Source of the DNA: Thermoleophilia bacterium
GTDB taxonomy: Bacteria > Actinomycetota > Thermoleophilia > UBA2241
Direction of reading: 5' to 3'
Length of the DNA stretch: 64,000 nt
NCBI GenBank assembly: GCA_040776965.1
Contig: JAXGZO010000001.1
Location: 593,419 to 657,418, forward strand
The position numbers and the translations under genes were made by a program. Of this stretch, positions 1 through 64,000 are shown one piece after another (positions within the stretch are counted from its first letter, which is position 1; every line of letters starts with the position of its first letter). The notes under the pieces were generated by a model. That model was not told the DNA's origin. It made no database searches and was given only the letters and a program-made list of their open reading frames with translations.

Positions 1-1
1 T

Positions 2-247
2 GCCGTGGATGCACTCATCTCCTGGATCCGAGATCTCTGGGTGGTCGCCTGTGGTGGTCTCGATGTACTCTGGAACCGCGACTGCGCGGGGGAGCTCATG
101 CGGGCGGCCGTCGGCTCCCCCGACCACTACGCACAACTACTCGTCGCCCTCGGGCAGACGCGCAAGGATCTATCGTTTACTATCGATCAGAGGCTCGCGT
201 TACAGGCGTTGTTCGCGCGCTTCGAGGAGGTCGCTGAGAGTGGCTAG
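2..247 (+). CDS. 3' end of an upstream gene. Possibly the DNA polymerase III delta-prime (HolB) C-terminus, judged from its position before ricT/yaaT.
   Basis: ORF runs in from the window edge and stops at 245-247. The holB-yaaT neighbourhood is known from Bacillus. No catalytic motifs are visible in this fragment. Confidence 0.35.
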   Translation, partial: AVDALISWIRDLWVVACGGLDVLWNRDCAGELMRAAVGSPDHYAQLLVALGQTRKDLSFTIDQRLALQALFARFEEVAESG

Positions 248-1205
248 AATCGCCAGCGTCGTCTTTCGCAGCGGCGGCAAGATCTATCAGTTCGACGCCG
301 GTCAACTGGAGCTCGTGGCCGGCGACCACGTTATCGTCGACACCACACGCGGCGTGGATGTAGGCAAGCTCGTCGACGTTGTTCAGGAGATGCCGGACGA
401 ACAGGCGCCCGGCGGCCTCAAGCGTATCGTCCGCAAGATGACGGAGCGCGACCACGAGGCCGTCGCTTCGCGTCGCGAGGCCGAGGTGGAGGCCAAGCTC
501 GTCTGTCGTCGATTGGCCGAGGAGCTTAAGCTCGAGATGAAGATCATCGAGGCTCGCCAGGTCTTCGACGGTACGAAGATGATCGTCACCTTTTTTGCGG
601 AGGAGCGGGTCGACTTTCGCGAGCTCCTCGTCAAGGCTAACGACCGTCTTAAGCGGCGGATCGAGCTTAGGCAGGTCAGCGCCCGTGATGAGTCACGGAT
701 TGTAGGCGGCTACGGCCCCTGCGGCCGGCCGCTCTGTTGCGCCACCTTCGCCGGCGACCAGGAGCCCGTCTCCATTCGTATGGCAAAGGCGCAGAGCTTG
801 CCGCTCAACCCCACGAAGATCTCCGGGTGCTGTGGTCGCCTCATGTGCTGCCTGAAGTACGAGCACGAGACCTATCTCGCGTTTCAGCGGCGGGCTCCCA
901 AGCGCGGCGCTTTCGTGAAGACGCCGGAGGGAGAGGGGCGGGTCGTAGAGGTGCTCACCTCACGCGAGCGCGTCGCCGTCGACCACGGCGAGGGGCGCAC
1001 GGCCACGTATACGCTCGATGAGCTGGAGCGCCCGGCGGAGCGACCTTCCGAGCGGTCCACCGCTCGCCCCTCCGGTCAAGGCTCCGGCGGTCGACCCCCC
1101 GAGCGCCCCTCCGGCCGCCCCTCCGGTCGCTCTTCCGGCCGTGCTCCCGGACGTTCTGCGGGGCGGCCCGCCGAGCGTCGCCCCGAGAAGGGCGGGTCGG
1201 CCTAA
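240..1205 (+). CDS. ricT: PSP1-domain protein RicT/YaaT with a low-complexity RPSG-repeat C-terminal tail
   Basis: GTG at 240 is preceded by GAGGAGG at 224-230. The product aligns closely to B. subtilis YaaT (KIYxFD, GPCGRxLCC, PTKISGxCGRLMCCLKYE). An N-terminal extension from position 9 is unlikely. Confidence 0.85.
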   Translation: MARIASVVFRSGGKIYQFDAGQLELVAGDHVIVDTTRGVDVGKLVDVVQEMPDEQAPGGLKRIVRKMTERDHEAVASRREAEVEAKLVCRRLAEELKLEMKIIEARQVFDGTKMIVTFFAEERVDFRELLVKANDRLKRRIELRQVSARDESRIVGGYGPCGRPLCCATFAGDQEPVSIRMAKAQSLPLNPTKISGCCGRLMCCLKYEHETYLAFQRRAPKRGAFVKTPEGEGRVVEVLTSRERVAVDHGEGRTATYTLDELERPAERPSERSTARPSGQGSGGRPPERPSGRPSGRSSGRAPGRSAGRPAERRPEKGGSA

Positions 1206-1269
1206 CGAGCGCCGCCCCCGCTTGGCAAGACGCCGAGCTGCTGGTACCATACCCGCACGCTTTTCGCGT

Positions 1270-1345
1270 GGGCCGTTAGCTTAGTTGGTAGAGCAGGGGA
1301 CTCTTAATCCCAAGGTCGAAGGTTCGAATCCTTCACGGCCCACCA
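1270..1345 (+). tRNA. tRNA-Lys (anticodon CTT)
   Basis: Cloverleaf with acceptor gggccgt/acggccc, anticodon loop cuCUUaa and 3' CCA. Very similar to E. coli tRNA-Lys. Confidence 0.9.
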
Positions 1346-1847
1346 CCAAACGATGGTCGTCCTCAGCTGCAGTGCACACCATCCGCATCCGATGAGTACT
1401 CGTCGTCCTCCCCCTCGTTTTTATCACGGCATTTGCTGTGCTCTCTCCTTCGTTAGTTGCTGCGTCCGCAGGTGCCGCCGAGGCTCTCTCTCCTTCCGCC
1501 ACCTTCGCCCTCGGCCTCTTTGCTCTCACCGGCGGGGGCGTCAACTGGAGGCTGCAGGTCTCCGCCGCGACGAAACATCTCAACTCCACTTCCTGCACTA
1601 ACACCCTCAATCGCTCCACCGAGGCTGCGGGTGACGTGGAGAGGCAGAAGTCCTTCACCGTTACGGCACCAAGGCTAAGGGGGCTTACACCTACACCCTG
1701 GCGGCTGACGACGAGGCCGGCAACGCGCAGCGCGAGGCCGGCACTGCGAAGATCGGGGTGAAGTAGGGGGAAGAGGGCGCATGCGCCCAAACGCGCAAGG
1801 TTGTGGTTGCCCTTCGGCTTTCCCCTCTGGTATCGTGAAACTCACAT

Positions 1848-2546
1848 GTGGCACTTCTTCGCATCTCCCTCTATGCGTTCGCTCACTCCGTGAGCAACGG
1901 TCGTCCTTCATCGCGCTCGGGCGCGGGGCGACGCAGCCTGAAGGCGGCGTACACCGACGGCGCCAGGGCTCGCGTTTTGCGGTTGGGCGCCGTGCTGGCG
2001 AGGCGGGGGGTCACGGCCAACATGATCACCCTCACCGGCCTCCTCGTGCACTTCTTCGCGCTGCCACTCATTCTCACCGGGCGGTTTCTCGGGGCGGCGT
2101 GCATCTTCGCCCTGGCCGCCATCTGCGACCTCCTCGACGGTGCGGTGGCGCACGCCGGCGCCGGGGCGACTGTAGCCGGCGCTTTTTTGGACTCCACCAC
2201 CGACCGCATCTCCGAGCTCCTCGTGTTCGGCACGCTCGCCATCTTCTTCGCGCGCGCCGGTCGCTGGCCCGAGATGGTCGCCACACTCGTGTTCCTCGGA
2301 GCGGCGCAGATCGTCTCGTACGTACGCGCGCGCGCCGAGGCCCTCGGTACGGAGTGCAAGGTGGGGTTTATGTCGCGCCCCGAGCGGGTGGTGGGGTTAG
2401 GTCTCGGCTTTATCTTCAGTAGCTACGCCATCGCGGGCGTCAACGTGCTTACCTTCATGGTTTTTCTACTCGCTACGCTCACCACGCTCACCGCTGTGCA
2501 TCGCATCGTGTACGTGATGCGAAGGCTTCGCCGCATCCAAACCTGA
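1848..2546 (+). CDS. CDP-alcohol phosphatidyltransferase, phosphatidylinositol-phosphate synthase-like (PgsA1-like). Start uncertain, possibly GTG 1992.
   Basis: Shows the D-x2-D-G-x2-A-R...G-x3-D-x3-D signature ([11 protein letters not shown]...[11 protein letters not shown]). Aligns to M. tuberculosis PgsA1 (RVxLTPxxVT...ISYxRARAE). Lies immediately upstream of ino1. Confidence 0.75.
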
Positions 2547-2694
2547 GCTCGCGCCTCACCCTCGTACCCTCCCTCTTGAGCGTGGGTCGCGTGGTATACT
2601 CGCCTTCGTTCTCATTAGCCCTCGGTGTGTCCATTATCCGAGGTTCGCGAATTCAAGCGGTCGATCGACCGTGTTATGTGGAGGTTTACCGATC

Positions 2695-3798
2695 TTGGGC
2701 AATCCAGTGCGCGTCGCGATCATCGGCGTTGGCAACTGTGCTTCGTCGTTCATTCAGGGTGTTGAGTTTTATAAAAACGCGAAGAAGACCGACTTCGTAC
2801 CCGGCCTCATGCACCCCGTGCTCGGCGGGTATCACATCAGCGATATTGAGTTCGTAGCGGCTATCGACATCGATAAGCGCAAAGTCGGTCTCGACCTCAG
2901 TGACGCGATCTTTAAGGCCCCTAACAACACCGTGAAGTTCTGCGATGTGCCGAAGAAAGGCGTCCAGGTGGTGCGCGGCATGACGCACGATGGCCTCGGC
3001 AAATACCTCTCGGAGGTTATCGAAAAGGCTCCGGGTTCCACCGCCGATATCGCCGGTATCCTCAAGGAGACGCAGACCGATGTGGTGGTTAACTACCTGC
3101 CGGTGGGGAGCGAGCAGGCCACGAAGTGGTACGCCGAGCAGATCCTCGCGGCCGGCTGTGCCATGGTCAACTGCGTCCCCGTCTTCATCGCCCGCGAGCC
3201 GTACTGGCAGCGCCGTTTCGTAGAGGCCGGTGTGCCCATAGTGGGCGACGACATCAAGAGTCAGGTGGGCGCCACCATTGTGCACCGCGTGCTCACCCGT
3301 CTCATGCGCGAGCGCGGCGTTAAGCTCGAGCGCACCAGCCAACTCAACGTAGGCGGCAACACCGACTTTCTCAATATGCTCGAGCGCGAGCGCCTCGAGA
3401 GCAAGAAGATCAGCAAGACGAACGCGGTGACGAGCCAGCTCGACTACGATATGGGTGCCAAAAACGTCCACATCGGTCCGAGCGACTACGTGGAGTGGCT
3501 CGACGATCGTAAGTGGGCGTACGTGCGCATGGAGGGTCGTACCTTCGGCGATGTGCCGCTCAACATCGAGCTCAAGCTCGAGGTCGTGGACTCCCCCAAC
3601 AGCGCGGGTATCGTGATCGACGCCGTGCGGTGTGCCAAGATCGGGCTGGACCGCGGTCTCGCCGGCTCGCTTGAGGGCCCCAGCAGCTACTTTATGAAGT
3701 CGCCGCCGGTGCAACACCCCGACGACGTCTGCCGCCGCATGACCGAGGAGTTCATCGCCGGAGAGGGCGCCGGCGCGACCGCAGTCTGCCAGGGCTGA
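2695..3798 (+). CDS. ino1: myo-inositol-1-phosphate synthase (MIPS/Ino1)
   Basis: TTG at 2695 sits 10 nt after GGAGG (2680-2684). Near-colinear identity to mycobacterial Ino1 ([22 protein letters not shown], [17 protein letters not shown], [26 protein letters not shown], SPNSAGxxIDAVR). Confidence 0.92.
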
Positions 3799-3833
3799 AC
3801 CGCGTACGCGCGGGCGCGCGGCCCCGTCTTTCC

Positions 3834-5729
3834 GTGAAGAGCCTTAAGATCGGCGTCTTTACCCCCTTCTCGTGGGGGTCGACATCGGGCGTTAACAGGC
3901 AGGTCCAGGCGCTCGTCGGCCGACTCACCGCGCGCGGCCACCGTGTGACGGTGATCGCCCCCGGCACCGGCCACCTCCTGGCCGCCGAGACGGGGCGGCG
4001 GGTGAGTGGGTTTTTGGCCGGCGAGCGTTCGGCGCCATTCTCGCCGGATGCCCCGTACCCCCGGCTCTTCCTCCTCGACCCGGCGTACGCCGTCCGCGAG
4101 GCTCGCCGTCAGCAACTCTCCTTCGCAGCCTCGGCCGGGTTCGTGCCCGAGATCGCCGCACTGCTCTCGGCGGAGGACTTCGACCTTTTGCACCTCCACG
4201 AGCCGTTCGTCTCGGGGGTCGGGCCGGCGATCGTGCGGCACGCGATGTGTCCGGTGGTCGCGAGTCTCTACGACGACCCCGAGCGTTTAGAATCGTTTCG
4301 GGGAGCTCGCCAGCGGATGCAAGAGCTCTTCGACTCCCTCGACGAGGCGATCGCCGTCTCGGGTGTCGCGCGCGACGCCGCTGCGCTCGCCCTCCCGGGT
4401 CCGTACCGCGTGGTCCCACTCGGCGTCGATCTCGACGCTTTCTTTCCGGATGACGACGAGGCCTCCGGCCCCCTTCGGCTGGTCTTTAGCGGGCGGGATC
4501 CTCGTCGTCAAGGGCTCAGCGTCCTCCTGCAGGCGCTGCGCAACCTCGTAGATCTCGCCCCATCGGTCACGCTCGACGTGTACGGCGCTGGCTCCTTTGA
4601 GCGGCGCTACGCGCGGCTTATCCCCCCGGCGTTCGCTGACCGCATTACCTTTCATCGAGGGGAGCCGAAGGGGGCGCGGCCGGAGGCCTTTCGCCAAGCC
4701 GATATCGTCTGCGTGCCCTCGCTCGCCCCCGCTATCGCCGAGGTGACGGTGCTCGAGGCGATGGCGAGTGGCGCCGCTGTGGTCGCCTCGGCCGTCCCGG
4801 AGCACGAGGAGATCGTGCAGCACGGCCGCAACGGCCTGCTGGTGCGGCCGCGCGATTCGGTCAAGCTCTCCGCCGCGCTCCGCGAGCTCATCGTCGACGC
4901 CCCTCTTCGGAGACGGCTCGTTGCTCAGGCTCATTGCGACGTGCAGCAGTACGGCTGGGATCGTGTGCTCGACGAGCTCTGCTCGTGCTACGGCGCGGCG
5001 GCGCGGCGGCGAAAACCACCTTCGCTTCGTCCCGCTCATCGGCGTCAGCTGCTCGCCGACCTCCACGTGCATAGTTGCCACAGCAAGGATTCCATCGCCC
5101 CGGTGAAGGGTATCCTCGAGCGCGCCCACGCGGTGGGGCTCGACGTGGTGGCGATCACCGACCACGACACCGTGGAGGGCGGCCTTGAGGCGCGCGAGAT
5201 CGCCGACCGTTACGGCGTGCGCGTGATCGTGGGCGAGGAGATCATGACGAGCGAGGGCGAGGTCATAGGCCTCTTTTTGGAGCACACGATCCCACCCGGT
5301 ATGAGCTTCGTCGAGACGATCGCGGCGATCAAAGAGCAGGGAGGGGTGGTCACGGTGCCGCACCCGTTCGACCGGCTCCACAAGGTGCCCAGTCCTCGGC
5401 TTTTGCGCGAGAACGTCGCCGAGATCGACGCCATCGAGGTCTTTAACTCGCGGCTCTTGCTGCCGCGGTGCAACGACCTCGCTGAGCAGTTCGCCCGTCG
5501 CTACCGGCTACCGGCCGTCGCCGGGAGCGACGCTCACGTGCTCCCCGGCATCGGGACGGCGTTCTGCGGCATCGAGGAGTTTGATGGGGCGGAGGACTTC
5601 GTCGCCGCCCTCGCCGAGAGCACTATCGTGCGCCGCCCACGTAGTCTCATGTATCTGCAGTCACTTAAGTTCATCCAGACAAAACTCGTGCCCGCACGCA
5701 TCGGCGACCGAGAGGGTCAGCCAGCCTAG
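3834..5729 (+). CDS. Fusion protein: N-terminal GT4 glycosyltransferase (PimA-like) and C-terminal PHP-family metal-dependent phosphoesterase
   Basis: N-terminus has the GT4 fold and EX7E-like region (VVASAVPEHEEIVQHGRNGLLV). C-terminus has PHP motifs (DLHVHSxHSKDS, ITDHDTVEG, PHPFDR, GSDAHV). GTG start. No clear RBS. Confidence 0.8.
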   Translation: MKSLKIGVFTPFSWGSTSGVNRQVQALVGRLTARGHRVTVIAPGTGHLLAAETGRRVSGFLAGERSAPFSPDAPYPRLFLLDPAYAVREARRQQLSFAASAGFVPEIAALLSAEDFDLLHLHEPFVSGVGPAIVRHAMCPVVASLYDDPERLESFRGARQRMQELFDSLDEAIAVSGVARDAAALALPGPYRVVPLGVDLDAFFPDDDEASGPLRLVFSGRDPRRQGLSVLLQALRNLVDLAPSVTLDVYGAGSFERRYARLIPPAFADRITFHRGEPKGARPEAFRQADIVCVPSLAPAIAEVTVLEAMASGAAVVASAVPEHEEIVQHGRNGLLVRPRDSVKLSAALRELIVDAPLRRRLVAQAHCDVQQYGWDRVLDELCSCYGAAARRRKPPSLRPAHRRQLLADLHVHSCHSKDSIAPVKGILERAHAVGLDVVAITDHDTVEGGLEAREIADRYGVRVIVGEEIMTSEGEVIGLFLEHTIPPGMSFVETIAAIKEQGGVVTVPHPFDRLHKVPSPRLLRENVAEIDAIEVFNSRLLLPRCNDLAEQFARRYRLPAVAGSDAHVLPGIGTAFCGIEEFDGAEDFVAALAESTIVRRPRSLMYLQSLKFIQTKLVPARIGDREGQPA

Positions 5730-5823
5730 CGCGATGCCTTTTCCCTCCTCGTTCGCGCTGTTGCGAGGGATTCACCTCTGTGGGGCGAACACCTAACGGT
5801 ACCTTGTGAAGTGAGGCAGAGGC

Positions 5824-6426
5824 GTGGCACAACCCAGCGAGATCTACGACAAATACCTTGCGCGGGCGATCGCTGAGATCAACGAGCTCACCGGCGAGAT
5901 TCTTCATTGCTCTCGCTGTAAGTACACGCGGATGATGCCGGTCATCGGCTCCGGGCACCCCATGGCCGACGTCTTTTTGGTGAAGTACCGCGTACGCCCC
6001 TCGGAGTTGCAAGAGGGTGTCGCCTTCTTCGGGCGCGCGGGCTCGGCGCTCATGAAGAGCTGTCAGCGCCTCAAGGTGGACCCCCTGCAGATCTACGGCA
6101 CCAACGTCATTAAGTGCAACCACCTGCGCGGGGTGCGCCCGGAGGGGCACTGCCTCGACCACCTTCGTCGCGAGCTGGCTGTGGTGGGCCCCAAGCTCGT
6201 CGTCGCTATGGGGAGCGAGACGGTCGATGCGCTCAACGCGGCCGAGGTGCCGCTCGCGAGCCCGCTCACGTACCAGCCGGGTGAGATCCTCGAGTTCACA
6301 CCGGGCGTGGAGGCTCTCATCACCCCCGACATCGACCTCTGTCTCGACGAGCAGCGCCTCAAGGCTTCCTTCTGGAGCGCCTTCCGCCGGCTCGGGGATT
6401 GGTACGCAGACACACCGCCGTTTTAG
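5824..6426 (+). CDS. Uracil-DNA glycosylase superfamily protein (family 4/5-like)
   Basis: CxxC near the N-terminus, a GxGxPxAxxxxV(G/K) region (IGSGHPMADVFLVKYR) and size around 200 aa. GTG start. Confidence 0.65.
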   Translation: MAQPSEIYDKYLARAIAEINELTGEILHCSRCKYTRMMPVIGSGHPMADVFLVKYRVRPSELQEGVAFFGRAGSALMKSCQRLKVDPLQIYGTNVIKCNHLRGVRPEGHCLDHLRRELAVVGPKLVVAMGSETVDALNAAEVPLASPLTYQPGEILEFTPGVEALITPDIDLCLDEQRLKASFWSAFRRLGDWYADTPPF

Positions 6427-6429
6427 CGT

Positions 6430-7197
6430 ATGCTGAGCCGCCGGCCCGAAGCGTCCGAGTGCACCTCCTCGCGTTCGCTCCTCTCCGGGCGGCGTATCGC
6501 GCTCGCCTGTGCGGCCGCCGCGCTGATCGCGGCGTGGGGGGCGGGTAGCGGTTGGCTCCCCGTGCTCGCCGACGCGCCCAACGCCTTGATCTCCTCGGCC
6601 GTGGTGCTCTCCCTCGCCGGCCTCTTCGTCTGGGCCCTCCTGCCGCTCCAGGCGCTCGGCCGGCGCCTTCCGCTCGTCACCGTGGTGGCGCTGCCGCTCG
6701 CCGTGCTCTTGGTCTGGCTCGGCTGGATCCCACTCGCCAACGTCGCCAAGGTGCTCGCGGCGGCTGCGCTCGGCATCTGGATCGCCTTCGAGATAGAGCA
6801 GCTCAGCTGGATCGTCGCGGTGGCCGCCGTCTCCACGCTCGTCGACATCATGAGCGTTGCCGTGGGGCCCACCAAGGCTATCCTCGGCCAGGGGCCGGTC
6901 GTGGTGGGGTACTTCACCGTCGCCATCACCTGGATGGGCTACGCCTTTACGGAGGGGTACTCGGGGTTGGGGGTGAGCGACGTGATCTTCTTCGCGCTCT
7001 ACCTCGGCGCCGCGCAGCGGTTCGGCTTGCGGGTGGGGTGGAGTGCGGTGGCCATGGTGGCCTCGTTTCTCGTCACGCTCGCCGTGGCGTTGTGGTGGCG
7101 GGCACTGCCGGCGCTGCCGCTGCTCGCCGTGGCCTTTTTGTGCACCAATGCCGATTTAATCTGGGCCCGCCTGCGGCGGCCCGGGCCAGCGGTGTAG
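6430..7197 (+). CDS. Integral membrane protein (multi-TM), unknown function
   Basis: ATG at 6430 overlaps the preceding stop. Highly hydrophobic with GC-rich codon usage. The alternate frame 6552-7301 is Arg/Ala-rich and rejected. Confidence 0.55.
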   Translation: MLSRRPEASECTSSRSLLSGRRIALACAAAALIAAWGAGSGWLPVLADAPNALISSAVVLSLAGLFVWALLPLQALGRRLPLVTVVALPLAVLLVWLGWIPLANVAKVLAAAALGIWIAFEIEQLSWIVAVAAVSTLVDIMSVAVGPTKAILGQGPVVVGYFTVAITWMGYAFTEGYSGLGVSDVIFFALYLGAAQRFGLRVGWSAVAMVASFLVTLAVALWWRALPALPLLAVAFLCTNADLIWARLRRPGPAV

Positions 7198-7233
7198 CAG
7201 CTCCGCTCTTGTGTCGCGAGTGCGCGGAGCGAC

Positions 7234-8379
7234 TTAGAGGTCGGCGAAGTGCTCCGGGGTGCCCTCGTAGGCGACCACGTTATTTTTGCCACTCCGCTTA
7301 GCCTTGTACATCATCTCGTCGGCGATCTTTACGAGAGCGTCAACGCCCATGTGGGCGGGGGCATTAACAAAGCCCACGCTGCAGGTGAGGGTGCCGATAG
7401 TTGCGAAGGTGTGGGCCTCCACCTCTGAGCGCACGCGCTCCGCAATCGTTGCTATCGTGGTGCTCGGTGTATCGGGCATGAGCAGGAGAAACTCCTCTCC
7501 GCCCCAGCGAATGATGCCGTCGTCCATCCTGAGGCACTCGCGCAGGAGGGCTGCGAACTCTATGAGCGTCTCGTCGCCGACCTCGTGGCCGTAGGTGTCG
7601 TTGATGGTTTTAAAGTTGTCGATGTCGAACAGGATGGCGGCTATCATGTGCTTCGCTTTATTGTTCTCCGTGAGCTCTTTGACCCTGTAGGAATACCAGG
7701 TACGGTTATTGAGTCCGGTGAGCTTGTCGGTGACAGACATGCGCTCAAGTTCCTTTTGCTGCACGTATTTTTCGCGCTTCGATATATTGCTTGTGCGTTT
7801 AAACCAGGATAAAAATACTATTGCAAGAACGAGATAAGATACAGACTGTACGTAGTCGATCTTGTCTTTACTGTGAAGTGTAAAGAAGCTTGCTGCTATA
7901 AATGCGAGTGCAGCGAGCGTATTCATGATGGAGAATCGAGTCCACTGTATGTGGAATACAGAGGTGAATATCATCATGAGCATTATTGCCGATACCTGAT
8001 ATGGATAGTCCTGATAATCAAGAGCTATAATCATATAGGAATAAGTCAGCATTATTGTGAGCAATGCGATCACTATACATATATCAAGCAATGTATAGCT
8101 ATTGACACGCTTAATGACCCTGCTGATGATTACACAAACAAGAAGATCAACGGTTCGCGCCGCGATAGAATGAGCTATATCTTGCGGTGGCGCCTCGTAG
8201 TCGAGCAGGAAGAAAACTAAAAATATAAGCCCGGCATAAAGGATGAGTCGCGCAGTTCTCGCTTTAGTCTCGAGTACGAGGGAGTCGCCGTATGCGCGCT
8301 CGAGCTCGGTGTCGTTAAACTTGCCCCAGGCGTTGATGTAGTCGGGGCGCCTTCTGAAGATCGAGTTGCCGAGTATCAT
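7234..8379 (-). CDS. Membrane-anchored diguanylate cyclase (multi-TM N-terminal domain plus GGDEF domain with GGEEF active site)
   Basis: Carries RxGGEEF, an I-site-like RxxD, DxLTGLxNR and KxAKRSGKN. The N-terminal half is polytopic membrane. ATG at 8379. Confidence 0.85.
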   Translation of the reverse strand: MILGNSIFRRRPDYINAWGKFNDTELERAYGDSLVLETKARTARLILYAGLIFLVFFLLDYEAPPQDIAHSIAARTVDLLVCVIISRVIKRVNSYTLLDICIVIALLTIMLTYSYMIIALDYQDYPYQVSAIMLMMIFTSVFHIQWTRFSIMNTLAALAFIAASFFTLHSKDKIDYVQSVSYLVLAIVFLSWFKRTSNISKREKYVQQKELERMSVTDKLTGLNNRTWYSYRVKELTENNKAKHMIAAILFDIDNFKTINDTYGHEVGDETLIEFAALLRECLRMDDGIIRWGGEEFLLLMPDTPSTTIATIAERVRSEVEAHTFATIGTLTCSVGFVNAPAHMGVDALVKIADEMMYKAKRSGKNNVVAYEGTPEHFADL

Positions 8380-8520
8380 GAACAGCCGCCTGCCGGATCT
8401 TCCTGCGAAAATAATCTTATCTCGGAGTCGGCCTCGGCGCTATTTTTTTAACCCGCGCTCGTGGGATGCTCGGCGATTTGTGGAGGTGGGCGCGGGCGCC
8501 GTGTCGTTTCTGCGAACGTC

Positions 8521-9903
8521 TCAGTTCTTAACGAAGAGCGCGACCGTCTCCACGTGGTGGGTCTGCGGAAACATGTCGACGGGGGCGACCCGCTCGAGGC
8601 GGTAGCCGAGCTCCACGAGCTCGGCCCCGTTGCCGGCGAGCGTGGTGGGGTTGCACGAGACGTAGACGAACCGGTCGGCGCCGAGCGCGGCCGCGCGCTG
8701 CAGGGCCTTGCGGGCCATGCCCGCGCGCGGCGGATCGGTAATGAGCACTGCGGGCCTCTCCGCGTCGTCCGCGCGCGCCGCGTTAAGCGTGGGGTGCGGC
8801 GGAAACTTGAGCAGCGGCCGCACGTTGTGCGCGTAAAAGTGGATGTTCGCGATGCCGCCGAGCTGGGCGTTTTCGCGCGCGGCGAGGATGGCCTCCTCTT
8901 GGATCTCGATAGCCTGCACCGAGCCGGCTCGCAGGGCGAGCGGCAGGCTGATGGAGCCGATGCCGCAGTAGAGGTCGACGGCCGGCCTGGTGGCATCCGG
9001 GGCGGCCAGCCGCAATGTGGTCTCGTAGAGTACCTCGCACATCGCGCTGTTGGTCTGCAAAAAGGCGGTGGCCGGCACGCGGAGCTCTACGCCGGCGAGG
9101 CGCTCGCGGAGGAAGGGCTCGCCGAGCAGGAGGTGTGGCTCGCCCACCGCGGCGTCGGCGAGTGCGTCGTTGACGGTAACGGCGAAGGAGGTACAGCCGC
9201 AGGCCTCGGCGACGCGCTCGGCGAGCTCGCGCTCCTCGGGGAACCGCGAGGTGACGAAGAGGTTGAGCAGGAGGTCGCCGCTCGTAGCGCTCTCGCGCAC
9301 CACGAGGTGACGCAGGAGGCCCTCGTGGCGGTGGCGGTTGTAGGGGGTGAGGCCGAGGGAGCGGCAGGCCTCGAGGGTAGAGGCTCGGGCGAGGTTCATG
9401 CGCTCCGAGGCCAAGTGGCAGTCGTGGAGCTCCACGATCTCGTGCCAGGAGCCGCGGCGGTGGAGCCCCAGAAGGGGGCGGCCGTCTTCGCTCTGCCCAA
9501 ACGAGAACTCCATCTTGTTGCGGTAGCGCCAGGGGTGCGCCATGCCGCGCACGGGCTCCTGCGTGAACCCGGTGAGGTGGCCGAGCCGCTCCAGGGAGTC
9601 GGCCACCTGCTGCGCCTTGTACTCGAGCTGCGCGTCGTACGAGAGCGTCTGCCACTCGCAGCCGCCGCACTCGTGCGCGTGCGCGCAGGTGGGTGCGCAA
9701 CGGCGTGGGGAGGGGGTGAGCACCTCGAGGGTGGTGGCCTCCGCGTGGCTGCGCTTGCGCCGCGTGACGCGCGCCCGCACGCGGTCGCCCGGTACGGCGC
9801 CGCGGAGGAAGACGACGAAGTCGTCGTGGCGCGCCACGCCCTGACCTCCGTAGGCGAGGGTCGTGACGTCGAGCTCGAGGATGTCTCCGGGGCGCGGTGG
9901 CAT
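8521..9903 (-). CDS. 23S rRNA (uracil-C5)-methyltransferase, RlmD/RumA family (TRAM + 4Fe-4S + SAM methyltransferase)
   Basis: TRAM domain at the N-terminus (DILELDVTTLAYGGQGVAR), Cys cluster CxxxxxxCGGCxWQ and a C-terminal class-I methyltransferase. ATG at 9903 is preferred over the 35-aa extension to 10008. Confidence 0.85.
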   Translation of the reverse strand: MPPRPGDILELDVTTLAYGGQGVARHDDFVVFLRGAVPGDRVRARVTRRKRSHAEATTLEVLTPSPRRCAPTCAHAHECGGCEWQTLSYDAQLEYKAQQVADSLERLGHLTGFTQEPVRGMAHPWRYRNKMEFSFGQSEDGRPLLGLHRRGSWHEIVELHDCHLASERMNLARASTLEACRSLGLTPYNRHRHEGLLRHLVVRESATSGDLLLNLFVTSRFPEERELAERVAEACGCTSFAVTVNDALADAAVGEPHLLLGEPFLRERLAGVELRVPATAFLQTNSAMCEVLYETTLRLAAPDATRPAVDLYCGIGSISLPLALRAGSVQAIEIQEEAILAARENAQLGGIANIHFYAHNVRPLLKFPPHPTLNAARADDAERPAVLITDPPRAGMARKALQRAAALGADRFVYVSCNPTTLAGNGAELVELGYRLERVAPVDMFPQTHHVETVALFVKN

Positions 9904-10043
9904 AGTGGTGCAGTCTACTCGTTCGTCGGCTCGACCGCGAGCGAAGGTAAAGGCAAGCGCCGATGCTCGTCGTCCCTTGACGCAAGTACGTCTTCGCGGT
10001 ACGTTCAAAATCCTTTTCTGAAATCGATACCCGCGGGATCTGT

Positions 10044-11030
10044 ATGAAAAGAGGTGCCGTGTTTGGTGGCTTCGCCTCAGAGCTTCGCAAGCTGCGTCGT
10101 CCCGCCTTTCTCTGGGTCACGCTGGTGGCGATCGTTCTCGCCGTCATCATCGCGGCCTTTAGTCAGCAGAGTCAGCGGACGTATCTTTTTAACCTCCGCG
10201 ACGGCGAACGCCAGTTCCTCGCCACCCCACCCGCGCCGGCCGACCTCGGCCTCAAGCCCGGCCCGGCCTACCGAAGGGCGATCGCCGAGCAGCAGCAGAG
10301 TCTGCACCGGCAGGTCGTGGAGGCGACCGCTCAAGCGGAGCTCGTGGGCGCTACGCAGCACCCCGCCGGTGCCCTTGGCTTTGTAGCCCGGCTCCTGGCA
10401 TCCTCACTCGGCTTCTTTGTCGTCTGCCTTCTCGCCGGTCTCCACGTAGGCGGAGAGTGGGAGCAGGGCAGCGTGAAAGACGTGCTCATCCGCGAGCCCA
10501 GCCGTCTGCGCTTCGTAGCGCTCAAGACGCTCTCGCTCTGGGCGGCGAGCGGCGCTATCCTCCTGCTCGCCTGGCTCGGCGTCGCCCTCTTCGGGCTGCT
10601 CTCGCAGCATCTCTGGCCGCTCCCGCAGCCTCCCTCAACCGCCGCCGTATGGCTCTGGGGTGGCCGCCAGCTCCTGCGAGCGCTCCCCGTGCTCTTGCTC
10701 TTCGTCACCACGGGGGTGAGCTTGGCTGTTCTGTTGAGGAGTGTGCTCGCGCCGGTGGTGGGTGGGGTGGTGTTGGCCGCCACTGGGTTTTTTCTCTCGC
10801 AGTTCGATCTCGTCTGGGGGTGGGTGTTCCCCTCCAGCTGGATCGCCGAGATTATGCAGTACGACACCAATCGCGCCCCCGTTAACTTTCTGCTCGACCA
10901 CCCCCTTACGGCCAGTCGAGTTACGGCGATGCCGTGGGGGGTGGCGCTCGGCGCAGTGGTGCTGCTGAGCGCCCTGCTCTTCGCCGGTACGGCGAAGCGC
11001 ATGGGCGCGCGGCGCGACAGCGTGGTGTAG
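10044..11030 (+). CDS. ABC-2-family permease-like membrane protein (orphan; no adjacent ATPase)
   Basis: Six predicted TM segments. Conserved ExExGT-like loop (GGEWEQGS) typical of ABC-2 permeases. Confidence 0.5.
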   Translation: MKRGAVFGGFASELRKLRRPAFLWVTLVAIVLAVIIAAFSQQSQRTYLFNLRDGERQFLATPPAPADLGLKPGPAYRRAIAEQQQSLHRQVVEATAQAELVGATQHPAGALGFVARLLASSLGFFVVCLLAGLHVGGEWEQGSVKDVLIREPSRLRFVALKTLSLWAASGAILLLAWLGVALFGLLSQHLWPLPQPPSTAAVWLWGGRQLLRALPVLLLFVTTGVSLAVLLRSVLAPVVGGVVLAATGFFLSQFDLVWGWVFPSSWIAEIMQYDTNRAPVNFLLDHPLTASRVTAMPWGVALGAVVLLSALLFAGTAKRMGARRDSVV

Positions 11031-11053
11031 CAGTGCGGGGAGGGGGCGAGCGG

Positions 11054-11452
11054 CTACAGCGCCGCGAGCACGCTCACGTGCACGCGGCGCCTGCGCGGGC
11101 CGTCGAACTCCGCGAAGTAGATACCCTGCCAGGTGCCGAGCTCGAGGCGTCCGCCTTTGAGGGGCACGAGGATGCTGCTGCCGATGATGCTCGCCTTGGC
11201 GTGCGCGTCGGCGTTGCCCTCCGCGTGCGCGTAGCTCTGGCTCTCGGGCACGAGGCGGTTGAGGATAGCGGTGAGGTCGGCGCGCACCGAGGGGTCGGCG
11301 TTCTCGTTAATAGTGACGCCGGCGGTGGTGTGGGGAATATAGACCATCACGGCGCCGTCGGTGCCGCCCATGGTGCGGACCGCCGCCTCGACCTCCGCGG
11401 TGATGTCGACGAAGGTGGTGCGGCTCGGTGTTTGGATGTCGAGGGTCTTCAT
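11054..11452 (-). CDS. YjbQ/UPF0047 family protein (secondary thiamine-phosphate synthase-like)
   Basis: Full-length match to the YjbQ family pattern (TxxVDITxxV...YIPHTTAGxxINENADPxVxxDL...HxxGNxDAHxK). Confidence 0.85.
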   Translation of the reverse strand: MKTLDIQTPSRTTFVDITAEVEAAVRTMGGTDGAVMVYIPHTTAGVTINENADPSVRADLTAILNRLVPESQSYAHAEGNADAHAKASIIGSSILVPLKGGRLELGTWQGIYFAEFDGPRRRRVHVSVLAAL

Positions 11453-12111
11453 ACGGGTCTCCTTTTCGCCCTGAGGCGGTCGAAGGGGGACGAGCGCCGG
11501 CGGTGGGGGGTGGTGTGCCCTCGCTTAATGGCGGCCACCACATCGGCGGTGGAGCGGATGGAGTCGGGGAACTCGGTAGAGCACCGCATGATGCGGTCGG
11601 CCTCGTGGGCGTCGCTGCCGCCGGTGCGGGGCAGGCCGAGGCGCTTCGCGATGGCCTCGGCCTCCGTTACGTAGCGCTTGCCGAGCCAGTTGCCGTTGTA
11701 CACCTCGACCGCGTCGATGAGGTTGGCGACCTCGCGCTCGAGGCCGGTGTAGTAGACGGAGCGGCTGCGCCCGCCGCCCGCCGTCGGATGCACCCAGACC
11801 ACGGCGGCGTCATCTGGCACGTCGCCGGGGCGTGGTGCCGGCTGCACGTCGCGGAGCGTTGTGAGAAAATCAGGGTCCGGCGAGAAGACGACGAAGTCGC
11901 CGTACTGCGTGCTGATCTCGACGCCGCGGATGAGGAGGATTCCCTTCGCTGCGAGCAGGGGCTCCAGCGCCACGTTGTCGCTCAGGTCGCCGTGATTGGT
12001 GAGCGCAATAGCTCGTATGCCGCCTCGCACGCAGCGCTCGATGTACTCCTGCGTGGAGATCGCGGAGCAGCGGGAGGCGGGAAAGGTGTGCGTATGCAGA
12101 TCGATGAGCAT
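11449..12111 (-). CDS. PHP-domain metal-dependent phosphoesterase
   Basis: LHTHTxxS, LTNHGD and GGSDAHE motifs. 4-nt overlap with downstream yjbQ. Confidence 0.8.
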   Translation of the reverse strand: MLIDLHTHTFPASRCSAISTQEYIERCVRGGIRAIALTNHGDLSDNVALEPLLAAKGILLIRGVEISTQYGDFVVFSPDPDFLTTLRDVQPAPRPGDVPDDAAVVWVHPTAGGGRSRSVYYTGLEREVANLIDAVEVYNGNWLGKRYVTEAEAIAKRLGLPRTGGSDAHEADRIMRCSTEFPDSIRSTADVVAAIKRGHTTPHRRRSSPFDRLRAKRRPV

Positions 12112-12278
12112 AAGGGGATTATATAGGTCTCACTTCATTTCTCCCCCCGTTTTCGACGGAGGGAGGAACTACGCGGGCAGAAGGCGAAAAAGGTCTTCAC
12201 CTCAAACCGCCGAATGAGGCAAGCGAGGCGAGGCGGGTCATACTTCACGAGTGCAATCTGAGAAGGTGAGCGTGTAAC

Positions 12279-13961
12279 GTGGAGAGAAACGAGAGCAGGG
12301 TGCAGGAGGCAACGGGTCTCGGTAAGAGACTTCCGGAGATCTACAAGTTCTTCCCGCAGGGCGCCGACAGCGGGGTTGCTCTTCACATCGGCTACTGTCG
12401 CGGGCGGGGCGAAGTCACTTGGGAGGACTCGATCCTCGCGTTTCCCGGTATCGAGACCACCGTCTTTGAGTACTCGCCGCTCGGCGGCCTCTCGTTTCTC
12501 CTCGAGAGCGGCGAATGCTTGCTCTACAACGGTGCGTTTGAGCGCATCGAGGAGCTCCCGGACGATCCCGGGGAGAACGTCATCATCGCCTTCACGCAGA
12601 AGGACATCGTCGTCTTCTTTAAAGAGACGCACATCGGCGAGATTACGGTATGCACGCTCATCGACATCTCCTCTCGGCTCAAATACCTCGAGGCGATTAT
12701 CGCCGAGAACGAGCAAGATAGGCTGACGGGGCTCTTTAACAGGGCATCCTTCCTCAAGCGGTGCCGCAAGCTCCTCCTCGGCGGCGGCTTCGGCGCGATG
12801 GCCTACATCGACCTCGACAACCTGAAGAACCTCAACGATGCGTGGGGGCACGATACCGGCGATCGCTACTTGGTCGCCCTCGCCGACTGGCTTCAGAGCT
12901 TCTTTGAGGAGATGCCGCGGGAGCGTAGGGTCTTTAGCCGCCTCTCGGGCGACGAGTTCGCGGTCTTCGTGGGCGGGTTTGAGAGCGAAGCCGAGAGGGA
13001 TGCTTGCGTCAACGGGTTCAACGAGACTCCCCCCTTCGCGTTGCCGGACGGTAAAGAGGGGAAGCTCTCCTTCTCCACCGGCGTGGCGAGGTACCCGGAG
13101 GACTCCACCGGTATCGACGACCTCCTCGTCTACTCCGACTTCGCCATGTCGCTCGTGAAGCGCAACGACAAGGGGTCGATTCGCTTCTTCGAGCGCCGCG
13201 AGCACGACACGTTCTGGAGCCTCTCCAAGGGCTTGGCGGATCTCGACCAGATCATTCGGGAGCGCGATATCTTCTTTAATTACATCCCGTACGTCTCGAG
13301 CGATTCGGGCGCGCCCGCGATCTTCGATCTCTTCCCGGTGAGCTCGCTCGAGAGCCTCGAGAACATCGAGCGCATCGCCCTCATCGGCAAGCACAGCCAT
13401 CGCCTCGGCGAGCTCGACCACCTCGTCTACGAGCTGATCGTGGAGGAGCTCACCCTGCTGGCCGACCTTAAGTTCGACCAAGTGGTCGCCCTCGGCTACA
13501 TGCCGCAGGACCTCCTCTACCACGGTAAGCTCGAGGAGCTGTTGTGGCGCTCCAACTTCCCCTCGCAGCGCCTCTGTCTCGTCTTCGACTCGGAGATGCG
13601 CAGCTACTACGACTACATGCGGACCATCGACGGCATTAACCAACTCGGCATGCTCTTCGGCTTCCGCAACTACACGCCGAAGACCTCCGCCGTTGCCTTC
13701 GAGTTCTCGCCCCACATCGTGCGCCTCAGTGAGGAGTTCGTGCGGGACTGCAGCGCCAATGTGGAAATGCAGGAGGAGATCCGCACGCTTAAATCCCAGG
13801 CCAAGGCCTCGGGGTTCAGTATCGTCGCCGGGCACATTTCTTCGGCTGCCGATTTCGAGTTCTTGAAGGGCTTAGGTATCGACCTGCTTGGTGGGCCAGC
13901 CGTCTTCGGCGATGTGAGCAGGGGCGAGATCGAGTCCATCGCGCGCACTACGCTCTTTTAG
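12279..13961 (+). CDS. Signalling protein: N-terminal unknown domain, GGDEF domain (SGDEF variant) and degenerate EAL-like C-terminal domain
   Basis: DRLTGLFNR and RLSGDEFAVF lie in the GGDEF core. The C-terminal region has EAL-like blocks (FRNYTPKTS ~ DDFGTGYSS; IVAGHISSAADFEFLKGLGIDLLGG ~ AEGVET...GQG) but lacks the E-A-L and catalytic residues. Confidence 0.8.
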   Translation: MERNESRVQEATGLGKRLPEIYKFFPQGADSGVALHIGYCRGRGEVTWEDSILAFPGIETTVFEYSPLGGLSFLLESGECLLYNGAFERIEELPDDPGENVIIAFTQKDIVVFFKETHIGEITVCTLIDISSRLKYLEAIIAENEQDRLTGLFNRASFLKRCRKLLLGGGFGAMAYIDLDNLKNLNDAWGHDTGDRYLVALADWLQSFFEEMPRERRVFSRLSGDEFAVFVGGFESEAERDACVNGFNETPPFALPDGKEGKLSFSTGVARYPEDSTGIDDLLVYSDFAMSLVKRNDKGSIRFFERREHDTFWSLSKGLADLDQIIRERDIFFNYIPYVSSDSGAPAIFDLFPVSSLESLENIERIALIGKHSHRLGELDHLVYELIVEELTLLADLKFDQVVALGYMPQDLLYHGKLEELLWRSNFPSQRLCLVFDSEMRSYYDYMRTIDGINQLGMLFGFRNYTPKTSAVAFEFSPHIVRLSEEFVRDCSANVEMQEEIRTLKSQAKASGFSIVAGHISSAADFEFLKGLGIDLLGGPAVFGDVSRGEIESIARTTLF

Positions 13962-14168
13962 CGGTTCAGCGGCTTAAAGGCGGGGGCGGGCGGCCGTAAG
14001 GCTTACCCGCCCTCGTCTTCGTTCGTCAGCGCGTGGCGCGCCCTTCTCTCGGCTTCCCCTCTTTCTTCTTCGCCCGGATGTTTAGCTGCTGGCCCCGCTG
14101 GCAATAAAGTTGATAGACTTAGACTCAAGTTTGTTGCTAACGACTGCGATCCGCGAAGGAGGATCCCT

Positions 14169-16076
14169 ATGGGCAAGGTAATCGGCATCGACTTGGGCAC
14201 GACCAACAGCGCGATGGCCGTGCTCGAAGGCGGCGAGCCGACCGTTATCCCCAACAGCGAGGGCGGGCGCACCACCCCGTCGGTGGTCGCCTTCTCGAAG
14301 AGCGGTGAGCGCCTCGTGGGGAGCGTCGCCCGTCGTCAGGCGGTCACGAACCCCGAGAACACCGTGTTCTCCATTAAGCGGTTCGTGGGCCGTAAGTACG
14401 GCGACGTCTCCGAGGAGATGACGATGGTGCCGTACCACGTGCAGAGCGGTCAGAACGGCGACGCCGTGGTCGAGATCGGTGGCTCCTCCTACACTCCGCC
14501 TGAGATCTCCGCGATGATCCTGCAGAAGCTCAAGCGCGACGCCGAGGACTACCTGGGCGAGAAGGTCACCGAGGCCGTCATTACGGTGCCGGCGTACTTT
14601 AACGACTCGCAGCGCCAGGCCACCAAAGACGCCGGCAAGATCGCCGGTCTCGAGGTTAAGCGCATTATCAACGAGCCTACGGCGGCCGCGCTCGCCTACG
14701 GCCTCGACAAAGAGCACGACCAGACGATCCTCGTGTTCGACCTCGGCGGCGGTACCTTCGACGTCTCCATCCTCGACCTGGGCGACGGGGTCTTCGAGGT
14801 GCGTTCCACCAACGGCGACACGCACCTCGGCGGCGACAACTTCGACAAGGCCGTCGTGGACTGGATGGTCGCCGAGTTCAAGCAGGCCCAGGGTATCGAC
14901 CTGCGCGGCGACAAGATGGCGCTGCAGCGGCTCTACGAGTCGGCCGAGAAGGCCAAGATCGAGCTCTCCACGACGCAGACCAGCGCGATCAACTTGCCGT
15001 TTATCTCTGCCGACGAGAACGGGCCGAAGCACCTCGACCTCACCCTCAGCCGGGCGAAGTTCGACGAGCTCACGAGCGATCTGCTCGAGCGCATCGTCGC
15101 GCCGGTGCAGAACGCGATCAAGGACGCGGGCCTGAGCGCGAGCGAGATCCACCACGTGATCCTCGTGGGCGGTATGACCCGCGTGCCGGCCGTGCAGGAG
15201 AAGGTCAAGGCGCTCATCGGCAAGGAGCCGCACAAGGGCGTCAACCCGGATGAGGTCGTCGCTGTGGGCGCCTCGATCCAGGGTGGTGTGCTCGCCGGCG
15301 AGGTCAAGGATGTGCTGCTGCTCGACGTGACGCCGCTCAGCCTCGGCATCGAGACCAAGGGTAACGTGTTCACCAAGCTCATCGAGCGCAACACGACGAT
15401 CCCGACCAAGAAGAGCGAGGTCTTCAGCACCGCCGACGACAACCAGACGAGCGTCGAGATCCACGTGCTGCAGGGTGAGCGCGAGATGGCCCGCTACAAC
15501 AAGACGCTCGGCAAGTTCCAGCTGGTCGGCATCCCGCCGGCGCCGCGCGGCATACCGCAGATCGAGGTCGCCTTCGACATCGACGCCAACGGGATTGTGC
15601 ACGTGAGCGCCAAGGATCTCGGCACCGGCAACGAGCAGAAGATCACCATTACGGCCTCGAGCGGCCTCAGCGAGCAGGACATAGAGCGCATGATGAAGGA
15701 CGCCGAGGCGCACGCCGAGGAAGACCGGCAGGCGCGTGAGCTCGCCGACGTGCGCAACAACGCCGAGAACCTGCTCTACAGCACCGAGAAGTCGCTGAAG
15801 GACACGGGTGACAAGATCGACGCCTCCACCAAGGGTGAGATCGAGGCCGCCGCAGCCGAGCTGCGCACGGCGCTCGAGGGCACCGACCAGGAGGCCATCA
15901 AGGCCAAGACCGAGGCGCTGATGCAGGCTTCGCACAAGCTCGCCGAGGCCGTGTACCAGCAGGCGCAGCAGCAGACCGCTCCCACCGGCGACGGTGCGGG
16001 GAGCCAGGCTCCCTCGGACGACGAGAACGTCGAAGACGGCGACTACGAAGTCATCGACGGCGACGAGAAGAAGTAA
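14169..16076 (+). CDS. dnaK: Molecular chaperone DnaK (Hsp70)
   Basis: Starts [14 protein letters not shown] with full Hsp70 signatures. RBS GAAGGAGGA at 14153-14161. Confidence 0.98.
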
Positions 16077-16106
16077 AAGCGGGTGCGTACACCTAAGGAG
16101 GACAGC

Positions 16107-16562
16107 ATGGGCATCATTCGATGGGATCCATTCCGTGAGCTGACGCAGACCCAGAACCAGTTCAGCAGGCTCGTGGACCAGGTGTGGGGCGGTCGTCAGG
16201 AGAGCTGGGTGCCGCCGGTCGACGTGTTCGACAAAAAAGAGGCCGTCGTGCTTAAGGCGGAGCTGCCCGGCATGGACGCTGACGATATCGCGATCGAGGT
16301 CGAGGACAACGTGCTCACGATCAAGGGTGAGCGCCGCTTCGAGGAGGTCGTAGAGGACGAGCGGTACTACCGCGTGGAGCGGAGGTTCGGTAGCTTCCAG
16401 CGCAGCCTCGCCCTGCCGCAGGGCGTGGATGCTGAAGGCATCGTCGCCGGCTACGACGACGGTATCTTGACGATCACGGTGCCGAAGCTGGAGGAAGAGA
16501 AGCCGAAGCGTATTGAGGTGAAGGCCAAGAAGGCGGTCGACGCCGAGAAGAACGACGACTGA
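16107..16562 (+). CDS. Hsp20/alpha-crystallin small heat-shock protein
   Basis: ATG at 16107 follows AAGGAGG (16095-16101). Alpha-crystallin domain present (VDVFDKKEAVVLKAELPG...LTIKGER...GILTITVPK). Confidence 0.92.
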   Translation: MGIIRWDPFRELTQTQNQFSRLVDQVWGGRQESWVPPVDVFDKKEAVVLKAELPGMDADDIAIEVEDNVLTIKGERRFEEVVEDERYYRVERRFGSFQRSLALPQGVDAEGIVAGYDDGILTITVPKLEEEKPKRIEVKAKKAVDAEKNDD

Positions 16563-16644
16563 CGGAAGCGCACGGACGCTACGAAGCAGGTCGGCGGGGG
16601 GGGCGGGGCGCCGCCCGCCGGACCAGGAGACTACAGGCAGGGTC

Positions 16645-17244
16645 ATGACGGAGAAAAAGAAGACGAAGCACGCCGGCGCGAAGCGTACGATCCCCGTCGA
16701 TCGCGTCGGCGAGGAGACGATCGACGTTCAGCAGCCCGCGCAGGAGGGCGCTGCGGCGTCTGTGCAGGAGTCCGCATCCGCCGTGGCCGATGAACTCGCC
16801 GCAGCGCTGGCGCAACGCGACGAGTACCTCGATCACCTACGGCGTCTCCAGGCCGAGTTCGACAACTACCGCAAGCGTGTGCGGCGTGAGGCGGAGGAGC
16901 TTCGCCTGCAGGCGGCGGAGGCGGTTATGGAGTCATTACTCCCCGTGCTGGACAACATGGCACGCGCCCTGAACGCCGCCGCGAGCTGCGAGGACGAGCA
17001 GCTGCTCGACGGCCTCAACCTCGTGGCGGGGCAGTTTAAAGCAGCCCTCCAGGGGAGCGGCCTTGAGGAGGTCGCCGTGGAGGCCGGAACGCCCTTCGAC
17101 CCGACCTTTCACGAGGCGATTACCACACAGACATCCGACGAGTATGAGGAGGATGCGGTGCTCCAGGTGCTGGAACGTGGCTACCTGCTGAACGGTAGGT
17201 TGCTGCGTCCGGCCAAGGTCATCGTAGTGAGTGGGGATGGCTGA
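16645..17244 (+). CDS. grpE: Nucleotide exchange factor GrpE
   Basis: GrpE coiled-coil and C-terminal beta-domain (FDPxxHEA...LxxGY). RBS AGGAGA upstream. Confidence 0.93.
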
Positions 17245-18373
17245 TTTTTACGACATACTCGGCGTCTCCAAGGGCGCCTCTCAGGACGAGATCAAGAAGG
17301 CGTTTCGTAAGCTCGCCCGCGAGTACCACCCCGACAAAAACCCGGGCAACGCGACGGCTGAGGAGAAGTTCAAAGAGGTTAACCAAGCCTACGAGACGCT
17401 CTCCAACCCGGAGAAGCGCAAGCAGTACGACGAGTTCAGCCGCCTCGGCGGCTTCGCCGGTGCCGGCGGCTACCGACCGGGCACCGGAGGCTACCAGGGC
17501 CAGGGTTTCGACCCACGGATGTTCGGAGAGGGCGCTCAGCAGTTCGACATGGGCGACCTCGGCGATATTCTCGGCAACCTCTTCGGAGGGGGGGCGGCCG
17601 GAGCGGGCGGCGGCCGCCGTAGGACGGCCGCCGAGCGCGGAGCCGATCTCCACGTGGAGATCACGGTCTCCTTCGATGATTCGCTCCACGGCGTGCAGGT
17701 GAAGATCCCGGTGGAGAAGCCCGATACGTGCGAGGGCTGCAGAGGCACCGGCGCTCGTCCGGGCACCGGGCCCACCGTCTGTTCGGCATGCGGCGGTCGT
17801 GGGAGCGTGGTGCAAAACCAGGGCTTCTTCGCGCTCTCGCAGCCCTGCTCTCGCTGCCACGGTCAGGGCACGGTGATTGAGCAGCCCTGCGCCGTCTGCG
17901 GCGGCAGCGGGTTGCAGCAGCGCACGCGGCGCTACGCGGTCAAAATTCCGGCCGGGGTGAAGGACGGCACCAAGATCCGCATTAAGGGGAAGGGTGAGGC
18001 CGGCCGCCGCGGCGGAGCGGCCGGCGACCTCTTCGTGCGGGTCAAGGTGGAGGAGGACGACGTCTTTGTACGTCGTGACGACGACGTGATCCTCACCCTC
18101 TCCATCACGGTCGCGGAGGCGGCGCTCGGCACGAGCATCAAGATCCCCACGCCGGGCGGCGGGCGGGTCTCGCTCAAGATCCCCGCCGGGAGCCAGGAGG
18201 GCCGTACGCTCCGCATTCGCTCCAAGGGCGCGCCCAAGCTTCGCGGCGGCCACGGCGATCTTTTGGTCCGGCTGCACGTGTGCGTGCCGGAGAAGCTCAC
18301 GAAGGAGCAAAAGCGGCTCTTCGAGCAGTTGGGGAGCACGCTGACGAGCCCGCGTGAGACGGACCTCAGCTGA
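17237..18373 (+). CDS. dnaJ: Chaperone DnaJ (J-domain, G/F region, 4x CxxCxGxG zinc fingers)
   Basis: [10 protein letters not shown]...HPDKN J-domain and four CxxCxGxG repeats. ATG at 17237 overlaps the grpE stop by 8 nt. Confidence 0.95.
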
Positions 18374-18396
18374 GCTGAGATGAGGAGGTGACGGCG

Positions 18397-18807
18397 ATGC
18401 TGTTCGACGACTTCGACGCCCCGCTCTTCATGATCTCGGTGGCCGCGGATCTCGCGGGTATGCATCCGCAGACGCTGCGGATGTACGAGCGTCGTGGCCT
18501 GGTAAGCCCGGGCCGCACCGCCAAAAACACACGGCGCTACTCCCGCCGCGACGTGGAGCTCCTGCGGCGCATCCAGGAGCTCACCGACCTCGGCCTCAAC
18601 CTCGCCGGCGTTAAGCGAGTGCTGGCGATGGAGGAACGGGTCGCCGAGCTCGAGCTCGAGCTCGAGCGCTTGCACGGCCTCCTCGCTGCGGCGGAGGTCG
18701 AGATGCGTCGCGAGGTCGAGCGGGTTGAGAGCGCACACCGCTTCGAGCTCGTGCCGGTCGCGCGGACGCAGATCGTTCCACTGGGTCGCCGTCGCAGGCG
18801 CATGTGA
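18397..18807 (+). CDS. hspR: Heat-shock transcriptional repressor HspR (MerR family)
   Basis: MerR-type HTH (ISVAADLAGMHPQTLRMYERRGL) and a C-terminal coiled coil. ATG at 18397 is 8 nt after AGGAGG. Lies downstream of dnaJ as in actinobacterial dnaK operons. Confidence 0.9.
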   Translation: MLFDDFDAPLFMISVAADLAGMHPQTLRMYERRGLVSPGRTAKNTRRYSRRDVELLRRIQELTDLGLNLAGVKRVLAMEERVAELELELERLHGLLAAAEVEMRREVERVESAHRFELVPVARTQIVPLGRRRRRM

Positions 18808-18808
18808 C

Positions 18809-18842
18809 GGCGGGGAGGCCGCCGAGAGGTTGCCTCCCCGCC
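18809..18842 (+). terminator. Perfect 11-bp GC hairpin (GGCGGGGAGGC...GCCTCCCCGCC) immediately after the hspR stop; weak U-tract
   Basis: Inverted repeat read directly from the sequence. It lies 32 nt upstream of the clpC ATG. Confidence 0.4.
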
Positions 18843-18874
18843 CGGCGACCTTCTTCTCGAGAGGTAGGTGGCTG

Positions 18875-21307
18875 ATGGACGTCAGTAAATTCTCAGAACG
18901 AGCCCGTGAGGCGATTGAGACGGCACAAGGGGTCGTTCGCCGTGGCTCCGGTAACGTACTCGGCACCGAACACCTGCTCATCGGCGTGCTCTCGCTGCCG
19001 GGTGGCGTGGTGGAGCAGCTCTTTAACCTCCTCGGCGTCGACAAAGGCGCGACCATGACGCGAGTCGAGCGGATCGCGCAGAACCAGCCGGCCGGCACCG
19101 GCGGCCCCTCCGGCCCCTCGGAGATGCTCTACATGACGCCGCGCGCCAAGGTTGCCATCGACAAGGCTCTTGAAGAGGCGCAGAAGCTCGGCGACGAGTT
19201 TATCGGCACCGAGCACCTCCTCCTCGGCATCTTCCTCGAAGGAGAGGGGCCCGGGAGCGCCGTGCTGCGCGACGTGGGCGTGACGGAGGAGGCGCTGCGG
19301 CGGGCACTCGCCGAGGTGCGCTCCTCCGGCGTGGACTACGAGGCCACCGCGAGCGGCGAGAGTATGCTCAAAAAGTACACGCGTGACCTCACCACCATGG
19401 CGCGCGAGGGCAAGCTCGACCCGGTGATCGGCCGAGACGATGAGGTTAAACGCGTTATTCAAATACTCAGCCGCCGCACCAAAAACAACCCCGTCCTGAT
19501 CGGCGAGCCCGGGGTGGGCAAGACCGCGATCGCCGACGGCCTCGCGCAGAAGATCGTGAACGGCGACGTGCCGGAGATCCTCCGCGGCAGGCGTGTGCTC
19601 GCGCTCGACCTCGCCGGCATGCTCGCCGGTGCCAAGTACCGCGGTGAGTTCGAAGAGCGCCTCAAGGGCGCCCTGGACGAGATCATGCGCGCAAACGATG
19701 TCGTGCTCTTTATCGATGAGCTCCACACAGTGGTGGGGGCGGGCGCCGCCGAAGGTGCGATCGACGCCTCCAACATGATGAAGCCGATGTTGGCGCGCGG
19801 TGAGCTGCAGTGTATCGGCGCCACCACGCTCAGCGAGTACCGCCGCTACATCGAGAAGGACGCCGCACTGGAGCGGCGGTTCCAGCCCGTGCTCGTGGGG
19901 CAGCCCACGGTGGAGGAGACGATCGCGATCCTCGAGGGGCTCCGCGAGAACTACGAGGCGCACCACAAGGTGAGGATCACGGACGAGGCGCTCCGCCAGG
20001 CGGCGTACCTCTCCGACCGCTACATCAGCGACCGCTTCTTGCCGGACAAGGCGATCGACCTTCTCGACGAGGCGGCGAGTAAGTTGCGGATAGAGGCGAC
20101 GATGCTGCCGCCGGCGCTCCGCGAGAAGGAGCGTGAGCTTCAAGAGCTCGCGCGCGAGGGTGCCGCTGCGGTGCAGGCGCAGGACTACGAGCGCGCCGCC
20201 CAGCTTAAAGAGCAGACCGATGCCATCCAGGAGGCCTTCGTGAAGGAGAAGGACGCCTGGCTGGCCGACAAGGGCATCGCCGACGCCACCGTCGGTGCCG
20301 ACGACATCGCGGAGCTGGTGAGTGAGTGGACGAGTATCCCCGTGCAGCGCATGCTGCAAGGTGAGGCCGAGAAGCTCCTCACGATGGAGGAGGATCTTCA
20401 TAGACGGGTGATCGGCCAGAACCGAGCGGTCGAGGCCGTCTCGGAGGCCGTTCGCCGCGCGCGTGTCGGGCTCAAGGATCCCAAGCGGCCGATCGGTTCC
20501 TTCCTCTTCTTGGGGCCGACCGGTGTGGGTAAGACCGAGTTGGCCCGCGCGCTCGCCGAGTTCCTCTTCGACGACGAGAGCGCGCTGATCCGTCTGGATA
20601 TGGGCGAGTACATGGAGAAGCACTCGGTCTCGCGCATGGTAGGGGCCCCGCCCGGCTACGTCGGCTTTGAGGAGGGCGGCCAGCTCACCGAGGCGGTTCG
20701 TCGTCGCCCCTACAGCATCGTGCTCTTCGACGAGATCGAGAAGGCGCACCCCGACGTCTTTAACACGCTCCTTCAGATACTGGACGACGGACGCCTTACC
20801 GACGGCAAGGGCCGCACCGTCGACTTTAAAAACACCGTGCTGATCATGACGAGTAACGTTGGGAGCGGCGAGATCAAGAAGAGCCAGCTGGGGTTCACCG
20901 GCTCCTGCGAGACCGCCTCAGGTGAAGAGCTTGAGCGACGGTTGCTCGCCGAGCTGCGTCGCTGTTTTCGCCCCGAGTTTCTCAATCGGATCGACGAGAT
21001 CATCGTCTTCGATTCGCTCAGTGAGGAGGAACTCTCGCAGATCATCGACATCCTCCTCGGGAGCCTGCGCACGCTCGTGGAGGAGCGCGGCATGAAGCTC
21101 GAAGTAAGCGCCGCCGCGAAGGCGTTTATCGCTGCGGAGGGTTATGATGCGGAGTACGGGGCTCGTCCGCTAAGGCGAGCGCTCCAACGGCTCCTCGAGA
21201 ATCCGCTCTCGAGCGCCCTGTTACGCGGTGAGTTTTGCGCCGGCGACACGGTTGTCGTTGGGGTTGACGATGGGGGAGAGTCCCTCACGCTTGCGGTGGG
21301 GCGCTAA
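18875..21307 (+). CDS. clpC: Clp/Hsp100 AAA+ chaperone, ClpC-type (two NBDs, UVR-like middle motif, LGF ClpP-docking loop)
   Basis: Start [13 protein letters not shown]... (ATG 18875); the ORF-track 5' extension is rejected. Has Walker A GEPGVGKT and GPTGVGKT, the middle motif [16 protein letters not shown] and the KSQLGFTG loop. About 810 aa. Confidence 0.9.
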
Positions 21308-21326
21308 CGATCGTAAGGAGGGTGCT

Positions 21327-21656
21327 GTGAATTTCGATGATGATGGCGGAACTTCGAGGGGGTTTGATGCCAGCAACGGCTTCAAGGAGCTCGTGATCGT
21401 CGCCTACCTCGACGATTTTAAGATTATCGGTACGGCGCACTTCGGTGTCGCCGGTCGGAGTAGTTCGCGGCGCTCCTCCGACTACATTCACGCGTTTCGC
21501 GACTCGAGGCTCACTCTCTCGCAGGTTCGCATCTACAACAGGGATACCCAAGAGCTCTACGAGGCAGCTCCCTTCGTGATCCTCAACCTCAACAAGGTGG
21601 ACTTTCTCTACGCGCGCGAAGATGGGGCGGCGGGAGAAGAGGGTTCGTTCGCCTAG
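21327..21656 (+). CDS. Hypothetical small protein
   Basis: GTG at 21327 is 6 nt after AAGGAGG, just after the clpC stop. No recognisable domain. Confidence 0.45.
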   Translation: MNFDDDGGTSRGFDASNGFKELVIVAYLDDFKIIGTAHFGVAGRSSSRRSSDYIHAFRDSRLTLSQVRIYNRDTQELYEAAPFVILNLNKVDFLYAREDGAAGEEGSFA

Positions 21657-21676
21657 TCCCTTCAGCCGAAGGTGGC

Positions 21677-22915
21677 TTAGGGCTGCGCCGGGTCGGGTTG
21701 CGTCGTCCACCCCTTCTCTCCCTCAATACGCAACAAGAAGACGGGGATGAGGAGGGCTGCAAAGTACAGGGCGAGCAATACGGTGAACAAGGCGGTATAG
21801 GAGCCGGTATGGGCGAGTACATATGAGCTCAGCTGGTTGCCGAAGAGCCCCGCCATCGCCCAGGCGGTGAGCGAGAGCCCGTGGATCTTGCTGATGTTCT
21901 CCATACCGAAGCAATCAGACAAAAGAGTGGGGAGATTGCTAAAGCCTCCACCGTAGGTGGAGTTAATAGCGCAGAGAAGCAGTACTACGATAAAGGCATT
22001 GCCGATAGTTACACTATCCGTGGCGAGTGCGAGGAGGAGCGAGGACACCGAGAGCAGGAGCATAAAGCTATAGATGCTGCTTCGCTTCTTTAATCTGTCT
22101 GATATAACCGAGTAAAAGAACCGTCCACTAGAGTTGAATATAGCTGTTATTGAAGAAAGAGATCCTATGGCAACTATCGATAGTCCGATGTGTTTCATGA
22201 GATCTTTTTCTTGAGATATAAGAGCTAGTCCGCAGCTGATGTTTAAGAAAAGAATAAACCAAACCGCAATAAAATTGCGATTCTTTGCAAGCGAAAAGAA
22301 AGACACCTTGCTTTTCTCATGCTCCTCAGTATAGCCATCTGGCTTTTTTATGAGAAAAACAGCGGTCATCATGAGTAGGAAATAAGTAGCCGACAAGATA
22401 AAAAAGGTACTTATAATTCCAAAGTTTTTGTTTAAGACGACGATGGCCGGACTCGCAATCACCTTCGCGAGTCCGAAGCCCGTGATGGCGAGCCCCGTCG
22501 CTAGCCCCTTATTTTTTGAAAACCAGAGCATCAGTGTTTTAACGGGGGAGATATAGCCAATGCCAAGGCCTACCCCCATGAGGACACCGTAGCTTAGATA
22601 CACACCAGGTAAGCTTTCAAAGAGAAGAGAAACGCCCGTTAAGGCCATTCCAAGAGAGAAGCACGCTGCGGCGATAAGCGACGAGCGCTTTACGTTTTTC
22701 TCAACGAATCCGCCGGAGAAAGCGGCGGATATGCCTAAAAAGAAAATCGCTAGGCTAAAGGCCCACTCCACATCGGCAACCCCACGCCCGATGCTCTCCG
22801 CTATATCGAACTTCAGCAGCGACCAACAGTACACGCTGCCGATGCTGCAATGAATTAAAAGTGCAGGTGCGGCACCGTGCTTTATGGCGGGCGCATACTT
22901 TTTAAGGAAGTTCAT
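21677..22915 (-). CDS. MFS transporter (oxalate/formate antiporter-like family)
   Basis: Twelve-TM MFS topology. Conserved loop GxLxDRxGxR-like (VISDRLKKRS). The central ~400 nt is markedly AT-rich. Confidence 0.85.
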   Translation of the reverse strand: MNFLKKYAPAIKHGAAPALLIHCSIGSVYCWSLLKFDIAESIGRGVADVEWAFSLAIFFLGISAAFSGGFVEKNVKRSSLIAAACFSLGMALTGVSLLFESLPGVYLSYGVLMGVGLGIGYISPVKTLMLWFSKNKGLATGLAITGFGLAKVIASPAIVVLNKNFGIISTFFILSATYFLLMMTAVFLIKKPDGYTEEHEKSKVSFFSLAKNRNFIAVWFILFLNISCGLALISQEKDLMKHIGLSIVAIGSLSSITAIFNSSGRFFYSVISDRLKKRSSIYSFMLLLSVSSLLLALATDSVTIGNAFIVVLLLCAINSTYGGGFSNLPTLLSDCFGMENISKIHGLSLTAWAMAGLFGNQLSSYVLAHTGSYTALFTVLLALYFAALLIPVFLLRIEGEKGWTTQPDPAQP

Positions 22916-23189
22916 TAGTGCCGCTTCTTTCCTATGGTTTGCTCCGCCAAGGGCGAGAGATTGCGCCCGTATGGAGCTCGGCGATCAGGGGCTCTCTCTT
23001 TTTTTCGGCAGAACGACGGCGGCAATTAAGGAATTTTTCGCTCGCAGTGCGCGTTTCGGCCCGTCGGGCGCGGAGGCGCCCAGAAGGAGCTCGCTCGGCG
23101 TGCGAAAAAAGGCGAGCTTGAGACAGGTCGCCCGAAGAGCTGCTCGGGTCTCCCTGATGGGGTGTGCTCGTTTGCTCGAGTTCCGCGCG

Positions 23190-24401
23190 TTACACGGTGC
23201 GCGGCACTCGCTCGTTCAAGAGCTTGGCCTTGACCTCCTGGACGGTGACGCCCTCGAGGTTGCGCCGGGCTAAGAGGGCGGTCGCTCCGCCGCCGCCGAC
23301 GGCGAGATACGAGTCGGCGTCGATGCGCCGAAGGGCGCGGATGCTCCCCCCAAACCCCGCCACTTCCTCGCCGTAGGCGAACTCTCCGTTGGGGGCGCGG
23401 GTGAGGATGCGCGTCTCGCCGTTGGTAAAGGCGCCGCCCACCACGACCCATGAGTCCGCGTCGAGCGGCTGGATGCCGTTGACGTTGGCTCCGAAGCCCT
23501 CCACGGGCTGGCTGTAGCCGAAGCCCCCCTCGTCGTCTCGGGTGAGGATGCACGTGGCGCCCCTCGCCCCCGCGACGATCCACGAGGAGTCGTTGATCGC
23601 GTGGATCGTGCTGATGGAGGAGCTGGGGAATCCCTCTACGCGCTCGCCGTAGGAGGAGTTGCCACGGGGGTCGCGGGTGAAGATGCGCGTCTCGCCGCCG
23701 TCGCCGGCGACGATCGTGGAGGTCGCGTCGACCTTCTCGCTCGCTCGGATGTTGCCGCCGAAGCCCTCGATGTTCTCCCGGTAGATAAAGCTGCTCTGCG
23801 CGTACCTCGTTAAAATCCTCGTCTCGCCGTTGTGCCCGGCGATAAAAAACGAGTCGTTGTTGATGCGTTCTACGGTCGTGATGGCGGAGGTGAAGCCCTC
23901 GATGGCCTCTCCGTAGGCGAAGCCGTCCTCCTCCGAGGAGGTGAGGAGGCGTGTCTCGCCGTCGTAGCCGGCGACGATCCACGAATGGTCGTCGACGGCG
24001 TGCACCGCGCTGATGCTGTTGGTGAACCCCTTTGCCTCGTCGCCGTAGAGGAAGATGCTTGCGTCGAGGCGCGTGAGTACGCGGGTTTCGCCGTAGTCCC
24101 CAAACGCTATCCACGAGGTGTGCCCGAGGGGCTCGACGAGAGTGATGCCGCTCGTGAAACCCTCGACGGCGTGTACGTAGACCAAGTCGCCGAACCCGAG
24201 CTCCTCCGCGAGCTCTCGCTTGTGCTCAAGGAGGAGCTTGTCGAGCTCGAGCTCCGCGTCCTTTACCTTGTCTCTAAACTCCGACGCGGTGACCTCATCC
24301 GGGAGTTTGCCGTTTTCGTTAACGTACTTCTCTATCGTCTTGAGCTCTTTGAGAAAATCGTTGTAGAGCTTGAGCTGTTGTTTTAATCTGCGAGATTTCA
24401 T
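23190..24401 (-). CDS. Repeat protein: N-terminal coiled coil plus seven tandem ~42-45-aa repeats (YGExxEGFxxxI...D.SW.VAG..GETRILTR); possible 7-bladed beta-propeller. No family assigned.
   Basis: Repeats read directly from the translation. ATG at 24401 lies 1 nt after the vWA gene stop. Confidence 0.7.
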   Translation of the reverse strand: MKSRRLKQQLKLYNDFLKELKTIEKYVNENGKLPDEVTASEFRDKVKDAELELDKLLLEHKRELAEELGFGDLVYVHAVEGFTSGITLVEPLGHTSWIAFGDYGETRVLTRLDASIFLYGDEAKGFTNSISAVHAVDDHSWIVAGYDGETRLLTSSEEDGFAYGEAIEGFTSAITTVERINNDSFFIAGHNGETRILTRYAQSSFIYRENIEGFGGNIRASEKVDATSTIVAGDGGETRIFTRDPRGNSSYGERVEGFPSSSISTIHAINDSSWIVAGARGATCILTRDDEGGFGYSQPVEGFGANVNGIQPLDADSWVVVGGAFTNGETRILTRAPNGEFAYGEEVAGFGGSIRALRRIDADSYLAVGGGGATALLARRNLEGVTVQEVKAKLLNERVPRTV

Positions 24402-24402
24402 A

Positions 24403-26481
24403 TTACCTGGTTACCGTGTCGCTTAATTTGCGTTGCAAATTTTGAATAAGAAGATCTGGTAGTTTGCTTACTTCGCTTCCAATGATAATGCCGTTATCGC
24501 CCCATACGTCTTTAAAGACTTTTCCGTCGGTATCGTCTCCAACTAAAAACGCAACTAATTCGATGTGCTGCTCTCGTAGATGGTTTACGTAGAGTTTCAC
24601 CTCATCGATATCGAAGGGTTCTCCGTCGGTGATCTCAAAGATGATCTTCTTCATCTTTCCCTTTTTGAGGTCGACCTGCCGCTTTGAGTCGTAGGTGAGG
24701 TCGTTCAGGAGGTGCTTGAGTACCCCCGCGTTCTCGGTAATGCCCTCGCGGGCGTCTAAAAAGACGATGGATTGAATGATCTCCGACATGGACTGCGCGC
24801 TCGTCTCGTCTTTTGAGAACCTCTTGATCTGCCGGTAGTCGTTGCCGAAGACGAACATCTCGGTGATGGCTCGCAGCGAGAAGCCGTCGCGCATGAGCTC
24901 CTCGTTGAAATCCCTAACGGAGGTGAGGAGCAGCGTCGCCGCGAGCTTTGCCTGGTGGATCCTGTCGCCGTTCATCGACCCGGAGTTGTCGATCACCAGC
25001 GATATCTCGATGGACTCGGGCACCTTGATCTTCTCGCAGTCCACCGCGCGCCGGTCGTAGACGTTGAGCTTGGGCTGCTTGCCCTCCAGGATCTGCTCGC
25101 GGTACTCGGGGTACTGCTGGATGAACTCGTAGACGTTGAGCCTGCCCCTGGGCTGCCGGGTGTGCACGGTGAGCGCGCTGTCGTAGTACTCGCCGATCAG
25201 CCTGCTCCAAAAGTCGACCATCTGGAGGCGCTCGCCTTTAATGCCCTGCGCGATCTCGTCGAACTTTTGGCGCACCTCCGGGGTGATGCTGAAGTCGCGG
25301 TCGAAGGCGCGCTGCCGCTCGAGGCGGTCGCGCTCCGCTCGCTCCGCCCGGGTCATCTCGTCCTCTCGCTGTTTTTTGAGGATCTCCTCGATAAGCTGCT
25401 CATCCTCCTCGGGGGAGTGGGTGAGGGGCGAGTCTTGCTGGGCGAATCGCGTGAAGAACTCGTCGATGAGCTCATCGATGTCGTAGGCTGCGTCGTCTTC
25501 TGGGGGCTGAACTCCGCCGGCCTCGTTGCCGTGCCCCTCGGTCTGCTCGTCGCTGCGCTCCTCGCCCAGGCCCTCTTCCTCCTGGCTCCTGCGGCCCTCC
25601 TGCGTGTGGGTCTCGCTCCTCGCCTCGTCGTCACCGCTCGCCTCGCCGGTCTGTGGCCACTCCGGCAGGAGGCGCTGGAGGTCCTCCAGTAGGAGCTCCA
25701 AAAACGTGGGCAGGATGCGCTCGCCGATGATCTGGTAACGGAGGGCCGGGTCGATAGGCCCCAGGGTCGGTTTGAGTTTTTTGTTGAGGATGTCGACGAT
25801 GGTGCGCCCAAACCAGATCTTTTGGCGGAGCGCCTCCGTCACGGGCTCGGAGATGACCGATCGCGCGCCGTCGGGGACCATCTCGTCGCGCACCAAGGGG
25901 CGCACGAGCTGCGTGTACAGCGGGCGCTCGGTGAAGTCGCTCTCGCCTCCGCCGAGCTTGAGGTAGATATCGCGGACCTGCTCCCTGCCGGAGGGCTGGC
26001 TGTAGTAGCCGGCCTTTCGCGCCACGGTGGTGTTGAGGTAGAGCTCGTCGATGGCGGCGTAGAGCTGGGCGATGACGGTGGAGAGGTGGCGCCGGAGGGA
26101 GGAGCTGCTGAGGCCGTTTCGCTCCTCCTCGCTGAAGTTCTTCAGCACCACCTCGCCGGCGAGGATCTTCTTTGTAAACTCCCTCGCCGCGCGCTCGATG
26201 AAGGCGAACTTCGCGCTGTGCGCGGCCGGGTTGTGGCGCACGTCGGTGAAGTGCGAGAGCTCGCGAAAGAGCATCCACCTGAACTGATCCTTGGTGATCT
26301 GGTTCTCGGCAAGCCAGCGCAGGGGGATGCGGACGGTGTGGTCGCCGTGGTGGTAGGAGAACGCGTCGCCCTCGGGGTCGAGGGCGTACTTAAGGCTGCG
26401 GTCGCCGGCGAAGACGTCGAGCAGCGGGCGGCTTTTTTTGAGCCACTCGGAGGCGATGCTCTCGTAGCGGTCGAGCGGCAT
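24403..26481 (-). CDS. Large vWA-domain protein (C-terminal von Willebrand A domain with DxSxS MIDAS; ~480-aa unassigned N-terminal region with acidic linker)
   Basis: VIDNSGSMNGDRI... MIDAS motif. ATG at 26481 overlaps the AAA gene stop (TAATG); the alternative GTG at 26520 is rejected. Confidence 0.8.
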   Translation of the reverse strand: MPLDRYESIASEWLKKSRPLLDVFAGDRSLKYALDPEGDAFSYHHGDHTVRIPLRWLAENQITKDQFRWMLFRELSHFTDVRHNPAAHSAKFAFIERAAREFTKKILAGEVVLKNFSEEERNGLSSSSLRRHLSTVIAQLYAAIDELYLNTTVARKAGYYSQPSGREQVRDIYLKLGGGESDFTERPLYTQLVRPLVRDEMVPDGARSVISEPVTEALRQKIWFGRTIVDILNKKLKPTLGPIDPALRYQIIGERILPTFLELLLEDLQRLLPEWPQTGEASGDDEARSETHTQEGRRSQEEEGLGEERSDEQTEGHGNEAGGVQPPEDDAAYDIDELIDEFFTRFAQQDSPLTHSPEEDEQLIEEILKKQREDEMTRAERAERDRLERQRAFDRDFSITPEVRQKFDEIAQGIKGERLQMVDFWSRLIGEYYDSALTVHTRQPRGRLNVYEFIQQYPEYREQILEGKQPKLNVYDRRAVDCEKIKVPESIEISLVIDNSGSMNGDRIHQAKLAATLLLTSVRDFNEELMRDGFSLRAITEMFVFGNDYRQIKRFSKDETSAQSMSEIIQSIVFLDAREGITENAGVLKHLLNDLTYDSKRQVDLKKGKMKKIIFEITDGEPFDIDEVKLYVNHLREQHIELVAFLVGDDTDGKVFKDVWGDNGIIIGSEVSKLPDLLIQNLQRKLSDTVTR

Positions 26482-28877
26482 TACGCTATCAGGCTCTCCA
26501 GGGAGGAGACGAGGGAGCACAGCTCATTGAGCTTCTGCTCGAGCGCGTCGAACTCCTCCTCGGTGATCTCGTCCTTAAAGGTGGCCTCGAGGGCCTCGTA
26601 GATCTGCGGGTACGAGCTCCGCCTCTCGGGTTCGCCGTACAGGAGGTCGATCATCTGCTTTAGGCTGAAGAACTCGCTTCGCTGTTTTTTGTAGGTGTAC
26701 GCCTTGGTTCGGATGTCGTCGAGCGTGAGCGACCGGTGCTCCACGCTCTCCTTGTGCGTGTCGATCCTCCAGCCGTCGAGTTCGCTGAAGAGCCCAACGA
26801 GTTTGGCCTGCTCCGCGATGAAGTGCTGATCTTTAACGTACTCGCCGCTGATGGACCCGAGGAACTCATCCCACAGCGCCATGCTGATATCGCGCTTGGA
26901 GCCCTCGTCCCACGCCTCGATCACGCGCAGCACGTGGCGGACCGAGAGCACGTAGGAGTCGAGGGAGGGCTTCTCGCCGGAGGAGTCGCCGGCCACGTCG
27001 GCGTTTACCGCGCTCTCCTCCCACTTGCCGGAGAAGACGTCTTGGGTGATGCGCGCCAGCTGGCAGAGCCTGAAGATGTCGTCGATGGCGCCCTGCGGGA
27101 GCTCAAGGTTGCCGCGCTCGTCGGCGAGTTTCGTCATGACGATGTAGAAGAGCTCGTTGAGGCGCGGATCCCGCTGGTTACCGAGGTTGCCCTCTTTGCT
27201 CTGCGTCACGTAGTCGTAGGCCTTCTCGCTCAGCCGCGAGAGGTAGGCGGCGTTCAGCGAGTTAACCCCGGCGTAGGCCATCTTGGAGCTGCTGTTGAGG
27301 TTGCCGGTCATGATGATCGAGAAGCCATTCGCTATGGTGACCGCGTCGTCACCCGGGATGATCGCCTTCTCGCCCGGCCGTTTGGTGAGGATGTCGTTCA
27401 TCGACGCCAGTACCTCGGGCATGATCAGGTTGATCTCGTCGATCACGATCGGCTTGCCCTCGGTGATCGCCTTGTAGAGGGCCTTGCGCACCTTGGCAGA
27501 CTCCGTGGCGATCTGCGTTTGGTTGTTGCCGGCTACCGCGGATTCGATCACCGCCCTTTGGGCGGTGAGCTCGTCCGCGTCGGTGACGGTGGGGTGGTTG
27601 TGCCGCCAGAGCGCGAACTCGGCGTCGACCTTGTCGCTGATCTCGTGGGGGAGGGGCGCGCCGATGGCCTTAACGACGAGGGCGGTCTCCGTGTAGAGGT
27701 CCTCCGTCGTCGTCGTCCTGGAGCCGACCACCTCGTAATACTTGATCTTGTCGATGACCTCACGGTCGCCTCTTTTGAGGCCCCGGAGGTAGTGCTGGTA
27801 CAGCGCGTCGTACTGCGCGAGGAGGGCTTCGCCGCTCGCGTTTGGGTGCTCCGCCAAAAACGCTCGGAGGTCCTCCTCGATGTGCAGGTCGACCATGTGG
27901 TGCAGCGACGCCGTGCGGGCGATCTCGCTCTTGCCGGCGCCCAGGTGGCCGGTTAAAAAGACGGGGTGGCCGTTCTCCATCTTGTCGAGGAGCCACTCCT
28001 TGGTCTGCGCCACGGAGGGCACATCGACGATCTCGCCCCTCCTGTGGTGGGCGATCTGCTCGAGGTAGTCGTCGGACTTAATAAGGTAGTAAGCCTCCGG
28101 GTTTTTGGCCTCGAGCTCTCGGAGAGCCCGTTTCTTCTCGATGAGCGTGCGGAGGTGGGCGTCGCGAAGCACCTGGTGCTCATCGCGTCGGTCGGTAAAG
28201 AGGTGCCGGAGGACCCCGTACGAGATGCGCTCCAGCCTTATCGACGTTTTGAGGTCGTTGTACTCCCTCAGCGCGATGTCGTGCTCCGATCGCTTGAGGA
28301 ACCTCAAAAAGTACTCGGTCTCGAGGTCGATCTCGCCCCGCAGACTCTCTCTGTCGGCGCGAAGCCGGGAGAGCTCGTGGTGCAGCTCGTCGCTCTTCTC
28401 GCGGACGACGGCGTCGATGGAGCGCCGCAGAAAACCGCCGATGCTCGCCGTCGCGCTCGCCCTCGCGAGTGTGTCGAGGAGCGAGAGGTGTTTGCGGATC
28501 TGCGCGTCGATAGCCAGGAGCTTGTCGAGCACGTCTTCTTTGTAGTTCAGGTGGTTCGTGATGCGCTCGAGGTCCTGGCAGGTGAGTACGTCCAGGAGCC
28601 GTGACTCCTCCTCGGGGGCCGAGAGGGGCTCGTGGTCGTCGCGGTCGGCGATCTCCCGCAGGTGGAGCGCCTGGAGGGCCTCTCGGGCGTTGGCGATCGC
28701 CCTCGCGTCGTCGCGGAGCTTCGCCGCCCGCAGGGCGTCGATGGCCGCGCCGCGTTGGTCTTCGTCGCGCTCTCTCGCGCGCAGTATGCGGGCGGCCAGC
28801 GCCGACCGCTCCTCTCTCGAGCCGGACGGAGCGCGGTTCGAGGTTGTGTGTGCTGGTGTTCTCTCCACGGTGGTCAT
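26481..28877 (-). CDS. MoxR-like AAA+ ATPase, unusually large (798 aa) with N-terminal coiled coil and an insert between the Walker motifs
   Basis: Walker A FLTGHLGAGKSEIART. Walker B/sensor PIVIDEINLIMPEVLASMNDIL (DEINxxxP as in MoxR/CbbQ/NorQ). Confidence 0.8.
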   Translation of the reverse strand: MTTVERTPAHTTSNRAPSGSREERSALAARILRARERDEDQRGAAIDALRAAKLRDDARAIANAREALQALHLREIADRDDHEPLSAPEEESRLLDVLTCQDLERITNHLNYKEDVLDKLLAIDAQIRKHLSLLDTLARASATASIGGFLRRSIDAVVREKSDELHHELSRLRADRESLRGEIDLETEYFLRFLKRSEHDIALREYNDLKTSIRLERISYGVLRHLFTDRRDEHQVLRDAHLRTLIEKKRALRELEAKNPEAYYLIKSDDYLEQIAHHRRGEIVDVPSVAQTKEWLLDKMENGHPVFLTGHLGAGKSEIARTASLHHMVDLHIEEDLRAFLAEHPNASGEALLAQYDALYQHYLRGLKRGDREVIDKIKYYEVVGSRTTTTEDLYTETALVVKAIGAPLPHEISDKVDAEFALWRHNHPTVTDADELTAQRAVIESAVAGNNQTQIATESAKVRKALYKAITEGKPIVIDEINLIMPEVLASMNDILTKRPGEKAIIPGDDAVTIANGFSIIMTGNLNSSSKMAYAGVNSLNAAYLSRLSEKAYDYVTQSKEGNLGNQRDPRLNELFYIVMTKLADERGNLELPQGAIDDIFRLCQLARITQDVFSGKWEESAVNADVAGDSSGEKPSLDSYVLSVRHVLRVIEAWDEGSKRDISMALWDEFLGSISGEYVKDQHFIAEQAKLVGLFSELDGWRIDTHKESVEHRSLTLDDIRTKAYTYKKQRSEFFSLKQMIDLLYGEPERRSSYPQIYEALEATFKDEITEEEFDALEQKLNELCSLVSSLESLIA

Positions 28878-29011
28878 ACTTTCGTCTCTAACAGAGGGTG
28901 ACCAGATGTTACCAGCATGGCCGCCGCCCGCGCTCGCGTGCAGGCGCGGCGGCCCGCCCGCGCGAGCGTGTGCTAGACTCTCCGTTATCCATCGAGCTAG
29001 GAGTTCTTCGC

Positions 29012-29365
29012 GTGCCTATCTACGAGTATCACTGCGATGCGTGCGGCACCTCGGTAGAGATCTTTCAGAAGATGAGCGACGAGCCGTTGCGCACCTGCGA
29101 CTGCGGCGGCGAGCTGCGAAAGGTCCTGCACCCCATCGCCATCCACTTTAAGGGCTCGGGGTTCTACAGCACTGATTACGGCAAGGGCTCCGGTCGCTCC
29201 TCCCAGCAGTCTGGCGCGGCCTCGTCCTCCGCCTCCGCTGGCTCCTCGAAGCCCTCCTCGGAGCCCAGCTCCTCCACCGCTTCGGAGGGCGGCTCCTCCT
29301 CGAGCACCACCACCTCCACCGCGCCGCCGGCCGAGAAGAGCTCCGCCGCCACGAAGGGCTCGTAG
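29012..29365 (+). CDS. FmdB-family zinc-ribbon protein with Ser/Thr-rich C-terminal tail
   Basis: GTG at 29012 is 7 nt after AGGAG. Starts VPIYEYHCDACG, with a second CxxC (CDCGG). Confidence 0.7.
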   Translation: MPIYEYHCDACGTSVEIFQKMSDEPLRTCDCGGELRKVLHPIAIHFKGSGFYSTDYGKGSGRSSQQSGAASSSASAGSSKPSSEPSSSTASEGGSSSSTTTSTAPPAEKSSAATKGS

Positions 29366-29385
29366 CGGTCGAAGGCGGTGCGGCG

Positions 29386-30166
29386 TTGCGTATCCTCCTC
29401 ACCAACGACGACGGCCTCCAGGCGCCCGGCATCGCCGCGCTCTTCGACGCATTGGAGGGCCTCGGCGAGCTCACCGTTATCGCGCCGGACCACAACGCGA
29501 GCGGCGTGGGGCGCGCCATTACCGTCACTCGCCCCCTCCGCGTGAGCGCCGAGCGCTTCGGCGCCGGTCGGCTGGGCGTCGTCTGCGACGGCACCCCGTG
29601 CGACTGCGTCCGCGTGGCGATGCTCGGCGCCCTGGGGCCGCCCCCAGACCTCGTCGTCTCCGGGGTCAACGCCGGCCCAAATATGGGCACCGACGTTACG
29701 TACTCGGGCACCGTAGGCGCCGCCCTCGAGGCGGCCCTCTGGGGGCGTCCGGCCGTCGCCTTCTCGGTGGCCTCGCGCGAGCCGCGCGAGCTCGCCTCGT
29801 CCGCCGGTCTCCTCCGCTCGCTTGTGGAGCGGGTCGCCGAGCGCGGGCTCCCCTCCCGCACCATCCTCAACGTTAACCTCCCCGACCTCCCCCTCCGTGA
29901 GATCGCCGGGGTCCGGCTCGCCCGGCTCGGCGGATCGAGTTGCTGGGACGGCCTCTCGCTTATCGACGGCGTTAACGGCAAGGAGGGGGCGGAGCCGCGG
30001 GAGTACCTCGCCCCCTGCGGTTGTCTCGCGGTGGAGCGACCGGAGCTCACCGATTTTGGAGTGGTCAGCGGCGGGTTCGTAGCCGTCACGCCGCTCTCTA
30101 TCGATCCGTTCGCCGCCGAGTTCTTCGAGGAGCTCCCGGACTGGGGGCTCAGTTTGGAGCATCTCC

Positions 30167-30174
<8 letters not shown>
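29386..30174 (+). CDS. surE: 5'/3'-nucleotidase SurE
   Basis: ILLTNDDG and IAPDHNxSG motifs. TTG start. Confidence 0.9.
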
Positions 30175-32958
<2,784 letters not shown>

Positions 32959-33055
32959 GCGGCCGGCCGGAGGCGCTCGGCTCATCGGTCGCTTTAAGCG
33001 CCGGGGTTCTCCTCGCCGCCCGAAGCCGGTACACTAAGCACCGCGCTTTTTACGG

Positions 33056-33131
33056 GCCGACGTAGCTCAGCTGGCAGAGCAACCGCCTTGTAAGCGGTAG
33101 GTCGGCGGTTCGATCCCGCCCGTCGGCTCCA
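33056..33131 (+). tRNA. tRNA-Thr (anticodon TGT)
   Basis: Cloverleaf with acceptor gccgacg/cgtcggc, anticodon loop cuUGUaa, T-loop GGTTCGATCC and 3' CCA. Confidence 0.9.
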
Positions 33132-33259
33132 TCCTTCGCTCCGTGTTGGAGTTGTGCTCGCGTTGCGTGGTGCCCGCGCTTGCACTCGAGCCCCAAAACG
33201 GCGATGCTTAGGAGACGATGTTACACCGCGCGGCTCTCCGTTATCGCCGCCGAGAAAGG

Positions 33260-33568
33260 ATGAGAATGCCCGCTCCCAAGAGAAGGCCCCGCACCGACAA
33301 GAAGAGGGGCCGGCCTTTTGATTCATCGCGCCGTCGTTTTTGCCAGTTCTGCAAAGACAAGGTCGACGAGGTCGATTACAAAGATACCACCACGCTTCGT
33401 CGCTTCACGAGCGACCGCGGCAAAATTAAGTCACCTCGCGTCACCGGCACGTGCCGCCGTCATCAGCGTCAGGTCTCCCACGCCATTAAGCGCGCTCGCG
33501 AGATGGCGCTGCTGCCGTACGTGGCTGCGGGCAAGACGGTCGGTGAGGGTCGCCGCCGCTCGCGCTAA
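33260..33568 (+). CDS. rpsR: 30S ribosomal protein S18 (possibly starting at the second ATG, 33266)
   Basis: Conserved S18 core ([13 protein letters not shown]...LRRFxSxRGKIxxxRxTGxCxxHQRQVxxAIKRARxMALLPY). RBS AAAGGA is upstream. Confidence 0.88.
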
Positions 33569-33669
33569 CGGCTCCATTCTCTCCGCTCTTCGCGTTGTGC
33601 GAAGCCCGCGGCGGCGCCCTTAAAAGAGGGCGCTACCGCGGGCTTCTCGTCGTTCCCGCATCTTTTTTC

Positions 33670-34383
33670 TCAGTCTCTGTGTGGCCTCTCGCCCGCGTGT
33701 GTCTCCCCCTGTGTGATGCGCCAGATCGCCTCGTCGAAGGGGGCCTTGCGGCTAGGGCAGTTCGCGCGGTGGCACACCTGGCAGCTCGTGAACTCGATCT
33801 CGCCGTGAAAGGCGATCCCCGAGCAGGAGACGGTGGGCACCATGAGCAGCGAGGTGGTGAGCCAGACGCCGATGGACTCCCGCACGTCGCCGAGGAGAGA
33901 GAAGAGGTCCCGCTGCTGGGCCAGCGGCCACATGGTGGCGTCGCCCGACCCGGGCTCGATAACCGAGAGCGAGGGGAGCCTGTAAGTGGCGCGTAGGTGG
34001 TCGAGGAGGTGCGCTACGGCCGCCTTGAGGAGCTCTTGCTTTATGGCCCAGAGCCAGTGCTCCTCGAGCGCGTCGCCCGAGGGAGAGGCGAGGGCGTCGG
34101 CCTCGGTGCCGCAGGTGGCGACGTGGGGGAAGACGCGCTCGATGGCGTCGAGGTTGGTGCGCAGCGAGCGGCTCCTGAAGCGCACGCCGTTGAGCACGAC
34201 CGTGTCCTCGCCCTTCTCCTCCACCACGGCGACGTCGTAGACAGCCTTGGGTCGCCCGACCTCTTGCACCTTCGCGGCGAGCTCCTGAAACGTCTTCGCA
34301 CTATTAGTGCCCGGAGTGATGTGTTGCTCCTCCAGGAGCCTCTCGATGTCGAGGGTAAACGGGATGTTGAGCAGGGTGGTCAC
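33670..34383 (-). CDS. Hypothetical protein, possibly a MetH activation-domain-like (B12-related) fold; C-terminal Cys-rich segment
   Basis: Clean 237-aa ORF with RBS. No confident motif assignment could be made by eye. Confidence 0.45.
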   Translation of the reverse strand: MTTLLNIPFTLDIERLLEEQHITPGTNSAKTFQELAAKVQEVGRPKAVYDVAVVEEKGEDTVVLNGVRFRSRSLRTNLDAIERVFPHVATCGTEADALASPSGDALEEHWLWAIKQELLKAAVAHLLDHLRATYRLPSLSVIEPGSGDATMWPLAQQRDLFSLLGDVRESIGVWLTTSLLMVPTVSCSGIAFHGEIEFTSCQVCHRANCPSRKAPFDEAIWRITQGETHAGERPHRD

Positions 34384-34449
34384 GGGTGCCTCCTCGCGGG
34401 GAAGAGCTGGTGGTCGTGAGCGTGGGGATGGCGTCTACTGAGAAGTGAG

Positions 34450-34525
34450 TGGAGCCGACGCGCGGAATCGAACCGCGGACCCCATCATTACGAGTGATGT
34501 GCTCTGCCAGCTGAGCTACGTCGGC
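34450..34525 (-). tRNA. tRNA-Thr (anticodon CGT)
   Basis: The reverse complement gives gccgacgtagctcagctggcagagca...cuCGUaa...ggttcgattcc...CCA. Confidence 0.88.
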
Positions 34526-34532
34526 TTAAAGA

Positions 34533-34608
34533 TGGAGCCCGGTCGCGGATTCGAACCGCGGACCCCCTCCTTACCATGGAGGTGCTCTGCCTGCTGAGCT
34601 AACCGGGC
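34533..34608 (-). tRNA. tRNA-Thr (anticodon GGT)
   Basis: The reverse complement gives gcccggttagctcag...anticodon loop auGGUaa...ggttcgaatcc...CCA. Confidence 0.88.
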
Positions 34609-34612
34609 ACTC

Positions 34613-34697
34613 TGGTGGGGGAGCTAGGATTCGAACCTAGGTAGGCTGCGCCAACGGATTTACAGTCCGCCCCCTTTAGCCACTCGGGCACTCCCCC
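34613..34697 (-). tRNA. tRNA-Tyr (anticodon GTA), long variable arm
   Basis: The reverse complement gives gggggagtgcccgagtggctaaaggg...cuGUAaa...long variable arm...ggttcgaatcc...CCA (85 nt). Confidence 0.88.
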
Positions 34698-34824
34698 GGA
34701 GCGAGGCAAGATGCTAAAGCAAAGCGGACGTGTTTTCAACCGCCCTCACGCGAGCCTTTTCGAGCGGGTCCCCCGGCTGCGATTTGAGCGAGCGGAAGCT
34801 GTGTGGTACCTTATGCCTCCGAGT

Positions 34825-34901
34825 GGCGGCGTAGCTCAGCTGGTTAGAGCAGCGGAATCATAATCCGCGTGTCCGGGGTTCGAGTCCCTGCGCCGCTACC
34901 A
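34825..34901 (+). tRNA. tRNA with CAT anticodon (elongator Met or Ile2/lysidine type; not initiator-like)
   Basis: ggcggcgtagctcagctggttagagca...auCAUaa...ggttcgagtcc...CCA. It lacks the three consecutive G-C pairs in the anticodon stem that mark initiator tRNAs. Confidence 0.85.
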
Positions 34902-34939
34902 TTTCTCTTTAACGTCCTGAAGAGAGCCGAGGTGCGGAT

Positions 34940-36214
34940 GTGGCGAGCTGCATGAAGCTTTCAGGAACCTTCACTCCCCCCGGCGACAAATCCATCTCCC
35001 ACCGCGTGGGGCTCTTCTCGCTCTTGGCCTCTGGGCGGTGCGCTGTGCAGAACTACTCGCCCTGCGCCGACTGCGCCTCCACGCTGGAGGCGGTGAGGTG
35101 CCTGGGTGGGGTGGTCGAGGGCGACGCTCGCGAGCTCCTGCTCCACGGGGTGCGGGGTCGGCTCGGCTCCGCAGAGCCGACCGGCGTGGTCGACTGCGGC
35201 AACTCCGGCACCACCTTGCGGCTCCTCATGGGCTTGCTGGCCGGCCGGCCCGGGCGCTTTGTGCTCACCGGCGACGCCTCGTTGCGCCGTCGCCCCATGG
35301 AGCGGGTGGCTGAGCCTCTGCGGCGGATGGGGGCCGGCGTGGCCTGCAGCGGGGGCACGCCCCCGGTGGAGGTCGCCGGCGGTGCGCTCACGGGCATCAC
35401 CTACGAGCTGCCCGTGGCCAGCGCCCAGCTCAAGAGCGCTTTGCTCCTCGCCGGCTTGCAGGCCTCCGGCGAGACGGTGGTGCGCGAGCCGGCGCTCAGC
35501 CGCGACCACACCGAGAGGTTGCTGAGCGCCCTCGGCGCCGACATCGCACCCGTTGAGGGCGCTTGGCGGGTGCGGGCCTCCTGCCTCACCCTCCCCGAGC
35601 GACTACGTGTGCCCGGCGACGCCTCCTCGGCGGCCTTCTTCCTCTGCGCCGCGGCCATCATGCCCGGCAGCGACGTCACCGCCGAGGGCGTGCTCCTCAA
35701 CCCCACGCGAGTTGGCTTTTTGGAGGTGCTGAGGCGCATGGGCGCTCGGGTCGAGGTGCAGCTACAGGGCGAGGAGCCCGAGCCGTGGGGTCGGGTGCGG
35801 GTAGTGCACGGCCCGGCGCTTCGGGGCTGCGCCGTGGAGGCCCGGGAGATCCCCCTCTTGGTGGACGAGGTGCCTATCCTCGCGCTGGTGGCCAGCCAGG
35901 CTCACGGCACCACGGTCTTTAGGGACGCCGGTGAGCTACGCATTAAAGAGACTGACCGCCTCGCCGCCGTGGCTGAGCAGTTGGGCGCCATGGGCGCGCA
36001 CATCCGCGTGCTCGGCGACGACCTCGTCGTTCAGGGCCCCACGCCCCTGCGCGCCGCCGTCGGGCTAGACTCCCTCGGCGACCACCGCATCGCCATGACG
36101 CTGCGCCTCGCGCTCTGTTTGGCGGGGTCCGAGGGGACGATCGCCGACGAGGACTGCGCGGCCGTCTCCTACCCGAGCTTCTCGCATCACCTGGCGGCAC
36201 TGCTCCGTGGATAA
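34940..36214 (+). CDS. aroA: 3-phosphoshikimate 1-carboxyvinyltransferase (EPSP synthase)
   Basis: PGDKSISHR, a GNSGTTxRLL-like region and the C-terminal LGDHRIAM motif. GTG at 34940 is 5 nt after GAGGTG. Confidence 0.95.
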   Translation: MASCMKLSGTFTPPGDKSISHRVGLFSLLASGRCAVQNYSPCADCASTLEAVRCLGGVVEGDARELLLHGVRGRLGSAEPTGVVDCGNSGTTLRLLMGLLAGRPGRFVLTGDASLRRRPMERVAEPLRRMGAGVACSGGTPPVEVAGGALTGITYELPVASAQLKSALLLAGLQASGETVVREPALSRDHTERLLSALGADIAPVEGAWRVRASCLTLPERLRVPGDASSAAFFLCAAAIMPGSDVTAEGVLLNPTRVGFLEVLRRMGARVEVQLQGEEPEPWGRVRVVHGPALRGCAVEAREIPLLVDEVPILALVASQAHGTTVFRDAGELRIKETDRLAAVAEQLGAMGAHIRVLGDDLVVQGPTPLRAAVGLDSLGDHRIAMTLRLALCLAGSEGTIADEDCAAVSYPSFSHHLAALLRG

Positions 36215-36776
36215 CCTCTACCTGACCGGCTTTATGGGGGCGGGCAAGTCCACGATCGGGGTCGAGCTCGCTCGAGCGCTCGGGCGGCGTTTCGTCGACC
36301 TCGACGAGCTCGTCGCCCGCCGCCTGGGCATGCCTATACCCCAGGCGTTCGCCCGTCTGGGCGAGGCGGCCTTTCGCTCCGCCGAGACGGCGGAGCTCGC
36401 GCGCGTAGCGGGGTGCGACCGCCTTGTAGTGGCGGTGGGCGGTGGGGTGCCGGAGAGCGCCGCCAACCGCCAGCTGATGCGCGCCAGCGGGCGTGTGCTG
36501 TACCTCGACGTGAGCCTGGCGGCCTGCCGGGCACGCCTGGGACCTGCCGAGACGGCCTCTCGTCCGCTCTGGGCCGACGAGGCGGAGCTGAGTGCGCTGT
36601 ACGCTCGGCGTCGCCCGCTCTACGCCCGCTGCGATCTCAGCGTGCTCACGGACGGCCTCAGCCCTCGGGAGGTGGTGGCGGCACTCTGCGCCGAGCTCAT
36701 GCCTGAGGAGGGCTTAGGGCGTGCTTCGATCAATCGGACCATCGTTCGCGCTCAAGTGCGCGAGGGGGGAGGGTGA
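36207..36776 (+). CDS. aroK: Shikimate kinase
   Basis: P-loop GFMGAGKST near the N-terminus. GTG start overlaps the aroA stop. Confidence 0.9.
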   Translation: MDNLYLTGFMGAGKSTIGVELARALGRRFVDLDELVARRLGMPIPQAFARLGEAAFRSAETAELARVAGCDRLVVAVGGGVPESAANRQLMRASGRVLYLDVSLAACRARLGPAETASRPLWADEAELSALYARRRPLYARCDLSVLTDGLSPREVVAALCAELMPEEGLGRASINRTIVRAQVREGGG

Positions 36777-36777
36777 G

Positions 36778-37863
36778 ATGAGCGGGGTTTCGGGGAGCCT
36801 CACGGGCGAGCTGCTAAAAGTCATGACCTTCGGCGAGTCTCACGGCTCCGCCGTGGGTGCGGTGGTCGACGGCGTGCCGGCCGGATTGGTGCTGACTGCG
36901 GAGATGATTCAGCGCGACCTCGACCGTCGCCGGCCCGGACGATCCCCCTTTACCTCGCCCCGTCGTGAGGACGATCACGTGGAGCTGCTCTCCGGGGTGG
37001 CTAAGGGGCGTACGCTGGGCTCGCCTATCGCGTTGCTCGTGCGCAATCGCGACGCCCGCTCCACCGACTACGGCCCCCTCGCCGAGGTGTTTCGCCCCGG
37101 GCATGCCGACCTCACGTATCACGCCAAGTACGGTCTGCCGCCTCAGCCCGGCGGCGGCCGGTCCTCAGGCCGAGAGACGGTGGGCCGGGTGGCGGCCGGC
37201 GCGGTGGCGCGAGCCCTTCTCGCCCCGCTGGGCGTGACCCTAAGCGCCTGCACGGTCGGCGTGGGGGAGGTGAGGGCCGCAGAGGGCCAGCGCGACCTCG
37301 CGTTCGCCGAGACCGATCCGCTGCGGTGCCCCGACCCCGCGGTCGCGGGCGCTATGGCGGATGCGGTCCGCGCCGCCCAAGCCGCCGGCGATAGCGTGGG
37401 CGGGGTGGTGGAGGTCGTGGCGAGGGGCGTGCCCGCCGGTTTGGGCGAGCCTGTCTTCGCCAAGCTCGACGCCCTTTTGGCCGGCGCCATGATGTCGATC
37501 GGCGGGGTCAAGGCGGTGGAGGTCGGCGCGGGGCTCGCCGTGGCCTCCCGCAGGGGGAGCGCCAACAACGACCAGATGGACGCCGGCGGCTTCGCGAGCA
37601 ACAACGCCGGCGGCATTCTGGGCGGCATCGCCAGCGGCCAGGAGATCGTACTGCGCCTGGCGGTGAAGCCCACCCCCTCCATCGCTGCCCCTCAGAGCTC
37701 CAGGGATCTGAACGGCGAGCAGCAGACCCTGCGGACCCTCGGCCGCCACGATCCCTGCCTCTGCCCTCGGGTCTGCCCGGTGGCCGAGGCCATGGCCGCC
37801 CTCGTGCTGGCCGACGCGTGGCTCCTCTTCCGCGCTAGGTGGGGGGTCGCAGCGCCGTCTTGA
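36778..37863 (+). CDS. aroC: Chorismate synthase
   Basis: ATG at 36778 follows GAGGGGGGAGGG. Contains TFGESHG, GRSSGRETxxRVAAGA and a GGxSNNDQ-like motif (GSANNDQM). The upstream part of the ORF-track extension is rejected. Confidence 0.95.
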   Translation: MSGVSGSLTGELLKVMTFGESHGSAVGAVVDGVPAGLVLTAEMIQRDLDRRRPGRSPFTSPRREDDHVELLSGVAKGRTLGSPIALLVRNRDARSTDYGPLAEVFRPGHADLTYHAKYGLPPQPGGGRSSGRETVGRVAAGAVARALLAPLGVTLSACTVGVGEVRAAEGQRDLAFAETDPLRCPDPAVAGAMADAVRAAQAAGDSVGGVVEVVARGVPAGLGEPVFAKLDALLAGAMMSIGGVKAVEVGAGLAVASRRGSANNDQMDAGGFASNNAGGILGGIASGQEIVLRLAVKPTPSIAAPQSSRDLNGEQQTLRTLGRHDPCLCPRVCPVAEAMAALVLADAWLLFRARWGVAAPS

Positions 37864-37920
37864 CAAAGGTCCTCTCGGGGTGTTCTACTGAAAAACAGTC
37901 GAAGAAGGGCTATCACTCAC

Positions 37921-38046
37921 ATGACGGGCAGAGCAAAAGTAAGAGCGGGCGCTGAGGGGGTCACCTTCCCCACGGCGACCGCTTTTTTCTTTAGCTACTA
38001 TTATTTTACGAGCATCTGCCCGTCGGCGGAGGAGGTCCTGAGCTAG
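37921..38046 (+). CDS. Candidate 41-aa leader peptide MTGRAKVRAGAEGVTFPTATAFFFSYYYFTSICPSAEEVLS, with a control region of 4 Phe and 3 Tyr codons among 8
   Basis: Translated directly: ATG at 37921 and TAG at 38044-46. The run TTT TTC TTT AGC TAC TAT TAT TTT uses AT-rich codons in a GC-rich genome. It lies between aroC and the DAHP synthase gene. Confidence 0.55.
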   Translation: MTGRAKVRAGAEGVTFPTATAFFFSYYYFTSICPSAEEVLS

Positions 38047-38076
38047 CCTAACGAAGCTTAAGCAGACCGACACCGA

Positions 38077-38116
38077 GGCCATGGGCAGACCGTAGAGTCG
38101 CCCGTGGCCTTTTTTG
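38077..38116 (+). terminator. Intrinsic terminator/attenuator: 10-bp stem GGCCAUGGGC...GCCCGUGGCC followed by UUUUUUG
   Basis: Inverted repeat at 38077-86 and 38100-09 plus a T6 run (38110-15). It sits 60 nt upstream of the DAHP synthase ATG and 31 nt downstream of the leader-peptide stop. Confidence 0.6.
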
Positions 38117-38178
38117 TTGTCTCGGTACGGAACCCTTGACCGGTATGCGCCGGTCGGCCCCCGAGGGAGGAGAGAGAG

Positions 38179-39086
<908 letters not shown>

Positions 39087-39090
<4 letters not shown>

Positions 39091-40232
39091 AGGGGGCGCT
39101 CAAGGGGGTCCCGGAGGCGCCCGTTCAGCGGATCGCCGAGCACCGCCGGTGTATCGACGCCGTGGATCGAGAGATCCTCGACCTGCTCAACCGGCGCGCT
39201 GGCTACGCGCTGGCTATCGCTCGCGCCAAGGGTGCGGGCAGGATCGCTGAGTTCGCGCCCGACCGCGAGAGCACCCTGCTGCGCGACCTCGTGGAGGCCA
39301 ATAACGGGCCGTTTCCCGACGCGGCGCTGCGGGCGATCTTCACCGAGGTGATCAGCGCCTGCAGGGCGTTGCAGCGGCCGCTGAGCGTTGCCTTCTTGGG
39401 GCCGGAGGCGACCTTTAGCCATCAGGCGGTGCTGCAGCAGTTCGGCAGCTCGTGCGATCTGGCACCGCAGGCCACGATCGCCGACGTTTTCGATGAGGTG
39501 GAGCGCGGGCGCTCCCAGGTCGGCGTGGTGCCGGTGGAGAACTCCAGCGAAGGGGGCGTTAACGCCACCCTCGATCGACTCCTGGTGAGCGACCTCGAGG
39601 TCTGTGGGGAGATCTACTCGAGGGTGCATCAGGCCCTCATGAGCGCTTCCGGCGGTTTAGCGGCCGTCCAGCGCGTGTACTCCCACCCTCAGGCGCTGAG
39701 TCAGTGCCGGGAGTGGCTGCAGCGCAACCTGCCCGAGGCCGTGCTCTTGGAGACGACCAGTACGGCCGCAGCCGCTCGCCGCGCCGGCGAGGAGCCGGGT
39801 TCGGCCGCCATCGCCGGTGAGCTCACCGCGGAGCGCTACGGGCTGACCGTGCTGGCCGCTGGTATTCAAGACAACCCGCACAACACCACGCGCTTCTTCG
39901 TGCTCCGCCGCGAGGAGTGCCCGCCGACGGGGGTCGACAAAACCTCTCTCCTCTTCGTCGCCTCGCATCGGCCGGGATCGCTCTACGACGCCCTGGGCCA
40001 CCTCTCGGCGCGCGGGTTAAACCTCACGCGCATTGAGTCGCGGCCCAGCAAGGATCGGCCGTGGCAATACACCTTCTTCGTGGATCTGGAGGGCCACAGG
40101 GACGATGAGCCGGTGGCCGACGCTCTGGCTGATCTGGCCCCCTGTGTCGACAGTCTGAAGGTCCTGGGGTCTTACCCGCAGGGCTTCGTGGAGCGGGCCT
40201 CCCGAGTGGATCCTCAGGGGGAGTGCGGGTGA
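39087..40232 (+). CDS. pheA: Bifunctional chorismate mutase / prephenate dehydratase (P-protein) with C-terminal ACT domain
   Basis: CM helix region ([16 protein letters not shown]), PDT region ([18 protein letters not shown]) and an ACT domain. GTG overlaps the DAHP synthase stop. Confidence 0.92.
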
Positions 40233-41062
40233 GTCAGACGGTCGAGAGCGGCGTGGTGGTGGGCCTGATCGGCGGGCGAGGCAGCATGGGGCGCTGGTTG
40301 GAGCAGCGGCTGGTGCACGCCGGCTGCCGGGTGCTCGTCGCCGACGTCTGCGAGGGCCCCGTAAAGCCGGAGTTCGTGGCCGACTGCCAGATCATCGTTG
40401 TAGCTGTACCCATCAGCGCCGTGGAGGAGGTGATGGCCGAGATTGGCCCATACACCCGCCCCGACGGTCTCGTTATGGACATCGCCTCGCTTAAAGAGGC
40501 TCCCCTCGCGGCTATGCTCAAGCACGCCCGCGGCGAGGTGGTGGGGTGCCACCCCCTGTGCGGGCCGACGGTCGACCAACTCGAGGACCAGATCGTGTTT
40601 CTCTGCGAGGGGCGAGGCGAGCGTTGGCGGGGGTGGGTGGAGCGGTTTTGGGAGAGTCAGGGGGCGAGGGTGGTGGAGATCGCCCCCGAGCGTCACGATC
40701 GGCTTATGGCCGTGGTGCAGAGCCTGCGCCACCTTCTGCTGTACGGCTTGGGCGATGGCTTACGCCAGCTGGGGTTCGACCTCAACGACCTGGAGCTGGC
40801 CGGTCCGCGGTTTCGCTCGCTGATGGAGTTGCTCCAGCGGCAAGTCGAGCAGCCTCCCTCGCTCTACGCCGAGCTCGCCCTCGGGAACCCGCACGTTGCG
40901 CAGGCGCTTGAGGCGCTCACCCTCGGTTTTGAGGACGTAAAGTCGACCCTGGCACGGCGTGACCGCCGGGGGCTAGAGGAGACGATGGCACGCGTTGAAG
41001 GCTGGAGCCGAGCTCTGGTTGAGCCCGAGGCGCCTAGGCCAAGAAGCGCATCCAGCGGATAA
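40229..41062 (+). CDS. tyrA: Prephenate/arogenate dehydrogenase
   Basis: Rossmann GLIGGRGSMG and a prephenate dehydrogenase core. GTG at 40229 is 7 nt after GGGGAG. Confidence 0.88.
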   Translation: MSQTVESGVVVGLIGGRGSMGRWLEQRLVHAGCRVLVADVCEGPVKPEFVADCQIIVVAVPISAVEEVMAEIGPYTRPDGLVMDIASLKEAPLAAMLKHARGEVVGCHPLCGPTVDQLEDQIVFLCEGRGERWRGWVERFWESQGARVVEIAPERHDRLMAVVQSLRHLLLYGLGDGLRQLGFDLNDLELAGPRFRSLMELLQRQVEQPPSLYAELALGNPHVAQALEALTLGFEDVKSTLARRDRRGLEETMARVEGWSRALVEPEAPRPRSASSG

Positions 41063-41255
41063 GGCCGAAGTACCAGGCGACGACGCCGAGGATCACGACC
41101 CAATACGATTTGGTGATGGCGATCAGCATGATCGTGATGCCGATCATGGCGAACGTCCACCACCTCCGCGCCTTGAGTTGATCGGCGTTGAGGCTCTCTT
41201 TACCGGAGAACGGCCCCTTCGATCCCTTTGGTGACTCTGTAGATTCTTCTGTCAT
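41034..41255 (-). CDS. Small (73-aa) two-TM membrane protein, convergent with and overlapping the tyrA 3' end
   Basis: Only the last 73 codons (MTEESTESPKGS...WMRFLA) of the long 41034-41885 ORF are plausible. The upstream part of that ORF reads through a tRNA gene. Confidence 0.35.
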   Translation of the reverse strand: MTEESTESPKGSKGPFSGKESLNADQLKARRWWTFAMIGITIMLIAITKSYWVVILGVVAWYFGLIRWMRFLA

Positions 41256-41324
41256 GGGGGGCAGTGTACACGAGATTCGCGGTGGGTGCTGAGTGGTGTG
41301 GCGCGAGGGCGGTAGAATACGGGT

Positions 41325-41798
41325 GTGGACACTACCGGGACCTTCATCGGCGTCGTGAGCGACACGCACGGCCTCTACGACGAGCAGTTCGACGAGCTCC
41401 TCGCCGGCGCGGCTCACATCATCCACGCCGGCGACATCAACGACCCAACCACGCTCGTGCGCCTGCGGCGCCTCGCCCCGCTCACCGCGGTCGCCGGCAA
41501 CACCGATCTGCACGACCCTCGCTTCGATCTGCCGTGGGAGGCGCAGCTGGAGGTCGCGGGCCTGCGCGTGCTCGTCTGCCATATCCTGGAGAGCCTCATG
41601 CGGCATCACGACCCGGTCGCCGAGGGCTTCGACCTCGTGATCACCGGCCACACCCATCGGCCTCGAATCGAGTGGCGCGGCGAGACGCTCTTCGTGAACC
41701 CCGGCTCGGCGAAGAGCCCGCGGGGAGGCCGGGAGCGCACCTTGGCCATCGTCGACGTCGTGGGGGGTCGGCCGCAGCCGCGCATTGTGGTGCTGTGA
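41325..41798 (+). CDS. YfcE/MJ0936-family metallophosphoesterase
   Basis: Carries the GVVSDTHG, AGDIND and GHTH motifs. Confidence 0.8.
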   Translation: MDTTGTFIGVVSDTHGLYDEQFDELLAGAAHIIHAGDINDPTTLVRLRRLAPLTAVAGNTDLHDPRFDLPWEAQLEVAGLRVLVCHILESLMRHHDPVAEGFDLVITGHTHRPRIEWRGETLFVNPGSAKSPRGGRERTLAIVDVVGGRPQPRIVVL

Positions 41799-41815
41799 GG
41801 TGGGGGAGAAGAACT

Positions 41816-41892
<77 letters not shown>

Positions 41893-41929
41893 CGCGGAGA
41901 GGGATTTTACCCGAACGGCGCCGGATTCG

Positions 41930-43024
41930 CTACCGCCGCGTGCGACCGCCCGCTCCGTCGCCCACACTGCGCCCCTGCGAGGCGAGCAGCGCGAGGAGGC
42001 TCTCGTTGATGGCGTCGGCGGTCTCGTGGGCGGCGGCCTTCTGCGGGTAGATTTCGTACTTCGCTCGCTCCGGTGCGGGGGTGAGGTTGGGCATGATCAC
42101 GTTGGCGCCGCGAAGGAGGCCGTGAGTCCTGCCCGTACTCCGCTTAAGCAGCGAGAGCGCCGTGGTGGCCGGGAGGTTCGCGTCGGGGCGCACGAGGCGG
42201 GTGAGCGCGATGACCTTGCAGGTCGCGAGCTCGGTGTTAGGCGCCTGGTCGGCGGGCCAGTCGTCGCTCGCGGTGCGGCGTGCGAACTCGTGGCCGAGCG
42301 GCGTATCGGGGTGGGGGAGGTAGGGGCCGATGCCGATCATGTCCATGTCGGTGCTGCGGAAGAGCTCGATGTCGTCGGCGATGGAGGCGTAGGTTTGGCC
42401 GGGGAGGCCGACCATGATGCCGGTCCCCGTCTCGTAGCCGAGCTCCTGAAGGCGGGCGAGGATCGCGAGGCGGTCGCTCACGCGCCCCGGGAGGTCGGGG
42501 TGGATGCGGCGGTAGAGCTGCTCGTCGGAGGTCTCGAAACGCAGGAGGTAGCGGTCGGCGCCGGCCTCACGCCAGAGTGAGAGGTCGGCGTCTGAGCGCT
42601 CGCCAAGGCTGAGGGTGACGGCGAGCTCCGTCTCCTGGCGGAGGCGCCGCACGACGCGGGCGACCCAGTCGGCGGCGAGGCCGTAGTCCTCGCCGGCTTG
42701 GAGCACTACGGTGCCGTACTTGTACGCGCGTGCGCGGTGCGCGCACGCGAGGATGTCGTCGGCGGACATGCGGTAGCGCTCGACCGCGCGGTTGCCCGCC
42801 CGGATGCCGCAGTACGCGCAGCGCCGCACGCAGTGGTTTGAGATCTCGATGAGCCCGCGGAGGTGCACCGCGTCGCCCACGGTGCGGCGGCGTGTGTCGT
42901 CGGCCGCCCGCCAGAGCTGCTCAAGGCGGGTTTCGTCGCGCTCGCGGAGCCAGCGCTCGATCTCCTCGTGGGTGAGGGCGTCGCCGACGCCGATGGCCGG
43001 GCTCGCCTGCGGTCGCCCGGTCAT
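41930..43024 (-). CDS. hydE: [FeFe]-hydrogenase maturase HydE (radical SAM)
   Basis: CVRRCAYCG radical-SAM cluster in a biotin-synthase-like fold. ATG at 43024 overlaps the hydF stop (ATGA). Confidence 0.9.
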   Translation of the reverse strand: MTGRPQASPAIGVGDALTHEEIERWLRERDETRLEQLWRAADDTRRRTVGDAVHLRGLIEISNHCVRRCAYCGIRAGNRAVERYRMSADDILACAHRARAYKYGTVVLQAGEDYGLAADWVARVVRRLRQETELAVTLSLGERSDADLSLWREAGADRYLLRFETSDEQLYRRIHPDLPGRVSDRLAILARLQELGYETGTGIMVGLPGQTYASIADDIELFRSTDMDMIGIGPYLPHPDTPLGHEFARRTASDDWPADQAPNTELATCKVIALTRLVRPDANLPATTALSLLKRSTGRTHGLLRGANVIMPNLTPAPERAKYEIYPQKAAAHETADAINESLLALLASQGRSVGDGAGGRTRR

Positions 43025-44322
43025 CAGCACGGATCGCTTGCCGGCGCGTCGCCTGCGGTCGCCGCCGGCGAGCGGCCGGAGCGCCCCTCGCCCGCCGCGT
43101 GCATCGCCGCGAGGGCCGCCGGGAAGGGCTCGAGCGCTCGCTCGAGGATGCCGAGGCTGAAGGCGATCACGAGGCCGTAGTTGGTGAGGGGTACGCCGGC
43201 TTGTTTGCAGCGCAACACCCTGCGGAGCATCGCCTTGCGGTTAAAGGTGCAGCCGCCGCAGTGCACGATGAGGTCCCACTGTGAGGGGTCCTCGGGGAAG
43301 TCGTGGCCCTGCACGTGCTCTATTTCGAGCTCGCCGCCGACGTACTGCGCGAGCCACCGCGGGATCTTGACGCGTCCGATGTCCTCGGCGATGGGGTGGT
43401 GGCTGCAAGCCTCGGCGATGAGCACGCGGGAGCCCGGCTTGAGGTTGTCGATCGCGAGCGCGCCCTCCACCTGGCTCGTGAGGTCTCCCTTAAAGCGGCT
43501 GAAGAGGATGCTGAAGCTGGTGAGGGGGACCCCCGCCGGGGTGGCGGCCGCGACCTCCTCGAAGGCCTGCGAGTCGGTGATGACCAGCTTGGGCGGGCCC
43601 GTGAGCTGCGCCAGCGCGTAGTGCAGGTCGCGGTCCTTAACCATGAGCGCCAGGGCGTCGTTGTCGATGAGGTCGCGGATCGACTGCACCTGGGGGAGGA
43701 TCAGCCGGCCGCGCGGTGCCTCTTTGTCGATGGGCACCACGAGGACGGCGAGGTCGCCGGGGGCCACGAGGTCGCCGAGGATCGTGGGGTTGTCGATAAA
43801 GTCCGCGGGGGTGCTGTCGAGTAGCGCTTGGCGGAACTCGAGCACCCCTTTGCCCTCGGCGGCGACGGTGGAGACGGGCGTGAGCCCGAGCTCTTGCAGG
43901 CGGGGTATCGGCGGCGGCTGCGTTACCACGTCCGCCTTGTTGGCCACGACGACCGCGGGGATACCGCGCTCCTGGAACTCGTCGAGGATGCCGTCTTCGT
44001 ACGCCCCCCAGGTGCCCGCCTCGGTGACGAGGACGCCGAGATCCGTGCGGTCGAAGACCTGCAGGGTGCGCCGCGCGCGGAGCTCTCCGAGCGCGCCGAC
44101 ATCGTCGATGCCGGCGGTGTCGATAAAGAGCACCGGGCCGAGGGGGAGCAGCTCCATCGGCTTCTCCACCGGGTCGGTGGTGGTGCCGGCGAAGTCGGAG
44201 ACGATGGAGACCTGTTGGCGTGTGATGGCGTTAAGCAGGCTGCTTTTGCCCACGTTGCGACGGCCGAAGAGGCCGATGTGAAGCCGCATCCCCCGCGGCG
44301 TATCCATGAGGCCCGGTTGCAT
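43024..44322 (-). CDS. hydF: [FeFe]-hydrogenase maturation GTPase HydF (alternative starts at 44307 or 44289)
   Basis: G1 GRRNVGKSS, the G3/G4 motifs, and the C-terminal CxH...HCGGC cluster-binding motif. Confidence 0.9.
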   Translation of the reverse strand: MQPGLMDTPRGMRLHIGLFGRRNVGKSSLLNAITRQQVSIVSDFAGTTTDPVEKPMELLPLGPVLFIDTAGIDDVGALGELRARRTLQVFDRTDLGVLVTEAGTWGAYEDGILDEFQERGIPAVVVANKADVVTQPPPIPRLQELGLTPVSTVAAEGKGVLEFRQALLDSTPADFIDNPTILGDLVAPGDLAVLVVPIDKEAPRGRLILPQVQSIRDLIDNDALALMVKDRDLHYALAQLTGPPKLVITDSQAFEEVAAATPAGVPLTSFSILFSRFKGDLTSQVEGALAIDNLKPGSRVLIAEACSHHPIAEDIGRVKIPRWLAQYVGGELEIEHVQGHDFPEDPSQWDLIVHCGGCTFNRKAMLRRVLRCKQAGVPLTNYGLVIAFSLGILERALEPFPAALAAMHAAGEGRSGRSPAATAGDAPASDPC

Positions 44323-44335
44323 GGCTCTCCCGGGG

Positions 44336-44596
44336 TCAGCGGTTGAAGAGCATGGTCTGCGTCTGCACGCCGTCCAGAGCGTCGAGCTTGGCGGTGATCG
44401 CGGTGGCCGTCTCCTCGCCGCCGAGCAGCTCGAGGATGATCAGGCCGCTCGGCGAGCAGGACTGCTCGTCGGTCTCGTGGAGCCCAATGCGCGTTTTAAT
44501 GCTGCAGCCGTACTCGGTGAGCACGCGCTGGACCTCCGCGGCGCCGGCGGAGCGGTTGGCTACGTAGATGCCGAGGATCACAGAGGTGTTGTTCAC
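44336..44596 (-). CDS. Putative iron-only hydrogenase system regulator (TM1266-like small ACT-like protein)
   Basis: 86-aa protein between hydG and hydF with GAGAGGA RBS and GTG start. Position and size match the TM1266 family, which is conserved in hydEFG clusters. Confidence 0.65.
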   Translation of the reverse strand: MNNTSVILGIYVANRSAGAAEVQRVLTEYGCSIKTRIGLHETDEQSCSPSGLIILELLGGEETATAITAKLDALDGVQTQTMLFNR

Positions 44597-44617
44597 GGTC
44601 GTTCCTCTCGTGGGTGA

Positions 44618-46021
44618 TTAGCAGAGCACGTCGCGTTGTCCGGAGCGGACGCGGTCGACCATCTTCTGGGTGTGGGCGGCGCGCACGGAGTCCATCTCGC
44701 CGATCTTGTGCGCGATAAGGCGTTCGCCGACCTCGCGCGTCTCGGGATCGCCGTAGTCGAGTAGGTACTCGAGGAAGGTGCTGATGGCGTTGGGGTCGCA
44801 GTGGTGCTTAATGTCGCCCGGCTTGGCGAGATCCATAAAGTCCATGCCGGTGCGGCCGAGCCGGTAGCACGCCGTGCAGAAGGAGGGGACGTAGCCGAGC
44901 TCCGCGATGTCGTGGATGACCTCGTTGAGCGAGCGGTGGTCGCCCAGTTGGAACTGGGCGGCGTCGAACCGCTCGTCCTCCTCGTACCCGCCGGGGTTGG
45001 TGCGGCTGCCGGCGGAGATCTGGCTGACGCCGAGGGCGAAGGTCTCCCGGCGGATGTTCGCCGTCTCGCGGGTGCTCATGATGAGGCCCGTGTAGGGCAC
45101 GGCGAGCCGGAGGATCGCGACGATCTTGCGGAAGTCGACGTCGCTCACCGGCTGCGGCGGTTCGCTCGCCATCTCCGAGCCGGAGGCCGGCTCGAGGCGC
45201 GGCACGCTGATCGTGTGTGGGCCCACGCCGTAGGCGCGCTCGAGCTCGCGGATGTGCTGCATCATGGCGAGGATCTCGAAGCGCCAGTCGAAGAGGCCGA
45301 AGAGGACGCCGATGCCGACGTCGTCGATGCCCGCCTCCATGGCGCGGTGCATACCGGTGACGCGCCAGTCGTAGTTGCGCTTCTTGCCGCCGAGGTGGAC
45401 GTTGCCGTAGGTGCCGCGGTGGTACGTCTCCTGGAAGAGCTGGAAGGTGCCGATGCCGGTGGCCTTGAGCTCTTTGAAGTCCGCCACCGAGAGCGGCGCG
45501 ATGTTGACGTTAACGCGGCGGATCTCGCCGTTGTCGCGCTTTACATCGTAAATGGTCTCGATGGCGTCGAGGACGTACTGGAACCCCTGCTTGGGGTAGG
45601 ACTCCCCGGCGACGAGCAGCACGCGCTTGTGGCCTTCGTCCACGAGCACCTCGATCTCGCTGCGGATCTCCTCCTGCGTGAGCGCGCGCCGCTGGAGCTC
45701 CTTGTTGCGCGCGCGGAAGGCGCAGTAGAGGCAGTCGTTAGAGCAGAGGTTGCTGATGTAGAGCGGGGCGAAGAGCACGAGTCGCGCCCCGTAGATCGCG
45801 TCTTTGACGTCGCGGGCGGCGGCGAAGAGCTCGGCGAGGAGCTCCGGGTCGCTGATGGAGGTGAGGATGGCGACCTCGTCCATCTCCAGGCCGCCCAGCT
45901 CGCGTGCCTTCGCGAGGATCTCGCGCACGAGCCCCGCATCTTTCTTAGTCGCCGCCTCGAGGGCTTCGGCGACGCGGCTTTCGTCGATGAATGAACCGGA
46001 TTCGGCGGGTTCGGTCTCCAT
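44618..46021 (-). CDS. hydG: [FeFe]-hydrogenase maturase HydG (radical SAM tyrosine lyase)
   Basis: N-terminal CSNDCLYC and C-terminal CTACYRLGRTGMDFMDLAKPGDIKHHCDPN (CX2CX22C). RBS GAAGGAG. Confidence 0.92.
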   Translation of the reverse strand: METEPAESGSFIDESRVAEALEAATKKDAGLVREILAKARELGGLEMDEVAILTSISDPELLAELFAAARDVKDAIYGARLVLFAPLYISNLCSNDCLYCAFRARNKELQRRALTQEEIRSEIEVLVDEGHKRVLLVAGESYPKQGFQYVLDAIETIYDVKRDNGEIRRVNVNIAPLSVADFKELKATGIGTFQLFQETYHRGTYGNVHLGGKKRNYDWRVTGMHRAMEAGIDDVGIGVLFGLFDWRFEILAMMQHIRELERAYGVGPHTISVPRLEPASGSEMASEPPQPVSDVDFRKIVAILRLAVPYTGLIMSTRETANIRRETFALGVSQISAGSRTNPGGYEEDERFDAAQFQLGDHRSLNEVIHDIAELGYVPSFCTACYRLGRTGMDFMDLAKPGDIKHHCDPNAISTFLEYLLDYGDPETREVGERLIAHKIGEMDSVRAAHTQKMVDRVRSGQRDVLC

Positions 46022-46035
46022 ATGACTCCTTCGCT

Positions 46036-46074
46036 GGGAGGAGGCGACCCCGTGTGGAGAGGTCGCCTCCTCCC
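46036..46074 (-). promoter_or_regulatory. Very stable 14-bp perfect stem-loop (GGGAGGAGGCGACC-N11-GGTCGCCTCCTCCC) between hydA and hydG, with a second 7-bp hairpin at 46082-46098
   Basis: Inverted repeats read from the sequence. No U-tract follows in transcript orientation. The hydG RBS lies immediately 3' of it. Confidence 0.45.
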
Positions 46075-46112
46075 TTCAGTGAACAGGCTCCGCCTGTTGT
46101 ACCCCGAGTCGC

Positions 46113-47885
46113 CTAGACGGTCTGCTTCTCGGTGTAGTTGGTGTGGAGCAGTTCGTGTGAGATGTGGCCGCACGGTGCCCCGAGGTACTCCTCGTAGAGC
46201 TTGGCGACGGCCGGGTTTTCGTGTGACTTGCGCAGCTCGCGGCCCTCGTCCTCGCGGAAGATCGCCGCCGTGCGGGCCAGGCGAACCTCGTCGGTCGTGA
46301 AGCGCGGCTGGCCGCCGCCGCCGATGCAGCCACCGGGGCAGGTCATGATCTCGATGAAGTGGTACTCCGCCTCGCCGGCTTTGACCTGCTCGATGACCTT
46401 CTGTGCGTTGACGAGGCCGTGGGCCACGGCGACCTTGAGCTCCGCGCCCTCGAGGAAGGCCCAGTCGCCCTTCGCCCCCTCGATCTTAACCGACGCGGTC
46501 TTGACGCCGTCGAGGCCGGCGATGGGCTCGACGTGGAGGTTGGGGAAGGGGAACGGCACCTGGGTGACGATCTCCCACGCCGTGCGCAGGGCCGCCTCCA
46601 TAACGCCGCCGGAGTTGGCGAAGATGTCGGCGGCGCCGGTGCTGATGCCCAACGGCGCGTCCATCTCCTCGTCGGGGAGGTTGCGGAAGTCGATGCCCGC
46701 CTGCTTGATGAGCGTGCCGAGCTCGCGGGTGGTGAGCACGATGTCCACGTCGCGGGCGCCGCTGTCGTTCATCTCCGGGCGCGCCGCCTCGAACTTCTTG
46801 GCGGTGCAGGGCATGATCGAGACGACCACCATATCTTGCGGCTCCACGCCGATCTTCTTGGCGTAGTACGTCTTGGCGACGGCCCCGAACATCTGCTGCG
46901 GCGACTTGCAGGTGGAGAGGCAGTCGAGCATGTCGGGGTTGAAGTGCTCCATGTAGTTGATCCAGCCGGGGGAGCAGCTGGAGAATTGCGGGAGCGCGAC
47001 CTTCTCGCCGTCGACCAGGGCCTTCTTGAGGCGCAGGAGGAGCTCCGTGCCCTCCTCCATAATGGTGAGGTCGGCCGAGAAGTTGGTGTCGAACACGGCG
47101 TCGAAGCCGAGGCGCCGCAGGGCGGCGGTCATCTTGCCGGTCACGAGCGTGCCCGGCTCGTAGTCGAAGCACTCGCCGAGCGCGGCGCGGATGGCCGGCG
47201 CGGTCTGCACCACGACCGTCTTGGTGGGGTCTTCGAGTGCCGCCCAGACCTGGTCGATCTGGCTGCGCTCCGTGATGGCGCCCACGGGGCAGACGGCCGC
47301 GCACTGGCCGCACTGCACGCAGACCACGTCGCTGAGGTTTTGGGAGAAGGCCGGGCCGATCACGGTGGTGAAGCCGCGGCCCTGCGCGAAGAGCGCGCCG
47401 ACCCCTTGGACCTCGTTGCAGACGGTGACGCAGCGGCGGCAGGCGACGCATTTGCCGGTGTCGCGTACGAGCGCCGGCGTGCTGGCCTCGACCACTTTGC
47501 GGGTCCTCTCGCCCTCGTAGGGGATCTCCTTGACCCCGAGGGTGGCGGCGAGGCTGCGGAGCTCGCAGTCCTCCGAGCGGTCGCACACTTGGCAGTCGCC
47601 GTCGTGCTCCGAGAGGAGGAGCTCGACCACGGTGCGGCGGCCGTTGCGTGCTCTGGCGCTGTTGGTTTTAACGACCATACCGTCGGTGGCGGGCTGGCTG
47701 CACGAGGCGACCAGCGTGCGGGCGCCCTCGACCTCGACGAGACAGACCCGGCACGCGCCGATGCATTGAAGGTCTTCGAGGTAGCAGAGGGTGGGGATGT
47801 GGATCCCCGCTTGGCGAGCGGCCTGGAGCACCGTAGCGCCCTCAGGGACCTCGACCTTGATGTTGTCAATGGTGAGGATTGGCAT
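46113..47885 (-). CDS. hydA: [FeFe]-hydrogenase catalytic subunit HydA (N-terminal 2Fe-2S + His-ligated 4Fe-4S + 2x4Fe-4S ferredoxin domains + H-cluster domain)
   Basis: H-cluster motifs MPCTAKKFE (L2) and EIMTCPGGCIGGGGQP (L3). The L1 motif reads FSSCSPGW instead of the canonical FTSCCPxW. Confidence 0.92.
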   Translation of the reverse strand: MPILTIDNIKVEVPEGATVLQAARQAGIHIPTLCYLEDLQCIGACRVCLVEVEGARTLVASCSQPATDGMVVKTNSARARNGRRTVVELLLSEHDGDCQVCDRSEDCELRSLAATLGVKEIPYEGERTRKVVEASTPALVRDTGKCVACRRCVTVCNEVQGVGALFAQGRGFTTVIGPAFSQNLSDVVCVQCGQCAAVCPVGAITERSQIDQVWAALEDPTKTVVVQTAPAIRAALGECFDYEPGTLVTGKMTAALRRLGFDAVFDTNFSADLTIMEEGTELLLRLKKALVDGEKVALPQFSSCSPGWINYMEHFNPDMLDCLSTCKSPQQMFGAVAKTYYAKKIGVEPQDMVVVSIMPCTAKKFEAARPEMNDSGARDVDIVLTTRELGTLIKQAGIDFRNLPDEEMDAPLGISTGAADIFANSGGVMEAALRTAWEIVTQVPFPFPNLHVEPIAGLDGVKTASVKIEGAKGDWAFLEGAELKVAVAHGLVNAQKVIEQVKAGEAEYHFIEIMTCPGGCIGGGGQPRFTTDEVRLARTAAIFREDEGRELRKSHENPAVAKLYEEYLGAPCGHISHELLHTNYTEKQTV

Positions 47886-47902
47886 CCTTCAGCACTCCTT
47901 GA

Positions 47903-50900
47903 TTACGAGCAATACTTGCCGTAGTCGCAACGCAGGCAGCGTTTCGCCTCGGCCACGGCGACGGGGGCGGCCCAGCAGAGCTCGACCTCGTCGAAGGACG
48001 AGACGCGCTGCTCGCGGGGCAGCTCCTCGACCGCCGCGCGGTTGTACTCGACCGGGTCGGCGTCGGGGTCGTAGGAGGTTTGCACCTCGGTCTCACGGCG
48101 CCAGAAGGCGTGATTGGCGCCGGTGAGGTATTCGTCGATCGAGGCGGCCGCTCGTTCGCCGGCCCCGATGGCCTCGACGACCGAGGAGGGGCCGGTGGCC
48201 GCATCGCCGCCGGCGAAGAGCCAGTCCGCGGAGGTACGGCCCGTCTGGCGGTCGGTGACGAAGTAGCCGCGGCGGTCGAGCTCGACATCGCAGTCGCCCG
48301 TGAGCGGATCTGCGTCGAGCCACTGGCCGATTGCCGCGATGACGGTGTCGGCCTCCACCACGAACGAGGGGTTCGCGCTGGCGACCGGGCGGCGACGGCC
48401 GCTCTTGTCGTAGTCGCCGAGGGTCATCTCGTTGCAGCGAACGCCGATGACGTTGCCGTCGGCGTCGCGGAGGATCTCCTCCGGCGCCGTGAGCGTGAGC
48501 ACCTGGATGCCCTCGAGGTCGGCGGCGTCGACCTCCTCCGCCCACGCCGGCATCTCCACCCGCGTGCGGCGGTAGAGGATGCGTACCTCCTCGGCACCGA
48601 GACGCAGGGCGGTACGGGCGGCGTCGATAGCCGCGTTGCCGCCGCCGATAACCGCGACCTTTTTGCCCATCGGAGCGGAGCCCGTGAGGTTGTACTGCTT
48701 GAGGAAGGAGAGCCCGTCGTACACGCCGGGGCCGTCCTCGCCGGGGACGCCGATCGTGCTGCCCTGCGGGGCGCCGACCGCGAGGAAGACGGCCTCGTAG
48801 CCGTCGGCCTTGAGGCTCTCGAGCGAGAAGTCGCGCCCGAGCGCCTTGCCGAGCTCGATCGTGGTGCCCATGCGCTCGATCATCTCGATCTCGCGCTCAA
48901 GCTCGTTGCGGGGCAGGCGGTACGCCGGGATGGCTTGAACGAGCATGCCGCCGGCTTTGTCCTCCGCCTCGAAGATCGTCGGCTTATAGCCGAGTCGGGC
49001 GAGGAAGAAGGCGCAGCTCAGGCCGGCGGGGCCGCCGCCGATAATGGCAACCTTACGGGCGGCGTTCGCCTCGTTCTCGATGACGTCGGGGAGAAGCGCC
49101 TCTTGCTCCTGCTCCACCATGAAGCGCTTGACGTGGCGAATGGCGACGGCCGAGTCGATCCCGGCGCGTTGACACTTGCTCTCGCAGGGGTGGAAGCACA
49201 CGCGGGCGCAGATGCTGGCCAACGGGTTGCGGTTGCGGTGGACCCTGAGGGCCTCGTCGTACCGCTCCTCGCCGACCAGCGAGACGAAGGCCGGGATGTT
49301 GACGCTCGCCGGACAGGCGTTGTTGCAGCGGGCCAAGAACATGGAGGCGCAGACGCCGGCCTCGCAGTACTTGTCGCGGATGTGGGCCTCGTACTCGTGG
49401 CGGAAGTGGCGGATCGTCGAGAGGACCGGGTTCGGGGCGGTTTGACCGAGGCCGCAGAGGGCGGTCTCTTGAATGGCCTCGCCGAGCGCGATGAGGCGCT
49501 CTATGTCGCCCTCCTCGCCCTTGCCGTTGGTGATGCGCTCGATGATCTCGAGCATCCGCTTGGTGCCGACACGGCAGGGCGGGCACTTGCCGCAGCTCTC
49601 CTCCTGGGTGAACTCCAGGAAGAAGCGGGCGATGTCGACCATGCAGGTGTCTTCGTCCATGACGATGATGCCCCCGGAGCCCATAATGGCGCCGAGCTCC
49701 TGCAGGGTTGCGTAGTCGACGGGTACGTTGAGGTGCTCCCTCGGGATGCACCCGCCAGAGGGGCCACCGAGCTGGGCGGCTTTGTAGCTCTTGCCGTCTG
49801 GAATGCCGCCGCCGACCTCGTAGATGAGCTCGCCGAGCTGCATGCCGATCGGGACCTCCACGAGGCCCGTGTGCTGCACGTTGCCGCCGAGCGCGAAGAC
49901 CTTCGTGCCCTTACTCTTCTCGGTGCCGGTGCTCGCGTACCACTCGGCGCCCTTGAGGATGATGGGCGCGATGTTGGCGAACGTCTCGACGTTATTGAGT
50001 ACGCTGGGCTTGCCCCAGAGGCCCGAGACGGCCGGGAACGGCGGGCGCGGGCGGGGCTCGCCGCGATGGCCCTCAATAGAGGTCATCAGCGCGGTCTCCT
50101 CGCCGCAGACGAAGGCGCCGGAGCCCATGCGGATCTCGAGGTCGAAGCTAAAGCCGCTGCCCATGATGTCGTCGCCGAGCAGGCCGTACTCGCGCGCCTG
50201 CCCGAGGGCGTGCTCGAGGCGCTCAACGGCGAGCGGGTACTCGGCGCGCACGTACACGTAGCCCTGATGAGCGCCGATCGCGTAGGCGCCGATCGTCATG
50301 CCCTCGATCAGCGAGTGCGGGTCGCCCTCGAGAACCGAGCGGTCCATGAAGGCGCCAGGGTCGCCTTCATCGGCGTTGCAGAGGATGTACTTAACCTCGC
50401 TGTCCTGCTGCTGGGTGAACTTCCACTTGAGGCCGGCGGGGAATCCGGCGCCGCCGCGGCCGCGCAGGCCGCTCGCGAGGACCTCCTCAACCACGTCGGT
50501 GGGGGACATCTCGGTGAGCGCCTTGGCGAGCGCCTGGTAGCCCTCCCGGGCGATGTACTCGTCGATGTTCAGCGGGTTAATGACGCCGGAGTTGCGGAGC
50601 ACGATCTTGACCTGGCGGTTGAAGAACGGGATGTCGTCCATCTCGGCCTGGGTCTTCTCGGTGCCCGGCGCGTGGCTCACGAGGCGCTCGACGATCCGGC
50701 CCTTGAGGAGGTGCTCCTCGACGATCTCCGGCACATCGTCCACGCTGATAGTTTGGTAAAAAACGCCATCGGGGTAGATAAGGGCGACCGGACCCTGGAC
50801 GCACGGACCAAGGCAGCCGGTCTCGATAACTTCGATTTCGTCGGAGAGGCCGCGCTTCGCGAGCTCGGCGCGGACGGCCTTGCTCAGCTCCAGCGCGCCG

Positions 50901-50956
50901 GAGGCGATGCAACCGCCGCCGGTGCAGATCAAAAAGTGACTTCTCACATCAGCCAT
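47903..50956 (-). CDS. hydB: HydB (NuoF-like flavoprotein subunit) fused to a C-terminal GltD/NfnB-like NAD(P)H:FAD oxidoreductase module (1017 aa)
   Basis: N-terminal thioredoxin-like 2Fe-2S, then the NuoF core (GLRGRGGAGFP, CGKCPPCRVGT), then 2x[4Fe-4S], then two Rossmann motifs (VAIIGGGPAGLSCA; VAVIGGGNAAIDAA). Confidence 0.9.
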   Translation of the reverse strand: MADVRSHFLICTGGGCIASGALELSKAVRAELAKRGLSDEIEVIETGCLGPCVQGPVALIYPDGVFYQTISVDDVPEIVEEHLLKGRIVERLVSHAPGTEKTQAEMDDIPFFNRQVKIVLRNSGVINPLNIDEYIAREGYQALAKALTEMSPTDVVEEVLASGLRGRGGAGFPAGLKWKFTQQQDSEVKYILCNADEGDPGAFMDRSVLEGDPHSLIEGMTIGAYAIGAHQGYVYVRAEYPLAVERLEHALGQAREYGLLGDDIMGSGFSFDLEIRMGSGAFVCGEETALMTSIEGHRGEPRPRPPFPAVSGLWGKPSVLNNVETFANIAPIILKGAEWYASTGTEKSKGTKVFALGGNVQHTGLVEVPIGMQLGELIYEVGGGIPDGKSYKAAQLGGPSGGCIPREHLNVPVDYATLQELGAIMGSGGIIVMDEDTCMVDIARFFLEFTQEESCGKCPPCRVGTKRMLEIIERITNGKGEEGDIERLIALGEAIQETALCGLGQTAPNPVLSTIRHFRHEYEAHIRDKYCEAGVCASMFLARCNNACPASVNIPAFVSLVGEERYDEALRVHRNRNPLASICARVCFHPCESKCQRAGIDSAVAIRHVKRFMVEQEQEALLPDVIENEANAARKVAIIGGGPAGLSCAFFLARLGYKPTIFEAEDKAGGMLVQAIPAYRLPRNELEREIEMIERMGTTIELGKALGRDFSLESLKADGYEAVFLAVGAPQGSTIGVPGEDGPGVYDGLSFLKQYNLTGSAPMGKKVAVIGGGNAAIDAARTALRLGAEEVRILYRRTRVEMPAWAEEVDAADLEGIQVLTLTAPEEILRDADGNVIGVRCNEMTLGDYDKSGRRRPVASANPSFVVEADTVIAAIGQWLDADPLTGDCDVELDRRGYFVTDRQTGRTSADWLFAGGDAATGPSSVVEAIGAGERAAASIDEYLTGANHAFWRRETEVQTSYDPDADPVEYNRAAVEELPREQRVSSFDEVELCWAAPVAVAEAKRCLRCDYGKYCS

Positions 50957-50972
50957 GTCGCTTCACCTATTC

Positions 50973-51344
50973 TCAGGTCTTGATCAGGTAGTCGTCGACG
51001 GGGGAGCCGCCCACGAGGTGGGTTTCGACGATAGCGTGGACCTTAGCTTTGTCGAGGAGGCCGTAGCGATACGTGGTGCCGTCGGCCATCGTGATAGTCG
51101 CCATCGGCTCCTGCTCGCAGAGGCCGGCGCAGCCGCTCTGATGGAGGCTTACCGAGGAGGCGTCGGCGGCGGCGAGCTCGGTTATAAAGGTGGCGACGAT
51201 CTCGCGTGCGCCGGCCGCGATGCCGCACGTGCCCATGTGCACGGTCACCTGAACGTCTTTGCGGCCACCCCGTAGATCGATGTCGGCTTTTGCCTTTTCG
51301 GCGAGTGCCCTGAGCTGCTCGGGGCTCGTGATTTTATCGGCCAT
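50973..51344 (-). CDS. Small thioredoxin-like [2Fe-2S] ferredoxin (HndB-like hydrogenase subunit)
   Basis: 123-aa protein with four Cys (CGIAAG...CAGLCEQEP) in a hydrogenase operon context. Confidence 0.7.
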   Translation of the reverse strand: MADKITSPEQLRALAEKAKADIDLRGGRKDVQVTVHMGTCGIAAGAREIVATFITELAAADASSVSLHQSGCAGLCEQEPMATITMADGTTYRYGLLDKAKVHAIVETHLVGGSPVDDYLIKT

Positions 51345-51346
51345 GG

Positions 51347-51883
51347 TTACGCGCTCCTTTCGGCCGGGGTCGCCACGTCGGTGTACTGAGCGATGATCTC
51401 GTTAACTCGCTTTGGCTTGACGCGGTGGTGGACGTCCTCGTCGACCATGATGACCGGCGCGAGGCCGCAGGCGCCGAAGCAGCGGCCGATCTCAAGGGAG
51501 AACTCGAGATCGTCGGTTGTGCCGCCAACGTCGATGCCGAGGTCTTTTTTAAAGGCCTCGAGGACGGCGACGCCGCCCCTTACGTAGCACGCCGTGCCGA
51601 GGCAGATGCGGATGAGGTGCTTGCCGCGGGGCACCGTAGTGAAGAATGAGTAGAAGCCGACGACGCCGGCGACCTCGCTGTACGGTTTGCGGAGCTTCTT
51701 GGCGATGTGCTTGAGGGCGACCTCCGGCAGGTAGCCGAAGATACCCTGGGCGAGCTGCAGCACGGGGATGAGTGCTCCCGGCTTGTCACGATACTCGTCG
51801 ATGACCGCGTCGAGTCGTGCCAGGAGCTCCTCCTCGGTGAGCTCTTCGGCGCAGCACGCGCACGATTTCACCTGTTCAGTCAT
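51347..51883 (-). CDS. hydC: NuoE-like [2Fe-2S] subunit of the hydrogenase (HydC/HndA)
   Basis: Signature CLGTACYVRGG...CFGACGLAPV. Confidence 0.9.
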   Translation of the reverse strand: MTEQVKSCACCAEELTEEELLARLDAVIDEYRDKPGALIPVLQLAQGIFGYLPEVALKHIAKKLRKPYSEVAGVVGFYSFFTTVPRGKHLIRICLGTACYVRGGVAVLEAFKKDLGIDVGGTTDDLEFSLEIGRCFGACGLAPVIMVDEDVHHRVKPKRVNEIIAQYTDVATPAERSA

Positions 51884-51933
51884 TCGCTCTTCCTCCCTGT
51901 CGTCTGCTGGGGCCGCTTGCGGGGATCGGTGTG

Positions 51934-52428
51934 TTAGGGCAGCGCTTGCTGGTAGGCGACGAGTGCCGGGAGCTTGGCGGGCAGCTCGCTGCTACGCAGG
52001 CTCGTCAGCTCGTCGTCGTTGCGGAGTGAGATGCGGAACTCCACCTCGGGGTGAGTGGCCACCACGACGAGAAGGCTGGTGGCCACATCGCCGAGCGGTG
52101 GACGGTCGACGTTGTTAAGGCTCATATGGACGCGCACGGATGCACCGCCGAGCTCCTCGGAGCGGCCGAGTGCGAGTCCGCCACCGCTCGCCTCGGCCGC
52201 TTGTCGAAAGAGGCTGAGGCCGAGGCCGGTTTTTTTGGTCGGTTTCGTCGTGAAGAAGGGGTTGAGGGCCTCGCTGGGCTGCACCGGAAGGCCCGGCCCG
52301 TTGTCGTCGATAGCCATAGTGAGGCTGTCGCTGGCGTGATCGGCCGCGATGTCGACGGCGATGATCGTCGCTCCGGCGCGGAGCGAGTTCTCGAGAATAT
52401 CGAGGAGGTAGAGCGAGAGATCATGCAT
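51934..52428 (-). CDS. Stand-alone histidine-kinase-like ATPase (HATPase_c) protein
   Basis: N-box/G-box-like DDNGPGLP and GLGLS motifs. No HisKA/DHp domain or phospho-acceptor His region. Confidence 0.75.
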   Translation of the reverse strand: MHDLSLYLLDILENSLRAGATIIAVDIAADHASDSLTMAIDDNGPGLPVQPSEALNPFFTTKPTKKTGLGLSLFRQAAEASGGGLALGRSEELGGASVRVHMSLNNVDRPPLGDVATSLLVVVATHPEVEFRISLRNDDELTSLRSSELPAKLPALVAYQQALP

Positions 52429-53161
52429 CGTCGACGCTCCTGCCGTGCTCGCCGCGCAGTGCGGCGGCGAGCTCCGTGAACGACGGATTGGCCACGTGCA
52501 GGGTGGTGCGTACGGCGCCGATATCGCTGAGGTAATGAGCGTCTGATGAGTGCAGGATCGGCAGGCCGTGGATGCGGAACTCCTCCTCGGCGGGGGAGCC
52601 GGGCGCGATGTGGCGGGAGAGCTCTACGGCGTCGAAGCCCGCGTCTGTTGGGAAGAAGCCGAGCTGGCCGATGGCGCCGAACGTTTTGCGGTCGATATGC
52701 GCGGCGACCGCGAGGCCGCTGTGACGGTGGATGAGCGCTGCCGTGTCGTTGATGTCGAGGAGGGTGGCCATCGCGAGGGCCTTCTCCTCTGTGGCGAGGA
52801 GCTCGCCGGCGGCGCTGAGGACCGACTGGGTGCCGAAGAACGCCTCGTAGCCGTCGTCGACGGGCGGTAGCGACGCCCCCGCCTCCGCGGCCGCCGCCTC
52901 CGCCGCCTCCGCGGTGGGGAAGAGGCCGACGACGTGGCACTCCTCGGCCGAGGTGATCTCCATGCCGGCGAGCACGACGAGGTAGTCGCCGGCCGCCTCT
53001 TGCACGGCAGCGACGTTGCGCGCACTGTTGTGGTCGCAGATCGCGATCATCCCGAGGCCTTCAGCCAGCGCTCGCTCGACGATAGCCGCCGGGGTCATAC
53101 TCTCGTCCGCGCAGGGTGAGAGCGCCGTGTGAATATGGAGATCGGCGAAACAGTGGTTCAC
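52421..53161 (-). CDS. PHP-domain protein (hydrogenase-operon associated)
   Basis: Motifs DLHIHTALSPC, ICDHN and HSSDAHY. Confidence 0.8.
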   Translation of the reverse strand: MNHCFADLHIHTALSPCADESMTPAAIVERALAEGLGMIAICDHNSARNVAAVQEAAGDYLVVLAGMEITSAEECHVVGLFPTAEAAEAAAAEAGASLPPVDDGYEAFFGTQSVLSAAGELLATEEKALAMATLLDINDTAALIHRHSGLAVAAHIDRKTFGAIGQLGFFPTDAGFDAVELSRHIAPGSPAEEEFRIHGLPILHSSDAHYLSDIGAVRTTLHVANPSFTELAAALRGEHGRSVDDA

Positions 53162-53508
53162 ACATGGCTTCCTTTGACGCCGAGTTCGTAGAGGCGGCCG
53201 ACGGTGGTGAACGTATCGCAGGGTGAGATGTAGAGCTTAATACCTACGGAGCGCGCCTTAGCGACGACGTCGTCTTCCGGCTGGCGGCCGCTCGCGAAGA
53301 CGACGGCCGCGAGGTTGGCGTGGCTGGCCACCGCGATCACGTTGAGGTGCACCTGCAAGGTGACGAGGACGCCACCCTTGGGGCCGTGGGCGAGGACGTC
53401 GCTTAAGAGGTCGGAGGCGTAACCCTGCGTGATCTCGGCGTCGCCGCCGGCGAGCTCCGGGGTGAGCTCCGTGAGGGTCAGTTCGTTGGCGAGGTACTCG
53501 AGATTCAT
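53158..53508 (-). CDS. DRTGG-domain protein
   Basis: 116-aa protein in a hydrogenase operon context, consistent with the DRTGG family. The assignment is by pattern only. Confidence 0.6.
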   Translation of the reverse strand: MNLEYLANELTLTELTPELAGGDAEITQGYASDLLSDVLAHGPKGGVLVTLQVHLNVIAVASHANLAAVVFASGRQPEDDVVAKARSVGIKLYISPCDTFTTVGRLYELGVKGSHV

Positions 53509-54266
53509 AGGGGGATCTCCTTTAGGGGACGCTCCAGCGCCGAGCAGACCTCATAGTTCTCGCAGAGATCGAGTGCGTTGAGGGACTCGAGTGCGACGGC
53601 GTTCTCTCCGTCGTCGTCGACGTGGGAGAAGAAGACGGCGGACTCGAGCGCGGCGATGATATCGATGTACTCGACGAAGATGTCGTCGGGAAGGTGGAGG
53701 GGGATGGGCGAGAAACTCACGATGCTCTTAATGCCGGCGCCGACGAGCGCCTCTGCGGCGCTCTGCGCCGCCGATGCCGGAAGCGCTAGGACCGCTGTCT
53801 CAATGCCCGAGTCGTGCACGACCTCCTCGAGCGCGGAGGTGTGGAAGCAGGGGCAGCCGTGGAGAGAGGAGCCGACAACCGCCGGGTTGGTGTCGAAGGC
53901 GGCGGTGATAGACGCGGAGGAGAGCGTCGTTGAGGCGTGTGCGAGGATAGCCCGCCCGAGGTTGCCGACGCCGACCAACGCGATACGGTGCTGCTGCTCG
54001 TCGTCGAGGAACGCGCTCATGCTCGTGATGCACGCGGCGACGCCGTACCCCTTGCTGGGGCTGCCCGAATACCCGATAACCATGAGGTCGCGACGGACCT
54101 GAGCCGCGCTCACCGCCGCGTGCCGCGCGAGCTCGTGGGAGTAAACATGGGCGGTGCCTTCCTCGCGGAGGGCGAGCAAGATGCGGCGGTAGCGACTTAT
54201 GCGAGAAACAGTCTTTCTGGATACCACCGCAGCTCCTGAATCGGCGAGGGGATCGCAAGAGAGCAC
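53505..54266 (-). CDS. rex: Redox-sensing transcriptional repressor Rex (start possibly at an internal GTG giving VVSRKTVSRISRY...)
   Basis: Winged-helix N-terminus (SRYRRILLAL) and NADH-binding Rossmann (IALVGVGNLGRAI). Confidence 0.85.
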   Translation of the reverse strand: MLSCDPLADSGAAVVSRKTVSRISRYRRILLALREEGTAHVYSHELARHAAVSAAQVRRDLMVIGYSGSPSKGYGVAACITSMSAFLDDEQQHRIALVGVGNLGRAILAHASTTLSSASITAAFDTNPAVVGSSLHGCPCFHTSALEEVVHDSGIETAVLALPASAAQSAAEALVGAGIKSIVSFSPIPLHLPDDIFVEYIDIIAALESAVFFSHVDDDGENAVALESLNALDLCENYEVCSALERPLKEIPL

Positions 54267-54270
54267 ACGC

Positions 54271-54286
54271 TGTGAAATTCATCACG
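54271..54286 (+). promoter_or_regulatory. Candidate Rex operator half-palindrome TGTGAAATTCATCACG just upstream of rex
   Basis: Matches 10 of 12 defined positions of TGTGAA-N4-TTCACA. Confidence 0.3.
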
Positions 54287-54349
54287 ATTATCGCTGTCGC
54301 GCTCTCGTGGTGTCAAATGCGGGCGTTGCCTTTTCGAGCGGTACAATGA

Positions 54350-55771
<1,422 letters not shown>

Positions 55772-55800
55772 CCCGCCTCGGGGCGTGCTACACTCGGCCG

Positions 55801-56232
55801 ATGGATACCGCAGCTCTCCAGAGCGCTCGCTTCTCCACGTACCTTCGTGTGCGGTACGCCGAGACCGACACGGCCGGTGTTGTCTATTACGCCAACTACC
55901 TCACGTACTTCGAGGTCGCCCGCGTCGAGCTGCTCCGGGCGCTCGGGCGGCCCATCACGGCCATCGAGCAGGAGGGGATCCTGCTCCCGGTGGTGGAGGC
56001 GCGCGCTCAGTACCTTCGGCCCGCGCGCCTCGACGACCAGCTCGAGGTCTCGCTAGCCCTCGCCTCCCTCGGCCGGGCATCCTTCGCCTTCGACTACGAG
56101 ATCCGTCGCGACGAGCTCCTTTTAACGACGGGCTGGACGCGGCTCGCCGCCTGCGCGCGCACCACGGGCCGCGCCGTGCCCCTGCCGCCATGGCTACGCG
56201 AGCTCTTGGCCGGATTCGGGGGTCTCGCGTGA
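55801..56232 (+). CDS. Acyl-CoA thioesterase (YbgC/4HBT hotdog family)
   Basis: Hotdog-fold pattern (VRYAETDTAGVVYYANYLTYFEVAR). Confidence 0.85.
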   Translation: MDTAALQSARFSTYLRVRYAETDTAGVVYYANYLTYFEVARVELLRALGRPITAIEQEGILLPVVEARAQYLRPARLDDQLEVSLALASLGRASFAFDYEIRRDELLLTTGWTRLAACARTTGRAVPLPPWLRELLAGFGGLA

Positions 56233-57173
56233 CCGAGCCCCTGAATCCGAACTCCTCCACCCAGTCTTGCTATCGGCACCCCGGTCGCGCTACCGGGGTC
56301 TCCTGCGTGCGCTGCGGGCGCCCCATCTGCCACGAGTGCATGGTGCCGGCTCACGTGGGCTTTTGGTGCCCTGACTGCGTGGGGCAGCAGCGGTCGTCGA
56401 CCACGGGCTCGGGGGCGCGGCGGACTCGCGTCTTCACGCGTCAGGAGATCACCGCTCGGTGGGCGGGGGGCGGCTCGCTGCGTCGCCCGCTGATCACGCT
56501 CATCCTCCTCGGCATCAACGTCGCCGTCTTCGTGCTCGAGCTCCTCACCGGCGCCGTCGGGCTCCTGGGCGGGGGCTCCAGTCGTATGCTCTACAACCTC
56601 GGTGCTCTGTACTTGCCGAGTGTGCTGATCGACCATGAGTACTGGCGCATGTTCACGGCGGCGTTTCTCCACGGGGGCCTGCTCCATCTCCTCTTCAATA
56701 TGTGGGCGCTCTGGGTGCTCGGCGAGTACCTGGAGGCGGCCGTGGGGCGCGTTCGCTTTCTCGCGCTCTACTTACTCTCTGCGTTCGCGGGCTCTACGCT
56801 GGTGTTGTTCGCGGCGCCGGTTAATTCGCTCGTAGTGGGGGCGTCTGGTGCTATCTTCGGCCTCTTCGGTGCACTTGCCGTTCACGCCTACCTCAATCGC
56901 AACCGCGACCCGCAGTCGCGCGCCATCCTCACGAACGTCGCGTTTGTGCTGGTCATCAACCTTGTCTTCACCTTCATGGGCAGCATGATCTCCTGGCAGG
57001 CGCACGTCGGCGGGCTTATCGCCGGCGCTGTGCTCATGTACGCCCTCATGCTCGGCGGTCGTCGCCACCTGCGCGACGAGCTGGGTAGAGCCGACCTCGT
57101 GGTTCTCCTCTTCGCAGCTATCAGCCTCTCTGCGCTGACCTATTGGCATGTTGCCACTTTTGCGCTGCAGTAG
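56229..57173 (+). CDS. Rhomboid-family intramembrane serine protease with N-terminal zinc-ribbon
   Basis: GTG at 56229 overlaps the thioesterase stop. Has CxxC...CxxC at the N-terminus, the catalytic GASGAIFG and a downstream His (AHV), and the WRxxT/HxxxxHLxxN rhomboid motifs. Confidence 0.85.
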   Translation: MTEPLNPNSSTQSCYRHPGRATGVSCVRCGRPICHECMVPAHVGFWCPDCVGQQRSSTTGSGARRTRVFTRQEITARWAGGGSLRRPLITLILLGINVAVFVLELLTGAVGLLGGGSSRMLYNLGALYLPSVLIDHEYWRMFTAAFLHGGLLHLLFNMWALWVLGEYLEAAVGRVRFLALYLLSAFAGSTLVLFAAPVNSLVVGASGAIFGLFGALAVHAYLNRNRDPQSRAILTNVAFVLVINLVFTFMGSMISWQAHVGGLIAGAVLMYALMLGGRRHLRDELGRADLVVLLFAAISLSALTYWHVATFALQ

Positions 57174-57345
57174 GTATCGGGTCGCTTTCGGGTTCCTTCT
57201 CCCTCTCCGCTGGGTACTCTCCGCTTTGTTGGCTCGTATCTCTCCCGTCTCCTCGCTTGCTGCGCCTCCTTCTGCGCGACTCGGGGAGTTCTCGCAGCTC
57301 CAAGTTATGCTTCCTTAAGGGACTATCTTCTGTGAGAGGTAACAG

Positions 57346-58632
57346 ATGAAAGTAAATATGGAAAAAAATACCATTAGAAAATACCATCGAATTGAATTAC
57401 CAGCAAAAGTAAGAATAAATGAAAAATGGCATAATGTAAAAGATTGGTCTCTTGGTGGATTCATGGTAATGGATGTCACCGATGTTTTTGAAAAAGAGAT
57501 AAATTATGACGTAAAGCTTCTATTGCCATTTGATAGCGTAGAGATAGTAGTAGATGTTACAGCTAAAGTAGCTTGGTCGAGAAATGACAGAGCTGGGTTT
57601 TCTTTTGTAAACCTTAGCTCGAAAGCTAAGAATATACTAAAGACTTATCTAAAGGATAGCATAGAGGGAAATCTAGGTGAAATAGACGGTGTTTTAGCGT
57701 ATGTAGATGCACAAGAAATACCACTCCCTATAGAAACTCCAATGACCTCTAATGAAGAGATAGATTTTCAGAGGTCGTTCTATAAAAGAAGCATTCGCTA
57801 CATTATTATAGCATTGGCAGTAGTTGCAATTGCACTAATTATTGTGTTCTCAACTATGACAAGAGCGACAAGTTTAAGGGCAGTAGTATCATCAGCAAAA
57901 GTCAACGTAGATGCTCCATTTGATGGAATGGTAACAAATATATATGTTAAAAGTGGAGACTCTGTAAAAAAGAATCAAATTTTAGCCATATTAGATAATG
58001 GTGATATAAAGAGAAGCGTGGAAACACAGCGATATGCGGTTTTAGCTTCAGAGAAAGAGCTACATGAAGCAAAAGCATTACTAAGAATGGCTAAAAATGG
58101 TAAGTATGTATACAGTAAATATTCTGCAAGCGCAAGTTTATCAATTCTTAATTCAGAAGTTGGAGTTAAGGCTCAGAAGCTCAATGAGGAAAAATCTAGA
58201 TTACGAGAGCTTCTCAGTGAGCTCGACAAGGCAAATCTACGGAGTCCTTGTGATGGCTTTGTTTATGTCTGTAAGCCCTCTATAGGATCAAGCGTTCGCA
58301 AATACGATCAATTCTTTATACTCCAGCCTAACGAAAATGCAAATATGTACATACTTGCTCGATTTACATTTGACGCAGCTAAGGGTATTTCACCTGGAAG
58401 TACAGCAGATGTATTTATTCCATCGCTGGGTAAAAGAGTAAAGGGAACGGTTCGATCTATGGGAACCCAGGCACTTGGTGGCGCAGAGGGATCTCTTGAT
58501 TTAGAGATAAGCACACAAGAGGTTCCAGTTGCTATTGTATTGAATGACAATAGTTTGAATTTGAAAAGTGGTATCTCAGCAATAGTAGATGTAAGAACTC
58601 CAATTAAAGCAAGGTTAAAGCGCATACTGTGA
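57346..58632 (+). CDS. PilZ domain - TM - HlyD-like membrane-fusion-protein fusion (Alg44-like c-di-GMP-binding co-polymerase architecture)
   Basis: PilZ motifs R(K)xxxR (IRKYHR) and D/NxSxGG (DWSLGG). Single TM. Biotin-lipoyl-like MFP hairpins (DAPFDGMVTNIYVKSGDSV; SPCDGFVYV). Coding sequence is ~35% GC. Confidence 0.8.
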   Translation: MKVNMEKNTIRKYHRIELPAKVRINEKWHNVKDWSLGGFMVMDVTDVFEKEINYDVKLLLPFDSVEIVVDVTAKVAWSRNDRAGFSFVNLSSKAKNILKTYLKDSIEGNLGEIDGVLAYVDAQEIPLPIETPMTSNEEIDFQRSFYKRSIRYIIIALAVVAIALIIVFSTMTRATSLRAVVSSAKVNVDAPFDGMVTNIYVKSGDSVKKNQILAILDNGDIKRSVETQRYAVLASEKELHEAKALLRMAKNGKYVYSKYSASASLSILNSEVGVKAQKLNEEKSRLRELLSELDKANLRSPCDGFVYVCKPSIGSSVRKYDQFFILQPNENANMYILARFTFDAAKGISPGSTADVFIPSLGKRVKGTVRSMGTQALGGAEGSLDLEISTQEVPVAIVLNDNSLNLKSGISAIVDVRTPIKARLKRIL

Positions 58633-61352
58633 GAAAAGTTTACTGCGAATCAACTCCTAGAATATTAACGACAAAAGACGCCGTTCTAAAGTCTCTTAGA
58701 GTTACTATTCTTTATATAGCTGTTATTGCCATCTTTCTCTCTCTTATACCAGAGGAAGCTTGGTATATAAAAGGGCATAGTGGGTTGATCGTTATAGGTG
58801 TGTTCGGAATATGGCGATACTCATGGCAAGTTATTCATATTATCAGAATGCTCATTTACCGCATGAAGAGATTCCCTGTCATGCGAGAAGAGGCATGCAG
58901 GCTAGAGGATAAATATCCAAAAAGACTCTATTTCGTTATTCCATCATACTTTGAGATGCCTGAGATAGTTTTAAAGGTATTCAAATCAATTATGGATGAG
59001 TGCTCTTCTTTGCCATGCGAAATGATTTCAATAATCATGAGTGTTGGATCGCAAGAAGAAGTAAATCATATAAATAAATTTGCAATAGAGAACTACGATC
59101 TAAGAAATGTGAAAATCACGTTCATGATCCAAAAATCAGGCAAGAGAATTGCAATGGGTCATGCTCTAAGGGCTGTATCAAGGGATTTCAATAGAGTATC
59201 TCAATGGGATGAGAGCAACAAAGATGATCTAGTTGTAATGATGGATGGTGATGCAGTATTAGTGAGTGGAATACTTGAGAAAACTCTACCATTATTTAAA
59301 ATAAAACCAAATCTTGGCGTTGTTACTCCAAATAACATAGCGCTCTCAATACATCCCGATAGCATATTTCAAATCTGGTATCAGCTGAAATTTATGCAGA
59401 GAAATCATACATTTCAGTCACATAGTTTGTCGAAGAGAATTCTGACAACTACCGGAAGATTTTGTGTTTATCGTGCCCCAATTGTCGTTGATAATGAGTT
59501 TATTAAGTTCGTTGAAACAGACCATATCGATCATTGGATATTCGGGCGATTCAGGTTCCTTATGGGCGATGATAAAAGTACATGGTTTTATTGCCTAAAA
59601 GAGGGATATGAAATGCTCTATATCCCTGATGCTCATGTGCTATCAATTGAAGAGCGATCTAAGGGATTTTTTAAAACATCCATATCTCTTATGAAGAGAT
59701 GGTATGGTAATACATTAAGAAATAATAAAAGAGCAATTATGCTCGGTCCAAAAAAGATGGGATTTTTTATATGGTGGTGTCTAGTTGATCAAAGATTGAC
59801 AACATGGACACCACTTGTTGGTCTTGTAAGCTCGATAATGTTATCGATATTTATTTCTCCATATTATTTTATGTTCTATATGATTTGGGTTTTGATAACA
59901 AGACTTTTGATGTCATGGGTTTATGTTCTGCAAGGAATGCGTCTGAGGGTAGAACATATTATTATTATGATATATGTACAATGGGTTGGCTCAATTGTAA
60001 AGCTAATAACAATGTATAATTTAAAAAAGCAGTCATGGGATAAGGGAGAAAGTAGTGATTCAATTTATGAAGAATTACACGGTATCTTTCCTGTTTTCCA
60101 AAAATCCATTAGACATATGATGGTTGGGTTGAATATATTTATACTATTTATCTTTTGTGGACTATCGACGCACGCTCTTTCCGTTCCGCCACTGGCATTT
60201 TTTAAGGATTTTTTCACAATACAAGCAGCGGAGAGGCCGTCTTCTAGGGTGATAAATGCTGCTGAATTCGGAGCAGTAGGGAATGATTCAGTAGCTGACG
60301 ATGTGGCAATAAATAAAGCCATAAGATCGGTAAGCAGCGATGCGCAAACTACACTACAGTTGCCATCTGGAAGGCTTATACTTAATGCTCCAATACGTGT
60401 AAATAAAAGTAATATAACTATCGCCGGCGATAAAAATTCATCCACGATACTAGACTCTCATTTCTCCATAAAAGAAGGATCATCAGCAATAGTAGTTAGC
60501 GGAGATAAAGGTGCTAGTATCGGAAGTCTATCTGTCGACGCGAAAAAAAATGACGAAGTACTCCTGATAGATCCTCGATATAAATCTGAGAGTACATATA
60601 AAAATGCAGAGTATATATGGATCGGAACTCCAAATACAAAAGAATTTCTCGATAAAATAGGATCAAAAGAGTGGAATAGAGAATATCCGTGGCTTCGACA
60701 GACGATCGTTCAATCATATAGCATAAGCAAGGATGCTATTAAAATACTTAAACCGCTATCTTTTGACATGCCAGAAAAAGCAGAAATTTACGCTCCAAAT
60801 ATTATTAGAGGAATTACTATTAAGGATTTATCATTAACGCAAGCTGTTCCGAATATGAAAACTCAGCAAGCGAAGTCACAGTACAGAGATCTTGCATCAA
60901 AATATGCAGTTAACGGAATAAGCTTTGAGTGGGCTGCTCATTCAGCTGTTGAGAATGTTACTATTGACTACGCAGGGAGAAATCCAATATCGCTGGAGAA
61001 TTCGTACTCTGTAAATATGAAGAATCTCCACATCGATGGATCGTGGAATAAGGGAAAAGACGGTAACGGGTACGTGAGGTTTTCTCGTTCTTATTACTGC
61101 TCGATAGCTGATAGTGAGATAAAGGATATAAGACACCTGGTATTTCAGTGGAGCTCTTCTCATAATACCGTTGAGCATTGCAAGATATACGTCGATGTCA
61201 ATTTCCACGGCGGATTCAGCCACGATAACCTCGTTACCGGATGCACTATCAGCCCGCCGGACTCTCATCCCTGGGGTAGGGTCACTCGGATGAAGAAGGG
61301 CGGGTCGCACTGGGCCCCGGCGGACGGTGAGGGCAACGTGGTGAGGCGGTAG
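58629..61352 (+). CDS. Membrane GT2-family polysaccharide synthase fused to a C-terminal right-handed beta-helix (polysaccharide lyase/epimerase-like) domain
   Basis: GT2 core (DxD-like DGD, QRLTTW resembling QxxRW) flanked by TM helices. The C-terminal ~380 aa shows beta-helix repeat character (NxTIxG, VxNxTI). GTG overlaps the upstream stop. The gene is low-GC except for the last ~150 nt. Confidence 0.75.
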   Translation: MRKVYCESTPRILTTKDAVLKSLRVTILYIAVIAIFLSLIPEEAWYIKGHSGLIVIGVFGIWRYSWQVIHIIRMLIYRMKRFPVMREEACRLEDKYPKRLYFVIPSYFEMPEIVLKVFKSIMDECSSLPCEMISIIMSVGSQEEVNHINKFAIENYDLRNVKITFMIQKSGKRIAMGHALRAVSRDFNRVSQWDESNKDDLVVMMDGDAVLVSGILEKTLPLFKIKPNLGVVTPNNIALSIHPDSIFQIWYQLKFMQRNHTFQSHSLSKRILTTTGRFCVYRAPIVVDNEFIKFVETDHIDHWIFGRFRFLMGDDKSTWFYCLKEGYEMLYIPDAHVLSIEERSKGFFKTSISLMKRWYGNTLRNNKRAIMLGPKKMGFFIWWCLVDQRLTTWTPLVGLVSSIMLSIFISPYYFMFYMIWVLITRLLMSWVYVLQGMRLRVEHIIIMIYVQWVGSIVKLITMYNLKKQSWDKGESSDSIYEELHGIFPVFQKSIRHMMVGLNIFILFIFCGLSTHALSVPPLAFFKDFFTIQAAERPSSRVINAAEFGAVGNDSVADDVAINKAIRSVSSDAQTTLQLPSGRLILNAPIRVNKSNITIAGDKNSSTILDSHFSIKEGSSAIVVSGDKGASIGSLSVDAKKNDEVLLIDPRYKSESTYKNAEYIWIGTPNTKEFLDKIGSKEWNREYPWLRQTIVQSYSISKDAIKILKPLSFDMPEKAEIYAPNIIRGITIKDLSLTQAVPNMKTQQAKSQYRDLASKYAVNGISFEWAAHSAVENVTIDYAGRNPISLENSYSVNMKNLHIDGSWNKGKDGNGYVRFSRSYYCSIADSEIKDIRHLVFQWSSSHNTVEHCKIYVDVNFHGGFSHDNLVTGCTISPPDSHPWGRVTRMKKGGSHWAPADGEGNVVRR

Positions 61353-61369
61353 CTGGTTCGGAGGGCGAT

Positions 61370-62200
61370 ATGCAGGAGCTGCGCGAGGGTGTTTGGTTGC
61401 ACGGCGCCGTGGCCGATGGGTTTCCGACGGTCGCCGCCCTCGTCTTTACGGCGACCCACGCCTTCGTGATCGACACGCTGTGCTCGCCCGGCGACATGGC
61501 GCCGGTGTGCGAGCACATCGCCCGCTTCGGTGCGAGGAGGCGAACGCTCGTGATCAATACTCATCATCACTGGGATCACGTGTACGGCAACGCGGCCTTT
61601 CCCTCCGCCGTTCTCTTCGCACACGAGTCGTGTCCCGGGCTCCTTCGCTCTCATCTCCTTGAGGAGGATGTGCCGCCTCCGCCGCCCGAGGGCGTGCCGA
61701 TCCCCAGCGCGACCTTCAGAGATCGCGTCACCTGCGGCGATGCGGAGGATCCCCTGCAGCTACTGCACGCTCCGGGCCACACGCAGGACTCACTCGTCGC
61801 CCTGTTGCCCTCCACCGGCGTCCTCTTCGGCGGCGACGCGGTGGAGTGGCCGCTGCCGAGCTTTGAGCAGCGCGGCGGCGTGAGGGCCTGGCTGCGGACG
61901 CTCCGTGCGCTCAAGCGTCTCGACTTCTCGCTCATCGTCCCGAGCCACGGGCCTCCCATGGACCGCTCTCTGCTGCGGGCAAACGAGCGCTATATCGTCG
62001 AGACCTCCGAGGCGGTTGAGCGGGAGTGGCGCCGGGGGAGGGGGAGGAGGGAGCTCGACCTGCCGGCGGAACGCTTTCTCGCTCCGGGGGTCGAGGTCGA
62101 CGCCCTTTATCGGGCGGCCCACGAGGCGAACCTTCGGTGGCTATGGGAGGAGTGCGAGCTGGGCTTCTTCGACCCGAACGGCATGCGGCAAAAAGAGTAG
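61370..62200 (+). CDS. MBL-fold metallo-hydrolase
   Basis: THHHWDH and downstream His/Asp motifs. Confidence 0.85.
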   Translation: MQELREGVWLHGAVADGFPTVAALVFTATHAFVIDTLCSPGDMAPVCEHIARFGARRRTLVINTHHHWDHVYGNAAFPSAVLFAHESCPGLLRSHLLEEDVPPPPPEGVPIPSATFRDRVTCGDAEDPLQLLHAPGHTQDSLVALLPSTGVLFGGDAVEWPLPSFEQRGGVRAWLRTLRALKRLDFSLIVPSHGPPMDRSLLRANERYIVETSEAVEREWRRGRGRRELDLPAERFLAPGVEVDALYRAAHEANLRWLWEECELGFFDPNGMRQKE

Positions 62201-62251
62201 ACATTCCCCGTGAATATGTGTACAAAGGGGATCTAAGGAGGTGAGAGGTTC

Positions 62252-62482
62252 ATGACTGAACTCAAAGAGCAGGTCGAGCGGGCCCTCGGCGATATCCGCC
62301 CGGCTCTTCAGGCCGATGGCGGCGATATCGAGTTGATCGACGTAGTGGATGGCGTGGTTCAGGTTCGCCTGCAAGGGGCGTGTGCAGGGTGCCCCATGTC
62401 GCAGATCACCCTAACCGACGGCGTGGAGCGTCATCTTAAAAACGTCGTACCCGGCGTGGAGCGTGTGGAGAACTTCGCCTAA
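62252..62482 (+). CDS. NifU-like (Nfu C-terminal domain) Fe-S cluster assembly protein
   Basis: CxxC (CAGCPMS) in a NifU C-terminal fold. Strong RBS AAGGAGGTGAG. Confidence 0.85.
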   Translation: MTELKEQVERALGDIRPALQADGGDIELIDVVDGVVQVRLQGACAGCPMSQITLTDGVERHLKNVVPGVERVENFA

Positions 62483-62693
62483 GAGGGCGAGACATCGTTC
62501 GCGATAGTGCGGCCGGCCGGCGAGCCTCTCCGGGCTTCGCCGGCCGGTTTCGTTTTCCGGGGCAGTCGTCTTTACCGTTTGTTTATACGCCGCTCATCGG
62601 AGAGCGGTATACTTTCTCCACAGGAGAGGATGAGGCGAGCTCTTGGCGTACGCGTTGGTGCGCCGAGGGTCGTCTCTGGATAACGGGGGGGCA

Positions 62694-64000
62694 ATGACAG
62701 CGCCGGAAGAACACACAAGCAGTTCGGAGTGCGATCGAACGATCTCCCCCTCTGCGGAGGAGTTCCTCAGCAACATGCCTGTCGATCTCGACGATGACGA
62801 CCTTCGAGATCCAGACCTCTTTTTTAACCGCGAGCTGAGCACGCTCGAGTTCTTTCAGCGGGTGCTCGATGAGTCGTACGACCTCACCAACCCACTCCTG
62901 GAGCGTCTCAAGTACGTCGGCATCACCAGCTCCATTCTCGGCGAGTTCTTCATGGTGCGTATCGCCGGCCTGCGTCAGCAGGTCGAGGCCGGTGTCACCA
63001 GCGCCGCGGCAGATGGCTGGACGCCCCAAAAGCTTTTGCCGGCCGTCCGTATGCGCGCGTTCGAACTCATGGAGGCGGCGCGCACGCGGCTCTCGGAGCT
63101 CATGCCCGAGCTCAGGGAGGCGGGTATCCACATCGTAGAGTACGAGGAGCTCAACGCCGAGCAAAAGGCCGAGCTCGCGAAGTATTACGATGCCCAGATC
63201 TTCCCCGTGCTGACGCCCCTCGCCTTCGACCCAGGCCGCCCCTTCCCCCACATCTCGAATATGAGCCACAACCTGGCGGTGACGGTGCGCGACCGCGCGG
63301 GCGAAGACCACTTCGCGCGGGTCAAGATCCCCTCGGTGCTGCCGCGTCTCATTAAGGTGTCCTCCGCCAAAGAGGGGCAGTGGTTCGCCTGGCTCGAGCA
63401 GGTGATCGCGGCTAACCTCGGCACGTTGTTCCCCGGCATGGAGATTATCGAGTCGAGTCCGTTTCGCGTAACTCGCGACGCCGACCTTGAGATTCAAGAG
63501 CTCGAGGCCGACGACCTCCTCGAGACCATCGAGCAGTTCGTCCGCCGCCGCCGCTTTGGCTCGGTTATTCGCGTGACGATCGACGACACCATGCCCGAGC
63601 ACACGGCCGCCCTGCTTAAGGAGAACCTCGAGCTCGCGGACCACGACCTCTACGTGGTGAAGTCACCACTCGGGCTCAGCGATCTCGGCAGCCTGAGCTG
63701 GGTCGATGCCCCCGAGCACAAATACCCGCCGCTCGTTCAGGCGGTCGCGCCGTCCTTGCGCGGCGTAGAGGGCTCCGACATCTTCGCCGCCATTCGCCAG
63801 CGCGACGTGCTCATCCACCACCCCTACGAGACCTTCGACTCGGTGGTGGAGCTCATGAACGCCGCCGCGGAGGACCCCGACGTACTGGCCATTAAGACGA
63901 CGCTCTACCGGGTGGGTCGCAACGCCCCCATCGTCGACGCCCTCATGCAGGCGGCGGCGAACGGCAAGCAGGTCGCCGCGCTCGTGGAGCTCAAGGCCCG
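62694..64000 (+). CDS. ppk: Polyphosphate kinase 1 (5' part; continues beyond window)
   Basis: ATG at 62694 follows GGGGGGG. DPDLFFNRELSTLEFFQRVL is a hallmark PPK1 N-terminus. The ORF is not in the track because it has no in-window stop. Confidence 0.93.
   Translation, partial: MTAPEEHTSSSECDRTISPSAEEFLSNMPVDLDDDDLRDPDLFFNRELSTLEFFQRVLDESYDLTNPLLERLKYVGITSSILGEFFMVRIAGLRQQVEAGVTSAAADGWTPQKLLPAVRMRAFELMEAARTRLSELMPELREAGIHIVEYEELNAEQKAELAKYYDAQIFPVLTPLAFDPGRPFPHISNMSHNLAVTVRDRAGEDHFARVKIPSVLPRLIKVSSAKEGQWFAWLEQVIAANLGTLFPGMEIIESSPFRVTRDADLEIQELEADDLLETIEQFVRRRRFGSVIRVTIDDTMPEHTAALLKENLELADHDLYVVKSPLGLSDLGSLSWVDAPEHKYPPLVQAVAPSLRGVEGSDIFAAIRQRDVLIHHPYETFDSVVELMNAAAEDPDVLAIKTTLYRVGRNAPIVDALMQAAANGKQVAALVELKA

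Follow-up and report, generated by a model that had tools for sequence, protein, structure and literature searches.

The closest described relatives of the hydrogenase analysed here include multimeric [FeFe]-hydrogenases, and the nearest of them is already known to depart from the usual TSCCP form of the L1 motif. HydA1 of Acetobacterium woodii, from the electron-bifurcating HydABC(D) complex (PDB 7Q4V, 7Q4W, 8A5E), carries a serine, Ser301, described by Katsyv et al. (JACS 2023; PMC10021017) as a serine ligand of the H-cluster cubane on the basis of a 3.4 A cryo-EM model. The same work reports A. woodii HydABC to be active, bidirectional and electron-bifurcating, with an ordinary H-cluster infrared signature and normal Hox, Hred and Hhyd (PMC10021017). 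Its specific bifurcating activity is 4.1 U/mg, versus 20.5 U/mg for the Cys-type enzyme of Thermoanaerobacter kivui; the serine may carry a cost or otherwise affect function, but many further differences separate these two enzymes. CpI of Clostridium pasteurianum is a monomeric, ferredoxin-dependent enzyme. Both CpI (4XDC) and T. kivui HydA1 (8A6T) exhibit the canonical TSCCP, with a Cys ligand. The NAD(P)-linked, bifurcating Hnd (HndABCD) of Solidesulfovibrio fructosivorans is a further relative, likened here by gene set and not by sequence: it combines a NuoE-like subunit, a small thioredoxin-like [2Fe-2S] protein, a NuoF-like subunit and HydA. The serine ligand has so far been treated in passing, in one structural paper.

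The same four-gene logic is found on the minus strand of the window analysed here (64,000 nucleotides of a Thermoleophilia contig), within a gene string corresponding to a rex-hydC-hndB-hydB-hydA-hydG-hydF-hydE operon. The genes are as follows.

53505..54266, minus strand: rex, first gene of the string, a transcriptional repressor that senses the NADH/NAD+ redox state (NCBIfam NF003995, E-value 3.3e-54, 183.6 bits, cut-off 126)
52421..53161, minus strand: PHP-domain protein, 246 aa (PF02811, PF13263)
51934..52428, minus strand: protein with HATPase_c only, 164 aa (PF02518, E-value 2e-12)
51347..51883, minus strand: hydC, NuoE/HoxE-like [2Fe-2S] subunit, 178 aa (NCBIfam NuoE/HoxE-family models, E-values down to 2e-44)
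50973..51344, minus strand: small thioredoxin-like [2Fe-2S] protein, tentatively HndB-like, 123 aa (PF01257, E-value 5.2e-05, 23.6 bits)
47903..50956, minus strand: hydB fused to a GltD/NfnB-like module, 1017 aa (PF01257, PF01512, PF10531, PF10589, PF14691, PF07992)
46113..47885, minus strand: hydA (hndD-like), catalytic subunit, 590 aa (Pfam, NCBIfam NF040763 and PDB matches)
44618..46021, minus strand: hydG, H-cluster radical-SAM maturase (TIGR03955, 528.9 bits, cut-off 312)
44336..44596, minus strand: TM1266-like small protein, putative iron-only hydrogenase system regulator (PF21699, E-value 1.8e-06)
43024..44322, minus strand: hydF, H-cluster GTPase scaffold (PF18133, PF18128, PF01926)
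41930..43030, minus strand: hydE, H-cluster radical-SAM maturase (TIGR03956, 302.3 bits, cut-off 254.6)

The HndB-like assignment is tentative because the PF01257 score lies just below the 24.8-bit cut-off. The maturase set is complete, with hydG, hydF and hydE directly downstream of hydA on the same strand. A search for Rex operators returned best matches with three mismatches, not clearly above chance.

HydA begins with an F-domain made up of an N-terminal [2Fe-2S], a His/Cys [4Fe-4S] and a 2x[4Fe-4S] domain; the H-domain comes next, with a small-subunit domain fused behind it (PF13510, PF10588, PF22117, PF02906 with E-value 2.5e-97, and PF02256 with E-value 4.6e-24). The protein scores 876.7 bits (cut-off 765) against NCBIfam NF040763, "NADH-dependent [FeFe] hydrogenase, group A6", over positions 3-571 of the 571 in the profile, and 517.6 bits (cut-off 405.95) against TIGR02512. 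Its best PDB match is A. woodii HydA1 (7q4v_A, E-value 5.2e-189, residues 8-587 aligned), which shares the domain order, the xSCSPGW form of L1 with Ser at the cubane-ligand column and canonical L2 and L3 motifs, and likewise partners a NuoF-like HydB and a NuoE-like HydC. The hosts belong to different phyla, Bacillota for A. woodii and Actinomycetota here. T. kivui HydA1 and CpI share the fold, the domain order, the proton pathway, L2, L3 and the M353/K358/M497 environment, and have a Cys ligand where HydA here has Ser.

The L1 motif reads FSSCSPGW (F301 S302 S303 C304 S305 P306 G307 W308 in translation), encoded on the minus strand of positions 46962-46985 as TTC TCC AGC TGC TCC CCC GGC TGG. 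A previous inspection of the letters alone (the sequence-only reading) had reported this non-canonical motif, and it stands after the DNA was read again and translated. The motifs and key codons are located as follows.

46962..46985, minus strand: L1 motif FSSCSPGW, residues 301-308, read from the DNA and aligned without gaps with A. woodii, T. kivui and CpI
46974..46976, minus strand: Cys304 codon TGC, retained, aligned with CpI C299, which relays protons to the adt amine
46971..46973, minus strand: Ser305 codon TCC, at the [4Fe-4S]H ligand position, aligned with A. woodii S301, T. kivui C299 and CpI C300
46788..46814, minus strand: L2 motif MPCTAKKFE, with C360 at the CpI C355 ligand and K363 at CpI K358
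46311..46352, minus strand: L3 motif EIMTCPGGCIGGGG, with C516 at CpI C499, C520 at CpI C503 and Thr515 at CpI A498

FSSCSPGW aligns without any gap to ITSCSPGW of A. woodii, FTSCCPSW of T. kivui and FTSCCPGW of CpI, which places Ser305 at CpI C300, the second Cys of the pair. In this alignment the motif is not shifted and one Cys of the pair is left, and the column numbering reproduces the published pair of Ser301 in A. woodii and Cys299 in T. kivui (PMC10021017). The pair had been described as one [4Fe-4S]H ligand plus one proton relay, which the alignment bears out: the relay is kept as C304, and the ligand position holds Ser305. The three remaining Cys ligands of the cubane are in place as C360, C516 and C520 (CpI C355, C499 and C503). 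L2 and L3 are canonical, as had also been noted, with the exception of Thr at the CpI A498 position, just before the first Cys of L3, where A. woodii has Ala (MACPGGC). HydA does not match the strict TSCCPxW form, its SSCSPGW replacing Thr by Ser as well as Cys by Ser, whereas A. woodii retains Thr-Ser at the start of L1. This strict consensus is too narrow, since the active A. woodii enzyme deviates from it at the same Cys, and HydA is not excluded by it.

Cys is by far the commoner Fe-S ligand, and one might suppose a local register shift in which C304 ligates the cubane while S303, S305 or nothing serves as proton relay. We regard this as improbable. Re-registration by one residue is not rigorously distinguishable in a 3.4 A map, but the L1 segment is gap-free and flanked by an invariant P-G-W anchor, and in their A. 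woodii model Katsyv et al. made Ser301 the ligand (PMC10021017). Moreover, the C299S variant of CpI is reported to be completely inactive (PMC11376134), whereas the A. woodii complex is active and has the signatures of the normal redox forms.

The residues surrounding the H-cluster bear on another proposal, that a Ser in this motif is characteristic of unusual or sensory hydrogenases. Group C/D enzymes are marked, among other features, by a non-canonical L1 (PMC8163306), and the putative sensory TmHydS and TamHydS of these groups also depart from the TSCCP consensus. However, these proteins miss the other Cys (C299) together with the rest of the proton pathway, often exhibit a change at M353, and end in a Cx2Cx4Cx16C domain that may be accompanied by PAS (PMC8163306). 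HydA here has none of these features. Its proton pathway is kept throughout (E278, E281, R285, C304 and S324, corresponding to CpI E279, E282, R286, C299 and S319), and M353, K358 and M497 in CpI numbering are also conserved. A Pfam search of the whole protein found no PAS domain and no Cx2Cx4Cx16C domain, the C-terminus being an ordinary Fe_hyd_SSU domain alone. In addition, HydA is above the cut-off of the group A6 catalytic family (NF040763), its neighbours are HydB, HydC and the maturases, and an active bifurcating hydrogenase, that of A. woodii, bears the same Ser. A HydS-like sensory or regulatory protein with crippled catalysis is thus very unlikely, and the sensory connotation given to the Ser does not hold. 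A Ser in L1 is not a mark of group B either, for which the literature gives TSCCCP, with three cysteines. Apart from the strict L1 form, and with its H-domain, small-subunit domain, L2, L3, proton pathway and adjacent HydE/F/G, HydA has, by sequence, the features that define a group A [FeFe]-hydrogenase.

The serine is shared by all near relatives. A [TS]SCSPGW motif is present in every one of the 120 closest database proteins (73-100% identity) and in all 80 related genome loci (65-86% identity), which span at least 10 phyla; the nearest loci are from Thermoleophilia metagenome-assembled genomes, with up to 86% identity. Many close homologues are annotated as "NADP-reducing hydrogenase subunit HndD" (JGI). 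Among the 80 loci the residue is encoded by TCG (26), TCT (25), TCC (19), TCA (9) and AGT (1). The use of five different Ser codons indicates that the Ser has been kept by selection while the codon drifted. The same observations bear on a sequencing or assembly error, or a decaying pseudogene: a single base separates TCC from TGC, but the Ser recurs in all of these proteins and independent loci, the hydA ORF is full length, the other catalytic residues are intact and the maturase set is complete. This explanation is effectively refuted, and the conservation across homologues answers the worry about read quality that the sequence-only reading had raised. In two of the loci (L029 and L056), long tblastn spans resembled insertions in hydA; these candidates were rejected, the spans corresponding to adjacent paralogous fragments.

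The description of TSCCP as otherwise invariant proved wrong in a wider sample as well. SCSP occurs in 28 of 150 diverse HydA representatives (~19%), a set clustered at 50% identity and drawn from relatives near the present HydA, and one large clade has the Ser form throughout. A single evolutionary origin of the Ser was considered with a neighbour-joining tree of 136 H-domains. The tree is star-like; SCSP sequences are densest near the present HydA, A. woodii and T. kivui but are interleaved with SCCP sequences. Several Cys/Ser switches, or poor resolution of the tree, could explain this mixed pattern.

The representatives also bear on a swap of ligands, in which C326 of HydA, at the CpI A321 column, would replace CpI C300 as the fourth thiolate. 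This column is Cys in A. woodii as in HydA here, and Ala in CpI and T. kivui. Yet Cys is found there in 52 of 91 Cys-type representatives and in 23 of 29 Ser-type representatives, without specific covariation, and at least four Ser-type sequences have Ala. We rejected the swap because Cys at this column is as common in Cys-type enzymes; it is disfavoured to the point of being hardly credible.

HydA is therefore best read, with high confidence, as the predicted catalytic subunit of a cytoplasmic HydABC/Hnd-type hydrogenase, in which Ser305 is a fixed natural variant at a ligand position and an H-cluster and turnover are to be expected. The protein would correspond to the HydA/HndD of a multimeric [FeFe]-hydrogenase coupled to NuoE/NuoF-type subunits, in keeping with the NCBIfam "group A6" label. 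C304 would act as the proton-relay Cys beside the dithiomethylamine bridge, and S305 would take the place of CpI C300, normally one of the four thiolates on the [4Fe-4S] part of the H-cluster. The Ser is fixed and under selection throughout a large clade that includes A. woodii HydA1. Because the Ser301 enzyme of A. woodii, from the same clade, is active, a normal H-cluster held by three Cys and one Ser may be expected in HydA, assembled by the adjacent HydE/F/G, and the enzyme would turn over H2; both the role of the Ser as a cubane ligand and the activity are taken by analogy from the literature on this homologue. As an O-donor ligand, the Ser might modestly shift the redox potential or electronic coupling of the cubane and so suit NAD(P)H-linked operation. 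The Ser variant itself is not new, being already present in that structurally solved, active enzyme, and in principle the present gene shows nothing that A. woodii HydA1 does not.

The distribution of the motif matters for the annotation of hydrogenases. TSCCP is widely applied as a filter for functional [FeFe]-hydrogenases: homologues without the canonical motifs were discarded in PMC6085437, and in PMC3787301 two TSCSPGW sequences, which also lack an L3 cysteine, were contrasted with one hydrogenase called fully equipped for function. As about one fifth of the representatives and a whole multi-phylum clade carry SCSP, a strict motif filter would drop a large, probably active NAD(P)H-linked group, and these hydrogenases would go missing from metabolic reconstructions of anoxic environments. 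A natural O-donor on the H-cluster cubane would also provide a ready-made system for studying how the [4Fe-4S]H potential controls catalytic bias.

The partner subunits agree with the assignment of HydA. As in HydABC/Hnd (Bfu-type) enzymes, a NuoE-like HydC lies adjacent to a NuoF-like HydB with FMN/NADH and N-terminal [2Fe-2S] domains. In this type of hydrogenase, the C-terminal 2x[4Fe-4S] ferredoxin-like domain of HydB is the proposed ferredoxin site. In the present HydB a thioredoxin-like [2Fe-2S] domain and a NuoF FMN/NADH core come first, and a di-[4Fe-4S] domain and an FAD/NADPH oxidoreductase domain after them. A. woodii HydB, a protein of 599 aa without a GltD module, is matched by residues 1-545 (E-value 1.7e-244), up to its residue 547; from about residue 529 the present protein has PF14691, a di-cluster domain of GltD type, with the FAD/NADPH domain behind it. 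Residues 544-1012 match 9bov_A, 8oh5_C, 9n5u_A (NfnA) and 4ylf_B. Since HydB here carries this GltD fusion, the physiological reaction may differ from that of A. woodii.

The HydB::GltD fusion is conserved across phyla, the class that carries it being found in Actinomycetota, Spirochaetota, Bacteroidota, Atribacterota, Lentisphaerota and others. Our literature searches found no description of a bacterial HydB::GltD hydrogenase, the sole match for such a fusion being a hybrid complex from archaea whose HydB bears a "GltA domain". Nor, to our knowledge, does HndC bear a GltD fusion.

It is possible, though we put it forward as a speculation with the odds against it, that the Ser-ligated cubane is an adaptive redox-tuning device, fixed in this widespread HydABC-type class with the HydB::NfnB/GltD NADPH-FAD fusion. 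Such an enzyme would unite sites for NAD(H) and NADP(H) with an H-cluster, and could catalyse, for instance, 2 NADPH -> NADH + H2, an Nfn-like bifurcation with protons replacing ferredoxin, the Ser setting the potential at which electrons enter or leave the H-cluster for such chemistry.

Both halves of the fused HydB have homologues in transhydrogenases. The NuoF-like B subunits of the Bfu-type StnABC and NfnABC are homologous to its N-terminal half, and the NADPH/FAD GltD-like modules of StnABC, NfnABC (8OH5, 9BOV, 9N5U) and NfnAB (4YLF) to its C-terminal half. In those complexes, which have no H-cluster, the GltD module is placed on a NuoG-like subunit or on a separate protein, whereas at the present locus it extends the NuoF-like subunit at its C-terminal end, and a complete HydA is the partner.

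The HydA ORF (590 aa, 46113-47885, minus strand) exhibits Pfam [2Fe-2S], NuoG-type [4Fe-4S], 2x[4Fe-4S] ferredoxin-like, and Fe-hydrogenase large-subunit (E-value = 2.5e-97) and small-subunit domains. It scores 876.7 bits against a cut-off of 765 in the NCBIfam family NF040763, "NADH-dependent [FeFe] hydrogenase, group A6". Among solved structures, the best matches are to HydA1 of the electron-bifurcating HydABC complexes of A. woodii (7q4v/8a5e; E-value = 5.2e-189) and T. kivui (8a6t; E-value = 1.6e-179), followed by the clostridial enzyme CpI (E-value about 1e-134), our residue numbering reference. Two of the H-cluster motifs, L2 and L3, and one L3 residue discussed below are located as follows in the HydA translation:

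46788-46814, minus strand: L2 motif, MPCTAKKFE
46311-46352, minus strand: L3 motif, EIMTCPGGCIGGGG
46341-46343, minus strand: codon of Thr515 in L3 (MTCPGGC), CpI A498 column

Read directly, the DNA at 46962-46985 (minus strand) is TTC TCC AGC TGC TCC CCC GGC TGG, so that the L1 motif is F301-S-S-C304-S305-P-G-W308, exactly the deviation claimed in the sequence-only reading. L1 aligns without gaps among the query (FSSCSPGW), A. woodii (ITSCSPGW), T. kivui (FTSCCPSW) and CpI (FTSCCPGW). Columns were assigned by counting residues along the printed alignments and verified in a 140-sequence MAFFT alignment. C304 corresponds to CpI C299, the proton relay to the adt amine, and S305 to CpI C300, a [4Fe-4S]H ligand, as well as to A. 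woodii S301 and T. kivui C299, in agreement with the residue numbers of Katsyv et al. 2023 (PMC10021017). The roles of CpI C299 and its neighbours are summarised in PMC11376134. It is thus the second Cys of the pair that is replaced by Ser, as had been proposed; A. woodii HydA1 shares this Ser, in contrast to T. kivui HydA1 and CpI.

The substitution is widespread. The motif [TS]SCSPGW is found in all 120 closest database proteins (73-100% identity; TSCSPGW in 83, SSCSPGW in 37). A scan of species-representative genomes yielded 80 related loci (65-86% identity) from Thermoleophilia and other Actinomycetota, Myxococcota, Desulfobacterales, Spirochaetota, Bacteroidota, Lentisphaerota, Verrucomicrobiota, Fibrobacterota, Atribacterota and one Bathyarchaeia bin, every one with the Ser motif. 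Their Ser codons are TCG (26), TCT (25), TCC (19), TCA (9) and AGT (1); five codons for one kept residue is the pattern expected from purifying selection on the amino acid. This codon diversity, together with Ser in 120/120 proteins and 80/80 loci, rules out a sequencing error at Ser305. Among the 150 best representatives of 50%-identity clusters, 28 exhibit [TS]SCSP and 95 [TS]SCCP, which, with the 80 loci, contradicts the earlier description of the motif as invariant. Other natural L1 forms in this set (SSCP, SGCP, SACP, SQCP, SSSP, SASP, SCSA/SCSI) indicate that both positions of the Cys pair vary in nature. One representative (P0121) is a 4122-aa protein with seven H-domain-like stretches. 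In a low-resolution neighbour-joining tree, most Ser-type sequences lie around the query, A. woodii and T. kivui, and Cys-type ones are mixed in among them. The Ser variant was mentioned briefly in Melainabacteria hydrogenases in 2013 (PMC3787301).

The hydA of the Bathyarchaeia locus (L029, DATKVG010000230.1) shares 71% identity with the query and has the TSCSPGW form; the NuoF-GltD gene upstream of it is 77% identical in its NuoF part and only 35% in its GltD part. The presence of this locus on an archaeal-binned contig could be due to horizontal transfer or to a binning error. Long tblastn spans suggested an insertion in hydA of L029 and of another locus, L056; these proved to be only an adjacent paralogous fragment.

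The sequence-only reading had taken the Ser as characteristic of unusual or sensory hydrogenases. The putative sensory enzymes TmHydS and TamHydS lack C299 and all other proton-pathway residues, often with a changed M353, and such enzymes bear a C-terminal Cx2Cx4Cx16C motif, with or without PAS (PMC8163306). In contrast, the query HydA retains C299 and the proton pathway: CpI positions E279, E282, R286, C299, S319, P324, Q325, M353, C355, K358, E361, M497, C499 and C503 are all conserved. Pfam detected neither a PAS domain nor an extra C-terminal cluster domain in it. The gene context is also that of a working enzyme, and the reading as an unusual or sensory hydrogenase is not supported. In gene order, the operon comprises:

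53505-54266, minus strand: rex
52421-53161, minus strand: PHP-domain gene, 246 aa
51934-52428, minus strand: stand-alone HATPase_c gene, 164 aa
51347-51883, minus strand: hydC/nuoE-like
50973-51344, minus strand: small thioredoxin-like [2Fe-2S] ORF resembling hndB, 123 aa
47903-50956, minus strand: hydB
46113-47885, minus strand: hydA
44618-46021, minus strand: hydG
44336-44596, minus strand: TM1266-like gene
43024-44322, minus strand: hydF
41930-43030, minus strand: hydE

The 123-aa ORF gives a weak PF01257 match (23.6 bits, slightly below cut-off), and through it the operon resembles the four-subunit layout of Hnd.

The A. woodii HydABC hydrogenase is active in both directions and bifurcates electrons (4.1 U/mg). 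Its reduced state was solved at 3.4 A with all cofactors resolved, the HydA1 Ser being treated as a ligand in the model, and its Hox, Hred, HoxH and Hhyd signatures are ordinary (PMC10021017). On these comparisons the Ser is a conserved, already reported natural variant among multimeric, NAD(P)H-linked [FeFe]-hydrogenases of the catalytic kind, of which the query hydA is a new actinobacterial member. The Ser-type clade is large, and strict TSCCP filters would overlook it.

The four cubane-ligand positions of the query are three Cys and one Ser, in an otherwise intact active-site environment. The H-cluster would be assembled as usual and HydA would turn over H2; with one Fe bound by an alkoxide/hydroxyl donor, a modest change of the cubane potential would be expected, which could matter for an enzyme trading electrons with NAD(P)H-level carriers. 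A ligand swap is unsupported for the Cys that the query and A. woodii share at the CpI A321 column, since Cys-type sequences have Cys there equally often (52/91, vs 23/29 Ser-type). Covariation is strongest at CpI A498, which precedes the first L3 Cys, next to cubane ligand C499: the share of sequences with Ala there is 79% in the Cys type and falls to 31% in the Ser type. The query has Thr515 at this position, unlike CpI, A. woodii and T. kivui, which all have Ala. This covariation could be second-sphere co-adaptation or simply shared ancestry.

HydB is a 1017-aa fusion of a NuoF-type N-terminal part and a GltD/NfnB/StnC-like C-terminal part. Residues 1-545 match A. woodii HydB (599 aa, E-value = 1.7e-244), and residues 544-1012 match GltD/NfnB-like NADPH-FAD modules (9bov_A, 8oh5_C, 9n5u_A (NfnA), 4ylf_B), the structural matches belonging to Bfu-type transhydrogenases and NfnB. 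The C-terminal module comprises di-[4Fe-4S] and FAD/NADPH parts, and its GGGPAG, GGGNAAIDAAR and YRR motifs presumably serve FAD and NADPH binding, as in GltD/NfnB. In about 70 of the 80 related loci, the gene just upstream of hydA encodes the same NuoF::GltD fusion, which thus defines an enzyme type conserved across many phyla. The Ser can occur apart from the fusion, as A. woodii carries the former but lacks the latter. The searchable literature yielded no account of a bacterial hydrogenase with this fusion, and the HydB partner is apparently uncharacterised; the sole related mention found is an archaeal hybrid complex whose HydB has a "GltA domain" (PMC11216029). In related transhydrogenases the GltD module is joined to a NuoG-like subunit instead (PMC7483475), in contrast to the NuoF-like HydB here. 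From about residue 529, the GltD-type di-cluster domain replaces the usual C-terminal ferredoxin-like domain of HydB, so that the complex may no longer use ferredoxin. As a hydrogenase, it could be linked to both NAD(H) and NADP(H), or be Nfn-like.

Unrelated genes flank the operon: at one end they encode aromatic amino-acid biosynthesis, at the other glutamate dehydrogenase and a rhomboid protease. Immediately after hydE and on its strand comes a 283-aa ORF (41034-41885, minus) that exhibits no Pfam/NCBIfam match and, given the GC-rich window, may not be a real gene. Directly upstream of the rex start, CTGTGAAATTCATCACGA at 54270-54287 (plus strand) differs by three mismatches from the Rex operator (TTGTGAAnnnnTTCACAA). 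It is a weak operator candidate, the whole window containing three such hits vs 0.53 expected, a count equalled in 3 of 100 shuffles.

Follow-up and report, generated by a model that had tools for sequence, protein, structure and literature searches.

A GltD-type NADP(H) module predicted in place of the B3/B4 domain in the flavoprotein subunit of a Bfu-type [FeFe]-hydrogenase

The current definition of electron-bifurcating Bfu enzymes rests on a BfuBC core whose partners are invariably NAD(H) and ferredoxin, and the roles of the C1 domain, the B3/B4 domain, and the hinge are known from solved Bfu enzymes (PMC12018979, PMC10482914). In canonical enzymes, the mobile C1 domain of HydC picks up electrons at the FMN site and ferries them to B3/B4, from which they reach ferredoxin, and in every solved Bfu enzyme it is the B3/B4 domain that hands low-potential electrons to ferredoxin (PMC12018979). 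In silico descriptions of an architecture in which the flavoprotein subunit is fused to a GltD-type module already exist, one from the genome of Vallitalea (2018; PMC6163223) and one from Hydrogenedentota and other phyla, where it is named "sub-type I BfuABDC" (mSystems 2024; PMC11406978); we found no biochemical study of this fusion architecture in the literature. Here, we analyzed a copy encoded in a 64,000-nucleotide stretch of DNA from a Thermoleophilia bacterium (the window).

The fusion protein and the B3/B4 position

The original prediction described a flavoprotein subunit of 1017 amino acids, and a continuous ORF of this length was found with the following features:

47903 to 50956, minus strand: hydB::gltD fusion, 1017 aa, a single uninterrupted ORF
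50657 to 50956, minus strand: residues 1-100, N-terminal thioredoxin-like domain with predicted B5 [2Fe-2S] site (C11, C16, C48, C52; Pfam, motifs)
49379 to 50578, minus strand: residues 127-526, NuoF core with FMN/NAD(H) site GAFVCGEETAL (Pfam, NCBIfam, alignment)
49349 to 49384, minus strand: residues 525-536, Bfu-specific hinge with B2/Zn site (H525, C531, and C536 with C438)
49100 to 49327, minus strand: residues 544-619, GltD-type Fer4_20/DPD_II domain for two [4Fe-4S] clusters (Pfam, structure-sequence match)
48116 to 49054, minus strand: residues 635-947, FAD and NADP(H) Rossmann folds (Pfam, alignment)
47903 to 48031, minus strand: residues 976-1017 and stop, circularly permuted helix and C1007-x2-C1010 (in 42 of 42 fusions)

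The fusion gene has its own RBS-like site (AGGTGA), and 17 nt separate its stop codon from the start of hydA, which is preceded by AAGGAG. All four Pfam domains expected from the prediction scored over their gathering thresholds: Complex1_51K (residues 161-330), NADH_4Fe-4S (441-525), Fer4_20 (529-619, directly past the hinge), and Pyr_redox_2 (635-933). SLBB (354-402) did so as well, and 2Fe-2S_thioredx (7-81) fell barely below its cutoff (24.7 versus 24.8 bits). The FAD/NADPH fingerprints of the C-terminal module are likewise all present, with GGGPAGL (640-646; GGGPAG at 640-645) in the FAD fold and VIGGGNAAIDA (769-779; GGGNAA at 771-776) and YRRT (795-798) in the NADP(H) fold.

Full-length homologues of the fusion fall into at least 120 clusters (68 to 100% identity), and we collected 41 complete full-length loci with this architecture from independent assemblies of many phyla. 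The closest relatives (L001-L006) are 82 to 84% identical to this fusion, and a Hydrogenedentota homologue (L047) is 67 to 69% identical. Residue conservation was counted over 42 fusions and spacing over 33 fusions and 28 canonical HydBs; this survey, which shows the cofactor ligands and the YRR motif to be essentially invariant, is new here. Ligands of B1 [4Fe-4S] (C455, C458, C461, and C501), the hinge, and B5 are kept in 38 to 42 of the 42 fusions, a range that also holds for the B5 cysteines by themselves, and the B2/Zn hinge ligands are conserved in all 42. The fifth-ligand position (476) is Thr in this fusion. The ligands of the GltD-type cluster domain are Cys 544, 548, 583, 587, 591, and 595 plus Lys610, and the C-terminal C1007-x2-C1010 completes the predicted [4Fe-4S] pair of the module.

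The HydB homology of the fusion runs out at HIRDKYCEAGVC (525-536), with alignments to 7q4v_B, 8a6t_B, and 7t2r_B ending at residues 536-545, and the next cysteine motif is CNNACP of the GltD domain (544-549). We looked for a ferredoxin-like CxxCxxCxxxCP domain (B3/B4) in the fusion protein and found it absent, and Pfam screening of the hyd cluster genes detected no ferredoxin-like domain in any of them. The GltD cluster domain starts 7 residues past the conserved Zn hinge, a spacing matched in 33 of 33 fusions, versus a hinge-to-B3 spacing of 12 residues in 28 of 28 canonical HydBs; truncated BfuBs of the non-bifurcating type terminate just past the hinge. Beyond the HydB homology, the fusion carries one pair of [4Fe-4S] sites and not two. 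The prediction of a complete HydB with its own 2x4Fe-4S domain followed by two further [4Fe-4S] clusters holds for the module pair, but HydB's own pair was a double count. These sequence comparisons indicate that the GltD-type module occupies the position at which HydB/BfuB normally carries its C-terminal, ferredoxin-like B3/B4 domain. In four related loci (L018, L019, L024, and L028), a second BfuB copy likewise lacks B3/B4. L008 and L034 each have a canonical cluster with B3/B4 beside the fusion cluster, an arrangement that speaks against the two being redundant in function.

Operon context and partners

The cluster has the gene order rex–DRTGG-like–PHP–HATPase–hydC–hndB–hydB::gltD–hydA–hydGFE:

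54359 to 55771, plus strand: NADP-specific glutamate dehydrogenase, divergent from rex (Pfam ELFV; NF006929, 723 bits versus 536)
54287 to 54316, minus strand: sigma-70-like promoter TTGACA-18-GATAAT upstream of rex, 11/12, a consensus match only
54270 to 54287, no strand assigned: CTGTGAAATTCATCACGA, a weak palindrome resembling a Rex operator, located past the -10 box and ahead of the rex start codon
53505 to 54266, minus strand: rex, redox-sensing (NADH/NAD+) repressor, first gene of the cluster (Put_DNA-bind_N and CoA_binding)
53158 to 53508, minus strand: DRTGG-like small protein, 116 aa (Pfam DRTGG at 22.3 bits, under the 25.2 cutoff)
52421 to 53161, minus strand: PHP-domain protein (Pfam), syntenic in L001-L006 and canonical Clostridia operons
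51934 to 52428, minus strand: stand-alone HATPase_c protein, a histidine-kinase-like ATPase (Pfam), syntenic
51347 to 51883, minus strand: hydC/bfuC, NuoE-like, C1 [2Fe-2S] (ICLGTAC ... RCFGAC; Pfam)
50973 to 51344, minus strand: hndB/bfuD-like thioredoxin-fold protein with conserved C40, C72, and C76
46113 to 47885, minus strand: hydA, [FeFe]-hydrogenase catalytic subunit (Pfam, NCBIfam)
44618 to 46021, minus strand: hydG maturase (TIGR03955, 529 bits versus 312)
43024 to 44322, minus strand: hydF maturase GTPase (TIGR03918, 545 bits versus 326)
41930 to 43030, minus strand: hydE maturase (TIGR03956, 302 bits versus 255)

As anticipated, hydA, hydC, and an hndB-like gene all lie beside the fusion, but the order hydC-hndB-hydB-hydA (bfuC-bfuD-bfuB-bfuA) is that of tetrameric Hnd/BfuABDC and not of the trimeric type that had been proposed. 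HydC contains a full-length 2Fe-2S_thioredx domain (25-167; 161 bits, Pfam) with C-x4-C ... C-x3-C, and its gene stands ahead of the fusion gene in all related loci. The 2Fe-2S nature ascribed to the HndB-like protein is unproven, with just three cysteines conserved in 48 homologues and a Pfam match of 23.6 bits under a gathering score of 24.8. HydA is made up of a 2Fe-2S domain, a His-ligated 4Fe-4S site, a 2x4Fe-4S domain, the H-cluster domain, and an SSU-like tail (Pfam Fer2_4, NADH-G_4Fe-4S_3, Fe_hyd_lg_C, and Fe_hyd_SSU), scores 877 bits against a cutoff of 765 for FeFe_hydrog_A6 (NCBIfam), and contains the motifs SSCSPGW, MPCTAK, and EIMTCPGGCIGG. By homology, we identify the fusion as the flavoprotein subunit (BfuB/HydB/HndC) of a Bfu-type, group A3 [FeFe]-hydrogenase complex with a predicted composition of HydA, HydB::GltD, HydC, and the HndB-like protein.

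Rex scored 184 bits against a cutoff of 126 (NF003995, NCBIfam), and rex is also upstream in L001-L006, L047, L044, L016, and L008. Homologues of the DRTGG-like protein occur in many fusion and canonical hyd loci, frequently in two copies. Three promoter-like sites were found in the region versus 0.9 expected. The Rex-operator-like palindrome has three mismatches to TTGTGAA-N4-TTCACAA and is not significant alone (at least three hits in 3/100 shuffles); only its position is suggestive. The glutamate dehydrogenase gene beside rex is not present in the nearest relatives (L001-L006). A fusion locus under a Rex regulator and beside an NADP-specific glutamate dehydrogenase is a new observation, and the two together suggest disposal of NADH and NADPH from amino acid fermentation. 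Also new are the non-hydrogenase partners of the fused subunit, which in other loci are formate dehydrogenases and GltB-like proteins, with GltB-like FMN proteins following the fusion in L029, L032, and L043.

Module type, nucleotide sites, and electron route

The best PDB match of the module was 9bov_A, an NfnA-type subunit (376 bits), followed by TmNfnB (318 bits), with further matches to NfnL (279 bits) and GltD (192 bits). Fusion residues 976-1012 align to residues ~540-568 of 9bov_A and to residues 8-43 of TmNfnB, and this permuted topology, with the helix and CxxC behind the Rossmann domains, is that of StnC/NfnA. Lys610, at the FAD-proximal [4Fe-4S] cluster, is aligned with StnC K170 and invariant (42/42), whereas NfnB/NfnL carry Glu there, and the fusion modules group with StnC/NfnA in the tree, separate from NfnB/NfnL. 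A Lys ligand at the FAD-proximal cluster is the StnC criterion, and the StnC FAD is non-bifurcating by structure and mutagenesis (PMC10482914). These comparisons newly assign the module to the circularly permuted, Lys-ligated StnC/NfnA type, making it closer to a non-bifurcating NADPH port than to bifurcating NfnB. Of the GltD/NfnB likeness originally proposed, the superfamily assignment (an FAD and NADP(H) module with a [4Fe-4S] pair) stands, but the NfnB type does not.

The GxGxxG, GxGxxA, and YRR motifs of the module are conserved across fusions (Y795 and R796 in 42/42, R797 in 41/42), and YRR(T) is common to the fusion and the NADPH-dependent TmNfnB, StnC, Csac NfnA, and Tsi NfnA. The FMN/NAD(H) pocket resembles that of the NADP-specific T. 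kivui HydB (292 bits) less than that of the NAD-specific A. woodii HydB (343 bits), to which it is nearly identical. NADP(H) is accordingly predicted at the GltD site and NAD(H) at FMN, and the additional NADP(H) site of the original prediction appears very likely from the in-frame GltD-type module in an [FeFe]-hydrogenase cluster. No NfnA/NfnS-like partner ([2Fe-2S] and FAD) was detected in the cluster by Pfam or in the 41 related loci by a screen with the window proteins, and this hyd cluster contains no GltB large subunit. An AF2 model of the fusion (pTM 0.47) left the orientation of the GltD module undefined.

The NuoF core, FMN/NAD(H) pocket, B1, B5, Zn hinge, and HydC C1 site are all intact in the complex. 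Assuming that the GltD clusters are within reach of C1, C1 of HydC would pass electrons to the GltD cluster pair instead of B3/B4, and two electrons would travel from these clusters to FAD and as a hydride onto NADP+, or inward from NADPH. NADP(H) would thereby stand in ferredoxin's place in an H2:NAD(H)/NADP(H) enzyme catalyzing 2 H2 + NAD+ + NADP+ <-> NADH + NADPH + 2 H+, a reading that we favor but give slightly less than an even chance. More tentatively, this may be a ferredoxin-independent Bfu enzyme whose gated "low-potential" branch leads to FAD/NADP(H), with NADH and NADPH confurcated onto protons or H2 bifurcated onto NAD+ and NADP+, and its NAD/NADP-type BfuBC core may be a general coupling module that also drives formate dehydrogenases and GltB-like enzymes in other lineages.

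In vivo potentials (Table 1, PMC9304861) are approximately -280 mV for NADH and -380 mV for NADPH, and that of H+/H2 at 10 to 100 Pa is -296 to -325 mV. Since the latter lies between the two, NADPH could pull NADH-dependent H2 formation, which would be possible up to ~150 Pa with NADPH versus ~3 Pa with NADH alone. Under standard conditions, H2 is able to reduce both NAD+ and NADP+ uncoupled, so bifurcation hardware would be thermodynamically unnecessary.

An unlikely alternative is the originally proposed four-substrate enzyme, a hydrogenase plus Stn-like transhydrogenase that still binds ferredoxin and interconverts H2, NAD(H), NADP(H), and ferredoxin. By analogy to NfnB/NfnL, whose distal [4Fe-4S] cluster naturally passes electrons to ferredoxin in NfnSL (PMC10482914), ferredoxin could dock on the distal GltD cluster; it might also bind between the HydC C-terminal domain and the GltD module, as in Tsi NfnABC ferredoxin is wedged between the BfuC and BfuB C-terminal domains without a dedicated site (PMC12018979). 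All bifurcation hardware except B3/B4 is conserved in the fusions. However, the proposal as written relied on HydB's own 2x[4Fe-4S] domain, which is absent, and in the sole experimental ferredoxin complex, contact with ferredoxin is made by the B3/B4-bearing domain missing here (PMC12018979). The Lys ligand also points to cluster tuning like that of a mid-potential NADPH input and not of the Glu-ligated low-potential NfnB cluster, and L008 and L034 carry their canonical ferredoxin-type cluster beside the fusion cluster. With a GltD module instead of B3/B4, the "NADP-linked" option of the original prediction is likelier than a four-substrate enzyme.

It is also doubtful that the GltD module is an independent second NADPH entry into a dual-donor hydrogenase with no energetic coupling. 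Such a complex would resemble HydABC of Syntrophomonas wolfei, which is NADH dependent, non-bifurcating, and devoid of B3/B4. Thermodynamics do not demand coupling, FAD of the StnC type simply converts between two-electron and one-electron transfer (PMC10482914), and HydBs lacking B3/B4 are non-bifurcating, NADH-dependent enzymes (PMC5626996, cited by PMC11406978). Unlike truncated BfuBs, however, the fusions retain B5 and an invariant, strictly spaced hinge-to-cluster junction, which suggests that the gated C1 route is still in use, and coupling to the state of the FMN/NAD site would follow by construction if NADPH entered only via C1 and FMN.

That the GltD FAD forms a second, NfnB-like bifurcation center alongside the FMN-FeS center was raised as a possibility by the authors of the Hydrogenedentota paper (PMC11406978) and draws on the homology to NfnB and NfnL noted above. 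This is very improbable, considering that the proximal ligand is Lys as in non-bifurcating StnC, that the modules cluster with StnC/NfnA and not NfnB, and that the cluster encodes no NfnA/NfnS-like partner for a high-potential branch. Finally, the idea that a sequencing error joined adjacent hydB and gltD-like genes has nothing in its favor and is refuted, as neither a stop nor a frameshift (which would have spoken against the original prediction) separates the halves, the same architecture recurs in at least 120 full-length clusters and 41 loci, and junction spacing and sequence are invariant over 33 to 42 independent assemblies.

If the preferred NADP(H) reading is true, a widespread variant with the ferredoxin branch rewired to NADP(H) would broaden the Bfu definition, syntrophs and fermenters could spend NADPH to produce H2 or formate from NADH at an H2 pressure ~50-fold higher, and the fusions would provide a natural experiment on a gated C1 shuttle with a two-electron flavin acceptor. 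Current annotations call fusion loci "NuoF" or "bifurcating A3 hydrogenase," so the electron carriers given to them in metagenome-based metabolic models are probably wrong. The 7-residue hinge-to-cluster spacing, the Lys at the proximal cluster, the C-terminal CxxC, and YRR may serve as classification markers.

Comparison with known systems

The closest described systems, sub-type I BfuABDC (PMC11406978) and Vallitalea guaymasensis L81 (PMC6163223), have the same DPD_II and FAD/NAD(P) domains in place of BfuB B3/B4, described in L81 as an "enlarged beta-subunit with GltD domain." Sub-type I shares the C-D-B-A gene order and an M3a-type HydA with this locus. The present copy differs in coming from an uncultured Actinomycetota/Thermoleophilia-labelled lineage and in its neighboring genes, with hydGFE directly downstream and rex, DRTGG-like, PHP, and HATPase genes on the upstream side; the permuted topology, Lys ligand, and non-hydrogenase partners are not noted in either paper, and a second bifurcating FAD was favored there.

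StnC/NfnA of S. ovata StnABC (8oh5), the C. saccharolyticus-type enzyme (9bov), and T. sibiricus NfnABC (9n5u) has the same module type, forms one clade with the fusion module (40 to 46% core identity), and likewise works with a HydBC-like NuoF/NuoE core. In these systems, however, the module sits inside BfuA (NuoG-like), past the [2Fe-2S] domain, and feeds the mid-potential branch while BfuB retains B3/B4 and reduces ferredoxin, whereas the module described here is C-terminal on BfuB and BfuA is a true hydrogenase.

HydA, HydC, and HydB residues 1-536 are collinear with, and highly similar to, HydABC/HndABCD (A. woodii 7q4v, T. kivui 8a6t, T. maritima 7p5h, and D. fructosovorans Hnd), whose operons share accessory genes with the fusion operon. 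The match to 7q4v_B (A. woodii HydB) scores 818 bits, and FMN, B1, B5, and the Zn hinge are all kept; relative to canonical HydB, the fusion loses the domain with two CxxCxxCxxxCP motifs, the defining part of the ferredoxin branch, and gains an FAD and NADP(H) site. NfnB/NfnL (T. maritima 4ylf, P. furiosus 5jca) and GltD (2vdc, 6s6s) share the fold, two [4Fe-4S] clusters, FAD, and NADPH, but NfnB has a non-permuted N terminus, a Glu ligand, an NfnA/S partner, and a bifurcating FAD, and GltD works with GltB, which the fusion cluster lacks. Lastly, S. wolfei HydABC (PMC5626996) has a HydB without B3/B4 and is ferredoxin independent, non-bifurcating, and NADH dependent; the S. wolfei subunit is simply truncated, whereas the fusion fills the same position with a predicted redox-active NADP(H) module.

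The fused flavoprotein subunit and the graft point

The flavoprotein subunit of the [FeFe]-hydrogenase operon is encoded by a single, uninterrupted ORF of 1017 codons, as the original prediction had proposed from the sequence alone, and the motifs quoted in that prediction were located at residues 640-646 and 769-779 of the fusion. The genes around it lie in the order hydC-hndB-hydB-hydA, which is that of the tetrameric Hnd/BfuABDC type and not of the trimeric type originally assigned, and the maturase genes hydG, hydF, and hydE come after hydA.

51347-51883, minus strand: hydC/NuoE-like gene
50973-51344, minus strand: HndB-like small protein
47903-50956, minus strand: HydB::GltD fusion
46113-47885, minus strand: hydA (NCBIfam "group A6," 877 bits against a cutoff of 765)

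A contiguous aromatic amino acid biosynthesis cluster (34940-41062, plus strand; EPSP synthase, shikimate kinase, chorismate synthase, DAHP synthase, chorismate mutase-prephenate dehydratase, and prephenate dehydrogenase) stops just before hydE.

Pfam analysis detected all four of the predicted domains, Complex1_51K, NADH_4Fe-4S, Fer4_20, and Pyr_redox_2, in the fusion. Among NCBIfam models, those for NuoF matched residues 127-526, and GltD, NfnB, and YgfK-like models matched residues ~495-1012.

Residues 7-81: thioredoxin-like [2Fe-2S] domain (24.7 bits, just below the 24.8 cutoff)
Residues 161-330: Complex1_51K
Residues 354-402: SLBB
Residues 441-525: NADH_4Fe-4S
Residues 529-619: Fer4_20/DPD_II
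Residues 635-933: Pyr_redox_2

The fusion is not an artefact, because a protein search found at least 120 clusters of full-length homologues (1000-1060 amino acids, 68-100% identity) and a scan of GTDB species representatives found 41 complete and ~9 contig-truncated loci with the full-length architecture.

Alignment with the B subunits of A. woodii (7q4v_B), T. kivui (8a6t_B), and A. mobile (7t2r_B) and with StnB (8oh5_B) extended from residue 1 to HIRDKYCEAGVC (525-536) at the His/Cys hinge and no further. The first cysteines past the hinge belong to a GltD-type CNNACP motif (544-549), and a search of the fusion for the HydB ferredoxin-like domain (2 x CxxCxxCxxxCP), which carries the B3 and B4 [4Fe-4S] clusters, found it absent. 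Together, these alignments thus place the GltD module in the position of the B3/B4 domain, which corrects the earlier view of a complete HydB with its two [4Fe-4S] clusters plus two further clusters. The module is grafted at a precise point: the spacing from the last hinge Cys to the first GltD cluster Cys was exactly 7 residues in 33/33 fusions matched by pattern, and that from the hinge to the first B3 Cys was exactly 12 residues in 28/28 canonical HydBs in the same scan.

Upstream of the graft point, the four Cys of the B1 [4Fe-4S] site and the hinge residues C438, H525, C531, and C536 were invariant in all 42 full-length fusions of our conservation sample (46-100% identity), and the Cys of the B5 [2Fe-2S] site were retained in 38-42 of them. 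[quoted passage not shown] At the position of a fifth hinge ligand, the A. mobile NiFe enzyme has Cys and the fusion in the window has Thr; across the sample, Cys occurred in 20 fusions and Thr in 15. The FMN/NAD(H) pocket, of which GAFVCGEETAL forms part, differs very little from its counterpart in the NAD-specific A. woodii HydB (343 bits over 215 residues) and is less like that of the NADP-specific T. kivui HydB (292 bits). Because specificity was judged by relative similarity to these homologues only, this difference suggests, and does not prove, that the FMN site takes NAD(H).

The HndB-like gene adjoins the fusion as predicted, and the [2Fe-2S] cluster attributed to its product is unproven, since only three Cys (C40, C72, and C76) are conserved in 48 homologues and the Pfam match is below threshold. 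Met occupies the fourth-ligand position of thioredoxin-like [2Fe-2S] proteins, and position 36 is G, H, or C. In HydA, the H-cluster P1 motif is SSCSPGW (residues 302-308) compared to the textbook TSCCP(x)W. The (S/T)SCSP form was found in 20/22 fusion-linked, 4/4 truncated-BfuB-linked, and 23/23 canonical HydAs sampled. Its occurrence in canonical operons rules it out as a fusion-specific trait; on this sampling, it is a trait of this A3 clade, not of the fusion.

The C-terminal GltD module

The closest solved relatives of the C-terminal half were GltD modules inside BfuA of Bfu-type transhydrogenases (9bov_A, 376 bits; 9n5u_A, 317 bits; StnC, 8oh5_C, 314 bits), with T. maritima NfnB (4ylf_B) at 318 bits and P. 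furiosus NfnL, GltD, and DPD weaker. Relative to NfnB and GltD, the module is circularly permuted, so that the helix and CxxC that open NfnB (TmNfnB 8-43) form the extreme C terminus of the fusion (residues 976-1012, with RCLRC at 1006-1010). The same permuted arrangement occurs in 9bov_A and 8oh5_C.

The module also resembles StnC in the non-Cys ligand of its FAD-proximal [4Fe-4S] cluster, which is Lys in both, whereas NfnB has Glu: RHVKRF (607-612) of the fusion aligns with ..AQLKSF.. of StnC and with ..LERF.. of TmNfnB and PfNfnL. StnC Lys170 is strictly conserved and essential, and the Lys/Glu difference, with an altered Arg-N5 contact, has been linked to the nonbifurcating FAD of StnC (PMC10482914). 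Lys610 was present in 42/42 fusions, as were cluster Cys 544, 548, 587, 591, 595, 1007, and 1010; Cys583 was present in 41/42. Consistent with the two dinucleotide folds originally reported for this half, the FAD and NADPH glycine motifs were kept across the 42 fusions, with Y795 and R796 in all of them and R797 in 41. This YRR(T/S) motif is common to TmNfnB, StnC, Csac NfnA, and Tsi NfnA, which are experimentally NADPH dependent. When module cores were compared by neighbor joining with NfnB/NfnL as the outgroup, all fusion modules fell into a single clade that also contained StnC, Csac NfnA, and Tsi NfnA. The permutation and the Lys ligand tie the module to the Stn/NfnA type.

A proposed electron route to NADP(H) and its local context

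In solved Bfu enzymes, the bifurcating site consists of FMN, B1, and C1 (the [2Fe-2S] cluster of BfuC). The C-terminal domain of BfuC, which carries C1, swings away from FMN toward B3/B4, and ferredoxin, wedged between this domain and the BfuB ferredoxin-like domain, is reduced from B3/B4 (PMC12018979; PMC10482914). The fusion retains every element as far as the hinge itself and has exchanged B3/B4, at a fixed short spacing, for a cluster pair that leads to FAD and NADP(H). On the simplest interpretation, the gated branch would terminate at NADP(H) rather than at ferredoxin, with the putative reaction 2 H2 + NAD+ + NADP+ <-> NADH + NADPH + 2 H+. The low-potential branch would deliver two electrons per cycle, matching the two-electron chemistry of FAD/NADP+. 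By analogy with Stn, the Lys ligand argues for a cluster pair tuned to NADPH-level electrons, not to ferredoxin-level electrons as in NfnB. The additional NADP(H) site of the original prediction very likely stands, and an enzyme with four substrates appears less likely. An AlphaFold2 model of the whole subunit, built on a shallow alignment, reached a pTM of 0.47 and gave the GltD module no defined orientation.

The energetics offer a rationale for such coupling. Physiological potentials are about -280 mV for NADH and about -380 mV for NADPH (table in PMC9304861), and we calculated those of the H+/H2 couple from the Nernst equation.

10 Pa H2: -296 mV
100 Pa H2: -325 mV
1000 Pa H2: -355 mV

At syntrophic H2 levels, H+/H2 therefore lies between the two nucleotides. 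By calculation, the mean of NADH and NADPH (-330 mV) corresponds to ~150 Pa H2 and NADH alone to ~3 Pa, which would explain why an enzyme might couple the two.

At the head of the cluster lies a gene for a Rex-type repressor, and rex likewise precedes the fusion cluster in the closest relatives and in several more distant loci. Our search for a Rex operator yielded one candidate, a weak palindrome with three mismatches that is not significant by itself.

53505-54266: Rex-type NADH/NAD+-sensing repressor
54316-54287: near-consensus promoter, TTGACA-18-GATAAT
54270-54287: weak Rex-box-like palindrome, just downstream of the promoter
54359-55771, plus strand: NADP-specific glutamate dehydrogenase (GDH; NCBIfam NF006929, 723 bits against a cutoff of 536)

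The GDH gene is divergent from rex, with a 92-bp promoter region common to both, and fits disposal of NADH and NADPH from amino acid fermentation. We rejected GDH linkage as a family trait and regard it as local context, as GDH-like genes flank the fusion in three other fusion loci only (L048, L029, and L043) and are absent beside it in the closest relatives (L001-L006).

Other genes of the region were also noted. A 116-amino-acid protein (53158-53508, minus strand; sub-threshold DRTGG-domain match, 22.3 bits against 25.2) has homologues in many hyd operons of both the fusion and the canonical type, and these often have two copies. At 57346-61352 (plus strand), two genes have a GC3 of 0.26-0.35 compared to about 0.85 elsewhere in the window, and the GC content of the window falls to 0.37 at 58-60 kb. 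One encodes a PilZ-domain protein with a biotin-lipoyl-like/HlyD-like segment and the other a 907-amino-acid GT2 glycosyltransferase with a pectate-lyase-like domain, and the pair appears to be a c-di-GMP-linked exopolysaccharide synthase island of horizontal origin. Three large consecutive genes at 23190-28877 (minus strand) encode proteins of 403 amino acids (no domain match), 705 amino acids (VWA), and 798 amino acids (AAA_5, dynein-related/MoxR-like), the latter two forming an ATPase-VWA pair.

Partner enzymes and relation to known Bfu systems

The closest loci, in MAGs labelled Thermoleophilia or Actinomycetota, share 82-84% identity and the same operon. Distant carriers include Nitrospiraceae, Verrucomicrobiota, Acidobacteria, Bacteroidota, Spirochaetes, Lentisphaerae, Fibrobacterota, Atribacteria, Armatimonadota, Chloroflexota, Desulfobacterota, Cloacimonadota, and Hydrogenedentota, and cultured carriers include the syntroph Pelotomaculum terephthalicicum JT (L022) and Syntrophus gentianae. 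In every case, hydC precedes the fusion, and the downstream BfuA-type partner differs between loci, being a full HydA in most.

Other arrangements next to the fusion, by locus
Intact molybdopterin formate dehydrogenase-type BfuA: L036, 10977-13724; L038, 10915-13710; L041, 10951-14028
Formate dehydrogenase-type BfuA split by an in-frame stop: L021, 11080-13791; L023, 3394-6162; L025, 11043-13787; L046, 10933-13728
HoxU-like protein and GltB-type protein: L029, 11459-13843; L032, 3652-5996; L043, 11033-13358
Second hydC and truncated BfuB: L018, 5332-7486; L019, 4733-6925; L024, 11377-13529; L028, 11015-13183

In the four split loci, the stop interrupts the molybdopterin domain after ~80 residues, with reading resumed in the next ORF; it is probably the UGA-selenocysteine codon of FdhA. 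Where a short HoxU-like FeS protein follows the fusion, it is in turn followed by a 530- to 555-amino-acid protein with a GltB-type Glu_synthase (PF01645) FMN domain. L040 has a plain HoxU-like protein after the fusion (11007-11795; 263 amino acids, Fer2_4 and Fer4) and, after a second BfuC-BfuB pair, another fused to a glycine-cleavage H (lipoyl) domain (14045-15355). The sets in L029, L032, L043, and L040 may represent Bfu-type enzymes with nonhydrogenase third substrates. In L018, L019, L024, and L028, the second hydC and the truncated BfuB (about 540-550 amino acids, ending 4-14 residues past the Zn hinge without B3/B4) lie between the fusion and a single hydA, so that these operons, from several phyla, encode two BfuBC pairs and no ferredoxin-like domain. 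Because L008 and L034 carry a canonical cluster with B3/B4 adjoining the fusion cluster, the two types of cluster do not seem to be redundant.

A single fusion event was unsupported: canonical HydBs were nested among fusions in the neighbor-joining tree of the N-terminal half, and the C-terminal half showed two identity tiers at similar N-terminal divergence. These half trees carry no support values and sampling was biased by the search patterns, and we draw no firm conclusion from them.

No PDB chain spans both halves, and our literature search for biochemical or structural work on the architecture returned in silico mentions only. The architecture itself is already known. An enlarged beta-subunit was noted in the genome of Vallitalea guaymasensis L81 (PMC6163223), and a study of Hydrogenedentota set up a "sub-type I BfuABDC," in which DPD_II and FAD/NAD(P) domains replace B3/B4, found homologues in several phyla, and speculated on a second bifurcating FAD center (PMC11406978). 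The Bfu family has been defined by conservation of all BfuBC cofactors, with the fusion variant not discussed (PMC9304861). The locus is a further case, in a lineage of uncultured Actinomycetota, of an architecture described so far in silico. Beyond the earlier descriptions, our analysis shows a fixed spacing at the hinge, a variety of partner enzymes, the Rex/NADP-GDH context, and the StnC-type identity of the module, seen in its permutation and invariant Lys, which argues against a second bifurcating FAD.

Follow-up and report, generated by a model that had tools for sequence, protein, structure and literature searches.

A predicted Rex-controlled electron-bifurcating hydrogenase operon with the hydC-proximal half of a five-part accessory cassette in an uncultured actinobacterium

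Gene organization of the hydrogenase locus

The window, as we call the whole 64-kb stretch of DNA analyzed here, stems from a GC-rich uncultured actinobacterium whose nearest relatives are Thermoleophilia MAGs. It carries a hydrogenase locus with the gene order rex-DRTGG-PHP-HATPase-hydC-fd-hydB-hydA-hydG-hydF-hydE, with all genes on the minus strand. The first gene, rex (53505-54227; 240 aa), encodes an NADH/NAD+-sensing repressor and is followed by three small accessory genes. The gene for a DRTGG-fold protein, D2 (53158-53508; 116 aa), overlaps the rex stop with its start (ATGA), and the gene for a PHP-family metal-dependent phosphoesterase (52421-53161; 246 aa) overlaps the D2 stop in the same manner (GTGA). 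The third, for a stand-alone GHKL (Bergerat-fold) ATP-binding protein, hereafter the HATPase (51934-52428; 164 aa), shares 8 nt with the PHP gene, and a gap of 50 nt separates it from hydC. The initial annotation had described four genes co-oriented with the hydrogenase genes and overlapping or abutting them, and all four were found where it had placed them.

The structural genes start with hydC (51347-51883), which encodes a NuoE-like [2Fe-2S] subunit (2Fe-2S_thioredx, 161 bits). It is followed by a small thioredoxin-like [2Fe-2S] ferredoxin in the hydD position (50973-51344) and by hydB (47903-50956; 1017 aa), both assigned by family profiles. HydB combines a NuoF-like FMN/NADH module with a C-terminal GltD/NfnB-like module (Fer4_20 and Pyr_redox_2), and this long form of hydB occurs in 44 of the 61 related loci. 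The catalytic subunit of the bifurcating-type [FeFe]-hydrogenase, with an H-cluster domain and N-terminal Fe-S domains, is encoded by hydA (46113-47885; NCBIfam group A6, 877 bits), and its best solved relative is HydA1 of Acetobacterium woodii (7Q4V, 633 bits), with which the MPC and CPGGC motifs align. A possible change in the active site (SSCSPGW for TSCCP) was rejected, since SCSPGW is equally found in HydA1 of A. woodii, which is active. By its subunits, this HydABC is of the electron-bifurcating type, the activity itself being predicted. The H-cluster maturase genes hydG (44618-46021), hydF (43024-44322) and hydE (41930-43030) lie further downstream and were identified by profile evidence (TIGR03955, TIGR03918 and an rSAM HydE relation).

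Behind hydE, an Rfam-type scan placed a tRNA gene (41818-41891), the one feature that Rfam and inverted-repeat searches gave for the region. No terminator-like sites were found on the minus strand from 54300 to 41500. Judged from gene layout, rex through hydA is the regulatory head plus the structural genes of one long predicted operon, and hydGFE are probably part of it as well.

Rex and its operator

The rex product scores 183.6 bits against NCBIfam NF003995 (cut-off 126), matches Pfam Put_DNA-bind_N (PF06971) and CoA_binding (PF02629), and aligns at full length to the solved Rex structures 3KEO and 2VT2, with 3KEO covering residues 3-201 including GVGNLG. The N-terminal winged helix, the Rossmann NAD(H) domain with its GxGxxG motif and the C-terminal swapped helix of the family are all in place, and the identity as a Rex repressor that had been assigned at first reading is confirmed by the profile score, the Pfam domains and the structure alignments. 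Translation starts at the GTG at 54227, with an AGGAG 5 nt upstream, and the orthologues begin at the same place. The exact sequence of the 240-aa product is already on record.

A promoter scan found a single, strong predicted promoter of the sigma-70 type, TTGACA-N18-GATAAT (11/12 match). Its -35 hexamer TTGACA (54311-54316, minus strand) is conserved in an alignment of 17 orthologous upstream regions, in which the -10 hexamer GATAAT (54287-54292, minus strand) was also recognized. The last base of the -10 hexamer is the first base of an 18-bp Rex operator, TCGTGATGAATTTCACAG (54270-54287, minus strand), which has three mismatches to TTGTGAANNNNTTCACAA. This box overlaps the predicted transcription start as well as the end of the -10 hexamer, starts 60 bp ahead of the rex start codon, and agrees with TTGTGAA-N4-TTCACAA at 11 of 14 positions, with the GTGA-N6-TCAC core kept; Rex is thus provided with a cognate operator that abuts the -10 element of its target promoter. 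The initial annotation had named a half-palindrome at this place, which was right as to the site but understated it, as the operator is a full, if imperfect, palindrome.

The Rex-box scan proposed earlier was run on the window and gave no enrichment by count. The operator is the sole such match in the GC-rich 57 kb of the window, where 0.55 matches are expected, and this is not above chance; two further matches, located in an AT-rich island, were dismissed as chance matches. The position of the box, by contrast, is conserved. In 21 of the 23 related loci led by rex, a similar box lies 57-97 bp ahead of this gene, and the approximately 350 kb of these loci contain only one other match. In the alignment of the orthologous upstream regions, conservation is highest in the GTGA and TCAC columns. 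We consider the box non-random because it abuts the -10 element and because it is conserved in related loci. Rex binding at the hyd promoters of Caldicellulosiruptor and Clostridium thermocellum has been demonstrated by EMSA or DAP-seq (PMC6391272, PMC8457756, PMC8579813). Together, promoter and operator geometry, box conservation and these published data on orthologous operons make Rex control of the predicted operon promoter well supported, in line with the redox control of hydrogenase expression that had been suggested for this locus.

Following the established mechanism of Rex, the repressor would sit on the operator at a low NADH/NAD+ ratio and block initiation, and it would leave the DNA when NADH builds up. 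The NADH- and ferredoxin-oxidizing hydrogenase would then be made, and surplus reductant would be disposed of as H2. Being encoded at the head of the operon, Rex would be autoregulated.

The three accessory proteins

D2 scores 22.3 bits against Pfam DRTGG (PF07085), which is below the gathering threshold of 25.2. Some of its 90%-cluster homologues carry a precomputed PF07085 match, and D2 has the three-dimensional fold of the DRTGG family. This fold is not a STAS fold but is similar to the domain at the N-terminus of MurE and MurF, which in these Mur ligases binds UDP. A full-text literature search for 'DRTGG' together with 'hydrogenase' found no functional study.

The second protein matches PHP (PF02811) with 27.6 bits (threshold 26.4) and PHP_C with 29.2 bits (threshold 21.3), and the metal-ligand motifs of the family (HxH, D/H, E, H, DxH) are present. 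The residues H9, H11, D43, H44, E68, H155, D207 and H209 do not vary among 24-66 orthologues, and the window protein has kept them; C17, a conserved cysteine in the metal site, is invariant as well. The nearest solved relatives are RNase AM (7UG9), Endonuclease Q, 3E0F and the pAp phosphatase 2YB1. With a profile closest to enzymes acting on nucleotides or nucleic acids, the protein may be a nucleotide-type phosphoesterase, and we regard this as a lead.

The HATPase matches HATPase_c with 48 bits over residues 4-104 of its 164 aa, and its C-terminal 60 residues extend the Bergerat sheet. The N box, the G1 (DxGxG), the F box region and a GxxGxG-like G2 of GHKL proteins are present. No HisKA or DHp domain was found in it with Pfam and NCBIfam profiles, so the protein does not have the make-up of a sensor histidine kinase, and its first description as a stand-alone HATPase_c protein without a phospho-acceptor domain stands. 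By sequence, its best matches are the CA domains of histidine kinases, so that it may still act as a kinase, whereas the structural model resembles the GHL ATPases more than the kinases, with a fold nearer to MutL and GyrB.

Distribution and reduction of the accessory cassette

A genome scan with an 11-sequence alignment as query was used to find related loci, and the following counts refer to the 61 of them that have adequate flanks. They belong to Thermoleophilia, Planctomycetota, Spirochaetota, Syntrophales, Aminicenantes, Bipolaricaulota, a Firmicutes MAG and others, and they share a string of accessory genes with the usual order DRTGG#1 (D1), RsbW-like kinase, DRTGG#2 (D2), PHP, HATPase and hydC. 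D2 is present in 60, PHP and the kinase in 54 each, and D1 in 45 of these loci; the kinase is fused to a hydrogenase-like (Fe-S sensor) domain in 33. Equivalent accessory genes occur in Caldanaerobacter, Thermotoga and Clostridium (PMC3561251), and their recurrence beside bifurcating-hydrogenase genes, which the initial annotation had pointed out, is thereby borne out. The D2, PHP and HATPase genes of the window stand directly upstream of hydC and in its orientation, and together their products form the half nearest to hydC of an ancient cassette with five parts that occurs in many phyla.

The other half is missing, and two independent Logan assemblies agree with the window in this arrangement. 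A tblastn search with proteins of a related locus (L004) detected neither DRTGG#1 nor the RsbW-like HATPase_c_2 kinase with its sensor in the 64-kb window, and the HATPase that is encoded there is not of the HATPase_c_2 type. All 18 scored rex-led loci encode D1 as a part of the Rex protein, and among rex-led loci only the window is without both D1 and the kinase; the earlier view of an unusually complete accessory set had to be abandoned. The Rex proteins of the closest relatives are Rex-DRTGG fusions of 346-383 aa, while the window protein ends in a non-conserved tail of approximately 38 aa where these carry the DRTGG domain. Local alignment of this tail to three Rex-DRTGG proteins scored no better than shuffled controls and revealed no DRTGG#1 remnant, which rules out a detectable deletion scar. 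As the tail has no significant similarity, the loss of DRTGG#1 is deduced solely from its distribution among relatives, from which the lineage of the window appears to have lost the sensor/kinase half along with the Rex-fused DRTGG domain.

The cassette is dispensable and may be decaying, because its sensor/kinase half is lost here and a close relative (L033) is reduced in another way, its HATPase being truncated and D2 and PHP missing. Taken to its end, the argument would make the three remaining genes functionless leftovers that decay after deletion of the sensor/kinase and the Rex-fused DRTGG, so that Rex control alone matters. A genome that appears small would fit this as well, the same proteins being found on a 1.66-Mb contig. 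We nevertheless consider this outcome very improbable, as the three ORFs are intact, keep their start/stop overlaps and have retained every family-invariant (ligand or catalytic) residue. Moreover, D2-PHP-HATPase is found in other phyla too with no kinase detected (L025), and the half-cassette may therefore be a stable working unit.

Possible roles of D2, PHP and HATPase

Taken as a whole, the locus is best explained as a single Rex-autoregulated operon in which the trio would serve as a nucleotide-dependent modulator at the enzyme, a reading to which we assign a probability of about 60%. The GHKL protein would be an ATP-binding switch, the DRTGG protein would bind a nucleotide or a phosphorylated ligand, and the PHP enzyme would hydrolyze a nucleotide-type phosphoester. 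The trio would act after transcription and without a classical histidine-kinase phosphorelay. Such an ATP- or nucleotide-dependent post-translational layer is plausible in view of the intact ATP-binding motifs, the nucleotide-type PHP and natural HATPase-HydC fusions. The more specific proposal, that the trio is still functional and docks at HydC as a nucleotide-dependent modulator, is made with low confidence. In its favor are natural fusions of PHP with HATPase (395-438 aa) and of HATPase with HydC (358 aa), which occur in several independent assemblies, and three of our loci (L049, L063, L064) in which the HATPase gene lies between hydC and fd. To our knowledge, co-purification of the accessory proteins with HydABC has not been reported from Thermotoga, Caldanaerobacter, Acetobacterium or Thermoanaerobacter kivui, and any association of the trio with HydABC would for this reason be transient.

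The conserved serine of the DRTGG proteins offers a different starting point. Both paralogues contain an invariant D-x-x-S-D motif, with S36 as the serine in D2, and the HATPase could act as a kinase that phosphorylates this residue in the manner of a partner switch, with PHP as the matching phosphatase; the phosphorylation state would then control the hydrogenase or, in relatives with Rex-DRTGG proteins, Rex. The match of the HATPase to kinase CA domains agrees with this, and some PHP enzymes (CpsB/YwqE type) are indeed protein phosphatases. In the full cassette, an RsbW/SpoIIAB-type HATPase_c_2 domain is flanked by the two DRTGG genes, and the Rex-DRTGG fusions would be a direct path to a transcriptional output. 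However, the serine is situated at a helix N-terminus, a position that could just as well serve to bind phosphate or a ligand, and DRTGG lacks the STAS fold. The PHP profile matches RNase AM, EndoQ and pAp phosphatase and not protein phosphatases, and the RsbW-like kinase is absent from the window, so that we regard such a switch as unlikely.

Gene fusions and linkage could also speak for a helper rather than a regulator. The linkage to hydC is tight and near-universal and includes the HATPase-HydC fusions, and in Firmicutes the position is inside the structural genes. An ATP-dependent assembly or maintenance factor, with GHKL as a very small Hsp90/MutL-type clamp for flavin or Fe-S insertion or repair in HydC/HydB, would be in keeping with a HATPase fold nearest to GHL ATPases, with a PHP that could process a nucleotide cofactor precursor, and with the retention of the trio in the window despite loss of the sensor half. 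Yet the protein has neither the N-terminal strap nor the transducer domain used by GHL ATPases, and PHP, or both PHP and D2, are missing from some loci (L058, L062, L064, L073). Active HydABC has been made and purified without the accessory proteins. The tte0891 gene was part of a synthetic operon, with no sign there of being required (PMC4694547). The co-occurrence with a sensory hydrogenase-like kinase further points to signaling, and a role in assembly seems to us somewhat less likely still than the phosphorylation switch.

Returning to the trio as a modulator at the enzyme, the five-part cassette could be an undescribed signaling pathway responding to H2, redox or nucleotide, although we offer this only as speculation. 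It would have two outputs, a transcriptional one via the Rex-fused DRTGG, which would join an H2/Fe-S signal with NADH sensing in one repressor, and a post-translational one via attachment of PHP-GHKL to HydC, to which the natural fusions point. If this is true, the window is a naturally occurring deletion variant in which only plain Rex and the enzyme-proximal branch are left, and hence a ready-made genetic dissection.

In many anaerobes, biofuel strains among them, H2 yield and redox balance are set by electron-bifurcating hydrogenases. Since Rex control is already established for such operons, the locus adds only another example, from an uncultured actinobacterial lineage and with rex within the operon. 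The comparative survey is the more useful result. It shows the DRTGG-PHP-HATPase trio to be among the most constant hydC neighbors across phyla, and it provides leads in the PHP-HATPase, HATPase-HydC and Rex-DRTGG fusions, the nucleotide-type PHP with its conserved cysteine, the MutL/GyrB-like GHKL fold and the reduced variants.

Comparison with known systems

The operon resembles those of C. bescii, C. saccharolyticus and C. thermocellum in HydC, the small ferredoxin, HydB, HydA, a stand-alone HATPase gene and a Rex box in the promoter. A Rex site lies 39 bp upstream of the five-gene operon Athe_1295-1299 in Caldicellulosiruptor (PMC6391272), which by gene order should include the HATPase gene, and a DAP-seq peak was reported on Clo1313_1885-1881 of C. 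thermocellum (PMC8457756). In these organisms, however, rex is encoded elsewhere and the HATPase lies between hydC and fd, whereas in the window rex is the first cistron and the HATPase precedes hydC. The GltD/NfnB-like C-terminal module of the window HydB is a further difference from their operons.

The accessory cassette is known under the label 'group D / M2e sensory hydrogenase' with kinase genes, as far as the description by Calusinska (2010) is relayed in Carere (2012, PMC3561251). The window shares with that cassette (PMC3561251; for tte0891, PMC4694547) the order and orientation of DRTGG#2, PHP and HATPase beside hydC and differs from it in lacking DRTGG#1 and the kinase with its hydrogenase-like Fe-S sensor. 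The gene tte0891 is located in the operon between hydC and fd, and Tte0891 was referred to merely as a hypothetical protein (PMC4694547). By analogy only, the grouping recalls RsbW/RsbV/RsbU (SpoIIAB/SpoIIAA/SpoIIE), in that genes for a GHKL-type ATP-binding protein, a metal-dependent phosphoesterase and a small alpha/beta protein whose serine is invariant are grouped. Unlike that system, the window has no STAS domain, PP2C phosphatase or sigma factor, but a DRTGG fold and a PHP enzyme instead.

The closest counterparts are the rex-led hyd operons of the Thermoleophilia type (L004, L007-L012 and others), which have the same TTGACA, a GAGAAT or GATAAT, and the Rex box. The D2, PHP and HATPase proteins of the window are 62-73% identical to theirs, and the Hyd proteins 78-86%. 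Only the relatives possess, besides the Rex-DRTGG fusion, a kinase/hydrogenase-like gene of approximately 520 aa and a second palindrome, GTT(C/T)GTT-CTGT-AACGAAC, adjoining the Rex box. Downstream of hydA, they encode a response regulator and a HydS-like histidine kinase, where the window has hydGFE instead. The locus is a reduced but otherwise ordinary version of a widespread operon for a hydrogen-producing enzyme.

Organization of the hydrogenase operon

On the minus strand, the ORF map of the window shows an unbroken string of hyd genes headed by rex (53505-54227; NCBIfam NF003995, 183.6 bits versus a cut-off of 126). Behind it lie the genes for a 116-aa DRTGG-fold protein (53158-53508), a 246-aa PHP protein (52421-53161; PHP and PHP_C profile matches) and a 164-aa HATPase_c-only protein (51934-52428; 48 bits). 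The string continues with hydC (51347-51883; NuoE-like by profile search), a small [2Fe-2S] ferredoxin (50973-51344), hydB (47903-50956; NuoF-like by profile search, 1017 aa), hydA (46113-47885; group A6, 877 bits), hydG (44618-46021) and hydF (43024-44322), both with equivalog profile matches, and hydE (41930-43030), next to a tRNA gene (41818-41891). The first four genes overlap at their starts and stops (ATGA, GTGA and 8 nt) and the gap from the HATPase gene to hydC is just 50 nt, so the initial annotation was correct in placing four co-oriented, overlapping genes ahead of hydC, and the profile identities agree. The overlapping DRTGG, PHP and HATPase genes, hereafter the trio, are probably translationally coupled.

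The G+C content of the window is about 65% as far as approximately 57.3 kb and falls abruptly to 35-37% at about 57300-61500. Within this island lie genes for a PilZ-domain protein that also carries an RND-adaptor-like barrel-sandwich domain (57346-58632) and for a 907-aa glycosyltransferase/pectate-lyase-fold protein (58629-61352). The island's junction also occurs on an independent Logan contig (L001), hence the island is real; it was probably acquired horizontally.

Predicted promoter and Rex operator

In a consensus scan of 13.5 kb, TTGACA-N18-GATAAT (54316-54287, 11/12 match) was the sole strong minus-strand promoter, and no minus-strand terminator-like site was found. The candidate Rex box, TCGTGATGAATTTCACAG, occupies 54287-54270, its first base being the last T of the -10 element. 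It had initially been described as a half-palindrome near 54271-54286; a palindromic Rex-type site is indeed present, but it is a full, imperfect 18-bp palindrome that agrees with the consensus TTGTGAA-N4-TTCACAA in 11 of 14 positions and retains the GTGA-N6-TCAC core. Such a placement, over the end of the -10 element and the predicted start of transcription, is classical for a repressor site. By count alone the box is unremarkable (one match at ≤3 mismatches in the 57.3-kb GC-rich part versus 0.55 expected), and its significance lies in position and conservation. Of 23 related rex-led loci, 21 have such a box at 57-97 bp ahead of the rex start codon, with only one additional match across their approximately 350 kb. 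An alignment of 17 upstream regions showed the -35, the -10 and the GTGA and TCAC half-sites as conserved columns.

The rex ORF as listed begins at 54266. From the sequence, the true start is placed at the in-frame GTG at 54227, because AGGAG lies 5 nt upstream, every Rex orthologue opens with (M/V)VSRKTV at this position, and the 240-aa product is already recorded as an identical sequence. Over its whole length the protein can be aligned with solved Rex proteins, the GVGNLG dinucleotide-binding motif included. These data support a single predicted promoter with an overlapping Rex operator at the head of the operon, and Rex as its putative first product. A build-up of NADH would release Rex and derepress rex itself, the three accessory genes, the hydrogenase and probably the maturases, while negative autoregulation would make the response sharper. 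Judged by the well-established mechanism of Rex, such autoregulated derepression is likely. The proposed NADH/NAD+ control of the hydrogenase is thus well supported, the promoter-overlapping box being so widely kept.

Divergent from rex lies a glutamate dehydrogenase gene (54359-55771, plus strand). Since the rex promoter and box fall within its upstream region, Rex might act on this gene as well; the divergent neighbor varies among relatives, being an aminotransferase gene in the relative L004.

The accessory cassette across genomes

The family of the 164-aa HATPase is large (939 clusters at 50% identity, E ≤ 1e-10), and 80 loci emerged from a scan of species-representative genomes. They belong to Thermoleophilia, Planctomycetota, Spirochaetota, Hydrogenedentota, Acidobacteriota, Syntrophales, Aminicenantes, Bipolaricaulota, Cloacimonadales, a Firmicutes MAG and others. 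Mapping by tblastn, with the window's proteins and two proteins of L004 as queries, revealed a strikingly constant order: a first DRTGG domain (D1), an RsbW-like HATPase_c_2 kinase, a second DRTGG protein (D2, the one in the window), PHP, HATPase, hydC, ferredoxin, hydB and hydA. In many loci the kinase forms a fusion of ~520 aa with 4Fe-4S, Fe_hyd_lg_C and PF04060 FeS modules. Where flanking sequence sufficed (61 loci), D2 was present in 60, PHP and the kinase in 54 each and D1 in 45; the kinase was fused to a hydrogenase-like domain in 33, and rex led the string in 18.

D1 comes after Rex in all 18 scored rex-led loci, and in all seven translated Thermoleophilia-type loci it is a C-terminal Rex fusion of 346-383 aa (L004:6306-7349 and equivalents in L007, L010, L016, L017, L033 and L045), whose DRTGG-like domain carries an invariant D-x-x-S-D motif. 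No description of this Rex-DRTGG architecture was found in the literature searched. In L069 (Myxococcota), rex is a separate gene (210 aa). Downstream of hydA, at L004:16465-20131 and similar positions in other Thermoleophilia loci, lie a response regulator, a HydS-like protein (Fer4, Fe_hyd_lg_C, FeS, HisKA and HATPase domains) and then a hybrid kinase, whereas the window has hydG-hydF-hydE there.

A reduced cassette in the window

The accessory set had been called unusually complete, which proved wrong: neither D1 nor the kinase/sensor gene was found anywhere within the 64-kb window, and Rex ends in a non-conserved 38-aa tail followed directly by D2. Mis-assembly is ruled out, because two independent read-set assemblies (L001 and L002) share identical junctions; the operon is therefore a reduced version. 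No deletion scar for D1 with statistical support was found in the window's Rex. L033 (Thermoleophilia MAG AnMBR.bin210; L033:6910-15785), whose promoter is the most similar among the relatives, is reduced differently: after Rex-D1 comes a HATPase truncated to residues 18-116, and kinase, D2 and PHP are missing, which suggests that the cassette has eroded more than once in this small-genome lineage. In L033, as in the window, hydG follows hydA.

In most Thermoleophilia operons led by rex, a second palindrome, GTT(C/T)GTT-CTGT-AACGAAC, follows the Rex box at a distance of 1 nt (L004:6252-6269 and 11 other loci, e.g., L010:4256, L012:4254 and L018:4252). It is absent from the window and L033, the two loci without the kinase/sensor gene, and may be the operator of another regulator or a 5'-UTR hairpin.

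The three remaining proteins

Across 48 diverse homologues of the HATPase, N14, D42-x-G44-x-G46, G70, G83, G95, P111 and G113 are invariant and P57, F58, T60, G68, L69 and D108 at least 90% conserved. The window's protein keeps all of them, its model shows a complete Bergerat fold (pLDDT 88), and it is very improbable that the trio are functionless relics. No DHp/HisKA domain was found in the 164 residues, so the protein is not a conventional histidine kinase. D2 resembles, besides DRTGG proteins, the HPr kinase N-domain and the N-terminal domains of MurE and MurF; D33-x-x-S36-D37 and the set T50, Q52, H54 and N56 are conserved at ≥94%, and D1 also carries the D-x-x-S-D motif. In the PHP protein every canonical metal ligand is invariant. 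C17 of the 'SPC' in 'HxHTxLSPC', where other PHP enzymes usually have 'SDG', is invariant within the hydrogenase-linked family, and C42 (in 'CDHN') nearly so; the two cysteines could form an unusual or a redox-sensitive metal site. The family profile matched RNase AM, Endonuclease Q, a Bifidobacterium phosphoesterase and 3',5'-bisphosphate nucleotidase, and no protein phosphatases; a serine phospho-switch is an unlikely role for the trio.

PHP-HATPase (395-438 aa, e.g., Phycisphaerae) and HATPase-HydC fusions (358 aa, Thermoleophilia) occur in several independent assemblies (P0124, P0160 and P0175, in clusters of 4-6 members), and in some lineages the HATPase gene sits between hydC and the ferredoxin gene (also PMC4694547). 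We tentatively favor an ATP- or nucleotide-dependent modulator that would work on the hydrogenase through HydC, given the intact motifs, overlapping genes, constant adjacency to hydC, fusions and nucleotide-type character of the three folds. A helper role of the trio in assembly or maintenance seems quite improbable. A post-translational layer would be a reasonable hypothesis; our overall confidence, which weighs Rex control and the modulator role together, is roughly 0.6.

Comparison with known systems

Rex control of a bifurcating [FeFe]-hydrogenase is already established, and the window would present a known kind of regulation. In C. bescii, the five-gene Athe_1295-1299 operon is among the experimentally determined Rex regulon members, and a site 39 bp upstream of it was picked for in vitro verification (PMC6391272, PMC8579813); in C. 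thermocellum, Clo1313_1885-1881 carries a DAP-seq peak (PMC8457756). Likewise, the stand-alone HATPase gene in bifurcating-hydrogenase operons is known, and no functional study of its DRTGG or PHP partners emerged from full-text searches. The value of this locus is mainly comparative, as it provides leads on a long-ignored accessory cassette. According to Carere et al., trimeric bifurcating hydrogenases are preceded by 'sensory' group D/M2e hydrogenase genes, with kinase genes in between (PMC3561251). Finally, HydB carries its NuoF-like module (Complex1_51K, NADH_4Fe-4S) N-terminal to a GltD/NfnB-like module (Fer4_20 and Pyr_redox_2; NF009410, 484 bits), a long form shared by 44 of the 61 related loci, across many phyla. 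This architecture hints that NADP(H) may be an extra partner of the hydrogenase, and the C-terminal module is reminiscent of StnA, which is a separate NfnB-like subunit in the Stn transhydrogenase (PMC7483475, PMC10482914).

Follow-up and report, generated by a model that had tools for sequence, protein, structure and literature searches.

A horizontally acquired gene pair for a putative c-di-GMP-gated, Alg44/Alg8-type exopolysaccharide synthase with a fused beta-helix in a Thermoleophilia-like actinobacterium

A 4-kb low-GC island of two genes, ORF1 and ORF2, was located in the high-GC genome of an uncultured Thermoleophilia-like actinobacterium, where genes for a rhomboid protease and an MBL-fold protein border it. 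It lies within a 64-kb stretch of DNA that was analysed as a whole (the window) (Table 1). The island is probably an acquired, self-contained Alg44/Alg8-type exopolysaccharide synthase cassette, in which a c-di-GMP-gated polyuronate synthase would carry a beta-helix domain that processes the nascent chain in a lyase-like manner. The GTG start of ORF2 overlapped the stop of ORF1 (GTGA), through which the two genes were translationally coupled. The public gene call for ORF2 (P0001, 823 aa) began 84 codons too late. A preliminary description of this DNA had read the pair as overlapping genes for an Alg44-like PilZ–TM–HlyD-type protein and a GT2 synthase, with the gene for the membrane-fusion protein (MFP) in first position and without flanking accessory genes, and these readings held. 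The HMM searches it had proposed matched PilZ, HlyD, GT2, and Pect-lyase_RHGA_epim, and Beta_helix weakly.

Table 1. Positions of the island features and of the c-di-GMP-related genes in the window
Feature	Position	Strand	Evidence
Upstream spacer with left composition junction	57174..57345	+	Sequence, 20-nt GC steps
ORF1, Alg44-like c-di-GMP receptor/membrane-fusion protein, 428 aa	57346..58632	+	Pfam, NCBIfam, PDB profile matches
PilZ domain, residues 11–102	57376..57651	+	Pfam
Single TM helix of ORF1, residues ~150–172	57793..57861	+	Hydropathy core 156–168
Extracytoplasmic HlyD/EmrA-type membrane-fusion domain, residues 180–428	57883..58629	+	Domain and profile matches
ORF2, Alg8-like processive GT2 synthase with C-terminal beta-helix, 907 aa	58629..61352	+	Pfam, homology, model
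Cytoplasmic GT2 catalytic domain, residues 98–361	58920..59711	+	
C-terminal membrane module of ORF2	59763..60167	+	DSSP of full-length model, hydropathy, positive-inside counts
Right-handed parallel beta-helix domain, residues 540–906 (~370 aa)	60246..61346	+	
ORF2 3′ end, host-like codons, GC3 0.77	61179..61352	+	Change-point analysis, 60-nt slices
MASE8-GGDEF diguanylate cyclase, outside island	7234..8379	-	Pfam GGDEF 1.3e-40, MASE8
GGDEF-EAL protein, outside island	12279..13961	+	Pfam GGDEF 7.4e-22, EAL 2.1e-9

ORF1 is, judged from its sequence, built like Alg44, with a PilZ domain followed by one TM helix and then by an MFP domain. Alg44 is composed of a cytoplasmic PilZ domain, a TM helix, and a periplasmic MexA-like MFP domain, and c-di-GMP is required (PMC3815931). 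ORF1 shared this architecture with the Alg8–Alg44 system of Pseudomonas aeruginosa and Azotobacter. In Pfam, it matched PilZ (5.5e-8, above the gathering score), HlyD_3, HlyD_D23, and Biotin_lipoyl_2, and MFP subfamilies of NCBIfam were also matched. The PilZ motifs were R11-K-Y-H-R15 (RxxxR) and D33-W-S-L-G-G38 (DxSxxG); among 65 partner proteins, R11, R15, W34, S35, and G38 each showed ≥90% conservation. Against the PDB, the ORF1 family profile matched EmrA and HlyD-type MFPs (down to 1.5e-31) and the Alg44 PilZ structures 4xrn, 4rt0, and 4rt1 (E = 1e-10). The PilZ domain as a single sequence did not reach Alg44 in the PDB, and ORF1 matched the Alg44-position protein of a Loktanella operon at an E value of 0.005 only. 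The alpha-hairpin of the MFP domain was shortened, with ~55 residues of most homologues absent after residues 233–258.

By sequence homology, ORF2 is assigned as an Alg8-type GT2 synthase. Its Pfam matches were Glyco_tranf_2_3 (1.5e-26), Pect-lyase_RHGA_epim (2.3e-8), and a weak Beta_helix. Residues 27–512 were co-linear with a GT along its entire length, with 32% identity and an E value of 1e-84; this GT belongs to an alginate-like operon (dehydrogenase, GT, nucleotidyltransferase, beta-helix, and MBOAT). The DxD, TGR, GDDK, and RW(Y/F)GN motifs were shared with Alg8-type GTs. In ORF2, these were D206-G-D208 (59244–59252), T273-x-T-G-R277, G313-D-D-K316, and S-L-M-K-R357-W358 (residues 353–358, at 59685–59702), in which the invariant R357-W358, within SLMKRWYGN, aligned with RW(Y/F)GN. 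The RW motif was SLMKRW and not QRLTTW (residues 388–393), which had previously been taken as the QxxRW equivalent. The predicted fold of the synthase half appeared HAS/BcsA-like, and hyaluronan synthases were its best matches. Sequence similarity of ORF2 to class I hyaluronan synthases and BcsA was not detectable, and the GT family profile found no GT2 synthases in the PDB by sequence.

The C-terminal membrane module consisted of helices 379–408, 412–433, and 441–462, a beta-hairpin (residues 468–479), and a last TM helix (residues 487–513), and the Alg8-type GT terminated directly after the equivalent of this last helix. Helix 441–462 is probably an interface helix. BcsA has its PilZ domain in cis and a cytoplasmic C-terminus. 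Past the third interface helix, ORF2 apparently has one TM helix fewer, which would place its C-terminal domain outside. An outward-facing beta-helix also appears from the positively charged loop 437–491 ahead of the last TM helix, with the N-terminus of ORF2 inside, from the signal or lipoprotein peptides on stand-alone beta-helix homologues, and from the Alg8-type GT that ends at the same TM helix. This placement depends on reading helix 441–462 as an interface helix; if it were membrane-spanning, the beta-helix would be cytoplasmic.

The sugar polymerized by ORF2 would most probably be a uronic acid, supplied as GDP-ManA or UDP-GlcA. The link to uronates is suggested by dehydrogenase, alginate-lyase, and uxaC genes near relatives and by the listed groove residues of the beta-helix, of which one is acidic. 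In the nearest relative, the next downstream gene encoded a UDP-glucose 6-dehydrogenase, which resembled this enzyme rather than AlgD. In one Sulfurimonas locus (L058), the annotation placed a PL7 alginate-lyase gene downstream of the gene for the GT; the blastp cluster of this lyase gene covered 5 loci. A Vibrio locus with a stand-alone beta-helix homologue also contained uxaC and genes for an alginate lyase and a KdgM porin. Among the window ORFs that were scanned, none encoded a nucleotide-sugar dehydrogenase. A product other than a polyuronate, such as a hyaluronan-like or beta-glucan-like neutral or amino-sugar glycan, seems unlikely. The fold matches to hyaluronan synthases, the type of dehydrogenase in the nearest relative, and the absence of precursor genes beside the island would fit such a glycan. 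However, the synthase half resembled Alg8-type GTs and not HAS or BcsA by sequence, alginate-lyase and uronate genes adjoin relatives, and a uronate-containing polymer would be expected even from a UDP-GlcA supply.

The beta-helix domain was predicted at a pLDDT of 96.5. It formed a small family of its own (584 representatives at E<=1e-3), with the signature DG(S/A)WNKGxGGNGY...RHLxxQW...DxNFHGG...HxW, which in ORF2 corresponded to W806-N-K808-G...G-N-G-Y815, R835-H836...Q840-W841, D856-x-N858-x-H860-G-G, and H880-x-W882. Among the listed groove residues, Asp856 was the sole acidic one, beside Lys808, Tyr815, Arg835, His836, Asn858, and His860. The closest folds were phage and capsule depolymerases and alginate epimerases/lyases. 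The identity to phage LKA1 gp49, Klebsiella K1 lyase, KP34p57, AlgE4, 8ja4, and RbmB was 12–19%, and no catalytic motifs were shared with beta-helix depolymerases, lyases, or epimerases. A non-catalytic role, in which the domain would hold the polymer at the cell surface by binding the polysaccharide as a guide or anchor, or by acting as an adhesin, is rather improbable: ~20 polar residues on successive rungs were invariant in fused and stand-alone members, a stacked pattern typical of an active-site groove, and one homologue lies in a uronate catabolic locus.

The fused, right-handed beta-helix of the preliminary description was confirmed at ~370 aa, whereas its AlgG-like identity was rejected. 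The DPHD motif of AlgG was absent from ORF2, as was DPH(D/E) from the family consensus, and hhalign against the AlgG-position beta-helix of the alginate-like operon gave a probability of 0.6%; the domain was unrelated to AlgG by sequence. A beta-helix fold is not known from AlgL or PelA. An AlgG/AlgE-type C5-epimerase, giving an untrimmed, alginate-like mixed M/G polymer, is accordingly quite doubtful, since its defining motif is missing and the longest structural alignments (295–305 residues) were with depolymerases, not epimerases.

The horizontal acquisition of the pair from a foreign, low-GC source was supported by its composition and by its genomic context. The GC content in sliding windows was 0.33–0.41 from about 57300 to about 61200, compared with 0.62–0.72 in the flanks. 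The island (57340–61229) had a GC content of 0.368 against 0.656 for the remainder of the window, and GC3 was 0.26 in ORF1 and 0.35 in ORF2 against 0.82–0.86 in five adjoining genes. The windowed GC and codon analysis thus bore out the abrupt drop proposed at 57340–61230, with the exception of its right boundary, which was placed at codon 850 of ORF2 and thus within the gene (nt ~61179; GC3 from 0.32 to 0.77; 2 × dLL = 45.8). The host-like 3′ end nevertheless encoded the conserved C-terminus of the family in the alignment with homologues, which makes the gene a mosaic. At the left junction, the sequence was GC-rich to ~57300 and AT-richer beyond. Elsewhere in the window, no 1-kb stretch had a GC content <0.48; the MASE8-GGDEF gene was a milder compositional outlier (GC 0.50, GC3 0.64). 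In syntenic host relatives, the interval between these rhomboid and MBL genes either was empty or held a gene for an M24 peptidase. As first described, no integrase or meaningful repeats flanked the island, and the nearest tRNA was 15 kb off.

That the island has no function in the host, as silent cargo or cargo in decay, is highly improbable. Its composition is unameliorated (GC 0.37), precursor genes are not nearby, and no sigma-70-like site was found in the upstream spacer, in which a Shine-Dalgarno-like GAGAGG lies 8 nt 5′ of the ORF1 ATG. ORF2 also carried a frameshift in one assembly (L175). This indel looks like an assembly error because L175 had several single-base deletions, some of them in the flanks, and the indel was absent from two other assemblies. 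Against decay, both ORFs were full length and kept every invariant family residue, and ORF1 compared with a 95.9%-identical copy (L174) gave a dN/dS of 0.109 at a dS of 0.14, which indicates purifying selection. Mis-assembly or contamination spliced to actinobacterial DNA, which the extreme composition step and the lack of mobility genes might suggest, is barely tenable, because both junctions recurred at 99.9–100% identity in contigs from three separate sequencing runs (SRR27558878, 100% to window 57013–63533; SRR27558879, 100% to 60799–63533; SRR27560945, 99.93% to 51599–62195) and the left junction (57281–57345) recurred in L174, which is 4% diverged, comes from an unrelated run, and differed there at 2 of 65 nt.

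The fused architecture is widespread and no isolated case. Relatives of the pair were encoded in at least 579 representative genomes of many phyla, including Aquifex, Desulfovibrionales, Campylobacterota, and Gammaproteobacteria. In the scanned loci, the abutting upstream gene matched PilZ in 62 of 65 and HlyD in 63 of 65, and in each of the 24 relatives' loci checked, the cassette had the GC content of its flanks. The unusual feature of the island is therefore the transfer and not the design. A literature search found no study or description of the fused pair. When compared with the Alg8–Alg44 system of P. aeruginosa and Azotobacter, the island has the reversed gene order, lacks algD, K, E, G, X, L, I, J, F, and A, carries a fused domain absent from Alg8, and resides in an actinobacterium. 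In the rhizobial BgsB–BgsA system, c-di-GMP is sensed by the C-terminal region of BgsA itself and not by a PilZ domain on the MFP, a beta-helix is not known, the product is a neutral glucan, and TolC is required. BgsB–BgsA is described as a bicistronic mixed-linkage beta-glucan synthase that works with TolC, in which the MFP gene precedes the gene of the c-di-GMP-activated GT2 synthase and dedicated porin or TPR genes are absent (PMC13438883). The island is alike in its MFP-then-GT2 order, its two genes, and its lack of porin and TPR genes.

In the proposed mechanism, ORF1 would bind, through its cytoplasmic PilZ domain, c-di-GMP made by host GGDEF enzymes. The two GGDEF proteins noticed earlier in the window were both verified (Table 1); the MASE8-GGDEF protein is a possible source of c-di-GMP and the GGDEF-EAL protein a possible input to its turnover. 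ORF1 would pair with ORF2 and license polymerization as Alg44 does for Alg8, and the GT2 domain of ORF2 would processively polymerize a nucleotide-activated sugar, with the chain threaded across the membrane by a channel that ORF2 itself forms. The shortened MFP hairpin of this subfamily would be compatible with a host envelope that makes an outer-membrane conduit unnecessary. The beta-helix, joined to the last TM helix by a flexible linker and facing outward, may bind and process the chain that emerges alongside it, most likely by lyase-type cleavage controlling chain length or release. The characterised synthase-dependent systems are each known to include an enzyme that acts extracytoplasmically on the polymer of the system itself, by cleavage or modification. 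As the counterpart of such a dedicated hydrolase or lyase, the fused beta-helix would fill the role of AlgL, BcsZ, PelA, PgaB, and PssZ; whereas those are separate proteins of other folds, the function in ORF2 would be tethered to the synthase.

The cassette was clearly distinguished from its GC-rich surroundings by composition. The sliding GC content was 0.33–0.41 across about 57300–61200 and 0.62–0.72 in the flanks on both sides, in agreement with the abrupt drop claimed in the preliminary description, and the island had a GC content of 0.368, compared with 0.656 in the remainder of the window. The GC3 values were 0.26 in ORF1 and 0.35 in ORF2, whereas five adjacent genes had values of 0.82–0.86. 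No further 1-kb stretch below 0.48 GC was found anywhere in the window. The island was composed of two ORFs, which shared 4 nt at the GTGA overlap described earlier.

Features of the cassette and of other genes in the window
Feature	Position	Evidence or remark
ORF1	57346–58632	428 aa
ORF2	58629–61352	907 aa
PilZ domain	ORF1 residues 11–102	Pfam PF07238, 5.5e-8, 33.5 bits (cutoff 22.5)
PilZ motifs	ORF1 R11KYHR15, D33WSLGG38	RxxxR, (D/N)xSxxG
Single hydrophobic helix (TM)	ORF1 residues ~150–172	
HlyD/EmrA-type membrane-fusion domain	ORF1 residues 180–428	
GT2 domain	ORF2 residues 98–361	Pfam, 1.5e-26
Beta-helix N-cap match	ORF2 residues 542–618	Pfam, 2.3e-8
myo-Inositol-1-phosphate synthase gene, then GT4-PHP phosphoesterase fusion gene	2671–5729	Unusual fusion, 631 aa
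MASE8-GGDEF diguanylate cyclase	7234–8379 (-)	GC 0.50, GC3 0.64
ORF matching Pfam NAD-GH	14082–16646 (-)	PF10712; antisense to DnaK gene
DnaK gene	14169–16076 (+)	
MFS transporter	21677–22915 (-)	GC 0.49, GC3 0.59 (genome GC3 ~0.85)
Radical-SAM protein, HydF, second radical-SAM/BATS protein, [FeFe]-hydrogenase large subunit, NuoF-like/pyridine-nucleotide oxidoreductase fusion	41930–50956	First three possible hydrogenase maturases; fusion 1017 aa

A chimeric origin of the island was excluded by independently assembled contigs. Those of SRR27558878 and SRR27558879 were identical (100%) to window 57013–63533 and 60799–63533, respectively, and that of SRR27560945 matched window 51599–62195 at 99.93%. 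The last contig (L175, Logan assembly) had single-base deletions at the equivalents of window 53699, 60543, and 62086, one of which split ORF2 into 567-aa and 194-aa calls. A pseudogene was rejected as the explanation, because there were several such deletions, flanks included; the frameshift was probably an assembly error.

The right limit of the low-GC tract was located at ~61179 inside ORF2 instead of ~61230. At this change-point, codon 850, the GC3 rose from 0.32 to 0.77 (2*dLL 45.8), and the final 20 codons reached 0.95. These GC-rich 3′ codons (61179–61352) nonetheless specified the conserved C-terminus of the family. The 3′ end is possibly recombinant, derived from an earlier or other high-GC allele, for example when a native copy was replaced. 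The tail of ORF2 had a mean identity of 52% with homologues, compared with 35% for the body, but this difference is uninformative, as conservation is highest in the tail anyway. When the tail was searched by blastn, low-GC relatives matched 61150–61244 and high-GC Desulfovibrionaceae matched 61194–61338, at only 70–75%. The observations neither favoured nor opposed replacement of such a native allele: the site was empty of the cassette in relatives with ~50% protein identity, and no host-contig paralogue was present among the best 120 of 755 ORF2 matches.

ORF1 contained an N-terminal PilZ domain, one TM helix, and a membrane-fusion protein (MFP) domain, as judged by Pfam, which matched both PilZ and HlyD, and by hydropathy; the Alg44 architecture proposed for gene 1 was thereby confirmed. 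Alg44 is composed of a cytoplasmic PilZ domain, a TM, and a periplasmic MexA-like domain (PMC3815931), and ORF1 shares its layout of PilZ, single TM, and extracytoplasmic MFP. When 65 partner proteins encoded in other genomes were aligned, residues Arg11, Arg15, Ser35, and Gly38 showed a conservation of 90% or more. The profile of this alignment matched the PilZ structures of P. aeruginosa Alg44 (PDB codes 4xrn, 4rt0, and 4rt1) at 1e-10 to 8e-10, the sole PilZ proteins among its best 60 matches, and also matched EmrA, type-I-secretion MFPs, HlyD, MacA, and MexA. ORF1 alone did not reach Alg44 in the PDB, and its match to the Alg44-position protein of the Loktanella plasmid operon had an E value of 0.005 over 57 aa. 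The MFPs of the ORF1 subgroup lacked ~55 residues in the α-hairpin. A promoter and terminator scan was uninformative, with 17 sites compared with 12.5±3.4 expected, and none of them was upstream of ORF1.

The Loktanella operon has an alginate-type layout, in the order nucleotide-sugar dehydrogenase, GT, hypothetical protein, nucleotidyltransferase, beta-helix protein, and MBOAT. Residues 27–512 of ORF2 aligned with the whole 489-aa GT of this operon without large gaps (32% identity, E 1e-84), and the DGD, TGR, GDDKSTWF, and RW(Y/F)GN motifs were common to both. This co-linearity and the GT2 match supported the assignment of gene 2 as a polytopic GT2 synthase. In the ORF2 family, the Alg8-type motif columns (DxD, TGR, GDDK, and (L/M)xxRW) were invariant and the flanking TMs were present; the JGI product names of several homologues were Alg8 or mannuronan synthase. 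The QRLTTW sequence, initially read as QxxRW, was another conserved stretch (residues 388–393), and the true counterpart was SLMKRW, whose invariant Arg357 and Trp358 are equivalent to QxxRW since they aligned with the Alg8-type RW(Y/F)GN. The predicted model of ORF2 was that of a processive, membrane-embedded synthase-translocase of the BcsA/HAS type: a GT-A domain packed against a TM channel, with the Q/LxxRW motif on one of its interface helices. The public 823-aa gene call for ORF2 (P0001) started 84 codons late and left out window 58629–58880, by which TM1, TM2, and the invariant W62-R63-x-x-W66 were lost.

Family-averaged hydropathy and charge placed the N-terminus and the GT domain of ORF2 inside. 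The loop preceding the last TM (residues 487–513), residues 437–491, was positive, with 6.9 Lys and Arg compared with 3.2 Asp and Glu. Helix 441–462 is presumably a third interface helix, by comparison with the HAS and BcsA structures; three crossings would then follow the GT domain and the beta-helix would be outside. The Alg8-type GT stops just past the equivalent of the last TM of ORF2, and the C-terminus of Alg8 is probably periplasmic. Because the Alg8-type GT ends at the same TM and stand-alone homologues of the beta-helix are secreted, the domain likely faces outward.

The predicted structure of the isolated C-terminal domain (residues 535–907; pLDDT 96.5, pTM 0.94) was a parallel beta-helix of the pectate-lyase-like superfamily, as anticipated for the fused C-terminus, and its best structural neighbours all had an identity of 12–19%. 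The AlgG-likeness suggested in the preliminary description did not hold. The catalytic motif that defines AlgG is DPH(D/E), DPHD in AlgG itself (PMC4436075), and DPH was missing from ORF2 and from the consensus of the beta-helix family. When the domain was compared with the AlgG-position beta-helix protein of the Loktanella operon by hhalign, the probability was 0.6%. An AlgG/AlgE mannuronan C5-epimerase was considered unlikely on these two grounds. Among the signature residues, placed on the groove by eye from strand positions, Asp856 was the only acidic one, beside conserved Lys, Arg, His, and Tyr. The groove of a GH28-type hydrolase bears three catalytic Asp; the lone Asp856 argued against this identity and would be compatible with lyase or epimerase chemistry.

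In a search of 1.84 billion proteins, the beta-helix family had 584 representatives at E ≤ 1e-3 and 55 at E ≤ 1e-30, and on sequence grounds the domain forms a small family of its own. Its members were either fused to Alg8-like synthases or stand-alone proteins of 330–460 aa with an N-terminal signal or lipoprotein peptide (...LVAGC in Thermus). The stand-alone members kept the signature W806-N-K-G...G-N-G-Y815, R835-H...Q-W841, D856-x-N-x-H860-G-G, and H880-x-W. A secreted stand-alone homologue, a lipoprotein, was found on a Thermus thermophilus plasmid (locus L090, 6875–8017), adjoined by genes for a phytase-like esterase, CHAD, and Ppx/GppA. Another secreted homologue, annotated as GH55, was found on a Vibrio pelagius plasmid (locus L176, 5007–7001); it shared a locus of uronate-utilisation type with uxaC, two solute symporters, a gene of the alginate-lyase family, and a KdgM porin.

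The fused design was not a one-off but widespread in many phyla. Most of the 120 matches listed from the 755 homologues detected were 870–960 aa with 95–100% coverage of ORF2, and at least 579 stretches in species-representative genomes coded for relatives. These belonged to Desulfobacterota, Campylobacterota, Aquificota (including Aquifex aeolicus aq_1684), Gammaproteobacteria, Burkholderiales, Rhodothermales, an anammox planctomycete, Chloroflexota, and others. In nearly all loci with sufficient DNA, a gene of 455–520 aa abutted the synthase gene directly upstream, with PilZ and HlyD_3 matches in 62 and 63 of 65 loci, respectively; the adjacency of Alg44-type and Alg8-type genes in the window was thus the same as in 62–63 of these 65. 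Genes around the pair varied by lineage. The GC content of the cassette equalled that of its flanks in all 24 of the relatives' loci examined, and this match, together with the widespread conserved adjacency, indicated that the pair is an established, mostly native module elsewhere. A plasmid search gave separate halves only and the fused gene on none, and no description of the fused pair was found in the literature.

Gene context gave some hints as to the polymer. The nearest relative (60% identity) was followed by a UDP-glucose 6-dehydrogenase-like gene. In one Sulfurimonas locus (L058), the fused synthase gene was followed at a distance of ~0.8 kb by a PL7 (Alginate_lyase2) gene, at 9397–10317(+), whose blastp cluster comprised 5 loci in all. 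In the closest named relative, a Leptolinea MAG (L009:4814–7204), a 796-aa call covered just residues 5–782 of ORF2 with the contig running on, so that the final rungs of the beta-helix may be missing or out of frame. Several Campylobacterota had a BcsA-like GT2 (738–756 aa), itself ending in a PilZ domain, 2–3 kb downstream of the cassette (L075:4545–6815, L013:11403–13619, L018, L022, L036, and L052), preceded by a SPOR-domain gene, so that two c-di-GMP-dependent synthases would lie side by side.

A third gene family adjoined the cassette in 45 of 80 loci from other phyla (L021:8620–10149(-), L037:8627–9970(-), L013:8588–10468(-), L058:2909–4420(+), and 41 others), mostly convergent, tail-to-tail with the synthase gene. 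The product, of 400–650 aa, had a signal peptide, a coiled-coil-rich body, and frequently a SPOR-like N-terminus; searches of Pfam and of PDB sequences gave no match to the family. The hhalign probabilities for E. coli TolC and CusC were insignificant, at 0.7% and 2.2%, albeit with co-linear alignment, and a TolC-like product is hypothesised. The gene was missing from the Desulfovibrionaceae loci, the Aquificota loci, and the window, and no outer-membrane partner gene for tripartite MFP export was found in the window.

The DnaK of the window shared 86–89% identity with proteins from MAGs of Thermoleophilia and Actinomycetes, from which a Thermoleophilia-like host was inferred; the public contig was 1.66 Mb long. 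The NAD-GH ORF antisense to the DnaK gene is most likely a spurious shadow ORF. The [FeFe]-hydrogenase cluster indicates that the host is an anaerobic, hydrogen-metabolising actinobacterium. Both GGDEF proteins noted previously in the window were found again. The MASE8-GGDEF and MFS transporter genes were milder composition outliers and may be further acquisitions, one of the two making c-di-GMP.

The insertion site was compared in 24 metagenomic loci with an MBL-fold protein of 45–53% identity, all from one high-GC lineage (GC 0.68–0.73). Where the contig sufficed, the order was Rex, thioesterase, rhomboid, a gap, MBL, and NifU. The gap was ~250 nt in three relatives (L094, L106, and L109) and ~1.3 kb in nine, where the readable intact ORF encoded an M24 (creatinase/prolidase-type) peptidase with Creatinase_N and Peptidase_M24 domains. 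The cassette was present at this site in 0 of the 24 related loci (gap sites among L093–L112). Because it was absent from the gap in the relatives, the cassette must have been inserted at a variable site or have taken the place of the peptidase gene there, and this result and the deviant GC and GC3 substantiated the proposed horizontal origin. The closest tRNA was 15 kb from the island, no flanking direct repeats were outstanding, and no integrase gene lay beside it; as stated in the preliminary description, none of these accompanied the pair, and both flanks consisted of ordinary syntenic host genes.

Identities in the closest-relative subgroup, which included a 41%-GC contig and the Leptolinea (Chloroflexota) MAG, were 60, 53, 52, and 52% for ORF2 and 57, 51, and 45% for ORF1; the cassette was probably donated by one of its low-GC members. 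A diverged copy from SRR32022418 (L174) was 95.9% identical over 57281–58662 and equally AT-rich. It had the same left junction, so the island is older than the split between the two. Between the two ORF1 copies, dS was 0.144 and dN was 0.016, and the resulting dN/dS of 0.11 indicated that ORF1 is under purifying selection.

From the architecture, motifs, predicted folds, conservation, and selection observed, a scheme for ligand, substrate, product, and beta-helix chemistry may be proposed. Binding of c-di-GMP, possibly from host GGDEF enzymes such as the two coded in the window, to the PilZ domain of ORF1 would license the ORF2 synthase, which would polymerise and translocate a chain, probably uronate-containing. 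The tethered outward beta-helix would bind and process this chain, with lyase-type cleavage, to control its length or release, as the likeliest mode.

The original interpretation held in its essentials. The cassette is an uncharacterised variant of the Alg8/Alg44 synthase-dependent systems and a clean cross-phylum acquisition. Synthase-dependent polysaccharide secretion is known from a few large proteobacterial operons, those of alginate, cellulose, Pel, and PNAG; here the scheme is shrunk to two polypeptides, with polymerisation physically fused to an outward processing domain. More tentatively, and with somewhat less than even confidence, the cassette may represent an undescribed, widespread class of synthase-dependent EPS systems. 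This would be a minimal machine of two proteins: an Alg44-like c-di-GMP receptor/MFP would gate an Alg8-like synthase with a covalently attached extracytoplasmic processing enzyme, of a new beta-helix family (WNKGxGGNGY / RHLxxQW / DxNFHGG), and across many other lineages a dedicated partner with SPOR and coiled-coil regions would join the pair. Being so compact, the module would cross phyla, here into an actinobacterium, and be retained by selection.

If active, the cassette would be a tractable minimal model of how a PilZ-MFP passes c-di-GMP binding on to an Alg8-type synthase, a transmission that was still unclear for alginate in a 2013 review (PMC3815931). It would also provide a new uronate-active beta-helix enzyme family and a compact portable cassette for making polymer. 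PilZ-dependent polysaccharide synthases are no known feature of Thermoleophilia-like actinobacteria. The clean insertion is also a record of how a biofilm function under c-di-GMP control has passed between phyla, here to an anaerobic Thermoleophilia-like actinobacterium with a small genome.
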